Below are positions 1 to 64,000 of a stretch of DNA of 64,000 nucleotides, in pieces. This DNA is from a virus. Positions within the stretch are counted from its first letter, which is position 1; the number at the start of each line of letters is the position of its first letter. The stretch is from the IMG/VR virus record IMGVR_UViG_3300045988_122072, positions 96,001 to 160,000 of that record, one strand, 5' to 3'. A program made the position numbers and the translations under genes. The notes below the pieces were generated by a model, which saw nothing but the letters and a program-made list of their open reading frames with translations, searched no databases and was not told the DNA's origin.

Positions 1-386
1 CTACTGCGGTAAATGGTCATATGAAGCAAGAGGATATGCCTAAGAATGTACTGATTATTTCAGACATGGAGTTTGACTCCTGTGCAACTTGTGGTGGTAA
101 TGGGTATGGTCTTAATAGACCTAGTGCAAGACTTTTTGAGACAATTAAGAAGCGTTTTGAGGATGCTGGGTATCAAATGCCTAGATTAGTCTTCTGGAAT
201 GTAAATTCTCGCACTGGAACTATTCCTGTAAAGGAAAATGACCTTGGTGTTGCTCTTGTTAGTGGATTCTCCACTAATGTTTGCAAGATGGTCATGAGTG
301 GTAAGACCGATCCTTATGAGTGCCTTGTTGAGACGCTTATGAGTGAGAGATATGATGCGGTGGAAGCCGCATTGAAGAACTTTTAA
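1..386 (+). CDS. DUF2828 / vWA-like protein, C-terminal fragment (5' end lies left of the window)
   Basis: Frame is open from nt 3 to TAA 384-386. Motifs VLIISDMEFD and RLVFWNVNS...GVALVSGFS match my memory of the C-terminal vWA-like part of the DUF2828 family. Not searched. Confidence 0.5.
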   Translation, partial: TAVNGHMKQEDMPKNVLIISDMEFDSCATCGGNGYGLNRPSARLFETIKKRFEDAGYQMPRLVFWNVNSRTGTIPVKENDLGVALVSGFSTNVCKMVMSGKTDPYECLVETLMSERYDAVEAALKNF

Positions 387-434
387 GGAGTTAAGTATGG
401 TGCTGGGCATCACCTTAAAGCTGCCCTAAGATAT

Positions 435-762
435 GCAGGTGTGTCGGAATTGGTATACGAAACAGACTCCGCTCATAGGTAAAAGCTATGAAGGTTGGGT
501 CACTATTTTGGAAACGAAATAGTTAGTAAACTCCCTAATTCTTGGAACGCTAAGTCTTAATAAGATACGCCAATCAAGAGCTAAATGAACTAAGTTCTAA
601 ATGTGTAGAGACTATAGAGGAGTTACCTAAACTTACATAAGTAAGCATGGTTATAAGATAGTCCAGACCACAAACACCAAATGGTGGCCATGAAAATGGT
701 AGGGGTAAGTAAAATCTGTTGCCCGTAAGGGATTGAGGGATCGTGGCCCTTCACCTGCACCA
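435..762 (+). tRNA. trnL: tRNA-Leu(UAA) gene interrupted in the anticodon loop by a group I intron (exons 435-468 and 710-762)
   Basis: Acceptor GCAGGTG (435-441) / CACCTGC (752-758), then A and CCA. Leu-type D arm TCG-GAATTGGTATA-CGA. Anticodon stem ACAGA (462-466) / TCTGT (715-719). Joined loop CT|TAAAA gives anticodon TAA. Long variable arm GCCC-GTAA-GGG. T arm GAGGG-ATCGTGG-CCCTT. Confidence 0.75.
469..709 (+). ncRNA. Group I intron (tRNA-type, IC3-like), 241 nt, no ORF
   Basis: The 5' exon ends in U468 and the intron ends in G709. GTGTAGAGACTA (603-614) equals the J6/7-P7 segment of the Azoarcus tRNA-Ile intron as I remember it. P7 candidate is GACTAT (610-615) / ATAGTC (658-663). Element order resembles cyanobacterial tRNA-Leu introns. 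I could not find a convincing P1, so the splice site is +-1 nt. Confidence 0.65.
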
Positions 763-1044
763 TGACCTTGGCAAGTCATTAAACTACCACATCCGCCTGA
801 TGTGTGCCAGCGGTCTAAAAGTACGGTAAACATCCTTCAAGGGTAGGGGATAGGAAGACCTGAGTTTACAGGGGAGTTGAATCCAGCCACTTGGAGTGAG
901 TCCTATAGCCCATGGTACTAAGGGACTATGCGTGAATGGATAAGGGATTATATCCAAACTCCTAAAAAGTACCTGAAACGCTAGGCAATTGTGAAATTCA
1001 AGCGTGTCCACTTTACTGGGCGTACCGTAAAAGCCGGATTATAT

Positions 1045-1121
1045 GGCCCATTGGTGAAGAAGAGTATCACGCTTGCCTGTCACGCAAGAGGACACCAGTT
1101 CAAGTCTGGTATGGGTCGCCA
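1045..1121 (+). tRNA. tRNA-Asp(GUC)
   Basis: Acceptor GGCCCAT / ATGGGTC. Anticodon arm CTTGC-CTGTCAC-GCAAG. T arm ACCAG-TTCAAGT-CTGGT. G then CCA encoded. The D loop (AGAAGAGTA) lacks the usual GG. Confidence 0.7.
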
Positions 1122-1124
1122 TTT

Positions 1125-1200
1125 GGAAGTATAGCTCAGTGGTTAGAGCGCTTGCCTGTTAAGCAAGATGTCGTAGGTTCAAGTCCTTCTACTTCCGCCA
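1125..1200 (+). tRNA. tRNA-Asn(GUU)
   Basis: Acceptor GGAAGTA / TACTTCC. D arm GCTC-AGTGGTTA-GAGC. Anticodon arm CTTGC-CTGTTAA-GCAAG. T loop TTCAAGT. GCCA 3' end. One U:U mismatch in the T stem. Confidence 0.85.
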
Positions 1201-1284
1201 TATGATAGTAAGTTGCTTAAACCGTTCTAGCAAACCCTATAAAATGGCAGAAACGGTGACGGTTGGAGAGACAACAAAATATAT

Positions 1285-1377
1285 GCCCTCATAGTTTAAT
1301 GGTAAAACACCCGGCCTATACCCGGCATTAAGGCTCCAGATTAGAGCACGTTCTCCGTTCGAGTCGGAGTGGGGGTA
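1285..1377 (+). tRNA. Atypical 93-nt tRNA-like gene, identity unresolved
   Basis: Acceptor GCCCTCA / TGGGGGT (G1.U72 and one more G.U). D arm GTTT-AATGGTA-AAAC. Canonical T arm CTCCG-TTCGAGT-CGGAG. Between them lie two hairpins, CCGG-CCTATAC-CCGG and GCTC-CAGATTA-GAGC, and neither has U33. No CCA is encoded. Confidence 0.4.
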
Positions 1378-1774
1378 GCTACTCAAGTCTTACAACCTCC
1401 ATGTGGTGAGTAGTGGGTAATGCTAATAGTAAGATATATTTATCATTCCCAATAATGACTTAGATATCATGATATCAACATATCAAATTGGGTGTCAGCC
1501 GTCAGGCACTTTAACGGCGTCATATCCTCTTTTAGTGTAAAGGTTGCACACCTCCAGTCAAGGAGCAGGAACGGTTCGATTCCGTACAGAGGACGGTTTG
1601 ACACAGCCGGAGTGTTATCTCTGGCATACGGATTAGCGTATGCAAAGCATTTGTCTTCGGATGGTAAAAATGCGAGAGAAGTCATCCCCTTGAACTTCTC
1701 ACTACATACATCCCTAGTGGTTGTTATGCTGAGGCCGATGATGGGGCGGTCGTTTATAATACCCCATTCAATAT

Positions 1775-1858
1775 GCCGCTGTGATGGAATGTATACATCT
1801 TGGTCTCAAAAACCAAGGCTCGAAAGAGATTGCGTGGTCGAACACGTCAGCGGTACCA
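1775..1858 (+). tRNA. tRNA-Leu(CAA), type II
   Basis: Acceptor GCCGCTG / CAGCGGT (G1.U72). 3-bp D stem ATG/CAT. Anticodon arm TTGGT-CTCAAAA-ACCAA. Variable arm CTC-GAAA-GAG. T stem GCGTG/CACGT with only a 6-nt loop GTCGAA. ACCA 3' end. Confidence 0.65.
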
Positions 1859-1885
1859 TTTGCGGTTATCCTAAACCGCATATAT

Positions 1886-1959
1886 GGCGGATTCGTTCAT
1901 TGGAAGGACACTCGGCTTTGACCCGAGAAAGGTTGGATCGTTACCAACATCCGCTGCCA
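1886..1959 (+). tRNA. tRNA-Gln(UUG)
   Basis: Acceptor GGCGGAT / ATCCGCT (G1.U72). D loop contains GG. Anticodon arm CTCGG-CTTTGAC-CCGAG. T arm GTTGG-ATCGTTA-CCAAC (A54/U58). GCCA 3' end. Confidence 0.7.
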
Positions 1960-2280
1960 GCCGATGAAACAAAGGCTTTGTTAGGTGGTGTTTGTGGAGG
2001 CTCTACCCGTAGGTTTGATGTTATCTTGTAAAGAGATGGTTCCTACGTCCTAACTTAGATCTTTCACAAAAACATCAACACATAATTGTCTTATCGCACC
2101 TCTGTTTAGCATTGCAAGTGCCCCAGATAAGCCTTTTGGAGAAAAATAAAATCCTATTTTTTCATAAGGGCGGACTGAATAAGTTGGTCATATTGAGTCC
2201 GTTCTAACTTTTGGTTGTAATGTAGTTGCTGAGTGGCTGATTGCTGACCACATGAAGCCATTCGGTAACGGCCAAAATAT

Positions 2281-2355
2281 GCGGGTGTAGTATAATGGTT
2301 ATTATGTCTGCCTTCCAAGCAGAAGATGGGGCTTCGATTGCCCTCACTCGCTCCA
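2281..2355 (+). tRNA. tRNA-Gly(UCC)
   Basis: Acceptor GCGGGTG / CACTCGC. Anticodon arm TCTGC-CTTCCAA-GCAGA. T arm GGGGC-TTCGATT-GCCCT. TCCA 3' end. Confidence 0.8.
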
Positions 2356-2487
2356 CCGCTCTCGCGGATTCTCGGCGATACTTCCAACAAGTATGCGAAG
2401 GAGAAAAATGGTATAAGTCTCACAATTACTACCTGCTGCTACAGGTTGACTGAATAAAGGTAATTCTTATTAGAAAGGAGTAGGCTT

Positions 2488-2760
2488 ATGTATCAAAACG
2501 TAATTGTTGGCGTTCCTTTGGTTGGAACTCCTGCGGAACTTTTTGGTTCTAGTCTGGAAGATTGGGCTCTGAACGAATCTGAAGTTACTCTTTTGACAGA
2601 AGAAAGATTTCTTCCTCGGATTTTAGTTGAAGCGGGGATTGTGAAAAGTACTAGCGAAGTTCGCAGAAATAGACCTGACCTTTGGAGAGAACTTAATGAG
2701 TTGGATTTCTTTCAAGTAAAATGGGGAAAGAAGTTTTTGTGGATTCTCGTTGGTGAATAA
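2488..2760 (+). CDS. Small S4-like RNA-binding protein resembling the C-terminal domain of tyrosyl-tRNA synthetase
   Basis: 90-aa ORF with SD AAAGGAG upstream, lying between tRNA-Gly and tRNA-Lys. ILVEAGIVKSTSEVRR and KWGKKFLWILVG resemble the TyrRS C-terminal LvxaGLxxSxSEARR ... RRGKKNYxLixW pattern (from memory). Confidence 0.45.
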   Translation: MYQNVIVGVPLVGTPAELFGSSLEDWALNESEVTLLTEERFLPRILVEAGIVKSTSEVRRNRPDLWRELNELDFFQVKWGKKFLWILVGE

Positions 2761-2766
2761 AAATAT

Positions 2767-2842
2767 CAGGATGTAGCTCAGTAGGTAGAGCAATTGCCTT
2801 TTAAGCAATGGGTCGGGAGTTCGAGACTCCCCATCCTGACCA
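2767..2842 (+). tRNA. tRNA-Lys(UUU)
   Basis: Acceptor CAGGATG / CATCCTG. D arm GCTC-AGTAGGTA-GAGC. Anticodon arm ATTGC-CTTTTAA-GCAAT. T arm GGGAG-TTCGAGA-CTCCC. ACCA 3' end. Confidence 0.9.
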
Positions 2843-2978
2843 GTAAGCCCTATTAGTTATGTTTACGTTTGTATGGTTTAGTTCATGACTGTACTGTTAT
2901 CTCTGTAAAAAACTAGCGATAGCGCTGTCGTGTTCTGCGGACGTAGGGCTAAAAATATTAAGAAGGGGATAAGATTAT

Positions 2979-3221
2979 ATGAGAATTAAAAACATTAATG
3001 AAATCAATGATTTTCTTTGTGCTGTAAAGCAATGTTCTGGAAATGTATATTTGACTTCTCCAGAAGGTGATAAATTTAACCTTAAATCTGAGTTTTCTCA
3101 ATATATTGCGCTAGGGGCTTTGCTTGGAGATAAGGGTGATTATCTCGAACTATTTTGTGATAATAAAGCAGACGAAACTTATTTCTTTAATTTTTTCAAC
3201 AATCATCCAGATATTAATTAA
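2979..3221 (+). CDS. hypothetical protein (80 aa)
   Basis: ORF preceded by AAGGGGA. No motif I can assign. Confidence 0.6.
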   Translation: MRIKNINEINDFLCAVKQCSGNVYLTSPEGDKFNLKSEFSQYIALGALLGDKGDYLELFCDNKADETYFFNFFNNHPDIN

Positions 3222-3231
3222 GGAGGTAAAT

Positions 3232-3393
3232 ATGGATACTAAAACGTTGAAAGACATTATTGCCACAAGAATTCAGGCCGAAAATGGTAATCCAACGGGG
3301 ATATCATTCTTGTATTCGATTGTGCAAATGGTTAATGAACTAGAGGAATTAAAATTAGAAAATGAACGTCTTAAGCAAGAACTATGTAAGTAA
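3232..3393 (+). CDS. hypothetical protein (53 aa, coiled-coil C-terminus)
   Basis: ATG 3232 lies 7 nt after AGGAGG. The ORF-track start at 3124 overlaps the previous gene and is less likely. Confidence 0.55.
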   Translation: MDTKTLKDIIATRIQAENGNPTGISFLYSIVQMVNELEELKLENERLKQELCK

Positions 3394-3459
3394 ATTATAA
3401 CCCGTGCTATCAATGGATCGGGTAGCATGGGTTATTATTTTTTTGTTATTAGGAGAGAT

Positions 3460-4104
3460 ATGATGAGTAAGTGGAAGCAAGTAACTATAATTTTTGGACT
3501 TTTATTATTTGTAATTATTATTAACATATTGAATAAAAAAGATTATGTAGCATCAGAAAATGCTAGTTTATATAAAGAACCTTTATTCATAGAATATGAA
3601 TCAGAAACAAACCCGCCAATTAACAAGCTTAATATTTATGAACAGGCAGTACTATATCAGGAAGAAATTTTCGAACAGCAACAAGAAACATTAAAGCAAG
3701 AAGAATTAGATGATATTTTATCAAAGTGTAGTATATATTGTGACGTGTCTGAAATCAAATTTGTAGATACAGATACACAATATACAGATTATGAGAAACA
3801 ACTATTAGCCCAATGTCTATATTGTGAAGCCGGAAGCACATCATGGGAGTGTCAAGTAATTACATTGTCTGCCATTCTTAATCATTGTGACGAATACGGT
3901 GGATTATGGGTATTAAATTCTGAAAATCATTTTGCAGTTGCTCCATATTATCAATATGTTATGCCACAAGAAGAACAATATAAAGTTGTTGATTATGTAT
4001 TATCTGGACATAGAATTACAGACGTTGTATATTTTAGAATACATACATTCCATAGTTTTGGTACGCCAATGTTATATGTAGATGGAGTATATTTCTCAAA
4101 ATAA
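3460..4104 (+). CDS. Membrane-anchored cell-wall hydrolase (SleB / Hydrolase_2-like)
   Basis: Start MMSKWK follows AGGAGAG. N-terminal TM helix. The C-terminal LLAQCLYCEAGSTSWECQVITLSAILNH...VVYF resembles the SleB-type hydrolase core. Confidence 0.55.
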   Translation: MMSKWKQVTIIFGLLLFVIIINILNKKDYVASENASLYKEPLFIEYESETNPPINKLNIYEQAVLYQEEIFEQQQETLKQEELDDILSKCSIYCDVSEIKFVDTDTQYTDYEKQLLAQCLYCEAGSTSWECQVITLSAILNHCDEYGGLWVLNSENHFAVAPYYQYVMPQEEQYKVVDYVLSGHRITDVVYFRIHTFHSFGTPMLYVDGVYFSK

Positions 4105-4105
4105 A

Positions 4106-4133
4106 ATAGTGGGCAATAACCCACTATTTTTTT
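4106..4133 (+). terminator. Rho-independent terminator
   Basis: Stem ATAGTGGG / CCCACTAT, loop CAATAA, followed by a T7 run. Confidence 0.8.
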
Positions 4134-4143
4134 ATGCAATGGG

Positions 4144-4198
4144 TTGACAAATTGTAAATACATGATATACTAATACAGGGTAAACAATACAAAATTAA
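4144..4198 (+). promoter_or_regulatory. Sigma-A type promoter plus conserved 15-nt leader box
   Basis: TTGACAAAT (4144-), 16-nt spacer, TGaTATACT (4163-4171), then ACAATACAAAATTAA (4184-4198) just upstream of an SD. Confidence 0.7.
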
Positions 4199-4215
4199 TA
4201 GAGGATGGTGTATAT

Positions 4216-4371
4216 ATGAAAACAGATAAGTATATTTTATTTTTCAAACACAATGGAGTTAATAAATGGATTGACGCAAATAATCTATCACTGCTTAAAA
4301 CAGTGCCGAATATTTGCGGGTGGATGACAGAATACAAAATTATTGACAGTATAACTGGAGAGGAGGTATAA
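4216..4371 (+). CDS. hypothetical small protein (51 aa)
   Basis: ATG 4216 follows GAGGATGG. The ORF ends one nt before the next start. It is below the ORF-track cutoff. It contains a 13/15 copy of the leader box at 4329-4343. Confidence 0.45.
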   Translation: MKTDKYILFFKHNGVNKWIDANNLSLLKTVPNICGWMTEYKIIDSITGEEV

Positions 4372-4372
4372 A

Positions 4373-5473
4373 ATGAGGGTGTATATGGACAATGCTGCTA
4401 CAACTCCCATTTGTGAAGCAGCAAAGAAAGCTATTCTAGAAAATTTGGATGAGTTCTATAATCCCAACAGTTCTTATGAGACGGCTCGTACTGTCAAAGT
4501 AAAGGTAGAAGAAGCACGTGAAAAGATTGCGGAATTGATTGGGGCAGAATCCAACGAAATCTATTTCACGTCTGGTGGATCAGAAGCAAATTCATGGGTG
4601 ATGTGTAATGGATTTTCTGTTGCTTCTAATATTGAACATCATTCTATTAAATCAGATTTTAAAATTAATGTAAATTCAAATGGATTGATTGATTGTACAA
4701 AGTTTAAAACAAAGATACATGAAATGAAAGACAATGATTTTTGTATTTCACCAAGCATTGCGTCATGTATGTTTGTAAATAACGAAATAGGGGTAATTGA
4801 ACCAATTAAATACTTGGCAAAGATTGCACATGACAATAATATGTTGTTTCATTCAGACGCAGTACAGGCCTTCCCTCATATGAAGATTGATGTAAAAAAT
4901 CTTGGCGTAGATATGATGTCGTGTTCGGGGCACAAGTTTGGCTCTCCTAAGGGGATCGGCTTCCTGTATATTAAAAATGGAATTAGTGTTAATCCATTAA
5001 TTAATGGTGGCGGACAAGAAAGAGGGATCCGAGGCGGCACGACCAATGTACTGGGCATCCTTGCAATGGCAGCAGCTTTAGAATATACAATCACGCATAT
5101 GGATGAAAATAATGCTAAACTCTCTTGCTTATCAAAGAAATTAAAGGATAACTTACTTGGGGTAAAAGGAGTCACACTTAATGCAATTGATGCAAAAACT
5201 CCATGTATAGAAAGTATTTTAAACCTCAGGATTGACGATGTGAAGAGTTCTGACCTAGTCACAATGTGTGATCTATATGGCATTGAGATTAGCTCTGGGT
5301 CGGCATGTAACGAAGGAACAGCAGAACCTTCTCATGTGCTCAAAGCTATTAGGCTCACAACCGAACAGGCATTAAGCAGCATTAGAATCTCACTATCTCA
5401 TCTAAACACTGAAGAAGAAATCGACTATGTTTCTAAAATGTTACCAAAAATTATTTCCAGATTACGCCAGTAA
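4373..5473 (+). CDS. Cysteine desulfurase (NifS/IscS-like class V aminotransferase)
   Basis: SGHKFGSPKGIGFLY (PLP lysine motif), SSGSACNEG (catalytic Cys loop), N-terminal YMDNAATTP. Confidence 0.85.
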   Translation: MRVYMDNAATTPICEAAKKAILENLDEFYNPNSSYETARTVKVKVEEAREKIAELIGAESNEIYFTSGGSEANSWVMCNGFSVASNIEHHSIKSDFKINVNSNGLIDCTKFKTKIHEMKDNDFCISPSIASCMFVNNEIGVIEPIKYLAKIAHDNNMLFHSDAVQAFPHMKIDVKNLGVDMMSCSGHKFGSPKGIGFLYIKNGISVNPLINGGGQERGIRGGTTNVLGILAMAAALEYTITHMDENNAKLSCLSKKLKDNLLGVKGVTLNAIDAKTPCIESILNLRIDDVKSSDLVTMCDLYGIEISSGSACNEGTAEPSHVLKAIRLTTEQALSSIRISLSHLNTEEEIDYVSKMLPKIISRLRQ

Positions 5474-5478
5474 GGTAC

Positions 5479-5522
5479 TTGACAAATGAAGATTCCATGC
5501 TATAATAACAATACAAAATTAA
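5479..5522 (+). promoter_or_regulatory. Sigma-A type promoter plus leader box
   Basis: TTGACAAAT (5479-), 16-nt spacer, TGcTATAAT (5498-5506), ACAATACAAAATTAA (5508-5522). Confidence 0.7.
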
Positions 5523-5541
5523 TTGAAAGGAGATTGACACC

Positions 5542-5712
5542 ATGACAGAGGACAATCGTATTAAGGAAGAAGCCAAGAAGCAGAGAAATTTTTGGACATG
5601 TCCACGACCAGTGACTAAGGTTCTGCGCAACGCTAAGGCATACAACAGAGCCAAGGATCGTAAGGATAAACGATTGTATGAGGAAGATGAGGGTGTTGTC
5701 GAAGAAAGATAA
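5542..5712 (+). CDS. hypothetical small basic protein (56 aa)
   Basis: ATG 5542 lies 9 nt after AAAGGAG. It overlaps the 5' end of the next ORF and is below the ORF-track cutoff. Confidence 0.4.
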   Translation: MTEDNRIKEEAKKQRNFWTCPRPVTKVLRNAKAYNRAKDRKDKRLYEEDEGVVEER

Positions 5713-6106
5713 AAGTTATTTTAGAGCAGCTCAGGCAGTTAGTACACTATCGGATTTTAAAAGAGTAAATGTAGGAGCAGTATTGGTTTATAAACACAGA
5801 ATTATTTCTAGCTCTTGCAATTCTCAGCGGACGCATCCTTTGCAGCAAAAACTTAATAAAGAGCGTTTTGAAGAGGAAACTCCTGCAAAGCTACATGCTG
5901 AAGTTAGTTGTCTTATTCCGCTGCTTGGAAATAAAGATATTAAGTGGAGAGATTGCGAACTCTACGTATACAGAGAATATAAGCGTGGTGGGCTGGCGAT
6001 GAGTCGCCCTTGCCCCTCCTGCCAAAAATTAATTAAAGAACTTGGCATTAAGACTGTCCATTACACGACTAACGGGGGATATGCCACAGAAGAATTTGAA
6101 ATTTAA
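5678..6106 (+). CDS. dCMP / cytidine deaminase family protein
   Basis: Zinc motifs LHAEVSCL and PCPSCQKLIKELGIKTVHYT. The exact start is uncertain (5678 or 5687). Confidence 0.75.
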   Translation: MRKMRVLSKKDKSYFRAAQAVSTLSDFKRVNVGAVLVYKHRIISSSCNSQRTHPLQQKLNKERFEEETPAKLHAEVSCLIPLLGNKDIKWRDCELYVYREYKRGGLAMSRPCPSCQKLIKELGIKTVHYTTNGGYATEEFEI

Positions 6107-6116
6107 GGAGATAGTT

Positions 6117-6275
6117 ATGAAAGAAGCATATTCTAATCTATGTAAAGCATGTTATATTCGCATTATGAAGCCTTCAAAGAAAGAAATTAAGAAAATTGTA
6201 ATGACGCCATATGAAACAGAATGTGAATGTTGCCATAAGACCAAACAGGTGGTTGATTATGCGGAGGACGATTAA
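6117..6275 (+). CDS. hypothetical Cys-rich small protein (52 aa)
   Basis: ATG 6117 follows TAAGGAG. Contains CxxC and CxCC clusters. Confidence 0.5.
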   Translation: MKEAYSNLCKACYIRIMKPSKKEIKKIVMTPYETECECCHKTKQVVDYAEDD

Positions 6276-15568: not shown

Positions 15569-15889
15569 ATGATTAGCAAGGAAACATTTGTGAATACTAT
15601 GAACAAGCTGCGGGATCTTGATAGGAAAATGGACGCAGTAGATAAAGCGTTTAAGGCATTAGACTCAGACTTCTGTAGTTTTTATGTTACGGGTATTTTT
15701 GATACAACATTTGATCTTCTTAAAGAAGCAATGAATGACAAGGACAACTGGATTGAATATTTTGTCTATGAAAGAGATTGGCTTAGAGATTTTAAACTTG
15801 GTGACGTCGAAGTAAATGGTGAGCCAGTGAAGATTTATTCGTGGGGAGATGTCTATGATTTTATCGTAACGGAGGATAAGCATGTTTAA
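15569..15889 (+). CDS. hypothetical protein (106 aa)
   Basis: ORF after AAGGAGGG. Tightly packed with its neighbours. Confidence 0.6.
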   Translation: MISKETFVNTMNKLRDLDRKMDAVDKAFKALDSDFCSFYVTGIFDTTFDLLKEAMNDKDNWIEYFVYERDWLRDFKLGDVEVNGEPVKIYSWGDVYDFIVTEDKHV

Positions 15890-16373
15890 GAAATTGTGCT
15901 GGGAAATTTTATTCAGATATAAGAATGCACGACAAAAGAGATTAATTCGAGTATACAAGAAAAAGTATCCAGATTATATCGATGATGAATACAATTGTGG
16001 TAATTTGAAATTTATCTGGGGCATTAAATCTTATGATGACATGTCTTCATCTGACGCAAACATGTGGACAATGAATGATATTGATATTTATTACGATAGA
16101 GATACTAAACAATATAGTTTAGGGGTTGAAACCATATATATGTTTGACGATACACAAGCTGAATGCGCATATTATAATAGCTTACTAGAATCGTTCACTA
16201 AATATATGAAGGAAAATGGACTGGACACAGAACGAAATTATTGCACGTTTTGTTCTGGCCTAGATCTAAGTCTTAAGGCTGATTCTATTGAGGAGCTTTA
16301 TGCCAGATTTAAAATTGCCGTAACTGGATTGTGTGCGGTGTGCGAGGAGAGAGGTAATTATGAATATCATTAA
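15882..16373 (+). CDS. hypothetical protein (163 aa)
   Basis: Overlaps the upstream stop by 8 nt. Co-directional array. Confidence 0.55.
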   Translation: MFKKLCWEILFRYKNARQKRLIRVYKKKYPDYIDDEYNCGNLKFIWGIKSYDDMSSSDANMWTMNDIDIYYDRDTKQYSLGVETIYMFDDTQAECAYYNSLLESFTKYMKENGLDTERNYCTFCSGLDLSLKADSIEELYARFKIAVTGLCAVCEERGNYEYH

Positions 16374-16836
16374 CAATTACTCCACAACCATTGTGTCTAT
16401 TTTTCAAGATGTTATTAATAATTACGAAAGAAACCTTGAGATTATCAAACAAGCAGAAGAAGAACTTATGGATCTAGAACATGAAATTGAATTGTCCGCC
16501 CCAAAAGATATGTATAAAGGATACTTGGCATATAAAGAAGTTAGAGATGTACGTATTAAAAGGCGCAAAGCCAAAGAAGAAAATGAATTACTTAAAGATA
16601 TGTATGATTATCTCAAAAGTCAGCAAGGACAGTCATTCAAGAATAAGATCCAATCCATTCAGGGTGCGTCAGTAAAACTACGGGATGCACAAGAACATAG
16701 AACCTATATTCCAAGACAGAGAAGTGATTTGACGATTACTAATCATACAAGCGTTGCGCACAAGCCATTTGAGGAAATGTTAAGTGATTTTAATAAGATT
16801 AAGGTGAGCACTCAGAATGGTAAGTTAAGAAAATAA
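16360..16836 (+). CDS. hypothetical coiled-coil protein (158 aa)
   Basis: ATG 16360 follows GAGAGG. The ORF-track start at 16333 has no SD. Confidence 0.55.
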   Translation: MNIINNYSTTIVSIFQDVINNYERNLEIIKQAEEELMDLEHEIELSAPKDMYKGYLAYKEVRDVRIKRRKAKEENELLKDMYDYLKSQQGQSFKNKIQSIQGASVKLRDAQEHRTYIPRQRSDLTITNHTSVAHKPFEEMLSDFNKIKVSTQNGKLRK

Positions 16837-16849
16837 GTGGTGGAGAGGA

Positions 16850-17041
16850 ATGGGTATTTATTATTTTACAAGACCAGATCAGATGGCTGGGCATAAATTT
16901 ACTGATGATGTTGCAGTCGTATGGGCAATGAGTAAGAAATCTGCAATCAAGAAGTTCTCTGTGCTATATGCAGATGTGCAGGAGAATGAAGTCGATAAGG
17001 TTGGTTTCTGGACTCGTGCCAGAGTTTTAACAGATTATTAA
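16850..17041 (+). CDS. hypothetical protein (63 aa)
   Basis: ORF after GGAGAGG. Confidence 0.5.
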   Translation: MGIYYFTRPDQMAGHKFTDDVAVVWAMSKKSAIKKFSVLYADVQENEVDKVGFWTRARVLTDY

Positions 17042-17053
17042 CGGAGTGATTTA

Positions 17054-18958
17054 ATGAATAAGATTGATAGAGTTCGAGAATTAACAGAATTGCTTAATAA
17101 GGCAGCGGACGCATATTACAATACCGGCGATACAATTATGGAGGATCATGAGTTTGATACACTCCTAGAAGAGCTTTGTTCTTTAGAGCAAGAAACTGGA
17201 TTTGTTATGGCAACTTCGCCTACGCATAAAGTTGGATACGAAGTAAAATCAGAACTACAGAAGGTAACACATAATCATCCTATGTTGTCTTTGGCAAAGA
17301 CTAAAGATTGGAATGAGTTCATTATGCATTTTGGGAGCAAAGATGTCATAGGAATGTTAAAGATGGATGGATTAACTTGCAGCTTAAGATATATTGACGG
17401 TGAGCTAGTATCAGCAGAAACTCGTGGCAACGGAGAAATTGGTGAAGACATTTTTCACAACATCAAAACCGTAAAGACAGTTCCACAGAAGATTCCATAT
17501 AAGGATGAACTCATTGTTGATGGTGAGATTATTTGTACATATGAAGACTTTGAGCCATTCTCTACTGAATATAAAAATCCAAGAAACTTTGCTTCAGGAA
17601 GTATTAGACTGCTTGATTCAAACGAGTGTGCAAAAAGACCTCTAACTTTTGTGGCTTGGAATGTAATCAAGGGCTTTGATAATGAAAATAGCTTCTTGCG
17701 TAAGCTAGTACTTATTGACGAGTTAGGTTTTACTGTTGTTCCGTGGACTAGTTCTTTTGATTGGGATGCGAAGGAATTTTTGGTCAATAAGGCTAAGAAG
17801 CTTGGATACCCAATTGATGGTTTGGTTGGACGCTTTGGTGATATTAAGTATGGGGAGAGCCTTGGAGCAACATCACATCATAGTAATGCAGCTTACGCAT
17901 TTAAGTTCGGTGATGAAACTTATGAAACGGTACTAAGAGATGTTGAGTGGAATACGACAAGAACCGGAATTATTGCTCCAGTAGCTGTTTTCGATGAGGT
18001 TGACCTAGACGGAGCCTTGACTACAAGAGCTACACTTCACAACCTTTCCATTATTGAGCAACTTGAGCTTGGTATTGGAGATACTATTACGGTGTACCGT
18101 AGCAATATGGTAATTCCAAAAATTGATGACAACCTAACCCGTAGCAATACATTAAAGATCCCTACTACCTGCCCATGTTGTGCCTATCCTACAGAGGTCA
18201 AGTATACAGACAATAGTAAGGTGCTAATGTGTACTAATCCAGATTGTCCAGCAAGAAACCTTGCTAAATTTGAGCACTTTGTTTCTAAAAAAGCAATGGA
18301 TATACAAGGACTTAGCTCCGCAACTCTAGAGACGTTAATTTCGCATGGTTTTATACACAAGTACAAAGATATCTACCATCTAAGCGACCACAGGAGTGAA
18401 CTTATTAGGCTTGATGGATACGGCGCAAAGTCTATTGATAATCTATTGGAATCCATTGAAAAATCAAGGAACGTGAAGCTAGAAAACTTTATTACAGCAT
18501 TATCAATTCCTAATATTGGGTTGTCTGCGGCAAAGGCTATCAGTAAGAAATTTAATGGTGATCATTATGAATTTATACAGGCGTTGTCCAGCGATTATGA
18601 CTTTAGTCAGATTGATGATTTCGGAGAGATTACGAATAAATCATTGCACGATTGGTGGAAGAGTAAAGATCCAATGGCAGAGCTATTGCCTATGGAAATG
18701 AATTTTATTGTTGAGGAGAAGAGTGCCGATAATTCGTTAAGCGGGCTTAAATTCTGTATAACTGGAACTTTTAGTCAATCACGAGACGAGCTTAAAGCAA
18801 TACTTGAATCTAAAGGAGCAAAGTTTATTAGTTCTGTAAGTAAAAATCTCGATGTGCTTTTTGTTGGAGATAAAGCTGGTAGCAAACTTGCTAAAGCACA
18901 ACAACTTGGAATTAAAATTGCAGACGAAAACGAACTAATGAAGATATTGGGCGATTAA
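17054..18958 (+). CDS. ligA: NAD+-dependent DNA ligase
   Basis: Adenylation motif KMDGL. Zn-finger CPCC...C...C. HhH region. C-terminal BRCT-like FCITGTF...LFVGDKAGSKLAKAQQLGIKI. Confidence 0.9.
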   Translation: MNKIDRVRELTELLNKAADAYYNTGDTIMEDHEFDTLLEELCSLEQETGFVMATSPTHKVGYEVKSELQKVTHNHPMLSLAKTKDWNEFIMHFGSKDVIGMLKMDGLTCSLRYIDGELVSAETRGNGEIGEDIFHNIKTVKTVPQKIPYKDELIVDGEIICTYEDFEPFSTEYKNPRNFASGSIRLLDSNECAKRPLTFVAWNVIKGFDNENSFLRKLVLIDELGFTVVPWTSSFDWDAKEFLVNKAKKLGYPIDGLVGRFGDIKYGESLGATSHHSNAAYAFKFGDETYETVLRDVEWNTTRTGIIAPVAVFDEVDLDGALTTRATLHNLSIIEQLELGIGDTITVYRSNMVIPKIDDNLTRSNTLKIPTTCPCCAYPTEVKYTDNSKVLMCTNPDCPARNLAKFEHFVSKKAMDIQGLSSATLETLISHGFIHKYKDIYHLSDHRSELIRLDGYGAKSIDNLLESIEKSRNVKLENFITALSIPNIGLSAAKAISKKFNGDHYEFIQALSSDYDFSQIDDFGEITNKSLHDWWKSKDPMAELLPMEMNFIVEEKSADNSLSGLKFCITGTFSQSRDELKAILESKGAKFISSVSKNLDVLFVGDKAGSKLAKAQQLGIKIADENELMKILGD

Positions 18959-18996
18959 ATTTTGGGTAGCAGTATAAAAAATTGTATTGTCACCTC

Positions 18997-19057
18997 TTGA
19001 CAAATAAGAAAAAATGTGCTATACTAATAACACTTAAAAAATACAATACAAAATTAA
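18997..19057 (+). promoter_or_regulatory. Sigma-A type promoter plus leader box, upstream of tnpB
   Basis: TTGACAAAT (18997-), 17-nt spacer, TGcTATACT (19017-19025), ACAATACAAAATTAA (19043-19057). A partial inverted copy AAAAATTGTATTGT lies at 18977-18990. Confidence 0.6.
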
Positions 19058-19126
19058 AGAATAAAATATCATACGAATCATACGAAACGGTAAGAAGCAA
19101 AATTTTCAGAAAGGAGGTAATAGTTG

Positions 19127-20236
19127 ATGAAAATTTTAAGAGCATATAAATACCGGATATATCCAAATCAAGAGCAAGAAATTTTAATTCAAAAAACATT
19201 TGGATGTGTAAGGTTTGTATATAATCAGGCACTTTCATATCGTCAAGAATTATATAAAACCAAAAGAAAAAATATCAGTAAATTTGCTTGTGAACAGTAT
19301 ATGATTCAAGTTCTAAAACAACAATATGAATGGTTGAGAGAAGTTGATAAATTTGCATTATCAAGTGCAATTTGGAATATGGATTATGCATATCAAAAAT
19401 TTTTCAAAGAACATGCAGGCTTCCCGAAGTTTAAAAGCAAACATAATCACAGAAAATCATATACAACAAAAATAACAAATAACAATATTGCAGTTTCTTT
19501 TGAGAACAATAAAATTAAGCTTCCAAAGTTAAGTTGGGTTAAAGCAAGGATTCATCGTAAATTTGTTGGCAAAATTAAACAAGCAACAGTTTCACAAAAT
19601 CCATCAGGAAAATATTTTGTTTCTGTGTTAGTAGAAGAAGAACATCGTCCATTATTAACAACCGGTTCTACTATTGGACTTGATCTTGGAATTAAAGATT
19701 TGGTTATTACCTCCAATGGTAAAAAATATGCAAATCCAAAAATCTTAGAGAAGTATAAAAAGAAACTTTCTAAAGAACAACGAAGAATGACTCATAAACA
19801 AAAAAGTTCAAGTAATTATAACAAACAACGCATTAAAGTTGCTCGTATTTACGAAAAAATCCATAATATCAGATTAGATTATCTACACAAAATATCTAAT
19901 GAAATTATTAGCGAAAACCAAGTAATAATTTCTGAAGATTTATCCATATCTAATATGATGAAGAACCATAAACTAGCAAAATCAATTAGTGATTGTGGCT
20001 GGTACGAGCTAACGAGGCAATTAGAATATAAGGCAAAATGGAATGAAAGACAATATATCAAGATTGGAAGATTCATTCCATCGAGTCAAATTTGCAATTG
20101 TTGTGGATACAGGTATCCAGAAACAAAAGATTTATCGGTTAGAGCATGGACATGTCCTAGTTGTGGAACAAAACACGACCGAGATATTAATGCGGCTAAA
20201 AATATTTTAGACGAAGGATTAAAATTTGTGGTGTGA
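19127..20236 (+). CDS. tnpB: TnpB (IS605 OrfB family RNA-guided endonuclease)
   Basis: N-terminal [17 protein letters not shown]. RuvC-like GLDLGIKD. Zinc finger CNCCG...CPSCG. C-terminal [10 protein letters not shown]. Confidence 0.9.
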
Positions 20237-20347
20237 AAAGACATAAAATATAGGGTAGGAACTGCCCGAATTAACGCCTGTGGAGATAGTAGGCTACGAG
20301 GTCTGAGAAACAGGAAGCTAATTAATTTTAAACAATTGGTAGTTCAC
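20237..20347 (+). ncRNA. Putative omega-RNA (reRNA) scaffold of TnpB / right end of the IS
   Basis: The 111 nt after the tnpB stop are non-coding and visibly GC-richer (GGGTAGGAACTGCCCGAATTAACGCCTGTGGAG...). The position matches known TnpB guide-RNA loci. The 5' end probably lies inside tnpB. The guide would start at 20348. Confidence 0.5.
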
Positions 20348-20386
20348 AAATATTATAATTATGCTATAATAACAGTACAAAATTAA
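20343..20386 (+). promoter_or_regulatory. Promoter plus leader-box variant, with its -35 partly supplied by the IS right end
   Basis: TTCACAAAT (20343-), 16-nt spacer, TGcTATAAT (20362-20370), ACAGTACAAAATTAA (20372-20386), then AAGGAGG. Confidence 0.6.
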
Positions 20387-20401
20387 TGAAGGAGGAACAA
20401 T

Positions 20402-20731
20402 ATGGACGAACAGAATGTAACGCAAATTGAAGAACAGGAGCAAGAGAATCCTACAACAGAATCAGAAGAGGCTGTGGCAGATGAACTAAAGGACAAGATT
20501 TCTGAAACACTAGAAAAAATCCGCACACAAAACATGCTACTTGGTGCTCGTGCTATGACGGTAACAATTGCAGGTATTATTGATAATGCAATGAATGCAC
20601 CCGGCAAGCGTACCATGGCAGACATGAAGAGACTTGTAAAGAAGGTTCGTGATTTTTGTCAGAAGGCGATTGACCATCCGGTAGAAGAGCCAAAATTTGA
20701 TACGAATAACGAGGAGGAGACAGATGCCTAA
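20402..20731 (+). CDS. hypothetical acidic protein (109 aa)
   Basis: ORF after AAGGAGG. Confidence 0.6.
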   Translation: MDEQNVTQIEEQEQENPTTESEEAVADELKDKISETLEKIRTQNMLLGARAMTVTIAGIIDNAMNAPGKRTMADMKRLVKKVRDFCQKAIDHPVEEPKFDTNNEEETDA

Positions 20732-21062
20732 GCTTGTTGGATGGTCTGATATTTTGAGCAGTCATGGCACTGAGCGTCTTACAAATGCTCATAAGCAGGA
20801 AATTGTGAAGACTATCAGACGTAGACATTATAATTTTACTTATTTTGATCATCAAAATATGAGCTATTGTTGCCCATTCTTTGATGATGGGTATATGATT
20901 TCACTTAATAAAAAGCAATTTGATGAAATTATGGCAGAAGCCTATGAGGAAATTCCAGTTGGACAGAGATTGCTCCCTATGGACGCAATTAAATCTAAGC
21001 CTGTTAATGAAGTACTATTTGAAAAAGAAGAATATGTAAAGGATGTGAAATGGCATGGATGA
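20724..21062 (+). CDS. hypothetical protein (112 aa)
   Basis: ATG 20724 follows GAGGAGGAG. The ORF-track start at 20697 is less likely. Confidence 0.55.
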   Translation: MPKLVGWSDILSSHGTERLTNAHKQEIVKTIRRRHYNFTYFDHQNMSYCCPFFDDGYMISLNKKQFDEIMAEAYEEIPVGQRLLPMDAIKSKPVNEVLFEKEEYVKDVKWHG

Positions 21063-21615
21063 TAGAAAAACTATTTTCTTAATTCTAGGGGAAAGTGGTT
21101 GTGGTAAAGACTATTTGGTGGACAGACTTTGCAAAACTGGTCTAAAAAAACTTATTAGTCATACAACCCGTGAAAAGCGTAAAGACGAACCTGACACTAG
21201 CCACATTTTTTCAACATACGAAGATTATCAGAACGCCAAAACATCGAATGATATTATTGCAGAGACTTGTATCAATGATGTGTTATATTGGAGTACAAAG
21301 AGTCAGTTGGCAGATGCGGATTTGTATATTATCGACAATGTTGGAACTGACATGTTGCTAAAGATGGGGTTGCCGTATAGATTTGTACGTATTTATATTA
21401 ATGTACCAAAGGCTATTCGCAGAGAAAGAGCTGTTAAACGCGGAGATAACATGGATACATATGCCAAACGTGCCGCTGACGAATTTGAGCAGTTCGCAAA
21501 TATGAAGATTCACAATAGATATGATTATGCAGTTTCTAATATTGACAGTGCAAAAGCTGGTAGCATTATTAGATGGATTATTAATACCGAAAGAATTGGC
21601 ACAGTACAAAATTAA
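21055..21615 (+). CDS. Guanylate-kinase-like nucleotide kinase
   Basis: P-loop LILGESGCGKDYL followed by ISHTTREKRKDE, which resembles the guanylate kinase TTRxxRxxE motif. Confidence 0.6.
   Translation: MDDRKTIFLILGESGCGKDYLVDRLCKTGLKKLISHTTREKRKDEPDTSHIFSTYEDYQNAKTSNDIIAETCINDVLYWSTKSQLADADLYIIDNVGTDMLLKMGLPYRFVRIYINVPKAIRRERAVKRGDNMDTYAKRAADEFEQFANMKIHNRYDYAVSNIDSAKAGSIIRWIINTERIGTVQN
21601..21615 (+). promoter_or_regulatory. Leader box copy without an obvious upstream promoter
   Basis: ACAGTACAAAATTAA overlaps the last codons and the stop of the kinase gene. AAGGAG and the next ATG follow within 13 nt. Confidence 0.5.
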
Positions 21616-21627
21616 AAGGAGTTTATT

Positions 21628-22203
21628 ATGAAGTATATTGTAGCTTTAGATTGTGATTGCGTCCTGAATAACCTTATTGAAAGAACTTGCCAGATGTTTA
21701 ATGAAAGATATGGTGCAGATATTTCAGAAGAAACTTTCACTCAATATGATGTTTATAAGTGCCTATCATTTGAAGATGCAGAAAAGTTTAAGGCTCTGTG
21801 GCACGAACGTGAACTATGGGATTCTCTATCTCCAACATATCATTCTCAGTGGGGAGCTAAAAAGCTTGTAGATGATGGGTTTAGTGTTTACATTGCAACC
21901 AGTACGCACTACGAAAACTTCCCATGGAAAGTTGAGTGGCTGAAACATTATTTCAAGTTCATTGATGAACGCCATATTATCTGTATTGGTGACAAGAGTA
22001 TTCTAAACGTGGACGTTATGGTAGATGACCATACAGATAATCTTATCAATAATTTACATTGTAATAGAGTCCTTGTAGAAAAACCTTGGAATATGAACGT
22101 GCACGATGAAGCTTATAGCATTAAACGTTGCACGAATTGGGATGAAATTGTTGAGGCAGTGGAAGAATTTTATAAGCAGGATAAGGAGCTGATGAAGGAT
22201 TGA
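21628..22203 (+). CDS. 5'(3')-deoxyribonucleotidase-like HAD phosphatase
   Basis: N-terminal IVALDCDCVLNN (DxD nucleophile motif). Size and layout fit the NT5C family. Confidence 0.5.
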   Translation: MKYIVALDCDCVLNNLIERTCQMFNERYGADISEETFTQYDVYKCLSFEDAEKFKALWHERELWDSLSPTYHSQWGAKKLVDDGFSVYIATSTHYENFPWKVEWLKHYFKFIDERHIICIGDKSILNVDVMVDDHTDNLINNLHCNRVLVEKPWNMNVHDEAYSIKRCTNWDEIVEAVEEFYKQDKELMKD

Positions 22204-22805
22204 ATACAAGAATTAATTATATTTCAGATTCTTGGACAAGAATAAAAAATCATTGTAGAACAACTGTCAATAAGAAATTCACAGAAAAAGAGCCAACTGA
22301 TAAGTTTAAGGAAGAACTTTTAATTAGCGAACATTCTCCTATTAGATGTCTTGAGGTTGATTGGACATGGGAGAATATTCCTTATTGGGTAAGTACGGAA
22401 CTAAGCCGCCATAAGCATGAAAAGTTTATTAGTTCACAGCGTGATGACAGAAATAATAATGAAATTCCTCGCGGAAAGAAACCACAAGATTCTCCCGTCA
22501 CTCATGACGCATATGCAAATGCCCAGAATCTAATTGACATGATGCGTAAAAGACTTTGTTTTATGGCAACCAAAGAAGCTAGAGAAGCGGCAGAAAATTT
22601 GAAATATGAACTACATAATTACGAACCACAACTAGCAAATGTGCTTATGCCGAATTGCTTATATAGAGCAGGATGTCCAGAGTTTGAAACTTGCGGATTT
22701 TGGAAGAAGTTCAAGGAAAAACATCCAGATGTAGATATGACCGATATTAAAGAAAGATATCGAGCATATAATGAAGATTTTTATAAGAAATTTAATGAGG
22801 AGTGA
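22200..22805 (+). CDS. thyX: ThyX-like flavin-dependent thymidylate synthase
   Basis: EHSPIRCLEVDW...ELSRHKHEKFISSQRDDR resembles the ThyX HxSxxEH ... RHRxxSxxxxSxR signature. TTG start overlaps the upstream stop. Confidence 0.55.
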   Translation: MNTRINYISDSWTRIKNHCRTTVNKKFTEKEPTDKFKEELLISEHSPIRCLEVDWTWENIPYWVSTELSRHKHEKFISSQRDDRNNNEIPRGKKPQDSPVTHDAYANAQNLIDMMRKRLCFMATKEAREAAENLKYELHNYEPQLANVLMPNCLYRAGCPEFETCGFWKKFKEKHPDVDMTDIKERYRAYNEDFYKKFNEE

Positions 22806-23608
22806 TGTCTGTGACTGTAGAACAATGGCTTGGTAAAGATAATAAAATTGGTATTGATATTTGGCACAAGAAATATCAGTACAACAATGAAAATTTTGAC
22901 GAATGGTTAGATAGAGTAAGCGCTGGAGATAAAGAGCTAAAACAACTTATCATTGAAAAGAAATTTTTAATGGGTGGTAGAACACTTGCTAATCGTGGTA
23001 CAAATAGTACTGGTAGCCTGTTTAATTGTTACTCCAGAGGCTATGTTGAAGATGACTATTCTGATATTATGGATGCTGCAAAAGACATTGGCGTAACATT
23101 TAAGGCTCAGGGAGGACAGGGCATTTCTCTTACTAAGCTTCGTCCAAAGGGCACACCAATCAAGAAAGAATATTTTTCTGATGGTATTGTACCATTTATG
23201 AAGATTTTTAATGAAGTTACCGCAGGGACTTCTCAGGGTGGGGCTCGAAAGGGAGCGCTTATGCTTTCTGTCGATGCTAGGCACAAGGAAGCAGAAACAT
23301 TCATTAAGATTAAGTCAAAGGACGGAGAGATTGAAAAGGCGAATCTATCTCTTGAAATCGATGATGAATTTATGAGAGCCATTGAGAAGTATTATGATAC
23401 TGGAGAAGTTGTCGTGCTGCATGAAAAGCGTAATTATGCTGGTCATGAAGTAGAATATGATGTAACGCCAATTAACATTTTCAATATGCTTGTAGATAAT
23501 TGTTATGATTGGGCAGATCCTGCATGTTTGTTTGTTAATAGGTTTAGAAATTATAATCTAATGCAGTATGATGATGAATATGAAATTGAAACTTGCAATC
23601 CTTGTGGT
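22805..23608 (+). CDS. nrdJ: Class II (B12-dependent) ribonucleotide reductase, exon 1
   Basis: ATG 22805 follows GAGGAG. Exon 1 ends ...EIETCNPCG. The ORF-track tail WLTCRK* is intron read-through. Confidence 0.8.
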
Positions 23609-24053
23609 TGGTTAACTTGCCGCAAGTAAAACATCCCGTAAAATCGGTGAAGCCTACACCGAAAGGCATGGTAATACCGAGTTCCCACTGCATCACAGGG
23701 GAATGTAACGCATAGGCGATGAGCGGATATGAGAGCAATAATTCGCCCACGAGTACGGGACATTGGCACATAACGGAGTGATAATATTGATTATATATAA
23801 AGTAATAAACATTATTAATGGCAAGGTGTACAAATGAATATTATCAATGAAAAATATGATCTTAAAGACATTAGAAGCCTATATCCTTGCTTTAATGTTA
23901 AAAATTCAAAAGATCTTGCAAACTGTTTAAAAGATTATGTGCTAAATGAAAATATATGCTGAACTGGTCTGAACTGACAGACGTATCGGGTTATACCCGT
24001 ATGAGAGAAATCTCCAGAAGCTATGGATAAAAAGCCATAGCGATAACACACAG
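23609..24053 (+). ncRNA. Group I intron in nrdJ (445 nt, no intact endonuclease ORF)
   Basis: Exon ends in U23608 and the intron ends in G24053. P1 pairs exon CUUGUGGU (23601-23608) with intron GCCGCAAG (23619-23626), with a U.G wobble at the splice site. 3' hairpin GCTATGG-ATAAAAAG-CCATAGC. Splicing restores NPCG|EQPL in frame. Confidence 0.75.
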
Positions 24054-25526
24054 GAGCAACCACTTCCAAAGCATGGAGCATGTTGCTTGTCATCCCTTAA
24101 CCTATCTGAGTTTGTTGTAAACCCATATACTCCAACTGCGCATTTGAACACAGAAGATTTCCTTCATGCTATTGATGTTGGAATTAGAACTCTTGATAAG
24201 CTAATTGACGAAAACTACAATAGGCACCCGCTACAGCAGCAAAGAGATATGTCATATAATTATAGAAACATTGGTCTCGGCATTTTTGGATATGCAACTG
24301 CTCTAATGAAGCTTGGACTTAAGTATGGTTCAAATGAAGCAATCGAATTTACTGATGATGTATTTTCACTTTTATTCAAACGAGCAGTATTCGCAAGCAA
24401 TAATCTTGCAAAAGAATTAGGTACATATCCGAAGTATAAGGAGTGCGTATTTGATAGCGACATTATTAAGAATCATTTTACACCAGATGAAATTGATGGT
24501 CTAAAAGAACACGGTCTTAGAAACTGCTCTTTAATTTCAATTGCTCCGAATGGGTCTCTTGCTACTTTACTTGGAGAATCTGGTGGATGTGAGCCTGAGT
24601 TTGCACTTAAGTATACACGTAGAACTGTCGGTATGACAGACGGCGAAGATACTTATTATGATGTTTACTGTAAAGCAGCAAAAGAATATATGGATGCAAA
24701 CCATACAGATATCCTTCCAGACTATTTTGTTGGCTCTGCAGATATTCCTTGGCAAAATAGAGTGCTAACACAGGCGGCTATGCAAAACCATGTAGATACT
24801 GCAATTAGTTCTACAGTAAATATGCCTAATTCTGCTACAAAAGAAGATGTAGCTCATATGTATTTACTTGCGTGGTCAACTGGCTGTAAGGGCATTACGA
24901 TGTTTAGAGATGGATGTAAACGCCTTGGCATTCTGACAACAGACAAATCTGAAAGTGGCACAGACGAAAATGGAATTAAGCCTTATGAACTTCCACGTGG
25001 CGCTATTATTGAATGTTCTAGTGACCTAGTTGGTAAAAAGCGCAAGCTTACTACGGGGTGTGGTAGTTTACATGTTCTTGCATTTTTTGACCCATATGAT
25101 GGCTCACTACAAGAAGCATATTTCAATAAGGGGTCAACTGGAGGATGCGCCAACTTTATGACTGGTCTTAGCAGAACAGTTTCACTATTGTGCAGAGCAG
25201 GTGTTGATATTATGACCATTAAAGATCAACTAGATTCTACTGGCGCTTGTCCGAGCTATGCCGCAAGAACTGCAACTAGACATGATACATCTAAGGGGTC
25301 ATGTTGTCCAATGGCAATTGGTAATGCATTAGTTGAAATGTATAATGAGATGCAACAAGATATTGGTGATAATGAAGAGGAAATTAATACTGATACAGTT
25401 GTTCATCAGATAACGAAGCCTGAACAAATTAATTCAAACGATAGATGCCCAGAATGTGGGTCTATTCTTGAACACGTTGGCGGCTGTGATTTGTGTAAAA
25501 ATTGTGGATTTACTCACTGTGGGTAA
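24054..25526 (+). CDS. nrdJ: Class II ribonucleotide reductase, exon 2
   Basis: Frame is open from 24054 and reads EQPLPKHGACCLSSLNLSEF, completing the NPCGEQPL...C.L.S.NL active-site block. C-terminal CPECG...CDLCKNCG zinc ribbon. Confidence 0.8.
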   Translation, partial: EQPLPKHGACCLSSLNLSEFVVNPYTPTAHLNTEDFLHAIDVGIRTLDKLIDENYNRHPLQQQRDMSYNYRNIGLGIFGYATALMKLGLKYGSNEAIEFTDDVFSLLFKRAVFASNNLAKELGTYPKYKECVFDSDIIKNHFTPDEIDGLKEHGLRNCSLISIAPNGSLATLLGESGGCEPEFALKYTRRTVGMTDGEDTYYDVYCKAAKEYMDANHTDILPDYFVGSADIPWQNRVLTQAAMQNHVDTAISSTVNMPNSATKEDVAHMYLLAWSTGCKGITMFRDGCKRLGILTTDKSESGTDENGIKPYELPRGAIIECSSDLVGKKRKLTTGCGSLHVLAFFDPYDGSLQEAYFNKGSTGGCANFMTGLSRTVSLLCRAGVDIMTIKDQLDSTGACPSYAARTATRHDTSKGSCCPMAIGNALVEMYNEMQQDIGDNEEEINTDTVVHQITKPEQINSNDRCPECGSILEHVGGCDLCKNCGFTHCG

Positions 25527-25527
25527 T

Positions 25528-25542
25528 ACAATACAAAATTAA
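25528..25542 (+). promoter_or_regulatory. Leader box copy without an obvious upstream promoter
   Basis: ACAATACAAAATTAA starts 2 nt after the nrdJ stop. Confidence 0.5.
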
Positions 25543-25584
25543 TTTATTGGAGGAATGAAATATGGATAACAAGGTGGTGAATAA

Positions 25585-26328
25585 ATGGTTAAAGTAACGA
25601 ATAATTTAATTGACAAAATATTCGGAAGGCTTACCGTCATAAAACAAGGCGAAGATTATATATGCCCAAATGGAAAACATGTTGCACAGTGGTATTGCAA
25701 ATGTAGCTGCGGTAATCAAGATCTTAAATTAATACGTGGATCTAGTCTAACAAGTGGTAAAACAAAGTCGTGTGGATGTTTATCGAAAGAAAATGGAATT
25801 AAACAAGGAAAAAAGTTTAAAAAATATAATAAATATGATTTATCTGGAGAATATGGAATTGGATATACTAACAAAAATGAAGAATTTTGGTTCGATATTG
25901 AAGACTATGATAAGATACGAAACTATTGTTGGTATTATAATTCAAATGGTTATGTATGTTCACAAGATGAAGAACATAAGCACATCTATTTACATCGATT
26001 AATAATTGGGGTAACAGATCCCATGATAGTAATAGACCATATTAAACATCCAGCAAATAAAGAACATAAAGTGGATAATAGAAAATCAAATTTAAGAAAA
26101 GTCACACAGGTTGAAAATAATAGAAATAAACATAAGCAGATAAACAATATTAGCGGCACTTCTGGTGTCTATTATGATAATAAAAATAAAAAATGGGTGG
26201 CTCAAATTAGTTTGAATAATAGAACAAAATATGTTGGACAATCTAACGATATACAGGATGCAATTGACATTAGAAAAGAAGCGAAACAAAAATATTATCA
26301 AGAATATGCATTTAATATAAATAATTAA
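25585..26328 (+). CDS. Free-standing HNH homing endonuclease with AP2-type DNA-binding domain
   Basis: HNH core VIDHIKHPANKEHKVDNRKSNLRKVTQVENNRN. Then SGVYYDNKNKKWVAQISLNNRTKYVG...DAIDIRKEA (AP2-like). Confidence 0.8.
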   Translation: MVKVTNNLIDKIFGRLTVIKQGEDYICPNGKHVAQWYCKCSCGNQDLKLIRGSSLTSGKTKSCGCLSKENGIKQGKKFKKYNKYDLSGEYGIGYTNKNEEFWFDIEDYDKIRNYCWYYNSNGYVCSQDEEHKHIYLHRLIIGVTDPMIVIDHIKHPANKEHKVDNRKSNLRKVTQVENNRNKHKQINNISGTSGVYYDNKNKKWVAQISLNNRTKYVGQSNDIQDAIDIRKEAKQKYYQEYAFNINN

Positions 26329-26341
26329 AGGAGAATGAGAC

Positions 26342-26650
26342 ATGGATAATAATATTAACACAAGAAAATATAGTTGTGCAGTATGTGGCAAAGAATATGA
26401 TAGCATTGAAGATCGCAATAAGTGTGAAGCTCAGTGCATTGCTGACCGCAAAAAGGCGGAAGCGGCACTTGCAAAGAAAAAGCTTGAGGACGAAAAGGCT
26501 GCTCGTAAGGCAGAAATTGATAAGAAGTACAAGGAACTAAATGTTCTTATCGACAATTATATCAAGGACTATGGCTCCATTCAGATTGGTGAGGCTCGTT
26601 ATTTTGATGATTTCCCTGCGCTATCTAAGCTGCTTGGAGGTTGGTTTTAA
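26342..26650 (+). CDS. hypothetical protein (zinc-finger N-terminus, coiled coil)
   Basis: ORF after AAAGGAGAA. Contains YSCAVCGKEYDSIEDRNKCEAQC. Confidence 0.6.
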   Translation: MDNNINTRKYSCAVCGKEYDSIEDRNKCEAQCIADRKKAEAALAKKKLEDEKAARKAEIDKKYKELNVLIDNYIKDYGSIQIGEARYFDDFPALSKLLGGWF

Positions 26651-27156
26651 TGAATGTAAAGTTTGCAAAAGTAAGACCAAGCGCAAAGGCTCCAATTAAA
26701 GGAGATGCTGGCAACATGTGCTTTGATTTCTTCCCTTGTTTTGAGCAGGACTGGATTGAAATTAAGCCATTTGAAGTGAAGCTGGTACCTACTGGTATTG
26801 CGACCGCTTTTGATAACAGCCTAGGTCTAGTCTTTAGAGAGCGTGGCTCTACAGGGAAGATTAATCTCAAGGTTAATTCTGGTGTAGTAGACGCAAATTA
26901 TAGAGGAGAAATTTTTGTGGCTCTCCTAAATTGTAATAAAGACAGGTCAATCTTTATTTCTAAATTTGGAGATACTGGAGAACAGTCTCCTTTGACTGAA
27001 CATCCAGATGGAATTCTTGTTCCATATGAAAAGGCTATTTGCCAAGGAATGTTTTTACCAGTTCCTGAAATTGAACTTGAAGAAATTGGTTTTAATGAGC
27101 TATCTCAAATTCCCTCTGCAAGAGGAGCAAATTGTCTTGGTAGTAGCGGGCGCTAA
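26650..27156 (+). CDS. dut: dUTP diphosphatase
   Basis: GDAGNMCFD, ERGSTGK, GVVDANYRGEI and C-terminal RGANCLGSSG match dUTPase motifs I-V. TAATG start overlap with the upstream stop. Confidence 0.85.
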   Translation: MNVKFAKVRPSAKAPIKGDAGNMCFDFFPCFEQDWIEIKPFEVKLVPTGIATAFDNSLGLVFRERGSTGKINLKVNSGVVDANYRGEIFVALLNCNKDRSIFISKFGDTGEQSPLTEHPDGILVPYEKAICQGMFLPVPEIELEEIGFNELSQIPSARGANCLGSSGR

Positions 27157-27170
27157 TTAAATAAAAAATA

Positions 27171-27203
27171 CGGGACTACTGGAATAAAGCCAGTAGCCCC
27201 GTA
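27171..27203 (+). terminator. Stem-loop after dut (possible terminator, weak T tract)
   Basis: ACGGGACTACTGG / CCAGTAGCCCCGT with a 7-nt loop, followed by AAAATTT. Confidence 0.45.
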
Positions 27204-27276
27204 AAATTTATATATAACAATGCAACCATTTAAATAATTGCCATATTTATTTAAAAATATTCAAGGAGATGATATA

Positions 27277-27471
27277 ATGAAATATATTACCGTTAAACAA
27301 TTATATGAAAAATTAAATGCACAACATCCTGGTATAATAGGAATCAATTCTGTATATGATCTTGTCAAAAGAAAAGACTTCCCCTCCGTAAGAATCGGCA
27401 ACAAATTTCTTATCATTGAAGATAAAGTTGATGCATGGTTCGAGAAAAAGACATTGGCATATAAAAAATAA
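27277..27471 (+). CDS. Excisionase-type helix-turn-helix DNA-binding protein
   Basis: ATG 27277 follows AAGGAG. ITVKQLYEKL...SVYDLVKRKDFPSVRIGNKFLIIEDKVDAWF fits the excisionase/MerR-like HTH pattern. The gene is adjacent to int. Confidence 0.6.
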   Translation: MKYITVKQLYEKLNAQHPGIIGINSVYDLVKRKDFPSVRIGNKFLIIEDKVDAWFEKKTLAYKK

Positions 27472-27487
27472 TCATTAAGCCTTGCTA

Positions 27488-27800
27488 TGCATTGCAAATT
27501 GTGGTACAATCAAATTGTGGTAAATGATGTGGTCAAATACAAAACACATTCACACAAACACTAGTCGAATCAATACTTTGAAGTTCTTACCTAGGTAGGT
27601 TTAGTTTATCCATTTGAATAAAAATTAGCGCAATAAATATTATCATTATATAATCAACAAACCTAGTATTTTCAATGGATTAGCCCTAATATATAAATCA
27701 TAAGCATTTCACTAACATTCATTGTTTTTGATGTTTTTTCACCATATTTAATACCATAATTGTGGTATAAATGTGGTACGAAATTTACAACTTGACCACA
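27488..27800. repeat. att-like AT-rich region with six TGTGGT(A/C) sites
   Basis: Direct copies at 27500, 27516, 27528, 27761 and 27772. One inverted copy TGACCACA at 27793-27800. The region is non-coding and lies between the xis-like gene and int. Confidence 0.6.
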
Positions 27801-27846
27801 TTAGTTAACATAAATTATAATAGTAGTACAATTAATTTTGTATTGT
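27791..27846 (+). promoter_or_regulatory. Putative int promoter with a palindromic version of the leader box
   Basis: TTGACC (27791-), TATAAT (27816-27821, 19-nt spacer). GTACAATTAA / TTAATTTTGTATTGT (27826-27846) forms an inverted pair of box half-sites. Confidence 0.45.
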
Positions 27847-27862
27847 TAAAGGAGTGGTTATT

Positions 27863-29005
27863 GTGGCAAAGAAGAGAATGAACGGAGAAGGATCTTGGAC
27901 ACAGCGCGATAATGGTAAATGGAAGTTATCTGTATCATACAAGGGGTTTGGCAGGAAATATTTCTATGGCACCAAGCAAGAGTGCTTAAACAAAAAGCAA
28001 GAATTTGAAGCGTTATTGTCAACAGGTATTGTTGGAGAGAAAGACGTTTTATTTAAGGATTTTGCTCATTCATGGCTTAAAAATATTAAACAGCCATCGA
28101 TTAAACCAGCCTCATATGATAGACTTGCAGACATAACAGAAAATTTTTTAATTAAACAGTTAGGGGATTTGGCGTTGCAACAAATAGATGATAGTTTAAT
28201 TCAAACCATGATAATAAATAAGTTTAAAACAGACGGGTATTCACGTTCAACAATTCGCAAAGCTTATGGAACATTGGGGCAAATTTTTGATTATGCTATA
28301 GCCAGAGGGAAAGTAAACAAAAACCCAATAGACAATGTGGTGATGCCAAAACGAGAACTATTTGAAGAAAAAGAGCAAAGATTCTTTTCAGAAGAGGAAA
28401 GAGCTAGGTTGGTAAACGCCTGCTATATGAAATATAGTAACGGGGAAAGAAGATTTAAATATGGTGCATTTTATGTTTTCTTAATGTATACTGGGCTTAG
28501 ACTTGGCGAAGGACTCGCACTTAAGTGGAAATATATTGACTTTGAAAAAAGGACAGTCTATGTATCAAGAACCATAGTATATGTAAAAGACCGAACAAAA
28601 AATGATGGAAGCAAAATTCTTATTGATCAATCAACTACAAAGGGAGGAAGAGGGAGAACCGTATTTTTATCAGACATGGCAATAGAGGCTCTTAACGATC
28701 TGAAAGAAGAAAAAGGATATGATCCAGAACAGTACATTATACGCTCAAGATATAATACAATGGTTCGCCCTGCTGATGCGTATAAGGTATTCCAGCGTAT
28801 ATTAAAACAAGCAGACATAGAACAGTGTGGGCCACACTCATTGAGACACACGTTCGTAAGTGCGCTTATTGACCAAGGTGTTCCAATAACAATGATTTCG
28901 AAAATAGTTGGGCACGCAAAAATTGATGTTACAATGACAGTATATTCTCATTTGTTGCAAGAAACACAAAATGCATCTATGTCTGTTATAAAAAATCTTA
29001 AGTAA
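27863..29005 (+). CDS. int: Tyrosine recombinase (phage integrase)
   Basis: N-terminal NGEGSW. C-terminal catalytic pattern GLRLGE...HSLRHTF...GH...Y (R..HxxR..H..Y). The start (GTG 27863, GTG 27854 or ATG 27878) is uncertain. Confidence 0.9.
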   Translation: MAKKRMNGEGSWTQRDNGKWKLSVSYKGFGRKYFYGTKQECLNKKQEFEALLSTGIVGEKDVLFKDFAHSWLKNIKQPSIKPASYDRLADITENFLIKQLGDLALQQIDDSLIQTMIINKFKTDGYSRSTIRKAYGTLGQIFDYAIARGKVNKNPIDNVVMPKRELFEEKEQRFFSEEERARLVNACYMKYSNGERRFKYGAFYVFLMYTGLRLGEGLALKWKYIDFEKRTVYVSRTIVYVKDRTKNDGSKILIDQSTTKGGRGRTVFLSDMAIEALNDLKEEKGYDPEQYIIRSRYNTMVRPADAYKVFQRILKQADIEQCGPHSLRHTFVSALIDQGVPITMISKIVGHAKIDVTMTVYSHLLQETQNASMSVIKNLK

Positions 29006-29006
29006 T

Positions 29007-29035
29007 GAGTGGTTTTAACCACTCTTTTTATTTTT
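29007..29035 (+). terminator. Rho-independent terminator after int
   Basis: GAGTGG-TTTTAA-CCACTC followed by TTTTTATTTTT. Confidence 0.75.
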
Positions 29036-29090
29036 GCATTGCAAATGACACGAGAATGAAGTAAAATAATATGAGAGGGGAGTGATAAAT

Positions 29091-29255
29091 TTGGAAATAA
29101 AATCAACTGAAACGACAAACTTCACATTACGTATGCCGGTTTCGCAACGTTTTCAACTTGAATGTATAGCTAAAAAGCAAGGAAGAACTATCACGAATTT
29201 AATTAATTACGTAATGAGTCAATATATAGAGGATTATAACAAGACAAAAAAATAG
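29091..29255 (+). CDS. Ribbon-helix-helix (Arc/CopG-like) small protein
   Basis: TTG start 8 nt after GAGGGGAG. TTNFTLRMPVSQRFQLECIAKKQGRTITNLINYVM fits the RHH beta-alpha-alpha layout. It is below the ORF-track cutoff. Confidence 0.45.
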   Translation: MEIKSTETTNFTLRMPVSQRFQLECIAKKQGRTITNLINYVMSQYIEDYNKTKK

Positions 29256-29280
29256 GAGCCTGAGATTTCTCTCAAGCTCC
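29255..29280 (-). terminator. Terminator hairpin at the end of the minus-strand late operon (between convergent genes)
   Basis: GGAGCCTGAGA-TTTC-TCTCAAGCTCC (one mismatch). On the minus strand it is followed by TATTTTTTT. Confidence 0.65.
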
Positions 29281-29286
29281 TAAATC

Positions 29287-29748
29287 TTAAGCTTTTAGCC
29301 AATCTTGGCTTTTATAATAATTGGCTATTATATTATAATTCTGCGTCCCTGTATGGTTACAGTGGAGGTCATTACTGTATTTTGTATACATTTCCTCTAT
29401 ATGTACCATTTCCTCTGGATATATCTTCATCCCACGAGCACACCTTGATGCATATTCAGACAATTCTGACTTAATTCTATCGCGTTCGTTCTCAAAAACT
29501 CTTTTATCCAATGTTTTAATACGATCATCTATTTTATCTATACGTTCAAGAATCTCTCTAACATTGCCTTCGAGTGCTGTAATTTTAGCATTGATCTCTT
29601 TAACGGCAGCAGAAGTTTCATTTGCTTCAGATGTATGCTTAATCCAATTAACAATCTTTTTTCTCACTGGTTTAAAAATTGTAGTAACAAGTGCAATAAA
29701 GGCAGATATGCAACCAATAACAGCGGCAATATCTTTAATTAATTCCAT
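29287..29748 (-). CDS. hypothetical membrane-anchored coiled-coil protein (153 aa)
   Basis: N-terminal TM helix IAAVIGCISAFIALVTTIF, then heptad-like repeats. Last gene of the late arm. Confidence 0.6.
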   Translation of the reverse strand: MELIKDIAAVIGCISAFIALVTTIFKPVRKKIVNWIKHTSEANETSAAVKEINAKITALEGNVREILERIDKIDDRIKTLDKRVFENERDRIKSELSEYASRCARGMKIYPEEMVHIEEMYTKYSNDLHCNHTGTQNYNIIANYYKSQDWLKA

Positions 29749-29799
29749 AATAAATCACCCATTCATAATAAATTATCTCCTTTTAACTTTTTATCATAA

Positions 29800-31572
29800 T
29801 CATTGATTCTTTTTTAATTCATCCACTTCTCGCTGCAGTTCTTGACATTTTTTCACCAATAAAGGGATAATCTCATCATATGCCAATGCATAGTTAAAAC
29901 GTTCTTTGGTTGTATCATCTTCATCATAATAAACTATCCCAGTTTTCTGATTATTAATTCCAGCTTTTATTAGCGCTTGTTCAACGTCTTGTGCAACAAA
30001 TCCATAATGAATAATATCAGAATTGTCATTTGTTAATCTATACTGTACCGGGTGAAGAGAACCTATAATATCAATATTGACATCCTGAATATTATTTTTT
30101 AAGTTTCTATCGGAATCAATTATTGGAGACGACACGAAATGAGCGTTCCAGAAGCAATCAAACCTTCCAGTATTATTGCTAACTTTTTGGGCATAACCAC
30201 CAACTGCAACAGAGTTATTATCAGATGCTATATTGATTGGAAGATTTTTTGTCCCAACATGAGAGATTACTTCATGCGCTCCTCCAACTGCGTCTGATAT
30301 CACAATTTTAAAATCATATGCAGTATCTACCGCAAATTCTGTTTTATCAGTAAAAGTATATTCTGTTTTATTACTTGTATCATTTCTTATTGTCACATTA
30401 TGAGATGAAAATGTAGAATCTAAACTTTTCTTATTATAAATAACAATTTTTACGGCATTTGTATTTTTAAGAGTATAAAACGATATATTAATTTTATGAG
30501 TTACATATACTCCAGCATTATTAATTGTACCGTCAGAATTACTTCTAAATGAATTGCAAGAAGTAATAACTGGTGAATTGTAATCTTCAACATTAATATA
30601 CTGTGTTTTACTAGCAGTTCTCCCACGTGTATCTGTAATTGTTATAGTATATGCTTTATTCCCGCAGGTGGTTAAAATTGAACTAGTTGCGCTGTACGTA
30701 TTTGTAGAAGCCGCTGTCTCATAAGATAAATTTGGGCCACTGATAACGCATTTTTTAATAGTAGATCCATATACTCCAGAGACCGAAGCAGTCCACCTAA
30801 CAGTTGAATTATTTTTAACATATAATCCACAATTTTGCGGTTTTGTTGAGGCTATAGACGGATTAAAACTGTTTATTACTGGCGCTATATTGGAAGGAAT
30901 GTTCAAAGTAAAATTAATAGATTTTTGCCCAACATTAGTTCCCCCACTAAAGGTTGTACACCAAATTGTCCCATACCCGGATGTAGCACTCGGTATTTGA
31001 GATGCTAAATCTAGCGGAGGTGTCCACGATATAGATGAACTAGATGTCTGTGTCGCGAGAGTTCCAGTTCTATTACCAAATTGCCACGTTAGTGTATGGG
31101 TAAAAGAAGATACAGCTTTTGAAATAGAAATTGTTAATGGAGAACCCATGGTACTTCCACTAACACTAATACTTGACGCTCTTGGTATTTGAGGAAGATC
31201 TACAGAATAACCATACCTCGTACTACTAACTGCATATGTATAAACTGCAGCTTCCGCCCAAGCTGTTAAAACAGCATTACCATAAGAATTATGCGTTAAA
31301 GTAAAACTACCAGACCCTAGCGTCGCTCCAACCCACATTTCAAATCTATCCGCTCTACTATAAACAGTTGTGCCAGCTATATTAACCGTAACTGGGCCAG
31401 CCATAACATATCCCCATGAACCGCCAGCAGACTTCACTGTCCAATAAATAGTGGATGTATTATTAGCCACACTTTGTGAAGAAGACCATTCTACTCTAAT
31501 TCTATTTGGATATACGCTACCAGCAGCATCGTATACACTTGTTTCAAACGCACCACTTGATGCAGTTGCCAT
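29800..31572 (-). CDS. Tail fibre with C-terminal intramolecular-chaperone (peptidase S74-like) domain
   Basis: ATG 31572 lies 8 nt after AGGAGG. S/T/N-rich beta body. C-terminal DSDRNLKNNIQ...HPVQYRL...YGFVAQDVEQAL...AYDEIIPLLVKKCQELQ resembles the auto-cleaving chaperone module. Confidence 0.7.
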   Translation of the reverse strand: MATASSGAFETSVYDAAGSVYPNRIRVEWSSSQSVANNTSTIYWTVKSAGGSWGYVMAGPVTVNIAGTTVYSRADRFEMWVGATLGSGSFTLTHNSYGNAVLTAWAEAAVYTYAVSSTRYGYSVDLPQIPRASSISVSGSTMGSPLTISISKAVSSFTHTLTWQFGNRTGTLATQTSSSSISWTPPLDLASQIPSATSGYGTIWCTTFSGGTNVGQKSINFTLNIPSNIAPVINSFNPSIASTKPQNCGLYVKNNSTVRWTASVSGVYGSTIKKCVISGPNLSYETAASTNTYSATSSILTTCGNKAYTITITDTRGRTASKTQYINVEDYNSPVITSCNSFRSNSDGTINNAGVYVTHKINISFYTLKNTNAVKIVIYNKKSLDSTFSSHNVTIRNDTSNKTEYTFTDKTEFAVDTAYDFKIVISDAVGGAHEVISHVGTKNLPINIASDNNSVAVGGYAQKVSNNTGRFDCFWNAHFVSSPIIDSDRNLKNNIQDVNIDIIGSLHPVQYRLTNDNSDIIHYGFVAQDVEQALIKAGINNQKTGIVYYDEDDTTKERFNYALAYDEIIPLLVKKCQELQREVDELKKNQ

Positions 31573-31590
31573 ATTGCTCACCTCCTATAA

Positions 31591-34500
31591 TTATGTTGCA
31601 ACAATCGATAAACTACCATTGCTTTCTATTTGAATCTTGAATTTTCCGCCTAAAGATATCGAAGGAGTTGACGATTTTGTGCCAACTTTTATATCTCCTT
31701 CTACTTCAGCTTTCTTCATATATGCAGTGTCATTAGCAAAATAAGTTATTGGCACACCAAATTTAATTTCGGGGTCTACAAAATTTTCATTAATAGCTCT
31801 GGCTTCATAGAAAGGTGACTCAACTTTATATATAAAATCTGGATTCTTATAATAATCATAATACATAACACCATTATCGTTGTGTTCATATAATATATAG
31901 TCATAATAATTATCTGCTTTATATGTTGGTTCTGATGTTACAGTTTTTATCCTTGCTTTTCTACAAAATTCAATTCTTTGAGCAGACACTCTAGAAAAAT
32001 ATTCTTTGTTTTTATTTTCTCCAACAATCAGACCATTATCGCCATCAAAACTAAAATATGATAATTTTTCTGCTGCGTCTCCCTTATTCATTGTAACAGT
32101 GCCATCTTTAGCTACTTTAAACGCATACGTTCCGTCATCTTGTAATCCAATGCAGATTTCTCCACCAATGATACTGCTGCCTTCAATAAGCCCAGCGCTA
32201 ACGCACCCTGCCAATACACCCCAATATGTTTCACCTTCAATTGTATAACTACCGAATACTGATTTTGTTGTTTTGAAATTATCATCAGAATATAAGAATT
32301 TATTATTCGTAATCCAGCCTTCATGTTTATCTAGAACACCATCTACCATTTTGCGCAAATGGATACCATAATTATCCCATGATACATCTTGCCCCGCAGA
32401 ACTAGACCTAATAGATGTAGTTGCATCAATAAGGCCCTGCCTAATTTTTTCATCAATTGCAGTAGCAATATCATATCCTTTTTGCCAATACGAAGAACCG
32501 CTCGCCACAGATTTCCCAGCATTTACAGCTTGTGCCAATAAGTCTGCGTGTATATCTCCTTGGTCTTTAACTGATAATAAATCACCAAATGTACAGGAGA
32601 AATTACTTAAATCATTAAAGTTTAATTGTACTTCGAGCAATCTAGCCTTTTTAATAAAATCTTTTCTTATCATAACTCTGATAAAATTGCCGAGACTAAA
32701 TTGATGCAAAATTGGCTCAAATTCTGGCATTGCATAGATATTTTTCATTGATGCGGAAAAGGATAAAGTTGGTTTAGAAATTGCTTTTAATTTTTTGCTA
32801 CCAGCTACTAATAATTCTTTTTGCGTATTGATTATATCCAAATCTGTATCTATATCTGTTGTACAGAAACAATCATCTGTATATTCATCTTCACGTAAAA
32901 ATAATGACAATCTATCTAGACTATCTGGTGAGAAGTTTTTACTAATATCAATGTCTTCTGATATAAATTGAATTTTTTCTCTAACTTTTTGTATTTGCTC
33001 TGCAATTCCGTCTACCATATTTTGTTTTTCTTCTAACTGTTTTTTAGCGTCTTGCAATTTATTTAAGTTATCAATATAGCTTTTATATTCCTCGCTATCT
33101 TTTGGCTTTTGATCCCATTCTGCTGCAATTTGTACATCATTAATAGATGAATATATATCTATTTTTTCTTTCAAAGAATTGATTCCATCACTACCAAAAA
33201 CTAAATCCCTCTCGTTCCAAACATATGTATATTTATTTTCTTCGTGCCCGTCTTCGTCAACTTGCACAGACATTTTCATTTCACATACATAATATTTACA
33301 AGCGATGTCATTATAAGTGATATTCCCGTCTTCTTCTACTTTGTTCTGATTGACAATCTTATATACTTCACCGAGATGTTCAATATCTGCTTCGGGCAAG
33401 AACATATCTGCTTGGTCGTAGTTATCAGGGTTTAATTTAATTTCTGTAATTTTATATTCATCAGGTACAGAATTTTCCTCTGCCAATCTATTATCAATAA
33501 GTCTATATAATTCCTTTAAAACTTCTGTATAACTTTCTACTTTTATAACATAGTCTCCAATTTTAGGAGTATAAGACTTAAGAACAGGGGTCACATCATC
33601 GATTAAAATTTCTCCGGCTTGAGGATTAGCACTTACGATTAATAATGCGTCTACCGAATCAATTGTTTTAACTCTGATTCTATCTCCATTATTAAGAGGG
33701 ACATATATCGTTAAGACACGGGTTCCGCTATTATATTCATACCCGTCTGGCCCCTCTACAAGGGTCTCAAATTCAAGAGAACCAGCATTTCTTTTTTCAA
33801 CAATATGCCTAAGTCCAATTTCATTTAATAATGTAAAATGATTATCAATGAATTCAACTGACACAATGTCTGTAAATTTTAACGCATCTGAAATAGTCAA
33901 CGCACCAGATTTAAATGTATAATTGCTAGTCTTTGTTCCGTTAATTGCAACAAAAGTCGGACTCCAATTTATAAATTCTGGCAATTGGAATGTAGTCTGA
34001 ATTGTGTTTATCTGAATCGTACTGCCTACAGTTAAAGAATCATCATTGATAATTAAAATATTATTACTAGAATCAAATTCATATTCTGTGATTTTATTGT
34101 CATTTATAGAGATTGATTCTATCTTCCCAGTAAATGATGTTACATTGAAATAGTTTTCTACAAAATTAACTACGATGTTACTATCACTCATTAATAAAGA
34201 TGAAGTTATAGTTAATTTATTATTGATATAATTATACCCATCCTCTTTAATGGTAACACCATCTATAACAATAGAAGTTATTTTTCTTCTGTCTATATCT
34301 ATTTGAAATGAGGTGTCAATAGAGACTACTTCTATTACCTCTCCTGCAAATAAAGTTGGTAATGAAGATATTGTTAATTTCATTGTAGATTCATCAAAGC
34401 TATAAATATTATTTGGAATTTCTTCAAAATCAATACTGACCGATAATAATCTATCTTTCTTTTGTGGAATAGTAAAAACATTATTTGCCATATTAATAGT

Positions 34501-36507
34501 GACCTTATCGCCAGCAGTAATATTTTGATTGTTAATAGTTAAGACATAAGTATTAATATCTAAACTATAATCAGATTGCGGTACTTCATTTTGATTAATA
34601 TAGACACTAACTAAAGATTTATCTTTATGTGACGATACATCAAAATGAGTATCGATAGACTCGACGGAAACGACATCTCCATCCTTCAATGCACTATTAA
34701 TTGTCAATAGCGCATTTTGCAATTGATACGCATTGGTTTCTTTGCCATTAATTTTTACAGAAACAATTTTATCTCTTAAATTCTGCAGAGTAAATTTATT
34801 ATTAATTAACTCTATAACAATAGTATCCTCATATTGTAAAATTGAGGTGTCAGTAAATAATAAATAACTTCCATTAATTTGATATTTACTACTATCAATT
34901 ATCTCACCATTAATTTTAACCACTACAATTTTATTAGATGGATTTTTTAAAGAAAACCTAGTAGAAAGTGCGGCTTTCGGTGTCTCAACCTTTATGGTAT
35001 TTCCATCTGACATCGGCGCGGCAATCGTTAGTTCTTTTGTTAACTTGTCATATGTATACTGATCGTTACTTATAAGTTCACCCTCAATATATACTTTGGT
35101 GTCTTCTGGCACAATAATTTCATTAATAAGTGTAAATGTATTTTCTTGTGCGTTTGCAGTAAAAGTTTCTGATAAAATTTCTGGCTGATTAAATTGCTGT
35201 GATTCACTTTCAATATCGAATTCCTCAATTTCGCTTTCTATATCAAATTCAATAGAAATTTTATCAATATCCATAATTGTATTTTCGCTATCCACACTAA
35301 GAGAGCTGGCGTCTCCATTTGCTATAAATTTTTGAGTATGCCCAACAACAAAATCCTGCTTAATTGGAGATATGTCAAAAACTTCTTCGGTAGAGCCACT
35401 GATATCTTTACTATAAAAACCACCCATATATTTATCTTGTTTGTCCATATACGCAAGGTATTCATAATAAAGTTTATCTCCCATCCATTCTGGCGTACAG
35501 TAATAATCAAGATTCATAATTGACGGCAATCCGAAATTAACGCTGCGAATATCTAAATCATCCGCTCCTTTTACAGTCAATACTGTTTTAATATCATCGG
35601 AGGAATAATTAACATGCATTTCATTAGATAAATTTTCAAATGCAACAATAACATCCGTGTCATATTTACTTTTAAAATCATTGGTTATTTCTACAATATC
35701 ACCTTGTGCCGGTGCGATAGAAAGAAGTAAGTTATTTGTTTCTTGATTATACGTATATTGCGTTATAATATGCCCGTTTATAGTTACTGTACTTGTATCT
35801 GAAAAATCACCAGACAATTTAAATGTTGTTGTTGTTCCATCGCCTATAAATCGTTCAATTTCATTTTCCGAATATACATTAATAATATTATTAATAGTAT
35901 CAAACTCTACATAGCATTTAAATGTATCGCACATTTCGTTCATGATAAAGTCATAAATAGACTCTCTATCAACCTCAAAGCTACGACCTTGTGATGCCAA
36001 TTCTGCGTCCACATGACCAATAGTCCATCCGTATGCTTTTTTCAATATTAAATGCAGAAGGCTATGTTCAACGTCTGTTGGGTTATATAATATAACTCCA
36101 TCAATACTTCCAATTGTATCACCAGTATCTCCCATATTAATAATAAATGTTTCAAGATATCGCTGAGATAGAGAATACTCTAACGAATAAGCATTCAATT
36201 GCTTATATTCCTGTATTCCATCACTATATAATTCTGGATCTTGAAGTTGGAAATATCCGAACCCTTCAAGATAGACCAAGCGCAACCCCTCGATGTAATT
36301 ATAATATGGAGTTCGCTTTTGTTCTCCTGTAATTAAATCATGATAAATAGAAGGGATATTAAATGAGATTTCGGAGTATCCATTAAATTTAAATGTTCCG
36401 TTTAAATCATTCACATCTAACTGGCAAATTTTATCTTTATTTGTCTGACATAATATAACCTTTGGTGTTTTATATGTGTCGGATAACAAATCTTTAGGTA
36501 ATCGCAT
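31591..36507 (-). CDS. Large tail-tip protein (phage minor structural protein / Tal-like), 1638 aa
   Basis: The N-terminal roughly 220 aa (ISFNIP...YNYIEGLRLVYLEGFGYFQL...EYKQLNAYSLEYSL) resemble the prophage-tail endopeptidase N-domain. The gene follows Dit. The central repeat array is listed separately. Confidence 0.7.
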   Translation of the reverse strand: MRLPKDLLSDTYKTPKVILCQTNKDKICQLDVNDLNGTFKFNGYSEISFNIPSIYHDLITGEQKRTPYYNYIEGLRLVYLEGFGYFQLQDPELYSDGIQEYKQLNAYSLEYSLSQRYLETFIINMGDTGDTIGSIDGVILYNPTDVEHSLLHLILKKAYGWTIGHVDAELASQGRSFEVDRESIYDFIMNEMCDTFKCYVEFDTINNIINVYSENEIERFIGDGTTTTFKLSGDFSDTSTVTINGHIITQYTYNQETNNLLLSIAPAQGDIVEITNDFKSKYDTDVIVAFENLSNEMHVNYSSDDIKTVLTVKGADDLDIRSVNFGLPSIMNLDYYCTPEWMGDKLYYEYLAYMDKQDKYMGGFYSKDISGSTEEVFDISPIKQDFVVGHTQKFIANGDASSLSVDSENTIMDIDKISIEFDIESEIEEFDIESESQQFNQPEILSETFTANAQENTFTLINEIIVPEDTKVYIEGELISNDQYTYDKLTKELTIAAPMSDGNTIKVETPKAALSTRFSLKNPSNKIVVVKINGEIIDSSKYQINGSYLLFTDTSILQYEDTIVIELINNKFTLQNLRDKIVSVKINGKETNAYQLQNALLTINSALKDGDVVSVESIDTHFDVSSHKDKSLVSVYINQNEVPQSDYSLDINTYVLTINNQNITAGDKVTINMANNVFTIPQKKDRLLSVSIDFEEIPNNIYSFDESTMKLTISSLPTLFAGEVIEVVSIDTSFQIDIDRRKITSIVIDGVTIKEDGYNYINNKLTITSSLLMSDSNIVVNFVENYFNVTSFTGKIESISINDNKITEYEFDSSNNILIINDDSLTVGSTIQINTIQTTFQLPEFINWSPTFVAINGTKTSNYTFKSGALTISDALKFTDIVSVEFIDNHFTLLNEIGLRHIVEKRNAGSLEFETLVEGPDGYEYNSGTRVLTIYVPLNNGDRIRVKTIDSVDALLIVSANPQAGEILIDDVTPVLKSYTPKIGDYVIKVESYTEVLKELYRLIDNRLAEENSVPDEYKITEIKLNPDNYDQADMFLPEADIEHLGEVYKIVNQNKVEEDGNITYNDIACKYYVCEMKMSVQVDEDGHEENKYTYVWNERDLVFGSDGINSLKEKIDIYSSINDVQIAAEWDQKPKDSEEYKSYIDNLNKLQDAKKQLEEKQNMVDGIAEQIQKVREKIQFISEDIDISKNFSPDSLDRLSLFLREDEYTDDCFCTTDIDTDLDIINTQKELLVAGSKKLKAISKPTLSFSASMKNIYAMPEFEPILHQFSLGNFIRVMIRKDFIKKARLLEVQLNFNDLSNFSCTFGDLLSVKDQGDIHADLLAQAVNAGKSVASGSSYWQKGYDIATAIDEKIRQGLIDATTSIRSSSAGQDVSWDNYGIHLRKMVDGVLDKHEGWITNNKFLYSDDNFKTTKSVFGSYTIEGETYWGVLAGCVSAGLIEGSSIIGGEICIGLQDDGTYAFKVAKDGTVTMNKGDAAEKLSYFSFDGDNGLIVGENKNKEYFSRVSAQRIEFCRKARIKTVTSEPTYKADNYYDYILYEHNDNGVMYYDYYKNPDFIYKVESPFYEARAINENFVDPEIKFGVPITYFANDTAYMKKAEVEGDIKVGTKSSTPSISLGGKFKIQIESNGSLSIVAT
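33650..35845 (-). repeat. About ten tandem 50-60-aa domain repeats inside the 1638-aa tail protein
   Basis: Recurrent F-x-(L/V)-...-(I/V)-x-(V/I)-x-I-(N/D)-G-...-Y-...-L-(T/L)-I-...-G-D-x-(I/V)-x-(V/I) units, for example FTLQNLRDKIVSVKINGKETNAYQLQNALLTINSALKDGDVVSVESIDTH. Confidence 0.7.
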
Positions 36508-36521
36508 TTTCTAGCACCACC

Positions 36522-37622
36522 TTATCCTTTAATTTGTATATCATTAAAATGTTTTTTGATAATTAATCTTCCGTCTTGCACTTCGGCATTAAATTCATCA
36601 AATGGGCATTCGTTACCGCTATCATCAACAATTAGAGTGCCATTATTTTCACTAAATGCAGAGATACCAACATCGGTTTTGACGTTTTTAACATCTCCTC
36701 GTACAATCATTGTCTCGCCAGCTATTTTTATATTAATACCAGTGGGGGGCTCTAATGTTATATCTCCTCTAATTTTAACGATGTTATTATCAACATAAAT
36801 AATAACGGCATTTTTAATCTCGTAGTTATTTAATAATCCATCTGATACTTTCATAGGATATCTAAAAGACATTGTTAATTCTCCACTACCAGAAGCTTGG
36901 AAACTATTTATGCCAGCAGATAATGCAGGAAAAACAAAATTAAAATCATCGTTGAAAATTCTTGCGGTATTATCAGAATACGCAACAAAATTATTATCTA
37001 TTGTTATCGTTTCCCCTTGCTGCAGCTGCTTAAAACTTGTCTCTTCACCAATAGTATTATTTTTAACTGAAAAGCTTGCGCCATTTTGATTATTTTTAAA
37101 TATCATGCGAGGATAAATACACGAGTATAAATCATCGCTTTCGTTATCTATATTAAAATTTGTCTCACCATTTAAAGTAATCTTTACTGTTTTAACCTCT
37201 GAATATGCCCATGGGCTAACTGATGTAAATTCGGCTCTAATACCAATAACTCTAGCATCCATTTTCTGCAATTTAATATCTGTAAATCTTCCTAGATATG
37301 AGCATACAATTTCTCCATCCATATTATAAACATCCATCCAAGCATTCTTTCTTGATCCAGTAAGCCACCTTAAAACAGATCTGACTTTAAACGGCTGAAT
37401 ATCATCACCATCGATATCTACAAATGTAACTGACGGTTTTGCTACATCGTTATATTTTGCCCCATAATCTGTGCGCATTGAACCATCAAAATTATCCGTA
37501 TAAACTGGTTCCATAGTCAAATAGGTATCTGTTTCTCCAGAATCAGGGTTAAATGTTGCGACAACGAGTCTCTCATCATAATTGCTTCTATTTCTAAATT
37601 CAATCTTAGGATGGTAAATCAC
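36522..37622 (-). CDS. Distal tail protein (Dit-like)
   Basis: GTG start after AGGAGG. Its position directly after the tape-measure gene and before the Tal-like gene supports the call. 366 aa. Confidence 0.55.
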   Translation of the reverse strand: MIYHPKIEFRNRSNYDERLVVATFNPDSGETDTYLTMEPVYTDNFDGSMRTDYGAKYNDVAKPSVTFVDIDGDDIQPFKVRSVLRWLTGSRKNAWMDVYNMDGEIVCSYLGRFTDIKLQKMDARVIGIRAEFTSVSPWAYSEVKTVKITLNGETNFNIDNESDDLYSCIYPRMIFKNNQNGASFSVKNNTIGEETSFKQLQQGETITIDNNFVAYSDNTARIFNDDFNFVFPALSAGINSFQASGSGELTMSFRYPMKVSDGLLNNYEIKNAVIIYVDNNIVKIRGDITLEPPTGINIKIAGETMIVRGDVKNVKTDVGISAFSENNGTLIVDDSGNECPFDEFNAEVQDGRLIIKKHFNDIQIKG

Positions 37623-37658
37623 TTGACCACACCTCCTATAAACTACTTTATGTAATTA

Positions 37659-37686
37659 AAGGAGAGGCACCGAAGTACCTCTCCTT
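37659..37686. other. Intergenic stem-loop between the tape-measure and Dit genes
   Basis: GGAGAGG...CCTCTCC with a CGAA tetraloop. The T tract lies on the plus-strand side only (TTTTTATAT). Confidence 0.5.
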
Positions 37687-37694
37687 TTTATATA

Positions 37695-40600
37695 TCATCT
37701 TGTGAACCTTTTTAAACTATTGTTAACGCCCTTCATATAAGAATCTAGTTGAGCCTTAACTGCATCCTTAATATCAGGTATAGAATCCCTATCAGCATGT
37801 TCGATATTGATCATATTGCCGAATGACATATTAAGCTCAATACTATTATTGATAATATAAGGAGCGCCAATCTTAGGTTTATTTCTGTCAAGAATATCTT
37901 TCGGATCTAGAGTCCCAAGCTTCATAAGATTATCAGTAATATCACTTGGAATCACAGAACTGCCTTTACTTAGATATTGTAACCTACCATTCGTGTCTGC
38001 ATGTAATACTAATTCTTCTAGCCCAAGTTCGTCAGTAATTGCAAATTGGTCGTTTGGAACTTTCTTAATACCTTTTGCATATCCCTCTATGTCGCTTAAC
38101 TTGATCCAGCCAGTATACTGTCCGTTTCTGCCAATTAGCACTTCAGAGCCACTAACTTGATAAACAGTAAATGTAGAACCAGGAACCCAAGATTGCATTC
38201 TAGTACCATTGCCGCCATCTCTAGTAAAGTGAGTAGCAGACTTCTTAACAGTCACGCTAGAACCATTAGCCGGAGCAGCAGGTTTTTGAGGAGCACTAGG
38301 TTGTTGTGGAGTAGATGGCGTTGGAGTAGTATATGTCGCACTAGATGTCTTGTTGGCATTTTGATTAGTAGCGTCAATTAAATGTCTTGCTGTCTCATCC
38401 GCCGCAGCTTGTAAATCAAGAAGTTGTTTCTTAATTGCTTCTAGTTGCGCAGTAAACGCACTTGTAGATGTATTTAATTGATCTTGATAAGTACCTATCG
38501 CAATTACGCCTTGTTCCCAAGGATTTGTAATTGCTTCTGACAAATTAATGCCATATTCATCGGCAATTTCTTTTAATGTCCCTGCAACTACTTCTGTATT
38601 TCCAGTAATTGTCGCAAAACTATCAGCGATTACTTGCTCAACATTCTTTAGATATTCATCAAGAGCTTCCATCTCTTTTTCTTTTTCGTCTTGATAGTTC
38701 TCTGCTTGATCGTCCAACGCATCTTGTTGTTTCTCGATACTATGACTATAATATAACTCATCTAATTCTTCTTGTGCTGCGGCAAGTTCCGCTTCAAGCT
38801 TCTTTCTTCTGGCAATAGCACTTGCGGAATTATCCCCAGCTATTGCAGCAAGTTGCTTTTGAATATTTGCAATATTCTTTTGTTGCTCTTCTACCTGCTT
38901 AGAGAAATCATGAGCATCTTTAGAAAGTTGCAATTCCTCTTTCTTTTTATTTATAAGCTCATTATAAGCGTCAATTTCCTCTTGCATCGCATTTTTTGCA
39001 GCATCAACACGAGTTTTATTAAGAGCAATAAGAGCATCTTTTGCAGCCTCATATGACTTTATACTATCCCATTGTCCGTCTTTGAGTTCTTGTAGTTTTT
39101 CGTTATACTCATCTGTACTATACTTTCCAGCGGCATATTCTTGATTAAGGTATTCAATTTGTTCTGCATATTGTTTTGCCCTATATTGGGCGCGTTCCAT
39201 TTCTTGGGCAAGTAGACCCATTTTAGTGATGCCCTCATTAGTCCAATTGCCCATTTCATCGGCAATATCCTCATCATCGATTAAATCGCCTAAATTAGAT
39301 ATTTCATTGCCGACATTATCAATAGCTTTAATAAGACCATCAAAGTTATCCCAGTGTAACTGATTGATAGAATTTTGGAATCCTTCAATCTCTTTACGGC
39401 AGTCAATAATAGCCTTGTCAACATCTTGAATTGCGGCGACCCCTTCATACCATTCCTCAGAGCCGACATCAATATTGCCAGCAGAAACCTGAGCATCAAA
39501 TTCTTTTTGCATGTCATTGCGTTTCTTTTGAAGTTCATCGAGTTCTTTGATGCTATTCTTAATCATTTCTTCATACATTACTGCAGAAGTACGTTCGCCT
39601 TGCTCGTCTATCAGATCAACGTTCGCCTGAAGCAAATCGTTAAGAGTTGTAATCTTAGTAATAACTCTATCATACTCATCCGCAATAGTTTGCACTTTTT
39701 GTAATGAGAGTGATGTAATTTCTTTCTTGACTTGTTGCTGTTGTGTTCTTACATCTGATGCTTTTTGTGCCCATTCACGATAGTTATTAATTGCCTCTAC
39801 AACTTCTTGATTAGCTTCTCCTAAGAATTCTGTTAAAGCAACACCGCCATTTTTAGCAAGCTCTTGATATTGCTGTGGTATCTTCTCTAAAAGTTGTGCG
39901 GCATAATCCGCATAAAGTTTATAACCTTCTCCAAGTTCTGTCAATTTATACTTATTAACATTGATCATTTGATCTTGAATATCATTTTTAGCAGAAATAC
40001 CTACGGCATTTTCTAGTGCTGCGGACATATAATTTAAATCATCATCAATCTCTTCAAGCAAAACTGCGAACCAATCGAACATTTCTTCAAAATCATTGGC
40101 AGCATCAGAAAGATCATCTCCAGCGTCAGATAAACTATCTGCTGCATCATTCAAATCTGTCCAGAAATTATCATTCTTAGCGCCACTATAATAAGTTGGC
40201 GTCGTATAATCTGGAACGATTGTTACATGTGCATTACCTTCAGAGTAGGCTTTGCCACGAGAATTGATATGCCCGTTCTTGAACAACTCTTCGGTTTGCT
40301 TGTGATTAAAGATAATTGCATTCTTTGGCAAATCTACAAATTCTGCGCCATTATCTCCAACAGTATAATATTTGCCAGTTTTAGGGTCTACAACGGTTTC
40401 CATCCCGAGTTCGCCAACTAAAGCATCATCTTCTGCTTGTGGCAATCCCCAATTACCAGATGCATGAGCTGTGCCATCTGCATATATTGTCAGTCGTCCG
40501 CTCGCACCAGGAGTATGAACTGTTTGTTCGGTTCCCTTACCGATGGTTTGATAAGCTGTTGTAATTGTAAATGTTTTATCACTAATGCTTGTCGCATTAA

Positions 40601-43600
40601 GCTTATCAAGTTTCGCTTGAACTGCACTTACGTTTTCTCCTGTTGCTACAAGCTCAGAAGATGTAGATTCAATCTCGCTTTCTAGATTTGAAATAGCTCC
40701 AGTATCTCCAACATAATGGAGTAATTTAGCCGTTTTATCTGCATCCTGACCAATACCTTCAAGAAGATTCTTAACGACAACTCCATCAACTTCCAATCCT
40801 TTGGTATCAAGTTGGAATAGTTCATCACTTGTCCATTTCCCATCATTTTGCTTCGCTTCGTCAATAAGTCCCCAGATATACTTATCTACAGTATTGGAGT
40901 CAAGCAATTGTGGGCCATTTTCTGTCTGTAAAATCGGAGTAAACGATATGTCTTCTCCATCAAATTCACCAACAGAACTTAATAAAGTGGAATATGTGCC
41001 AACCAAATCATCGGCTTTCATGCCCCAACTATCTATTGCGTCGCCATACTTATCAAGTGACTCTTCGTCCCAATATAGTTCCTGACGATCATTAGTATCT
41101 ACATTCCCATATTTTGTTTGAGATAAATCTGTGCCAATGTCATCTGCAAGAGATTTAGCATTAAGTACATCTGTTACATATTGATTAATAAGATTGTCAA
41201 GTTCTCTCATTCCGTCAGAAGTGTCATCAATGGCAGACGCTACCTCTTTGCCAGTATAAGAACCGTTGCCCTGCAAATCTTTTACAACGCCAGCAAGGCC
41301 AACTGAACTAAAGCCAGATGATTCAACGGCTTTGTCTCCGCCGAGACTAAACATTTCCATAATAGTATTAAGATAACCATCTTTATATTTGGAAAGTTCG
41401 CCCTCAAATCCAGTCCAATCTTTTTCATCATACTCTCCAGGAACAGCACGAATAACCAAGTTATACTTATCAGAATCAAGAAGATCCTGCGTTGATCCAT
41501 TCGTGACAAGACCATCTATATAGTCGGCAAGTGCATCAGATGTTAAAACATCTCCATTCTCAAGAACAGGAGTAATATCAATAGTATACTTATTCTTATC
41601 CCCAATTGTTACAGTCTCTGCGGAAGTACTTGCATAGATTTCTCCGTCAGAGCCGATGAATGAATTGTATCCTCCACCCATAGCAAGATCATGTTCATAC
41701 GATGGAGATAAATGTGGACGTTTACGAAGGTCTACATTACCGTTTACCAATTTTTCATATTGCGCGCACATTTCTTCAGCATATTTAGCAAGCTTATTAA
41801 GTTTTAGCTTATCAAATATGTTGCTGATAACATTTGTCCCGCTTGCATATGCTTTGCCTCTACTATTAATATAACCATTTTTAAGCAGAGATTTTGTTTG
41901 CTTATGGTTAAATATAATATCGCCTTTTTTGACATCAGCAAACTCTGCGCCATTTTCTCCAAGCATATCCCAACGATTTCCACGCACACGAAGTTCTGGG
42001 CCTAATTCACCAACTAAAGATGTATCAGCTGATTCTGCACCCCAATTGCCAGAAGCGTGAGCCGTACCATTAGCCATTGTAGAATTTAATTCATAACGGC
42101 TACGACGTCCACTATGCTTCGTCGCTGTCTGATTTTCATTTACCTCACGATATGTAGTAGTTACAGTAACACCAGTAGGAACTCTGTCAATTGCGTCAAT
42201 CAAATTATTAATTGATTTTACGGCAGCAGTGCTATCAACACTTGGGTCTGGGAGTGCCTCAATAGCCTTCTTCGCTGCTTCTGCGGCAGTTTTTACTTCT
42301 TCAATTTGTGCCTTTGCCTCTTCTTTATTTTCAACAAGAAGGTTAATAACTCCTTTGTCATTCAATAAATCCACGTACTGTTGTAGCTTCTGACGCTCAT
42401 CATCAGTGATCTCTACATCTGGCTTGATTTTATATCTACCATCTTCTCCAAGCTCTACAAGCTTACTATCATCTATATTAGCTATATTCGCTTTGACTGC
42501 CAGCTCGTTATTATTTGCTTTCCACACAGCCATTTGAGAGTCTATGTCATCTAACGCAAGCTGAATTGATACCTCTGTGGGTTCTTCTAGATTGTACTTT
42601 TTCTTTAATGCCTCTCCAAGTTGTTCAGTTAATTCTTTAACTTTTTTAGTTTGTGCATTTATTTCTTCTTGAGTATATCCACTATTAGGTTGATTCATTT
42701 CATTCAGCTTTTTCGTAGCTTGTTCAACTTCATCTTTTAAATTTGTGACTTCCTTCGTGACATTTTGATACTCTACAGCATTCTTTCTTGCATCTTCTGC
42801 GCAACCTTGTAGCTTACTATTAGCTTCCTGATATTTTTGTGCCCATTCTTCAACGCCAATTTCATTATTTGCTAAAGCGACATCCAGCTCCGCCAAATTT
42901 TTAGTCGCCATAAAAATATTGCCTTCAAGACCTAAGTCAAGCTGGTCGAAAACGGAACCAAAGTCTCCATTTAACCATTCTGCATCATAAGAATCAATTT
43001 CTGTAAACATTGCAAAAGCCATTTCTTTTGTAATTTTCATCTTATCACAGAAATCATCTAATGTTTTAATATCACTTGAAAGCTCAAAATGTTGCCAATC
43101 ACCTTTATTTGTAAATACCCCTTTTTCTTGAGCGCTTTCAATGAACGCCTGAACATTATCTAAGGTCATCTCTGCGCTTTCAAGGGTGCCATCATCACTA
43201 AATTTCAATGTAAAATATTTACTGAAATCCGAATTCTTTAAATAATTGGCAATAGCAGCGACTTTTTCTTCTACCGTATCAAAACCAGCATAAACATCTT
43301 CTGGAATCATACCTGCCACAGCAGCCTTAAAAGATTCTGTTCCAAGTTTTGCTGATTGCAATCCTTCAATAAGTCCAGAAATCATATCTTCTGCTTTGCT
43401 GCCATAATCCTTTGCTTCATCGGCAGATTTTGCGTCTTCATATTTTTGATATGCATCCGCAGCTCCAAGCAACTTCTGTTCAAGAAGGCTATACTTTGCG
43501 ATTGTTCTTTCTACTGCTCCCATTTCTTTATAAAGAGCATTAATTTCTTTTGCGTTAGCTTGCGCGAGTTCGCCATTTGCTCCAGTTAATTGCTTAATTT

Positions 43601-46229
43601 TCTTATACAGCTCATAATACTTTAATCTAGCTTGAGACCTTTCAGTTCTTGCATTTTGAGCAGCTTCTTGTCTCTTCTTTGTAATCAGCTTGTTAAGCAG
43701 TGACGCATTTTTAACCACGTATCCATTTGTTGTGTCAATTGCATCTGCATATTCTTTTTCATCACCAATGAGTGTTTTTAATGCTTCGCCCTGTTCGTCA
43801 GTAAGTTTTATTTTATCATAAACTACTTCGTTTTGAACAGATTGTGCACTAGTAACTTTATCAATTTCATCAGCATAATTAGAAAAAGTACTACCAACTG
43901 GATCGACTTTATTAAGCTCAGCGTGTGCGGCGGCAGAACCTAAAGAATTAATTTGATCCACAGCATCTTGTGTACTAAGCCCAATTTTATTTAACTCATT
44001 CCTAAATTCGCTATAATCTGAACCATTTAACGAATCTGCTGTAAGTTCTCCAGTCTCCGCCAAAGAATATAATTTCTTTTTAACCTCTGGATACTTTTCT
44101 AATAGAGCATCAAATTGTTCGGTATAATATTCACCTGGGTTAATTGTTTTATCTATATCAAGTGCCATTTGCTTAAGCTTATTTGCGAAATCATCATCGA
44201 CATTTTCGCCATAATTATCTAGATAATCATATAGCTCTGTTCCATATGTAGATAATGTTTCTTTAAGATTTTGCATTGATGATTCAATTGACTTCTTTTT
44301 AGAATCTAGGGCAGACTTTTCGTCCTCACTCATTGCACTAGTATCTGTATTAATAAGCTCATTCCATTCTTGCCTTAACTCATTATATTTTTCAATGCCC
44401 TTTTGAATATAGCCTTCTTTGTCTATACTACCATCAGAAATATATTTTAAATCTCCATTCAGTTCATCAGATATTTGTGCCTCAACTCTTAGTAACTCTG
44501 CTACTGCCTCATCGCTTAATTCTCCCCATTGCGATACATCGGCAAGCATATTATACAACTTTTCAGAATACGGTTTAATTGCATTTCTTAAATTATCATT
44601 AATGATTTGATTATTTTTTGCATTTTCTATTTCAGCCTTGGCAATTGTGGCATTACCATACCTTTCGTCATCTTTATTGGTTTTAACTTCTTCTATGCTT
44701 AAGTTTTTAACATTAAAATCTTTTTTATAATCTTCTTTTGTTTCTTTCTGTAGTTCTTTTTGCTTAGAATCTTTGCTTTCGTTTAACAGTCTTAATCTTC
44801 TTTCCAATTCCTCATTGGTTTGTTTTAAAGTTTCTAATTCTTCTTTTTCTACAAAAGATAGGTTATGTTTTCCTTCTAGCTCTTCAATTCTATTTTTAGT
44901 AGTCTCAAGTTCAGAATTTAGGCTTTCAATTTCATTATTTAGATCTTGAATTTCATTCTTTAATTTCTCTGATGCTGGAGTCATATTAGCTATCCAAGTA
45001 ACCAACGATATAACTAAAGTAATAGCCATCAAAATCCATCCAACCGGATTAGACGCCATTAAAGATTTCAGTGCTGCCGCAACGCCATGAATAGACGTAG
45101 AAAGTCCTTGATTCGCAGCGGTCAAACCAAATGCAGATATAATTTCTGCGCCCTGAGCGGCAGTTAATGTCCCCGTTGCTACCGCTTCTTGAACTTTTGC
45201 TAATGTCAGTTCTGTTTCTCCCTGAGTTAAAAGCCAGTTGGTTGATTCAGCAGAAAGCTTTACTGCTCCCTCAGCAGCCATTGCTGCAGCATTTGCAGCA
45301 GTAACCGTAGTTTGTTCAGTTTTTGCAGTCGTTACTTGGGCCTCTGATACTGCCTGTTGTATATTCGCTTTATCTACTCCGTTTTTGGCCATTGCTTCTT
45401 CTATTTGTGCCTTTGTTAAACCAGCAGAAGCAAGAGCTGCCGCCTGTTGCTTCGCGGTTAAATCACTAACTGCGGCAGCATACGCACTAAGATTTTGCAC
45501 ATTAAATTCGGCAGCAGATATTTTACCAGCTTCTCCAAGTCCATTTAATGATTGAATTGCCTTAATTTTCTCCAATGCCTGTCCATAATTAGATACATTG
45601 GCGGAAATTTCTTTAAACATAGTAACTGGGTTTATCTTTTTAGAGATTAATAAATATGAAACTACTCCTGCTAATACTGATTTAAATAACCCAAATGAGT
45701 CTACAGCTTTTACAACTGCGGTTCCTAAATTAACGAAAAATTTAATCCAGCTACTGTCGAGCGCATCAGACCACATTGTCTGAACTGCATTTTTAAATAG
45801 GGTGATTCTTCCCTGAATGCTGTTAAGTTGTTTTTCATTTTCAGCCATTGCAGAACCTTCTGCATCTAATGCGTCTTGATATGCACCTTCAAGGTCTTCA
45901 ATATTGGTAAGCATTGCAGCCATAGCATTTGAACGGTTTTTACCAGCGAGCATTTCAAGTAATGCCGCCTGATCAATGTCGCTCATATCTTTCCAGACAG
46001 TCGCAATTTCTTTTATAATATCATATGTTGCCTTATAGTCGCCGGTTTCAGTTAAAATATCTACACCAGTTAAAGCTTTAACTTTAGATTGAAGCTTGCT
46101 GACACTCTCTACTACATTATCAGTTTCTTCGCCTAGTGATTCCAATTCCTCTACACTTGTACCTCTAATACGTAGTGAGATGGTACGGAGGGCACTTCCT
46201 ACGCTTGATGGATCCTGTAATACTTTATT
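37695..46229 (-). CDS. Tape measure protein, exon 2 (2844 codons plus stop)
   Basis: Frame is open upstream of the ORF-track TTG start back to 46232. It begins NKVLQDPSSVGSALRTISLRIRG. A TM segment and long coiled coils follow. There are two GTAHASGNWG...LVGELG...NSRGKAY modules and a C-terminal SH3-like segment. Confidence 0.75.
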   Translation of the reverse strand, partial: NKVLQDPSSVGSALRTISLRIRGTSVEELESLGEETDNVVESVSKLQSKVKALTGVDILTETGDYKATYDIIKEIATVWKDMSDIDQAALLEMLAGKNRSNAMAAMLTNIEDLEGAYQDALDAEGSAMAENEKQLNSIQGRITLFKNAVQTMWSDALDSSWIKFFVNLGTAVVKAVDSFGLFKSVLAGVVSYLLISKKINPVTMFKEISANVSNYGQALEKIKAIQSLNGLGEAGKISAAEFNVQNLSAYAAAVSDLTAKQQAAALASAGLTKAQIEEAMAKNGVDKANIQQAVSEAQVTTAKTEQTTVTAANAAAMAAEGAVKLSAESTNWLLTQGETELTLAKVQEAVATGTLTAAQGAEIISAFGLTAANQGLSTSIHGVAAALKSLMASNPVGWILMAITLVISLVTWIANMTPASEKLKNEIQDLNNEIESLNSELETTKNRIEELEGKHNLSFVEKEELETLKQTNEELERRLRLLNESKDSKQKELQKETKEDYKKDFNVKNLSIEEVKTNKDDERYGNATIAKAEIENAKNNQIINDNLRNAIKPYSEKLYNMLADVSQWGELSDEAVAELLRVEAQISDELNGDLKYISDGSIDKEGYIQKGIEKYNELRQEWNELINTDTSAMSEDEKSALDSKKKSIESSMQNLKETLSTYGTELYDYLDNYGENVDDDFANKLKQMALDIDKTINPGEYYTEQFDALLEKYPEVKKKLYSLAETGELTADSLNGSDYSEFRNELNKIGLSTQDAVDQINSLGSAAAHAELNKVDPVGSTFSNYADEIDKVTSAQSVQNEVVYDKIKLTDEQGEALKTLIGDEKEYADAIDTTNGYVVKNASLLNKLITKKRQEAAQNARTERSQARLKYYELYKKIKQLTGANGELAQANAKEINALYKEMGAVERTIAKYSLLEQKLLGAADAYQKYEDAKSADEAKDYGSKAEDMISGLIEGLQSAKLGTESFKAAVAGMIPEDVYAGFDTVEEKVAAIANYLKNSDFSKYFTLKFSDDGTLESAEMTLDNVQAFIESAQEKGVFTNKGDWQHFELSSDIKTLDDFCDKMKITKEMAFAMFTEIDSYDAEWLNGDFGSVFDQLDLGLEGNIFMATKNLAELDVALANNEIGVEEWAQKYQEANSKLQGCAEDARKNAVEYQNVTKEVTNLKDEVEQATKKLNEMNQPNSGYTQEEINAQTKKVKELTEQLGEALKKKYNLEEPTEVSIQLALDDIDSQMAVWKANNNELAVKANIANIDDSKLVELGEDGRYKIKPDVEITDDERQKLQQYVDLLNDKGVINLLVENKEEAKAQIEEVKTAAEAAKKAIEALPDPSVDSTAAVKSINNLIDAIDRVPTGVTVTTTYREVNENQTATKHSGRRSRYELNSTMANGTAHASGNWGAESADTSLVGELGPELRVRGNRWDMLGENGAEFADVKKGDIIFNHKQTKSLLKNGYINSRGKAYASGTNVISNIFDKLKLNKLAKYAEEMCAQYEKLVNGNVDLRKRPHLSPSYEHDLAMGGGYNSFIGSDGEIYASTSAETVTIGDKNKYTIDITPVLENGDVLTSDALADYIDGLVTNGSTQDLLDSDKYNLVIRAVPGEYDEKDWTGFEGELSKYKDGYLNTIMEMFSLGGDKAVESSGFSSVGLAGVVKDLQGNGSYTGKEVASAIDDTSDGMRELDNLINQYVTDVLNAKSLADDIGTDLSQTKYGNVDTNDRQELYWDEESLDKYGDAIDSWGMKADDLVGTYSTLLSSVGEFDGEDISFTPILQTENGPQLLDSNTVDKYIWGLIDEAKQNDGKWTSDELFQLDTKGLEVDGVVVKNLLEGIGQDADKTAKLLHYVGDTGAISNLESEIESTSSELVATGENVSAVQAKLDKLNATSISDKTFTITTAYQTIGKGTEQTVHTPGASGRLTIYADGTAHASGNWGLPQAEDDALVGELGMETVVDPKTGKYYTVGDNGAEFVDLPKNAIIFNHKQTEELFKNGHINSRGKAYSEGNAHVTIVPDYTTPTYYSGAKNDNFWTDLNDAADSLSDAGDDLSDAANDFEEMFDWFAVLLEEIDDDLNYMSAALENAVGISAKNDIQDQMINVNKYKLTELGEGYKLYADYAAQLLEKIPQQYQELAKNGGVALTEFLGEANQEVVEAINNYREWAQKASDVRTQQQQVKKEITSLSLQKVQTIADEYDRVITKITTLNDLLQANVDLIDEQGERTSAVMYEEMIKNSIKELDELQKKRNDMQKEFDAQVSAGNIDVGSEEWYEGVAAIQDVDKAIIDCRKEIEGFQNSINQLHWDNFDGLIKAIDNVGNEISNLGDLIDDEDIADEMGNWTNEGITKMGLLAQEMERAQYRAKQYAEQIEYLNQEYAAGKYSTDEYNEKLQELKDGQWDSIKSYEAAKDALIALNKTRVDAAKNAMQEEIDAYNELINKKKEELQLSKDAHDFSKQVEEQQKNIANIQKQLAAIAGDNSASAIARRKKLEAELAAAQEELDELYYSHSIEKQQDALDDQAENYQDEKEKEMEALDEYLKNVEQVIADSFATITGNTEVVAGTLKEIADEYGINLSEAITNPWEQGVIAIGTYQDQLNTSTSAFTAQLEAIKKQLLDLQAAADETARHLIDATNQNANKTSSATYTTPTPSTPQQPSAPQKPAAPANGSSVTVKKSATHFTRDGGNGTRMQSWVPGSTFTVYQVSGSEVLIGRNGQYTGWIKLSDIEGYAKGIKKVPNDQFAITDELGLEELVLHADTNGRLQYLSKGSSVIPSDITDNLMKLGTLDPKDILDRNKPKIGAPYIINNSIELNMSFGNMINIEHADRDSIPDIKDAVKAQLDSYMKGVNNSLKRFTR

Positions 46230-46271
46230 CTTTTATATTTAATACGTTTCGCAACAACGTATTGCATGTTA

Positions 46272-47417
46272 TTATTGATAATATTTATTTAAAAATTCAT
46301 TCCATTGTTCCTCAGTGTTGTCACCATAACCATAAATATTATGAAATTGCTTATGAATATTTTCTGATATACATATATAACTATGATATTTTTCTTGCAA
46401 ATCAAAAAATGTTTGGAATAATTCGTCTATTTGTTCTCCCGAATATTCTTTTACATCACTATATATTGGAAAGTTTATCTTATCAATTGCTTCGTCCAAT
46501 ATTAAATTAAACCCTCTTATATGATGAACAACTATATGGGAGCGGCATCCAGTTATTTTACATGTATAATTATTTGCTTCTTTTATTTTATTTTTCCAAG
46601 GAATAAGCTTTTTTCTAATATATTCCGCAATAGTATCATATCCCCTTTTATCTATTGGCCTATATAGTTTTAAGCTCCATAAATGTTGTGCAATTGCTTT
46701 TACTCCCCTATTAAGATACGATGCCAATTCTTCATTTGTATATTTTAAATAATTTTCTTTTAAATACAAATTCTCTTCTTCTGTATATGTTCGATTGGAA
46801 TAATAAAAACTTTTTAAATTCAATTTTCTAGCTTGTCCTAATATCGACGATTTTGTACGTTTTGGGAGCATTGCCATTACCTCATCAAACGATATATTTG
46901 AATAATTCTCTTTTAAAATATCTATTTCATCATTTGACCATTCTCTGTTAGATGTTAAATTTAATTCTACTGCCTTCCTGCTTATTTCTTTAACGGATCT
47001 ATTGTTATTAAGCAAAGTACGAATATTTTTATATGGAATTTTCCCATAATTGTTCATTAGTATATTTATTTCATTATCATTCCACGAAATAGCATTATAA
47101 CGACATTCTTTAGAACAATAATGATGTGTATTCTTATCAACTTCAGATATTTTTCTAAAGAATTGTCTTCCACAAAATTCGCATTTGCATTCTTCCTTCT
47201 TTTCTGTAGATTTTGTTCTACATTCAACACTACAAAAAATTTGTCCAGAATAAGCTGGCCTAAATCTTTCTCCACAAATCTCACAATTTCTATATTTTAG
47301 TTTTCCGTTATTTCTTTTAAATTCATTCATACAGTTTCTACTACAATACTTAGTATTTTCAAAATAATCTGAAAATTCTTTTTTGCAATTATTACATATA
47401 TGATTATATTTTCCCAT
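46272..47417 (-). CDS. Intron-encoded HNH homing endonuclease
   Basis: Three CxxC...CxxxC zinc ribbons, three Myb/SANT-like W/Y-x-EE repeats, and a C-terminal HNH core CRSHIVVHHIRGFN...HKQFHNIYG. Confidence 0.8.
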   Translation of the reverse strand: MGKYNHICNNCKKEFSDYFENTKYCSRNCMNEFKRNNGKLKYRNCEICGERFRPAYSGQIFCSVECRTKSTEKKEECKCEFCGRQFFRKISEVDKNTHHYCSKECRYNAISWNDNEINILMNNYGKIPYKNIRTLLNNNRSVKEISRKAVELNLTSNREWSNDEIDILKENYSNISFDEVMAMLPKRTKSSILGQARKLNLKSFYYSNRTYTEEENLYLKENYLKYTNEELASYLNRGVKAIAQHLWSLKLYRPIDKRGYDTIAEYIRKKLIPWKNKIKEANNYTCKITGCRSHIVVHHIRGFNLILDEAIDKINFPIYSDVKEYSGEQIDELFQTFFDLQEKYHSYICISENIHKQFHNIYGYGDNTEEQWNEFLNKYYQ

Positions 47418-47450
47418 AATTTTATCTCCCGTATATTATCAAAATAAATT

Positions 47451-47624
47451 TCATTTTCTACTATAAAAAATAGCCAATGCATTAAAAAGATCTGACGATT
47501 TTGTATATTTATATGTAGTTACACCATTTATAATTTTAACAAAGGATGGTTTTATACCAATTGTTAATAAATAATCTCTCTCTGGTGTATATTGCGTAGA
47601 ATATTCTTTATCAAATTTTTTCAT
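47451..47624 (-). CDS. small DUF5659-like protein (57 aa) inside the intron
   Basis: ATG 47624 follows GAGGGAAAT. DYLLTIGIKPSFVKIINGVTTYKY...LFNALAIFY resembles the DUF5659 pattern (memory). Confidence 0.4.
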   Translation of the reverse strand: MKKFDKEYSTQYTPERDYLLTIGIKPSFVKIINGVTTYKYTKSSDLFNALAIFYSRK

Positions 47625-47863
47625 ATTTCCCTCTCTAAATAATAACATGCCAATATATTTCTATATTGAATAGACCATATCTTCATCCTCAGCATTACCT
47701 GTTAGGAGCACACCATTTCGTTTAAAGGTATTTAACCAACGCCATTTGCGATTGCGTCCTACTCCTATTGATTTGAGTATTCGGGATTTTACCCTTATTT
47801 TATAATCAATTAGATATTCTCAAATCCCTTCATGGGGATGGCCGTTGAACCTTTTGCTTGATT

Positions 47864-47908
47864 TTAATTTTGTATTGTATATTATATCACAAAATTTAAA
47901 TTTGTCAA
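47864..47908 (-). promoter_or_regulatory. Early-type promoter plus leader box inside the tape-measure intron
   Basis: The minus strand reads CTTGACAAAT, 16-nt spacer, TGaTATAAT, then ACAATACAAAATTAA (47878-47864). Confidence 0.65.
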
Positions 47909-48059
47909 GCAACTTGGATGCTGATTGCCCAATCTTTATAATTTTTAAACATTCACACCTGTTATTACTAACTATGTTGTAGTTTATAAAGCTCTAAGGG
48001 TTTCCCAGCAATTAAATGTGTTCAAATCATATATTTCTATATGAACAGCCATAAAATAT

Positions 48060-51000
48060 AGCTGCAGCAACCAGTGCTACACTTTGTTCAAGATTATTAC
48101 CAGCAGCCATTAAGGAGCTTGCAGAATCTTGCAGTGCAGTCGCAATTCCGTCACTTGAGATTGCGAAATTGTTACCAATTTCATTTAACACGTCAACTAC
48201 GTGCATACTATCTTTTGCGGCATATCCAAACGCCTGAATAGTCGAGATAAGTGCCTCAGATGCCTTATCAGCATCAGTAAATTCAGAAACATTCAATAAG
48301 ACGGCAGTACTCTTGGCGAGTTCTCCAGCTTCTTCAATAGAATAACCAAGACGCGCCCAGGTTGCCGCCATATTGGTCAAATCAGATGTGGTTGCACCAA
48401 CATTTGCTCCAGTCTGAGCCATTGTCTTTAAGAATCTCGCATATGTTTCATCTGTCTCATCAGTAACCTTTTTAAGTTCTGTTAATGCGGAATCTATATC
48501 TTGCACATATTGAGCGCCTTGTTTTATTGCACCCCATATTCTGTAAATGCTACCAAACGAAGCAAGATAAGTCCCTACTTCCTTAAATTTTCCTTTAATG
48601 CCATTAATAAAACTCTCAAATCCAGTTTCAACTGGCTTGATTTTTCCAGGTATAATTTCAACAGCGTTTCCTAACTCTCCCATGATCATTGTCATTTCTT
48701 GTACTTCATGCTTGCCAGTTCTTACTTCATAAGTCATGGTACGAGTTTCTGCATTAAAGCCCTTAAAATTTGCTCCCTCAACAGAACTTACATAGCTTAA
48801 CATTGCATTTTTAACAGCATCAATATCTTTTGGATTAACATTAGCAAAGAATTTTTGGACATCCAAATCTGCTTGTTGCGAATTAATTTTACGTTGCGCT
48901 TCGTCCGCGCCTAACAATGCCTTTTCTGCCTCGGTCGCTCTATCTGCCAAAAGCTTCAATGCGGCTTGCTCTCCGTCAGAATCAGATAATAGTTTGCCGC
49001 TCTGAGCGAGTTCATCTTTTTTTTTCTTCAAAGCGTCTAAAGCATTAAAATATTCTTTGACAACAGTTACGTCATTAACATTAACGCTTTGATCGTTATA
49101 TGAACTTAATGCTTGCTTAACATATTCTTCTCTACCAAGAACTTTTGTGGCGCTATTATATCCATATGCGTCTTTAGACTTCCCAATAATACCATTTCCA
49201 AGTTTGACCAATTCTTCTTGCGCAGCTTTTAACTTGTCAATGTTTTCATCAAGATTATCTGCAGCACTATTTCTAACAGCCTCTTGAGCCGTCCCATATG
49301 CCTTCATTGCTTCCTGATAAGCTTGCATTTCTTCGCTATCCTTATCAAAGAACCCTTCTTTTTGTCCATCAACAATAGCCTGATTAATTTTATGAATAGA
49401 AGCAGTAACATTATCACAAGAATCTTGAAGCTTTTCAGATTGAATATAAGCAGCGTTAAATGCGTCACTCCAACTCATAATGACACTTGTTATTTTGCCA
49501 TCAGCATCTACCATATCAAAAGATATCTTATCTTTAACGAAATCATATTGGCTAAAATCATATTGGCTATTTTTAGATGTAGCATATTGTTTAGCGTAAG
49601 CTTCCATAATAGCTTGGCGATCTGTAAATAGCGTATTTTCTGAAATCTTATTATCTCCAGATATGATTCTGCCTTCTTTATCAAGCGCCTGATATGCGCT
49701 TTGTATCTTCGCATTTTTGGTTAATTCTGTTTGTAGCTCTTTGACTTTTGACACAGCACTGTCTAGTTTCTGAAGATCAGCATCGGTAATGACAGTTCCA
49801 TTTTCTCCTTTTGCGCGAATATCCGCCGCTATCTGTTGTAGCTCTTTAAATTTGTTTGCATATTCTTGGACTTCGATATTATCTGTGCCAAGAATTTTTT
49901 GAATATCAGCATAATTCTTATCGTTCCAACTAAGTGCCTTACCAGCGTCTTTAATTGATCTTTTTGTCCACGCGGAAGTAGAGTCTGGATTAAGGGCGTC
50001 CATCTGAGCTTTTGTCAGAGTAGATTTAACCTCTTTAGTAGTTTCTTCTATTTCTTTTGTACCAATGCCAAGAGCCTCTTTTAGCTTAGACATTTCGGCG
50101 GCAATTTCATCAGCAGACAAACCTTTATATTCATTATAGAATCCTCGCTCATAAGAAGTAAGCTTTTTACTCTCTAATGTAGCAAATAATGTGCGCATAG
50201 CCTGAGTCAATTGATCTGGCAGTGCGCTGTATTCTGTTGCAATACCGCCCATTGATTTATCATATTCACGATTTAGAATCTGAGAAATAAAATCTCCACC
50301 AAACTCTTTGGACAATAAATCTCTAATAACTCCTACATAATCTTGTTTAGAAACATTAGTGTCATTATTTAATACACGGTCGTAATAAGACTGGAAATTG
50401 GCAATAACATTCCTTAATTTACTGTATTCTTCATCTGTTATAGAATATTGTTCACCAACATCATGCCCAGTGGAAATGTCGGATATTGACAGCATACCTC
50501 CGGCTTCTTTCACAACTCTTTGGAGATATCCATTAAGCATTCTTGCCATTTCTCCAGAATTTTGAGCGGCAATATCCTCTCCATTCGCAGTAGAGAACAT
50601 GGCAGTGATAACATCGTTGATTATTGGATATTTTTCTGCGATATCTAAAGCAGTTCCAAAAGAATCTTTTCCTAAATCTATAGACATCATTTGACGCCCA
50701 TAAATCATATTATATTTTTTTAAATTATTTTCGTCCGCAAAATCTGCCAATTGTTCAATATCTGAAAGGGAGAACATTAAATTATTGGTGCCTTTTTTAT
50801 AAGCATGGGAATGCGTCATAGAATCTATTTCTTGTTCTATCTTATCAAACGTAACTTGGAACAGATTGCCTACTGCAAACTCAATTGCCTTCCCATCTTT
50901 TTCCGTAAAGCCATATTCTACATTTTGTTTTGAAACGTCTTTGCCATTATCAATTGCATTAGTTAGTGCAAGAATTGCAGTTTTAAATTGCTGGAACGTT

Positions 51001-54000
51001 TTTACGTTATTAAGCTCTGCGACATCAGTTGCTCTATTTTCTTCATAGCCTAAAAGTTGTCTGGATTTTGCCGTATTAGTGCCTGCCTGTTTAAGTGCAG
51101 TAAGTTTATCATTGGCTAGTTTTTCTAATGCCGCAAGACGAGCCTCTTGTTCTTTTTTGGTCATTTCAGAAACATCTTTTAATCCAGCAGCCGCAGATTC
51201 AGATCCAGCAGTCGCACTTTCAATGCCTTTTTCTATAGCTTTTTTAGCAACCTCCGATGTCTTCTTGACAACTTGTTCTGCACCAGTCTTGACAGTTTCA
51301 GCTATTGGAGTAGAATCAACTTCGCCAATTAATATATCAAGATTTTGAATGTCAGAATCTGATCCGCCATACAACTTAGCATATGCTCTATTGCGAGCTT
51401 CTGTTATATTAGCAATTTCTTCTTTTGATATACCACCATAGGCTTTCTGCTGTTCTATAGATAACTCTGCATCTCTAACTTCTCTTTCCAAAGCTTCTTT
51501 AATTCCAAGGAAATATGCATTTTTCTTTCTGTATAGATCTGCTAGATTTACGCGGAATCCTTTGCCATCGGTAAATACTTTATCTTCAGCAGTTTCTTCT
51601 TCTAAACGAGTAACATCTTCAGAAATTGTACTCATATATGCCGAGATGCTTTCTCCTAACTTTTTATTTACAGAATCATATATTCTCTTACGGAGACTTT
51701 TTTCTAATTCATCTGCTTGATTAAAAACGGTACTAACTTGCTTACCAAATGCTGTTTCAACTTGATCTTTGCCAGTACCCTTTGTCATTGTCATTCCACT
51801 TAATTTTGATTGTAAAATTCCTTTAAGCTGATCATCGACAGAATCTTCTCCAAAATTTTCAACCAATAATTTAGCGAAATTGTCATAATAAATATCAAAG
51901 AATTTTTGTGTCTTTTTATTAATAATATTTTTAATCTCTTCTCCATTATTTAACGATGCTCTTTTAACATCAAAAATACCTCTTACACGAGAAATTTCGC
52001 TTATCAGCTCATCGTTAGACAAGTCTTCATTCTTTAATATTTCTTCTATCGCAGCATTTTCGGCATTATTTATTTTTCTAAGTCTAGACTCTATTGCCTC
52101 TTGAATTTCCTGCTCCATAGTTGCCTGAGCAGTGTCCCATGCAGTTTGATGTAAAGCCACGCCAGCTTCATCATATTTAGACTTAACAAAATTAGAAGCA
52201 ACATCTTGGTACATATTGTTTATTACTTCAGAAATACGATTAGCAATTGCATTTTGAAGCTCATCAACTTTTTCTTGTGCTTTTTCATATAATGACGCCC
52301 TATAAGTTCTAAATTCATCTGTAGATGTGTAATTTGAAACGAACATCTTTTGCAGATTGTCTGCCGCAGATGATTTATTACCATATATAGTAGTAAATCC
52401 ACCTTGCTCTTTATTGAATGTAAGCTTTTGTGCTTTCTGAACATCTTTCGTATAATCTCCAAGCTTGCTAATTTGTTCATTATTTCTGATAATGACTTGT
52501 TGAAGCTCTTGAATTTTTTTAAGTGCATTAAACTTTTTCTGCTCAGGGGACAAACTTTCATCAAAAATATTGGATGAGTTAATGCCGTTAATTTCTTTAA
52601 GCTTATTATATAACTCTGTTACTTCTGTATTTATAATGTTTAAAGCTTGTGTTTTTTCACTAAGAGTTACTGGCGATGCCCCAGATTCCTCAAGCCTATT
52701 AATTTCCCGTACAAGTTCAAGCTCTTCGCTCTTTTTTTGATTATATTCAACTTGCAATTGAGCTACTTGTTTGTTTCTTTCTGCAATTTTTAATTCCTGT
52801 TCTGCTTTTTGAACTTGATTGTCTAAAGATTCTCTTTCTAACTCAATAGACTTTTTTTGTTCTACCAATGGCATCAACGAGGATCTTTGCGATGCAACAG
52901 TATCTTCATATTTATTAACAACGCTATTGCCAACTTCGTATTGTTGTAAAGGAAGTTTTGCCTTTTTAATATACGTACCATATTGCTGAATAATCGAAGA
53001 AATATAATTATTGATAACAGAATTTAGATTACTAATATCAGCGTTAATTTCTTTTTTTGATCTTGCATTATCAACAGATTCTTTCAAAGCATCTATTTTA
53101 CGCTGTAAGATTGCCTGAATTTCAGTGCTCCCTTTATCATTCGCTTCTTTTAATCTTTGTTTATAATCCTTTAATTCAGCCTTCGCATTATCATAGTTAC
53201 TTTTTTCATTAAATAATTCCGCTCTTTGCTGTAATAAAGTTTGTAGCTCTTTTGGGAAAATTTCTAAATTTGATAAATCAAAGTTCTTGCTATTTTTAAA
53301 TTGTTGAAGGGCATCAATCTGTTGTTTTAAAGAATCACGTACATTTTTTGAATTATAAAATGACTGTTTATCCATTCCAGCGAACAAATCTTTCAAATCT
53401 GCATCGTTTAACCCTAAATCATTGCTAATATTCATAATAGAATCAAATAGGCCGTTTAAACTCTCTTGTGCTGTTTGAATTTGAACTGCGACTTTATCAT
53501 ATTCCGCTGTTCCGGCCTGTTTCCCTTTAAGGATTTTCTCAAGAGAAGATAAATCCTGCTGCCTTTGTTTGTATTCCTCAATAGTGGTCTGTAACTGTTC
53601 AAAAAGATTATCATCAAGTTTCTGTTTTTGTTCTGTAACAGATTGCTGAATTTGTCTATTAATTTCCTGCAAAGTAGTCTCTTGTTCTTTTGCTTTTGAT
53701 TCAAATTCAGAAGAAACTTTTTCTCCCTTTTGAACCTTAGTATAATTAACAAGTCTACTTTTACTTTGTTCTAACTCATTTTGTTTATCTGCTAATTCAA
53801 TTTGATATTTAGACAACAATCCCTTATTTTCAGATTCCTTTGCGGCCGAAATTTTAGATTCAATTTCTTTAATTTCTTTGTCAATCGCTTCTTGTTTTTT
53901 TTGCTCAGTAGAAATGGCTTTACTTAAAAGCTCTGGAGATTCTTCGTATTTTTTATACTGCTTGGAAGTATTTACAGTAGTGGCCAATCTTGATTCTACT

Positions 54001-57000
54001 TGCTTTTTTGCCTCAAGTAGTTGAATATAATTATCAGATAAGTTTTTCCCTTCAAACTTTAATGTGCTTTTATTTGGAGTTTTGCTCTGATACTTAACCA
54101 TCAGATCATAAATGTCTTTTTGTTGTTTATAATCTGATTTAAGTGATTCTATTTCTGAAGATTCAGAATAAGAAAAAGATTTAACACTATCGAGCACACT
54201 TTGTGCTGAAGCAACTCCGTCTCTAGCAACCTGCAGCTTTTGATTTATTTCTTCTTCTTGCTTTGCGAGTTGAGCAAATTTTTCATCTCTTGCTTTCTTA
54301 GCTGCCTCTAATTGTTCAGAACTCTTTTGAATATTTTCTTCAGCGACAGAAAGCCTTTCTCCCCAATCAATAGAATATTCATCATTTACTTTAATTTGAG
54401 ACACGTCAAACGGTGCGGGTCTTGGGTTATCTTTTGAATAGAATTGGGTTTGCGCACTTAACTTTGCGTTCTTATTCAAAAGATTATTAATCATTCTTAA
54501 TGCTTTACGTTTTGACGTAGGGGAATCAGATCTGTCTATTATCGTAGGTCTATTAATACCTTCATAATAAATATCGGCATTCAGATCAGACAACATATTA
54601 TTGGAGATACCATAAGCTGTCATTTTACCTTTGCCATTTTTCGCACTAGCTATTTTTAGTCCGGCTCCCTTTTCTCCTTTTCCAAGTTGTCCCAATAATG
54701 TCTGTCTAGAAATAACAACATTATCACCAGCAACCATGCGATTTAACCAACTAACAATATCATTGGCAATTTTTGTAGACGCGTCATCCCCAGAAATTTT
54801 AGACATTGCATCAATAGCTGTTCTAAGAGCATCCCCATGTATAATTTCTTCAGATGGATTAACCCCAACCATAGAATTTAAAAGAGTTTTTGTATCCTCA
54901 CTTGCAGTCCCATAAAACTGCTTAAACATGTTTAATAATGCAGTATACTCATTGCTCTCGCCTTTGGATAAGCCTTTAGTGGCAATCACTTGTTTGTTGT
55001 ATTCATTTATATTAGAATATAATGTATTAATTGACTTCCCAATTTCATCAATATTAGCTTTATATTCTTCAGAAGAAGTTGTAGATTGTAAATCCTTTAA
55101 AAAACTACCTAGTTCAGATAACAGCTGCTTAGTGTCACCTTTTTCTCCTTTAAGCGAATCAATAACGTCTGCCGTTCTTGCATATTTCTGATAAAACTTT
55201 AGCATTTCTGGAGCATTATAGTCTCTATTAATTTTTTCATTGCCAGAAATTGTAGATAAGCCTAAAGATTTAAACAGAGATTCTAATGTGCCGCTTTTAC
55301 CAAGTAACGGGGATAATAGAGCAGTTTGATTCTTATAAGATCCCTTCCATTTACCTGATAGATCGGATAAGTCTGACCCCAAAAGTTCTCCCTTGAATCC
55401 GCCTGTCTTAGTATTCTTTTGCAAAAGCCCGGTTAAAACATTTCTCACATATTCTTCTGTCATTTTTGACAAATCAGTATCTTCGCCAAAAATATTCTGC
55501 AAATAATTCGCCATAGGAGATAGCTTTGCCACTTTTCCATTTGTCATCTTCACAGTTCTGTCGCTAACTTCTTCACCCTTGGCAATTTTATCATTCATTG
55601 CTTTTTGTTTTGAAAGTGACTTATAATATGTCTCTCCAAAATTTTTAGCAAATGCAGTAAGCTGGGCAACCGTTTTTGACATCAGCACCGCGCTCTTACT
55701 ATTTTCTGTAGATGCCATTTTCTGATCTCTTGCGGCATCCGATTGAGCATCAGCAGCTCCTAAATTTTCAGAAGCAGCTTTAGATTGATCTGACGCGGCG
55801 CTTGCTTGAGTATTTGCAGCAGAACTTTGAGTATCAGCAGCGGATGCACTAGAAGTTGTAACCCCACTACCCAAAACTGGCATTACTCCGCCAGAATAAG
55901 TTGCCCCAGAAATGTTTGCAGATATATTAAATGTCTTACTATTGAGAACATTTTCAATTTCTCCAATTAAAAACTCGCCATCTACATACAGTTTTAATGG
56001 CTGTTCGTTAAATAATGCTTCCATTGCAGAAGTAATATTGCTAATATCTTTATTATCAAGTTTTAGCATATTCATCAATTGAGCTTTAATTTCTCTAGCA
56101 TCCGCTTCAATTGAAGTTCTTGCATCATGAATAGACTTTTTTAACGATTCTAGTTGTTCTTTTAATTTTGCAGATGGATCTGTTTTTTCGCCTTCGCCTT
56201 CTTGTTTACTATCGTCAAACGCTATTGACATCGGGATTTTTTTGATTCTTGTCGTTTGTTTAATAATTTTATCAATAAAACCATTAATCTTTTCTACATA
56301 TGCATCAATTTCTGCATCTGCAGGAACATCAAGCTTTAATTCTATAGACTTCAGACCTGCTTTTTCAAGCATTTCTTGTAGCTGGCCTGATAATTGTTGC
56401 ACGGACTCTTTTGCACTATTCAATCTATTTTCTAATTCAGTTACAACTTTGTCTAAATTAGACCCATATGTACTTATTTCTTCCTTGAATGCCGAGCTGT
56501 TAATTCCAAGATCTTTTGATAAACTTCCAGAATATTTACGTCCGATTGCTATAATATTTTGAAGAACGTCTCCGAGCTTTTGTAGCTTATCTATAGGAAG
56601 ATTTTGCAAAAAGTCAACATCGACATCATTCCAGCCAACGATTTTATCAAATTCGTCACCTAGCTTGCCGAATTCTTTAACTATATCTTTATTTTTTAAA
56701 TCAATTGTAATTTCTGGATTTTTTAACTTTGCTAAAAAGTCTTCCATTTCCTTGCCCTTTTTGGCAAGACCCATATCAGAATTTTTAAATTTATTTACCA
56801 CATTAATAGCCGCATTAAAAGATGTAACAATCTTATTTGCAGTCTGTTCTACACTAGTTTGTGTTTTGACTGCATCAACTGTAATATCTTTAAAAAAAGT
56901 TTTTCCAGTTGGATGATTACTTTTATATTGTTGTCCAATCGTATTATAAAACCCAACAATTTTTGCAGCAAGCCCATCGAACCCTTCACCGGCCTCCGAA

Positions 57001-57656
57001 AGCTGTGGCATCATGCCCTTAAGATCGGTCAAAGTTTGTGCAAGCGCTCTGCTGCTTACGTCCCACCCCTTGTTTGTTGCTTGTGTAAGACCAATCTGAA
57101 ACTCACTAACCATTTGGGTCAATTGCCCCATTAAAGAGCTAAGCTTTTCTTTATCGGTTGATTTGCTAATATCATTAATAATGCCTTTAATAGACTCTGC
57201 GGTATCCTTAAGTTTACCAGTCGCTCCCTTTTCGTCATAAACAAATAGATCTGAAAGTCTGGAAAATAGATCAGACGGAAGTGATTTAACAGTATCACTA
57301 AGGCTTGCAAAATTTTCTCTAATATCTTTGATACTTCCAGAAAGTTTTGCAATATCATCCCTATTTTGCTTTAATCCGTCAAAAATCTTAGGTGCGCTAA
57401 CGCCGCCTAATTCTCTTTCAAGCTGAAGCAATCTATCTACAGATTCAACAATGTCCGCAGTTTGCTGTTTTACTTGCTCAAATCCTTTATTCCCTTTATT
57501 CTGAATACCAGAGTCAAAACTCTTTTGCGTTGCTTTAATTTTTTTATCTAAATTTTCTAAACCATCACTTAATGTTTTTAATTCTTTTTGATAATCTTTA
57601 TTTAATTCAACAGTAATACCATACGCATATTGCGCACTAGGCCCTCTGCTACCCAT
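48060..57656 (-). CDS. Tape measure protein, exon 1 (about 3199 codons)
   Basis: ATG 57656 follows GAGGTG (TTG 57674 is also possible). Very long K/E/Q/L-rich coiled coil. It ends in the TP901-type core ...LNEIGNNFAISSDGIATALQDSASSLMAAGNNLEQSVALVAAA. The ORF-track tail IFYGCSYRNI* is intron read-through. Confidence 0.75.
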
Positions 57657-57666
57657 ACTTTTCACC

Positions 57667-58158
57667 TCACCCAATTCTTCTTAATCCTTGTGACTGGAAA
57701 TAAGAATCCATTTCAAATATATATGTTTCTTCAAATTTTTCCATTTTTTCTCCAACTGGCGTTCCAATAAAAGTGCCTGAATATCCTGGCCAGCCATGTG
57801 CTCCGATAGCAAAATCGCTCATAATAATACCACCAATACCAGAACCCCATCCATCTTTTGCGCCAACATCTCGATTGTACACTTTAGAGAAATCTGCCCC
57901 TCTGTCCGTAAATCTTACTCCTGTTTGTATTTTATTTGCATTCCATAATGTATATGGAGCATAACCATAATCTCTTAAAGTATCTGTTCTTTCGTAATTA
58001 TCAGAACTATATTCGCTATAATAATTATCCATCCAGCGCTTTGCCTCTTTCGTAAAATCAACTCTCGCCTTTTTTGCTGCCCCGTTAACAATGCCTCTGG
58101 TATTTTTCTCCGTATCTTGCATAATCTTATCAATAAAAGCTTTCATGGTTGATGCCAT
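57667..58158 (-). CDS. hypothetical structural-module protein (163 aa)
   Basis: ATG after AAGGAG. The gene lies immediately upstream of the tape-measure gene. Confidence 0.6.
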   Translation of the reverse strand: MASTMKAFIDKIMQDTEKNTRGIVNGAAKKARVDFTKEAKRWMDNYYSEYSSDNYERTDTLRDYGYAPYTLWNANKIQTGVRFTDRGADFSKVYNRDVGAKDGWGSGIGGIIMSDFAIGAHGWPGYSGTFIGTPVGEKMEKFEETYIFEMDSYFQSQGLRRIG

Positions 58159-58172
58159 ATTTATCCGCTCCT

Positions 58173-58739
58173 TTACATGGCATTAAGAAATTTTTGCAGT
58201 CCTTCTAAATCAGACGCATTTAAATTCATTTGAAAATCATTTATCTTGTTTTGAACTGTCTCAATAAGCCCAGATAGAGATCCAGATAATTTTTGAACGC
58301 CAGATCCAACAACATTAGAAATATTATTATTATTTTCAATCATATCTCCATACATCATATTTAATATGTCATTTGTTTTTCTGTAATCATCTTCAAAAGT
58401 TGCAATAACAGGGTCTAATAACCCATTCTCACATAACATGTCATACTCTTTATATAAATCAAGCCCACTTGCAGAAAACTCTAGATTCGTATGTGCTTGT
58501 AATATTGCAATTGTAAATTGAAAATATTTCTTAAAAGAATCTACTTTAATGATTCCGAATTCCTCTTCAGTGCATTCTGATAAAACATTATTAACTAAGC
58601 GTAATTTATCAATCACAGGAATATAATCCTTAACTTCCAATGTCTTTTTAATAAAATCAGACATTGCGTTTGCGTTAGTTTTGCTATAAATTTTGCCCTT
58701 GTTGGCTTCCATAATCTCTACAAATTTCTCGATTTTCAT
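58173..58739 (-). CDS. possible tail assembly chaperone (position-based call)
   Basis: 188-aa acidic protein two genes upstream of the tape-measure gene. I saw no slippery frameshift site. Confidence 0.35.
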   Translation of the reverse strand: MKIEKFVEIMEANKGKIYSKTNANAMSDFIKKTLEVKDYIPVIDKLRLVNNVLSECTEEEFGIIKVDSFKKYFQFTIAILQAHTNLEFSASGLDLYKEYDMLCENGLLDPVIATFEDDYRKTNDILNMMYGDMIENNNNISNVVGSGVQKLSGSLSGLIETVQNKINDFQMNLNASDLEGLQKFLNAM

Positions 58740-58783
58740 TGTATAACTCCTCCTAAAATAATTTATTTAATACGGCGTCACCA

Positions 58784-59278
58784 TTAGATTTCGATATCAA
58801 TATCATTATTTCTCATTCGGTGGAATCCTGCATTAATGCAGCAAGCTTCCATTTCATCTTCATATCTATCAATTCCAAATTCATTTTTTGCAAATTCAAT
58901 ACTTTGATTCTTAAGTTCTTCTCTCTTTACTTTCGGCCCTTGCCTAAATTTAAGTGCAGAACGCCATTGAGTTGGAGCAATAACACGGAACCCAATGTCC
59001 ATTGCATAACACATACCCATAATAGCCCCTTGCAACTGACATAATACTTTATATGTTGCTCCATTTCCTCCCTGCATTTGTGTATCTTCTATTACAACTA
59101 AACTTGGTTTCTCCATATCAATGACTTCATGTATGCCCTCATACATTTCTTTAAATCTACTTTGTAAATCTTTATTTTTATGCTTATCTACAAGACCGCT
59201 ATGATCATATTCGCCATTAATAAACACGCTGTATCCTGAACGAGTCGTACTTTGATCAAACGCCAATATTACACTCAT
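58784..59278 (-). CDS. RuvC-like Holliday junction resolvase
   Basis: ATG 59278 follows GAGGAGGAG. VILAFDQSTTRSGYSVF and LVVIEDTQMQ provide the RuvC-fold catalytic D and E positions. Confidence 0.65.
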   Translation of the reverse strand: MSVILAFDQSTTRSGYSVFINGEYDHSGLVDKHKNKDLQSRFKEMYEGIHEVIDMEKPSLVVIEDTQMQGGNGATYKVLCQLQGAIMGMCYAMDIGFRVIAPTQWRSALKFRQGPKVKREELKNQSIEFAKNEFGIDRYEDEMEACCINAGFHRMRNNDIDIEI

Positions 59279-59370
59279 ATAACTCCTCCTCATCATCATT
59301 ACAAATTTCCGTAAACCTACATTACGAGTTGCAAACTTACGCAAACCTATAATGCAACTCCTTTTATCCT

Positions 59371-59397
59371 TTTAAAAAAGGGGAGCATAAGCTCCCC
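59371..59397 (-). terminator. Rho-independent terminator after the lysis genes
   Basis: The minus strand reads GGGGAGC-TTAT-GCTCCCC followed by TTTTTT. Confidence 0.8.
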
Positions 59398-59402
59398 TAA
59401 TA

Positions 59403-59732
59403 TTACCATTCAACTTTAGTTCTTAACTCAGTAACAGCCGCCTTAATATAAGCAGTTAGTTCCTCATCAGAAATTGTAATGCCCTTCTTTGCCAAAGCCT
59501 TCTTTGCTTCATTCCATGCATATTCTGCCTTAGTAAGACCGAGTTTTTCAAGGTCGCCAGTAATCTGCAACTCCTGTGCGGCACTTACAACCTGTGATGC
59601 AATCTCAATGGCTGTCTTTATTTTCTCATTCTTTAGCTTAGTGTTAATCCAAGGAATAACGAATGTGGTAATGACAGTACTCAATAGACCAATTAATGCG
59701 ATAACAATCTTAGTAATATCAACAGATCCCAT
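59403..59732 (-). CDS. Holin, LL-H family-like
   Basis: N-terminal TM helix IVIALIGLLSTVITTFVIPWI, followed by an amphipathic A/K/E-rich tail as in LL-H holins. Adjacent to the endolysin. Confidence 0.6.
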   Translation of the reverse strand: MGSVDITKIVIALIGLLSTVITTFVIPWINTKLKNEKIKTAIEIASQVVSAAQELQITGDLEKLGLTKAEYAWNEAKKALAKKGITISDEELTAYIKAAVTELRTKVEW

Positions 59733-59748
59733 AATATCTCCTCCTCGC

Positions 59749-59997
59749 TTAATACTGATCCTTAAATGTATCTTCTGTCGGTTCTATGCCATATTTTTGC
59801 ATTAGCTTAATCTTATTTTCTGCCTTTGCTTTGGCATAATAAAAACCCGTCCCAGTCGCTACCTCACCCGCAACAGACGGGATTAAATAGCATAATGGGG
59901 ACAGGTCTCGTGTAATGGCGATCATTGCGCAAGAAAACCCAACGACAAGTATGTTAATAATAGCGGCAACAATAAGAATCTTTTTTGAAAATTCCAT
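59749..59997 (-). CDS. Small two-TM holin-like protein
   Basis: ATG 59997 follows GAGGTG. Two hydrophobic helices. Lies directly after the endolysin stop. Confidence 0.55.
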   Translation of the reverse strand: MEFSKKILIVAAIINILVVGFSCAMIAITRDLSPLCYLIPSVAGEVATGTGFYYAKAKAENKIKLMQKYGIEPTEDTFKDQY

Positions 59998-60007
59998 TTT
60001 CAACACC

Positions 60008-61204
60008 TCATTTTAAATATCCACTATGCATGAATCCAACTTTACCAGAAGCGGTTTGTACATATAGCCATTCTCCAGTATAATAACCAAAACATTGTAC
60101 CTTAGTACCATATGGTAAAATACCTAAACTTGTCTTGTTGGAACCTGCACCAGCTCTTAGATGTAAACCAACATCTGCATTGACCGTATATGTGCCTTCC
60201 TTAGACTTGCTAAAACTTTGTGGATTCTCAACGTTGCCTTTTGCAGGTGCATTTGCCGTATAAACAACATTGCCCTTGTCATCAAACACACTATACCCAG
60301 TCTTGCATGCCTTCTTCGCATTCTCCAAAGAACTGTACGCACCAAGCTGAGAAGATGCATCTGCCCAAGTCTTTCTTACACGATATAATGTAGCTGGGGC
60401 CGATGCAACAGGATATACTACATTACCCTTTTCATCAAATACCTTATATCCATTTGGGCAAGACTTCTTCGCATTTTCCAAAGAAGAGAATGCACCAATT
60501 TGCGAGGACACATCCGCCCAAGACTTTCTCACACGATATAGCTGCTTTGCTGGAGCAGGAGTAGGAGTTGAAGTGTTTGTTTTAAGTAACTCATTAACAC
60601 GTCTTCTTAACATGCCCATTGTATAGCCGTGTCTTGGCCACCAGTTATCAGGGTCATTATGATCGCTGCCATACCCACGCTGACCAGCTTCATTATGCGA
60701 AACGATTTCTGTAATTGATGGATAGGCACGCATTAAGTGTGCACATAACTCTGCGGCAAGTTCAAATGTCTCTTTGCAATAGTTTGCGCTAGAATGGTCA
60801 TCTTCACAAATCTCAAACTGAATTGCACAATTATTGTAAGAGCCATATCTACCAGCGCCAACGCCCCAGCAGCGCATTTCCCATGGTAGAGTTTGTACTA
60901 CTGCCAATGAGCCATCGGATATCTTGCCTAGAAATGCATGTACACAGACCTGTAAACCGCCTCTATTCCAATCATTTCTATAATTATTTGTGCCAAGAAT
61001 AGATAACATCTCTGTACGAGAAAATGTTTTTCTTTGCGGTAAATACTCTTCCATGCCGCTAGTCTGCCCAGAATATGGCTGAACATAACGTTTTACTGTG
61101 TTGTTATTTGCACCAGTACTATGTACTACAATTTTTGTCGGAGTAATTTTTACCCCTCTCTTATAACAGTCATTTTGTTCTAATAAACATTGATATAACT
61201 TCAT
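60008..61204 (-). CDS. Endolysin: N-acetylmuramoyl-L-alanine amidase plus two cell-wall-binding repeats plus SH3b
   Basis: N-terminal IVVHSTGANN...H...WW amidase_2-like region. Two copies of LYRVRK(S/T)WAD.SSQ.GA(F/Y)SSLENAKK.C..GY.VFD.KGNVVY. C-terminal SH3-like GLHLRAGAG...WLYVQTASGKVGFMHSGYL. Confidence 0.8.
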   Translation of the reverse strand: MKLYQCLLEQNDCYKRGVKITPTKIVVHSTGANNNTVKRYVQPYSGQTSGMEEYLPQRKTFSRTEMLSILGTNNYRNDWNRGGLQVCVHAFLGKISDGSLAVVQTLPWEMRCWGVGAGRYGSYNNCAIQFEICEDDHSSANYCKETFELAAELCAHLMRAYPSITEIVSHNEAGQRGYGSDHNDPDNWWPRHGYTMGMLRRRVNELLKTNTSTPTPAPAKQLYRVRKSWADVSSQIGAFSSLENAKKSCPNGYKVFDEKGNVVYPVASAPATLYRVRKTWADASSQLGAYSSLENAKKACKTGYSVFDDKGNVVYTANAPAKGNVENPQSFSKSKEGTYTVNADVGLHLRAGAGSNKTSLGILPYGTKVQCFGYYTGEWLYVQTASGKVGFMHSGYLK

Positions 61205-61237
61205 AATAATATTTCCTCCCTTTTATCCATAAAATAG

Positions 61238-62323
61238 TTAAGGTTCCCAAGTAATAGAATAATAAAGAGACTTTAAACCACCAGCAGCGACCCAAATACC
61301 ATTCTCATTACACACCTTATTAACTGCCATAGTTACCTCTGTGCATTGCGTCCATGTTTGCCCATCTGTAGAATAATATAGACCATTTGATGAACTTTTC
61401 CCACATGCTATCCAGACACCATTAGAATAATAAAGGTAATTAAATGAACCAGTTGTTATATTACTTGCAGTCCATGTTGTTCCATCAGAAGAATAGTATA
61501 GTCCGTTACCACCATTACCTCCTGCAACCCATATGCCATTGTTGCGGCAAACACAACTACATGCAGAAGTAATATTCGACGCTACCCATACTCTGCCGTT
61601 TGCAGAACGGTATATACCTGCATTACCACAAGCAATCCATAATCCATCTGCAAAATAAACATCCCACCAAGATCCCCCAGACACAGTTCCGCTCGACCAT
61701 GTGTACCCATCGGTGGAGTACCATAACCCTTGGCCCCCGCTTGCCGTAACCCAAATTCCATCTGCACAATAAACAGAAAAGATAGTACTGGATGTTAATG
61801 CTGTACTTTTCCTCCATTTTGTTTTTGGGCTATTAGAATAATAAATACCATTGTCTGCAAGCCCAGCAATCCAATATGTTCCAGATTTATATAATAAAAT
61901 ACAATTATTTGTAGTAAGGCTAGACTGAGTCCATGTTTTACCATCTTCTGAATAATATATGCCATTACCGTAGCTACCAGCAAGCCAAAGGCCATCGGCA
62001 TAGGCAACAACGGCAAAAGGAATTGTTAGCCCTGCACTCGTCCAGTTCTTACCATCTGTTGACCAAAACAAACTTTTGTCACCAGAAGATGCCGCAACCC
62101 AAATACCATTACCATAACAAACATCAGCAAAAGACACCGCAGTAGTAGCGGCGCTCTTTGTCCATTTTGTCCCATTAGGATATGGTTCCTTGATGCTATT
62201 AATTGCTGTTACCATGCCAGTTGGACATGATAATTCTCCTGTACTACCGGACTTTATGCGTATAGCATCTGCAATAGTAGTCATAGTTGTACCTTTAATT
62301 AAATATTCATCTGCTACCGCCAT
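61238..62323 (-). CDS. BNR/Asp-box repeat beta-propeller protein (likely receptor-binding)
   Basis: At least five S/T-x-D-G-x-(T/N)-W-T boxes (STDGKNWTS, SEDGKTWTQ, STDGYTWSS, SSDGTTWTA, STDGQTWTQ), each preceded by G(I/L)(Y/W)YS. Confidence 0.7.
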   Translation of the reverse strand: MAVADEYLIKGTTMTTIADAIRIKSGSTGELSCPTGMVTAINSIKEPYPNGTKWTKSAATTAVSFADVCYGNGIWVAASSGDKSLFWSTDGKNWTSAGLTIPFAVVAYADGLWLAGSYGNGIYYSEDGKTWTQSSLTTNNCILLYKSGTYWIAGLADNGIYYSNSPKTKWRKSTALTSSTIFSVYCADGIWVTASGGQGLWYSTDGYTWSSGTVSGGSWWDVYFADGLWIACGNAGIYRSANGRVWVASNITSACSCVCRNNGIWVAGGNGGNGLYYSSDGTTWTASNITTGSFNYLYYSNGVWIACGKSSSNGLYYSTDGQTWTQCTEVTMAVNKVCNENGIWVAAGGLKSLYYSITWEP

Positions 62324-62853
62324 TAGAAATTCACTCCTTCCGCACTAGGAACTGCAACTGCTCGCCAATACCCATTTACAACCCTCATGAACTTTCCATT
62401 ATCTGCTTGTGACGCCGTTTTTTCAAGCAGAGCAGTATTTCCATAAGAAAATCCTTCCTCGCTAGAAAAATATGCTGCTAGAGTTGGGTCTGCCGCTTCA
62501 AGTGGTTTAACCCAAATTTCTTTATACCAGAATGGATCGTCCGACACATACTCACGAATTACTTGTCTGACAGTACTGCCATTGCAATTTGACGTTGTAA
62601 TAGTTAAGTATTCTCTAGAATTGTAACCCCCTGCCAAATCAATGTAATACATACCATCATCCATTAGATATGTACCATCAGGATTAAGCATAAATCCCCA
62701 ATATTGTGAGGTATTCGCTGCATCCCCGCCATTTTCAAGCATCTTAGTATACTGCGGAGTCCAATCAACAAATGGAGATGTAGTTACATCACCGGTCTTA
62801 CCATTAACCGATGTAACAATAGGAGTCACAATTTGTAATTTTTTAGTTGACAT
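62323..62853 (-). CDS. tail-fibre-associated protein (176 aa)
   Basis: ATG 62853 follows AAGGAGGAGGA. The N-terminal VTSVNGKTGDV motif is common in phage fibre proteins. Confidence 0.5.
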   Translation of the reverse strand: MSTKKLQIVTPIVTSVNGKTGDVTTSPFVDWTPQYTKMLENGGDAANTSQYWGFMLNPDGTYLMDDGMYYIDLAGGYNSREYLTITTSNCNGSTVRQVIREYVSDDPFWYKEIWVKPLEAADPTLAAYFSSEEGFSYGNTALLEKTASQADNGKFMRVVNGYWRAVAVPSAEGVNF

Positions 62854-62920
62854 TCTTACATCCTCCTCCTTATTTTTAATATTTATAATGGCGCAAGGAT
62901 GCTGGCCCTGCGCCATATAT

Positions 62921-64000
62921 TTAGTTTATTGCTGTTGCACTAATAGTACCGCTATCGTCAACGGTAATCCTAAAACGTTTCGTACTATTAGGCGTTGAAG
63001 ATTTTAAAATCAATGCAGTTCCTTCAATAGTTCCTGCAAACCAACCATTGCCATTGTTGTCAACGGTATGAGCATTTGAACGATTCGTATTAGAATTTCC
63101 ATTGCCTACAATGTGTAGATATTTAGAGTTAGAATCTTCAATATTATATCTACCCTGAACATGCTGATTGGCACTTGATGCAATAGTGCCTTCTCCTTCT
63201 GTATGAGTGAAAGTTCCCATTGCTCTTGTTTTATAACCTTCACTATGGGAATAACCACCAGCAGCAATTGTTTCATATCCTTCTGCATGAGCACAACTAT
63301 CTAGAGCCAAAGTGTCGTCGCCCTCTGTATGGCATTGATCATATTTAGCAAGATTAAACTTCGTAGTTTCCCAAGTAGTAATAATCGTATCCTTGTTAGT
63401 CGAGGTTGTAATAGAAGAAGGAATATCATTTGATCCTCTTCCTTCCGCATGTGAAGAGTGACCCATAGCGTTGGTACTATATCCTTCAGCATGTGCAGTC
63501 TGCCCACTAGCTATACTGCCTTGTCCCTCTGCGTGAGAAGCGTTTCCTGACGCTATTGTAACCGAACCTTCAGCGTGCGAGCACCCTTCTTGTGCAATTG
63601 ACTGATATCCCTCAGCATGTGAATATTGCCCATTTGCTTGCGTAGTAAATCCCTCTGCGTGAGAAACATAATTACCAGCTTTACTTTTATATCCTTCTAC
63701 ATGTGAATACTTACCAATTGCAGAATTAGTTGTATAATCATTAAAAATCTCAGAATGTTGACCACTACCAGATTTACCAATTAAATTTGGCTTGTTATAT
63801 AAATTGTTATAATTACCGTCAAAATCACTGGCTCCTATATTATATCTTACTTGCGCTTGTTGCATCTGTGTCAGTACCTGTTGAGTAGTCCTGAGAATAT
63901 CATTTGGGATATACTTGCTATCGATTGTATGAATAATGGTAGTATCTTTATTAATTTGTATACTATGCGTTCCTCCACTATTCTCAGTCTTCACATAAAC
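62921..64000 (-). CDS. Fibre-like protein with tandem SHAEG repeats (possibly 5'-truncated by the window edge)
   Basis: At least eight xSHAEG(x)xTxAxGxx repeats of the YadA-head / fibre type. The frame remains open to nt 64000, so the listed GTG start at 63994 may not be the true start. Confidence 0.6.
   Translation of the reverse strand, partial: VYVKTENSGGTHSIQINKDTTIIHTIDSKYIPNDILRTTQQVLTQMQQAQVRYNIGASDFDGNYNNLYNKPNLIGKSGSGQHSEIFNDYTTNSAIGKYSHVEGYKSKAGNYVSHAEGFTTQANGQYSHAEGYQSIAQEGCSHAEGSVTIASGNASHAEGQGSIASGQTAHAEGYSTNAMGHSSHAEGRGSNDIPSSITTSTNKDTIITTWETTKFNLAKYDQCHTEGDDTLALDSCAHAEGYETIAAGGYSHSEGYKTRAMGTFTHTEGEGTIASSANQHVQGRYNIEDSNSKYLHIVGNGNSNTNRSNAHTVDNNGNGWFAGTIEGTALILKSSTPNSTKRFRITVDDSGTISATAIN

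Follow-up and report, generated by a model that had tools for sequence, protein, structure and literature searches.

Evidence for a mobile group I intron of the IA type in the TP901-type core of a very large phage tape-measure gene

Group I introns of the IA type are common in phages. The intron ORFs of phage T4 have promoters of their own, and in the nrdD (sunY) intron the ORF for I-TevII lies in the 3′ peripheral extension of P9, not in P6 or P8. [quoted passage not shown] 2023, PMC10448857); splicing of the latter was shown by RNA-seq and RT-PCR (PMC10448857). An initial annotation of the 64,000-nucleotide stretch of viral DNA analyzed here (the window) had held that no intron in a TMP gene was described, which these two reports contradict. 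TMP introns are already known, and the element in the window leaves the existing understanding of how such elements work unchanged; what it adds to them is a well-sampled natural series, with alleles that lack the intron, full introns, two ORF-less derivatives of independent origin, a copy without the small ORF, and neighboring sites occupied by other introns. The central proposal of the initial annotation—a group I intron, equipped with an endonuclease ORF, that splits the TMP core—is borne out at exactly the boundaries that it gave, by Rfam, by covariation, and by intron-less and ORF-less relatives. Judged from the sequence, positions 46230 to 48059 are very probably a mobile IA-type group I intron, set in the TP901-type core of a very large TMP gene. 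All features of the gene and of the intron described below lie on the minus strand of the window.

The 5′ exon of the TMP gene (48060..57674) is translated as 3205 codons from a TTG at 57674, with an ATG at 57656 as alternative start, and it ends in the codon GCU (48062-48060). The 3′ exon (37695..46229) begins AAU AAA GUA (NKV...), with AAU at 46229-46227 as its first codon, and comprises 2844 codons and a stop. Since both exons are multiples of three, 48060 and 46229 join in frame, as had been claimed, and a re-reading also reproduced the frames on either side: the upstream ORF (48027..57674) closes with ...SVALVAAA, then IFYGCSYRNI and a stop, and the downstream frame is open from 46232, reading K-NKVLQDPSSVGSALRTISLRIRG.... 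The predicted spliced RNA runs from ...GCUGCAGCU to AAUAAAGUA... at the junction, which is spanned by the 30-mer GTTGCTGCAGCT|AATAAAGTATTACAG, and the corresponding protein would read ...SVALVAAANKVLQDPSSVGSALR..., with the predicted junction peptide VALVAAANK / VLQDPSSVGSALR. On the spliced peptide the PF10145 profile aligns without a break from position 38 to 160 of 201 (E=3.7e-16; 60 bits against a cutoff of 33.2), so that the TP901-type core is restored as proposed; on the unspliced upstream product the match covers residues 3084-3204 and ends at profile position 123 of 201, which is the exon end. Recognition of the intron restores a single TMP of about 6049 aa (a spliced reading frame of ~6049 codons), which would have a mass of ~650 kDa and would imply a tail of nearly a micrometre (~0.9 µm at 0.15 nm per residue) if the usual length rule holds. 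The identity of the gene is supported by the PhageMin_Tail core (PF10145) in a very long protein, by TP901-family tape-measure proteins as the nearest named homologues of this core, the best cultured relatives being only 30-38% identical, and by the gene downstream (36522-37622), which encodes a phage tail protein with DUF6558 domains.

The insert itself is 1830 nt long (46230..48059), starts with AUAUUUUAUGGCUGU, ends with ...AAAUAUAAAAG, and has a G+C content of 27% compared to 35-37% in the exons. Ten intron-less homologues (L003-L012; 72-85% amino acid identity) are collinear with the TMP at the exact junction base, one of them reading GCTGCAGCT|AACAAAGTA, and because these alleles continue across the junction they fix the boundaries of the intron, resuming at the base after its terminal G46230. 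Gene callers nevertheless break the TMP up into a pair of ORFs and hypothetical proteins, both in the window and in dozens of metagenomic contigs related to it, and free-standing homing-endonuclease genes are common between phage genes (PMC10448857), which would fit two separately translated TMP polypeptides with a free-standing nuclease cassette between them and no RNA splicing. We consider such an arrangement very unlikely, as the downstream part has neither a start codon nor a ribosome-binding site at the junction, the TTG listed as its start (46145) falls 28 codons inside the conserved domain, and the break lies in the middle of PF10145; the ribozyme and the ORF-less derivatives described below speak against it as well. 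Phage structural and terminase genes can also harbor inteins or group II introns (PMC3706429), but it is barely conceivable that the insert is one of these or an assembly chimera. It is not an intein because it is out of frame with the host protein, with a stop 10 codons past the junction and three stops in its last 40 nt. A group II intron is disfavored by the lack of any group II Rfam match at E≤10 in 46000-48300 and of a reverse-transcriptase domain in the ORFs, and a chimera by the identical architecture recurring across many assemblies made independently (ENA, Logan, JGI, and IMG/VR).

The group I reading is carried by the RNA structure. The initial annotation had named the Rfam group I model as a check on its proposal, and in a 2.3-kb scan the full Intron_gpI model (RF00028, positions 1-253) aligned at the locus (47651-48069, E=3.8e-8), but with 39.9 bits, under the curated gathering threshold of 50, and neither of two whole-window Rfam scans reported the intron. 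The window copy has long insertions in P5, P6, and P7.1, for which the model exacts a penalty; homologous introns at the same site reach 70.1 bits (L039) and 52.2 bits (L033), both above the curated 50. In an alignment of 10 homologous introns, unguided RNAalifold recovered P1, P2, and P4 to P9.2, with compensatory changes in 61 of 105 pairs, and the only helix missed without help was the pseudoknotted P3. Once P3 is added, 97.5% of cells are paired across the 10 homologues, compared to 30-44% with the partners slid, and compensatory (double) changes occur in 63 of 108 pairs, compared to 3-13 in the slid controls, a value that none of 500 shuffles reached. P3, P4, P6, P7, P8, and P9 are each 98-100% paired and each bear compensatory changes, and the two pseudoknot helices P3 and P7 are 100% paired with 3 compensatory pairs each. 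The register of P3 implied by Rfam was replaced by CACAUU/GGUGUG, which is paired in all 10 sequences with 3 compensatory pairs. One locus, L035, with a 466-aa nuclease and an exon ending in ...ACC, aligns poorly in P1 and P9.2.

At the 5′ end, P1 (48045..48065) joins the exon sequence GCAGCU (48065-48060) and the first intron A to the internal guide UGGCUGU (48051-48045). All 10 homologues preserve the U48060.G48050 wobble of P1 at the 5′ splice site, and in L040 the exon GCUGCU faces the guide GGCAGU, a compensatory exon-guide change from A-U to U-A. The positions first given for GCAGCT (48065-48060), GGCTGT (48050-48045), and AAGATATGGTC (47683-47673), like the T at 48060 as the last exon base and the G at 46230 as the last intron base, all proved correct when the sequence was read again. 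P1 is followed by the P2 hairpin UCAUAUA-GAAA-UAUAUGA (48027..48044; 7 pairs, 5 of them compensatory, 100% paired), in which lies the in-frame UGA serving as stop codon of the upstream ORF. The ribozyme core P3-P9 (47651..48020), delimited by RNAalifold and pair counts, contains P3 (48020-48015 with 47714-47709), P4 (48010-48005 with 47924-47919), P5 with its extensions, P6/P6a, P7 (47843-47838 with 47678-47673), P8 (47707-47686), and P9 (47668-47651). An extra P7.1/P7.2 block (47835-47726; helices 13-16, 93-100% paired, 10 compensatory pairs) separates the 5′ strand of P7 from the 3′ strand of P3 and is the feature that assigns the intron to subgroup IA. Beyond the core, the 5′ strand of P9.1 (GCAUGUUAUUA, 47640..47650) pairs with 46274-46264, that is, with the 3′ strand UAAUAACAUGC (46264..46274), again by RNAalifold and pair counts, in a helix of 11 pairs, 7 of them compensatory and 99% paired, which closes a loop containing both intron ORFs. 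The P9.2 hairpin AAUACG...CGUAUU (46241..46263) has 6 pairs, all 6 compensatory, and all 10 homologues share the terminal (omega) G at the 3′ splice site (46230), with AA after it. As read from the sequence, P10 is weak in the window intron, with at most 5 A-U pairs and a one-base slip. A covarying ribozyme thus flanks the nuclease cassette, with a guide paired to the exon, which argues against two separate polypeptides.

We infer from this architecture that the window intron self-splices. Decay is part of the intron cycle (PMC2504315), and the sub-threshold Rfam score, together with a G.U pair in the window P7 where most relatives have A-U, could be taken as signs of a decayed, non-splicing intron in a TMP pseudogene or a defective phage. 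This reading strikes us as extremely unlikely: every core helix of the window copy is intact, its 6 unpaired cells falling in the peripheral P5b/c and P7.2b; the reading frames of the two exons stay open over 3205 and 2844 codons; the intron ORFs are both undamaged and share 96-100% identity with copies from other assemblies; and a nearly identical locus is found in an independent 168-kb contig (L029).

For the interior of the insert, the initial annotation had listed a promoter, a 57-aa ORF, and a 381-aa HNH ORF. The promoter holds as a sequence: a σ70-type promoter-like site, TTGACA-16 nt-TGaTATAAT (47881..47908), lies inside the P6 hairpin extension and faces the intron ORFs, and its 12 of 12 matching bases (TTGACA-16 nt-TATAAT), with the upstream TG, make it the sole perfect match in 45900-48400. 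It may well be used as a promoter. Similar hexamers occur at the equivalent place in L014, L036, and L038, weaker ones in L037 and L039, and none in L001, L002, L033, and L040, all of which have a short P6; because several otherwise intact homologues do without the site, it is not essential to the element. Both ORFs are present as listed. The smaller one (47451..47624), translated as MKKFDKEY... and preceded by the ribosome-binding site GAGAGGGAAAU, has relatives in 880 protein clusters at E≤0.001, the top 120 of them at ≥70% identity, and matches nothing in Pfam, PHROG, or NCBIfam. It sits at the equivalent position in most homologous introns and is missing in L036.

The larger ORF (46272..47417) translates into a 381-aa putative homing endonuclease, a designation based on phrog_1271, a conserved motif, and its fold. 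Three zinc-ribbon-like Cys4 modules (residues ~8-105) are followed by three Myb/SANT-like helix-turn-helix repeats (~112-250) and a C-terminal HH...N...H...H nuclease-like domain (~286-359). In the family alignment H298 and H299 are invariant, N304, H355, and H359 nearly so, and the Cys columns are invariant. The HNH label of the initial annotation is moderately supported: the protein matches phrog_1271 ("HNH endonuclease", E=1.3e-17), carries the conserved motif, and resembles known nucleases in fold, but Pfam and NCBIfam searches for HNH domains, with single domains or with all 36 family members (the 381-aa protein and 35 relatives), returned nothing, no Pfam HNH model matching any member. 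In the AlphaFold model (pLDDT 85), the top Foldseek match in the PDB is the T5 SciA endonuclease (probability 1.0, target TM 0.62, E=0.02), and many of the structure matches in BFVD are named HNH nuclease. The protein has more than 200 homologues. A sequence search of the PDB gave chance-level matches alone, tblastn against cultured phages gave five weak C-terminal matches, none of them in Staphylococcus phages, and a search for literature on the T5 SciA nuclease family found nothing relevant. From its sequence the protein is predicted to be a nuclease, with the junction of the intron-less allele, containing GCTGCAGCTAATAAAGTA, as its putative target.

Loci were gathered through the TMP junction peptide, exact-protein look-ups, and one DNA-pattern scan. 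At 11 of 11 distinct loci examined, the nuclease homologues occupy the same site, TMP 94|95, to which the nuclease family is strictly linked. Intron-plus, intron-minus, and ORF-less forms coexist among close relatives. The ORF-less introns measure 503 nt (L014 family) and 457 nt (L032) and arose by two different deletions; that these 457-503 nt derivatives retain the ribozyme and the exact boundaries is inexplicable for a free-standing cassette without splicing. In relatives, introns also occupy at least five different sites in a stretch of ~85 codons of the TMP core. When 4 kb around the intron were compared by megablast with 50,697 phage records, nothing matched, so no close relative is found among cultured phages; a scan of GTDB genomes with the junction peptide found no relative, and back-translated endonuclease patterns run against IMG/VR yielded nothing that tblastn confirmed. 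Taken jointly, the locus might represent an exceptionally dense homing hotspot in the TMP core of a clade of ~150-175-kb gut/rumen siphophages, combined with an undescribed endonuclease architecture and a 57-aa partner, a speculation that we regard as possible yet doubtful. The architecture may be that of three zinc ribbons and as many Myb-like repeats, with a divergent HNH-like domain at the C terminus, and the highly conserved 57-aa protein might act as a helper in specificity, regulation, or splicing. To our knowledge, such a two-protein arrangement of a nuclease and a small partner is undescribed for group I introns.

For the intron as we understand it, we propose the following course of events. 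The TMP gene would be transcribed through the intron, and the RNA would fold into P1-P9.2, including the P3/P7 pseudoknot. An external guanosine would attack after U48060, at the U.G wobble that P1 forms with the guide GGCUGU, and the freed 5′ exon would then attack after the terminal G46230, joining the exons in one frame. The 57-aa ORF and the 381-aa nuclease ORF in the P9.1 loop are probably transcribed from the promoter in the P6 extension, and each is probably translated from a ribosome-binding site of its own. In co-infecting relatives, TMP alleles without the intron would most likely be cut by the nuclease at the junction or close to it, and repair would copy the intron into the cut allele (homing).

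Set beside the known systems, the window intron shares with that of T4 nrdD (sunY) an endonuclease ORF in the P9 region and, putatively, a promoter for the intron ORFs, whereas the T4 I-TevII is a GIY-YIG enzyme in a reductase gene and the P9.1 loop of the window holds two ORFs. In sequence, its P3-P6 core is 72-82% identical to known phage introns, among them those of Twort nrdE, AR9/PBS1, phiR1-37, and the ICP1 TMP locus. With the Staphylococcus phages Twort and K (nrdE, orf142, and lysK) it has in common an IA-type ribozyme, intron bases 1-147 (P1 through P5) being 78.5% identical to the Twort nrdE intron and the P7.2-P9 part 74% identical to the K-like lysK intron; the host genes of these introns are different, however, and their endonuclease ORFs are unrelated in sequence. 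The Bacillus TMP-IVS elements resemble the window intron in being group I introns (IA1 or IA2, compared to IA here) in the TMP of Firmicutes siphophages, in occupying several insertion sites per gene (for the window, among its relatives), in existing with and without a complete endonuclease gene, and in having P1 guides adapted to each site. They differ in that the TMPs of the Bacillus prophages measure ~1200 aa compared to ~6049 aa here, in a different phage lineage, and in that the relatives of the window phage have at least five sites in ~85 codons. ICP1, in turn, is a myovirus of a Gram-negative host, and the endonuclease of the window is of another architecture, with no Pfam HNH_3 match. 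A shared insertion site was considered and rejected: tblastn of the TMP core against the ICP1 TMP locus gave no significant similarity, and because no similarity between the TMP sequences is detectable, the two sites are not homologous. Even so, both phages have a TMP interrupted by introns carrying HNH-type endonuclease genes (putatively so in the window), both show variable endonuclease content at conserved splice junctions, and an intron of the ICP1 TMP locus matches ~100 nt of the window ribozyme core at 77% identity.

On sequence evidence, the minus-strand insert at 46230-48059 is genuine and has unusually strong support as a group I intron with homing-endonuclease cargo; it lies exactly where the initial annotation placed it and is predicted to splice and to encode an active nuclease. 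Every sequence statement in that annotation was confirmed when we re-read the minus strand (46100-48200) and the ORF table. The upstream ORF (48027..57674, minus strand) runs to ...NNLEQSVALVAAA, followed by IFYGCSYRNI and UGA; the frame beyond the insert stays open from 46232 onward, giving K-NKVLQDPSSVGSALRTISLRIRGTSVEELESLGEE; and the motifs GCAGCT (48065-48060), GGCTGT (48050-48045), and AAGATATGGTC (47683-47673) occur as described, as do T48060 and G46230. The in-frame joining proposed earlier also holds, as both exon segments are divisible by three and linking 48060 to 46229 yields a single frame of 3205 + 2844 codons. The match of PF10145 (PhageMin_Tail) to the spliced peptide is unbroken (profile positions 38-160 of 201, E=3.7e-16), and that of the unspliced upstream product stops at profile position 123, exactly the exon end. 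An IMG/VR scan with the junction peptide as the query found ten relatives (L003-L012), 72-85% identical in amino acids, whose tape-measure gene is uninterrupted. One of these intron-less contigs reads GCTGCAGCT|AACAAAGTA where the window reads GCTGCAGCT[1830 nt]AATAAAGTA, a comparison that fixes the insert boundaries to the base. The G+C content is 27% in the insert compared to 35-37% in the exons. Separate translation of the two halves, with a free-standing nuclease cassette between them, is contradicted by the absence of a start signal at the junction, by a break that falls inside a domain, and by ORF-less, ribozyme-only derivatives that retain the exact boundaries. Frame analysis, the lack of matching models, and recurrence of the locus in many independent assemblies rule out an intein, a group II intron, and an assembly chimera.

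Whole-window Rfam scans did not report an intron at 46230-48059, but a 2.3-kb scan gave a full-length Intron_gpI match (model 1-253) at 47651-48069 on the minus strand (39.9 bits, E=3.8e-8); the Rfam check of the annotation thus returned the complete model, but at a score below the curated cutoff of 50 bits. At the same site, the homologous introns of contigs L039 and L033 reach 70.1 and 52.2 bits, respectively. Homologues were gathered via the endonuclease protein family and one DNA-pattern scan, and ten distinct copies were aligned with their ORFs excised in the manner of the natural deletion. Unguided RNAalifold recovered P1, P2, P4, P5 with its extensions, P6/P6a, P7, the P7.1/P7.2 block, P8, P9, P9.1, and P9.2 from this alignment, with compensatory changes in 61 of 105 pairs. 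P3 (CACAUU, 48020-48015, with GGUGUG, 47714-47709) was added as P7's pseudoknot partner before pairs were counted. With P3 included, standard pairs fill 97.5% of cells, compared to 30-44% in slid controls (3' partners moved by 1-3 columns), double changes occur in 63 of 108 pairs, compared to 3-13 in the controls, and none of 500 shuffles matched the observed pairing values. P3 and P7 are both fully paired, with three compensatory pairs in each, and P7 appears among the copies as GGCCA/UGGUC, GAUCA/UGAUC, GACUA/UAGUC, and GACCA/UGGUC. No copy departs from the U.G pair at the 5' splice site or from the terminal G, and contig L040 combines exon GCUGCU with guide GGCAGU where the other copies have GCAGCU and GGCUGU, a compensatory change across the exon and intron. 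P10 is a weak helix of no more than five A-U pairs, which need a one-base slip. The intron is assigned to subgroup IA by the helices that lie between P7 and the 3' strand of P3. Rfam match, covariation, U.G pair, and terminal G agree with the group I reading. That the intron has decayed and lost splicing is unlikely because all core helices and all four reading frames are intact; the six unpaired cells of the window copy are confined to the peripheral P5b/c region and P7.2b, and an independent 168-kb contig (L029) has a near-identical locus.

Both ORFs of this group I intron, 57 and 381 aa as annotated, lie inside the loop closed by P9.1 (47650-47640 with 46274-46264, minus strand; 11 pairs, seven with compensatory changes). 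Upstream of them, in an extension of the P6 hairpin, TTGACA-16 nt-TATAAT with an upstream TG (47908-47881, minus strand) is the sole 12/12 sigma-70-type match in the region; the promoter claimed for the insert is present as a sequence and plausibly acts as one. At this position L014, L036, and L038 have similar hexamers, and L037 and L039 have weaker ones; in the introns of L001, L002, L033, and L040, P6 is short and lacks promoter-like hexamers. The 57-aa ORF (47451-47624, minus strand) has its own ribosome-binding site and no family match in Pfam, PHROGs, or NCBIfam. It is strikingly conserved, with 880 clusters at E<=0.001, the best 120 of which are at least 70% identical, far above the endonuclease (down to 44%). 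In other contigs (L042-L045, where the 57-aa ORF lies at 3501-3674) it precedes a different, 304-aa ORF at the same tape-measure site. The 381-aa ORF comprises three Cys4 zinc-ribbon-like modules, three Myb/SANT-like repeats, and a C-terminal domain in which H298-H299 are invariant and N304, H355, and H359 nearly so. Its HNH label is favored by phrog_1271 ("HNH endonuclease," E=1.3e-17), by an AlphaFold model (pLDDT 85) whose best PDB fold match is the phage T5 SciA endonuclease (prob 1.0, target TM 0.62), and by many BFVD matches named HNH nuclease or intron-encoded HNH endonuclease, but Pfam HNH models matched 0 of 36 family members. The middle region of the model matches the fold of Myb-repeat proteins. 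The protein is likely to be a nuclease.

In each of the 11 distinct loci that were examined and carry a homologue of the nuclease, the homologue lies at this tape-measure site, even where its identity is only 44%. The ORFs were lost through two different deletions that kept the ribozyme and its exact boundaries (503 nt in the L014 family, 457 nt in L032), and L036 lost the 57-aa ORF alone. Together with the intron-less alleles, these forms give the series of invasion, decay, and loss expected for a homing intron. A distant homologue at the same protein position (L035:3351-5464; 466-aa nuclease, 44% identity) has no evident canonical U.G pair because its 5' exon ends in ...ACC.

The restored tape-measure protein (37695-57674, minus strand, spliced) has ~6049 aa (3205 + 2844) and no internal repeats detectable by self-BLASTP; in relatives, N-terminal parts measure 1554 to >2382 aa and C-terminal parts 2334-2646 aa. 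As a general rule, tape-measure proteins specify ~0.15 nm of tail per residue. If this rule applies, a tail of ~0.9 µm is predicted, near that of phage P74-26. The tail of P74-26 has been described as the longest known (PMC10034513). Among relatives (L002, L013-L017, L021, L023, L033, and L037-L040), ~85 codons of the tape-measure core harbor at least five different intron positions (37|38, 56|57, 94|95, 105|106, and ~121, as residues of the 203-aa junction peptide), with inserts of ~280 nt to ~1.8 kb. Two or three inserts occur together in several contigs; L016 is interrupted at both 94|95 and 105|106, with a mini-exon of 11 codons between them. The L033 insert at 56|57 (2941-3163, 38 bits) has Rfam support, as does an additional intron downstream of the 203-aa stretch (L037:3992-4353, 65 bits). 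The mere existence of the intron merits less attention than three other features: how large the spliced protein is, how at least five sites cluster within ~85 codons, and the conserved 57-aa protein.

Elsewhere in the window, a second full-model Intron_gpI match (464-687, plus strand; 41.9 bits, E=1.3e-8 in a 3-kb search) spans 224 nt without an ORF, in relatively G+C-rich non-coding DNA between ORF 21..386 and a tRNA array; neither flanking exons nor an interrupted gene could be recognized for it. The array (1045-2842, plus strand) holds six tRNA genes (Asp-GUC, Asn-GUU, Ile-UAU, Gln-UUG, Gly-UCC, and Lys-UUU), which fits a large virulent-type phage genome of ~168 kb, as in the near-identical L029 contig. 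The long-variable-arm tRNA-Ile(UAU) (1284-1379) is directly followed by a sequence matching the Faecalibacterium prausnitzii HDV-like ribozyme (RF02682; 1378-1434, plus strand; 33.5 bits, below the cutoff of 44, with E=4e-4 over 1.2 kb searched), which may be a ribozyme that processes tRNA 3' ends.

The initial annotation knew of no described tape-measure intron, yet examples had already been published. In Bacillus cereus-group prophages, Tourasse and Kolsto (2008) reported that group I introns of types IA1 and IA2 interrupt tape-measure genes at three sites, with complete endonuclease genes in some copies and not others (PMC2504315), and Barth et al. (2023) called the gene "frequently interrupted" (PMC10448857). 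The present intron is a fresh example of this known type. Its ribozyme belongs to the widespread phage IA family: the P3-P6 core is 72-82% identical to introns of Twort nrdE, AR9/PBS1, phiR1-37, and the ICP1 tape-measure locus, and across P7.2-P9 it shares 74% identity with the intron in lysK of phage K relatives. The ICP1 tape-measure protein has no detectable similarity to the one described here, and the two intron sites are therefore not homologous.
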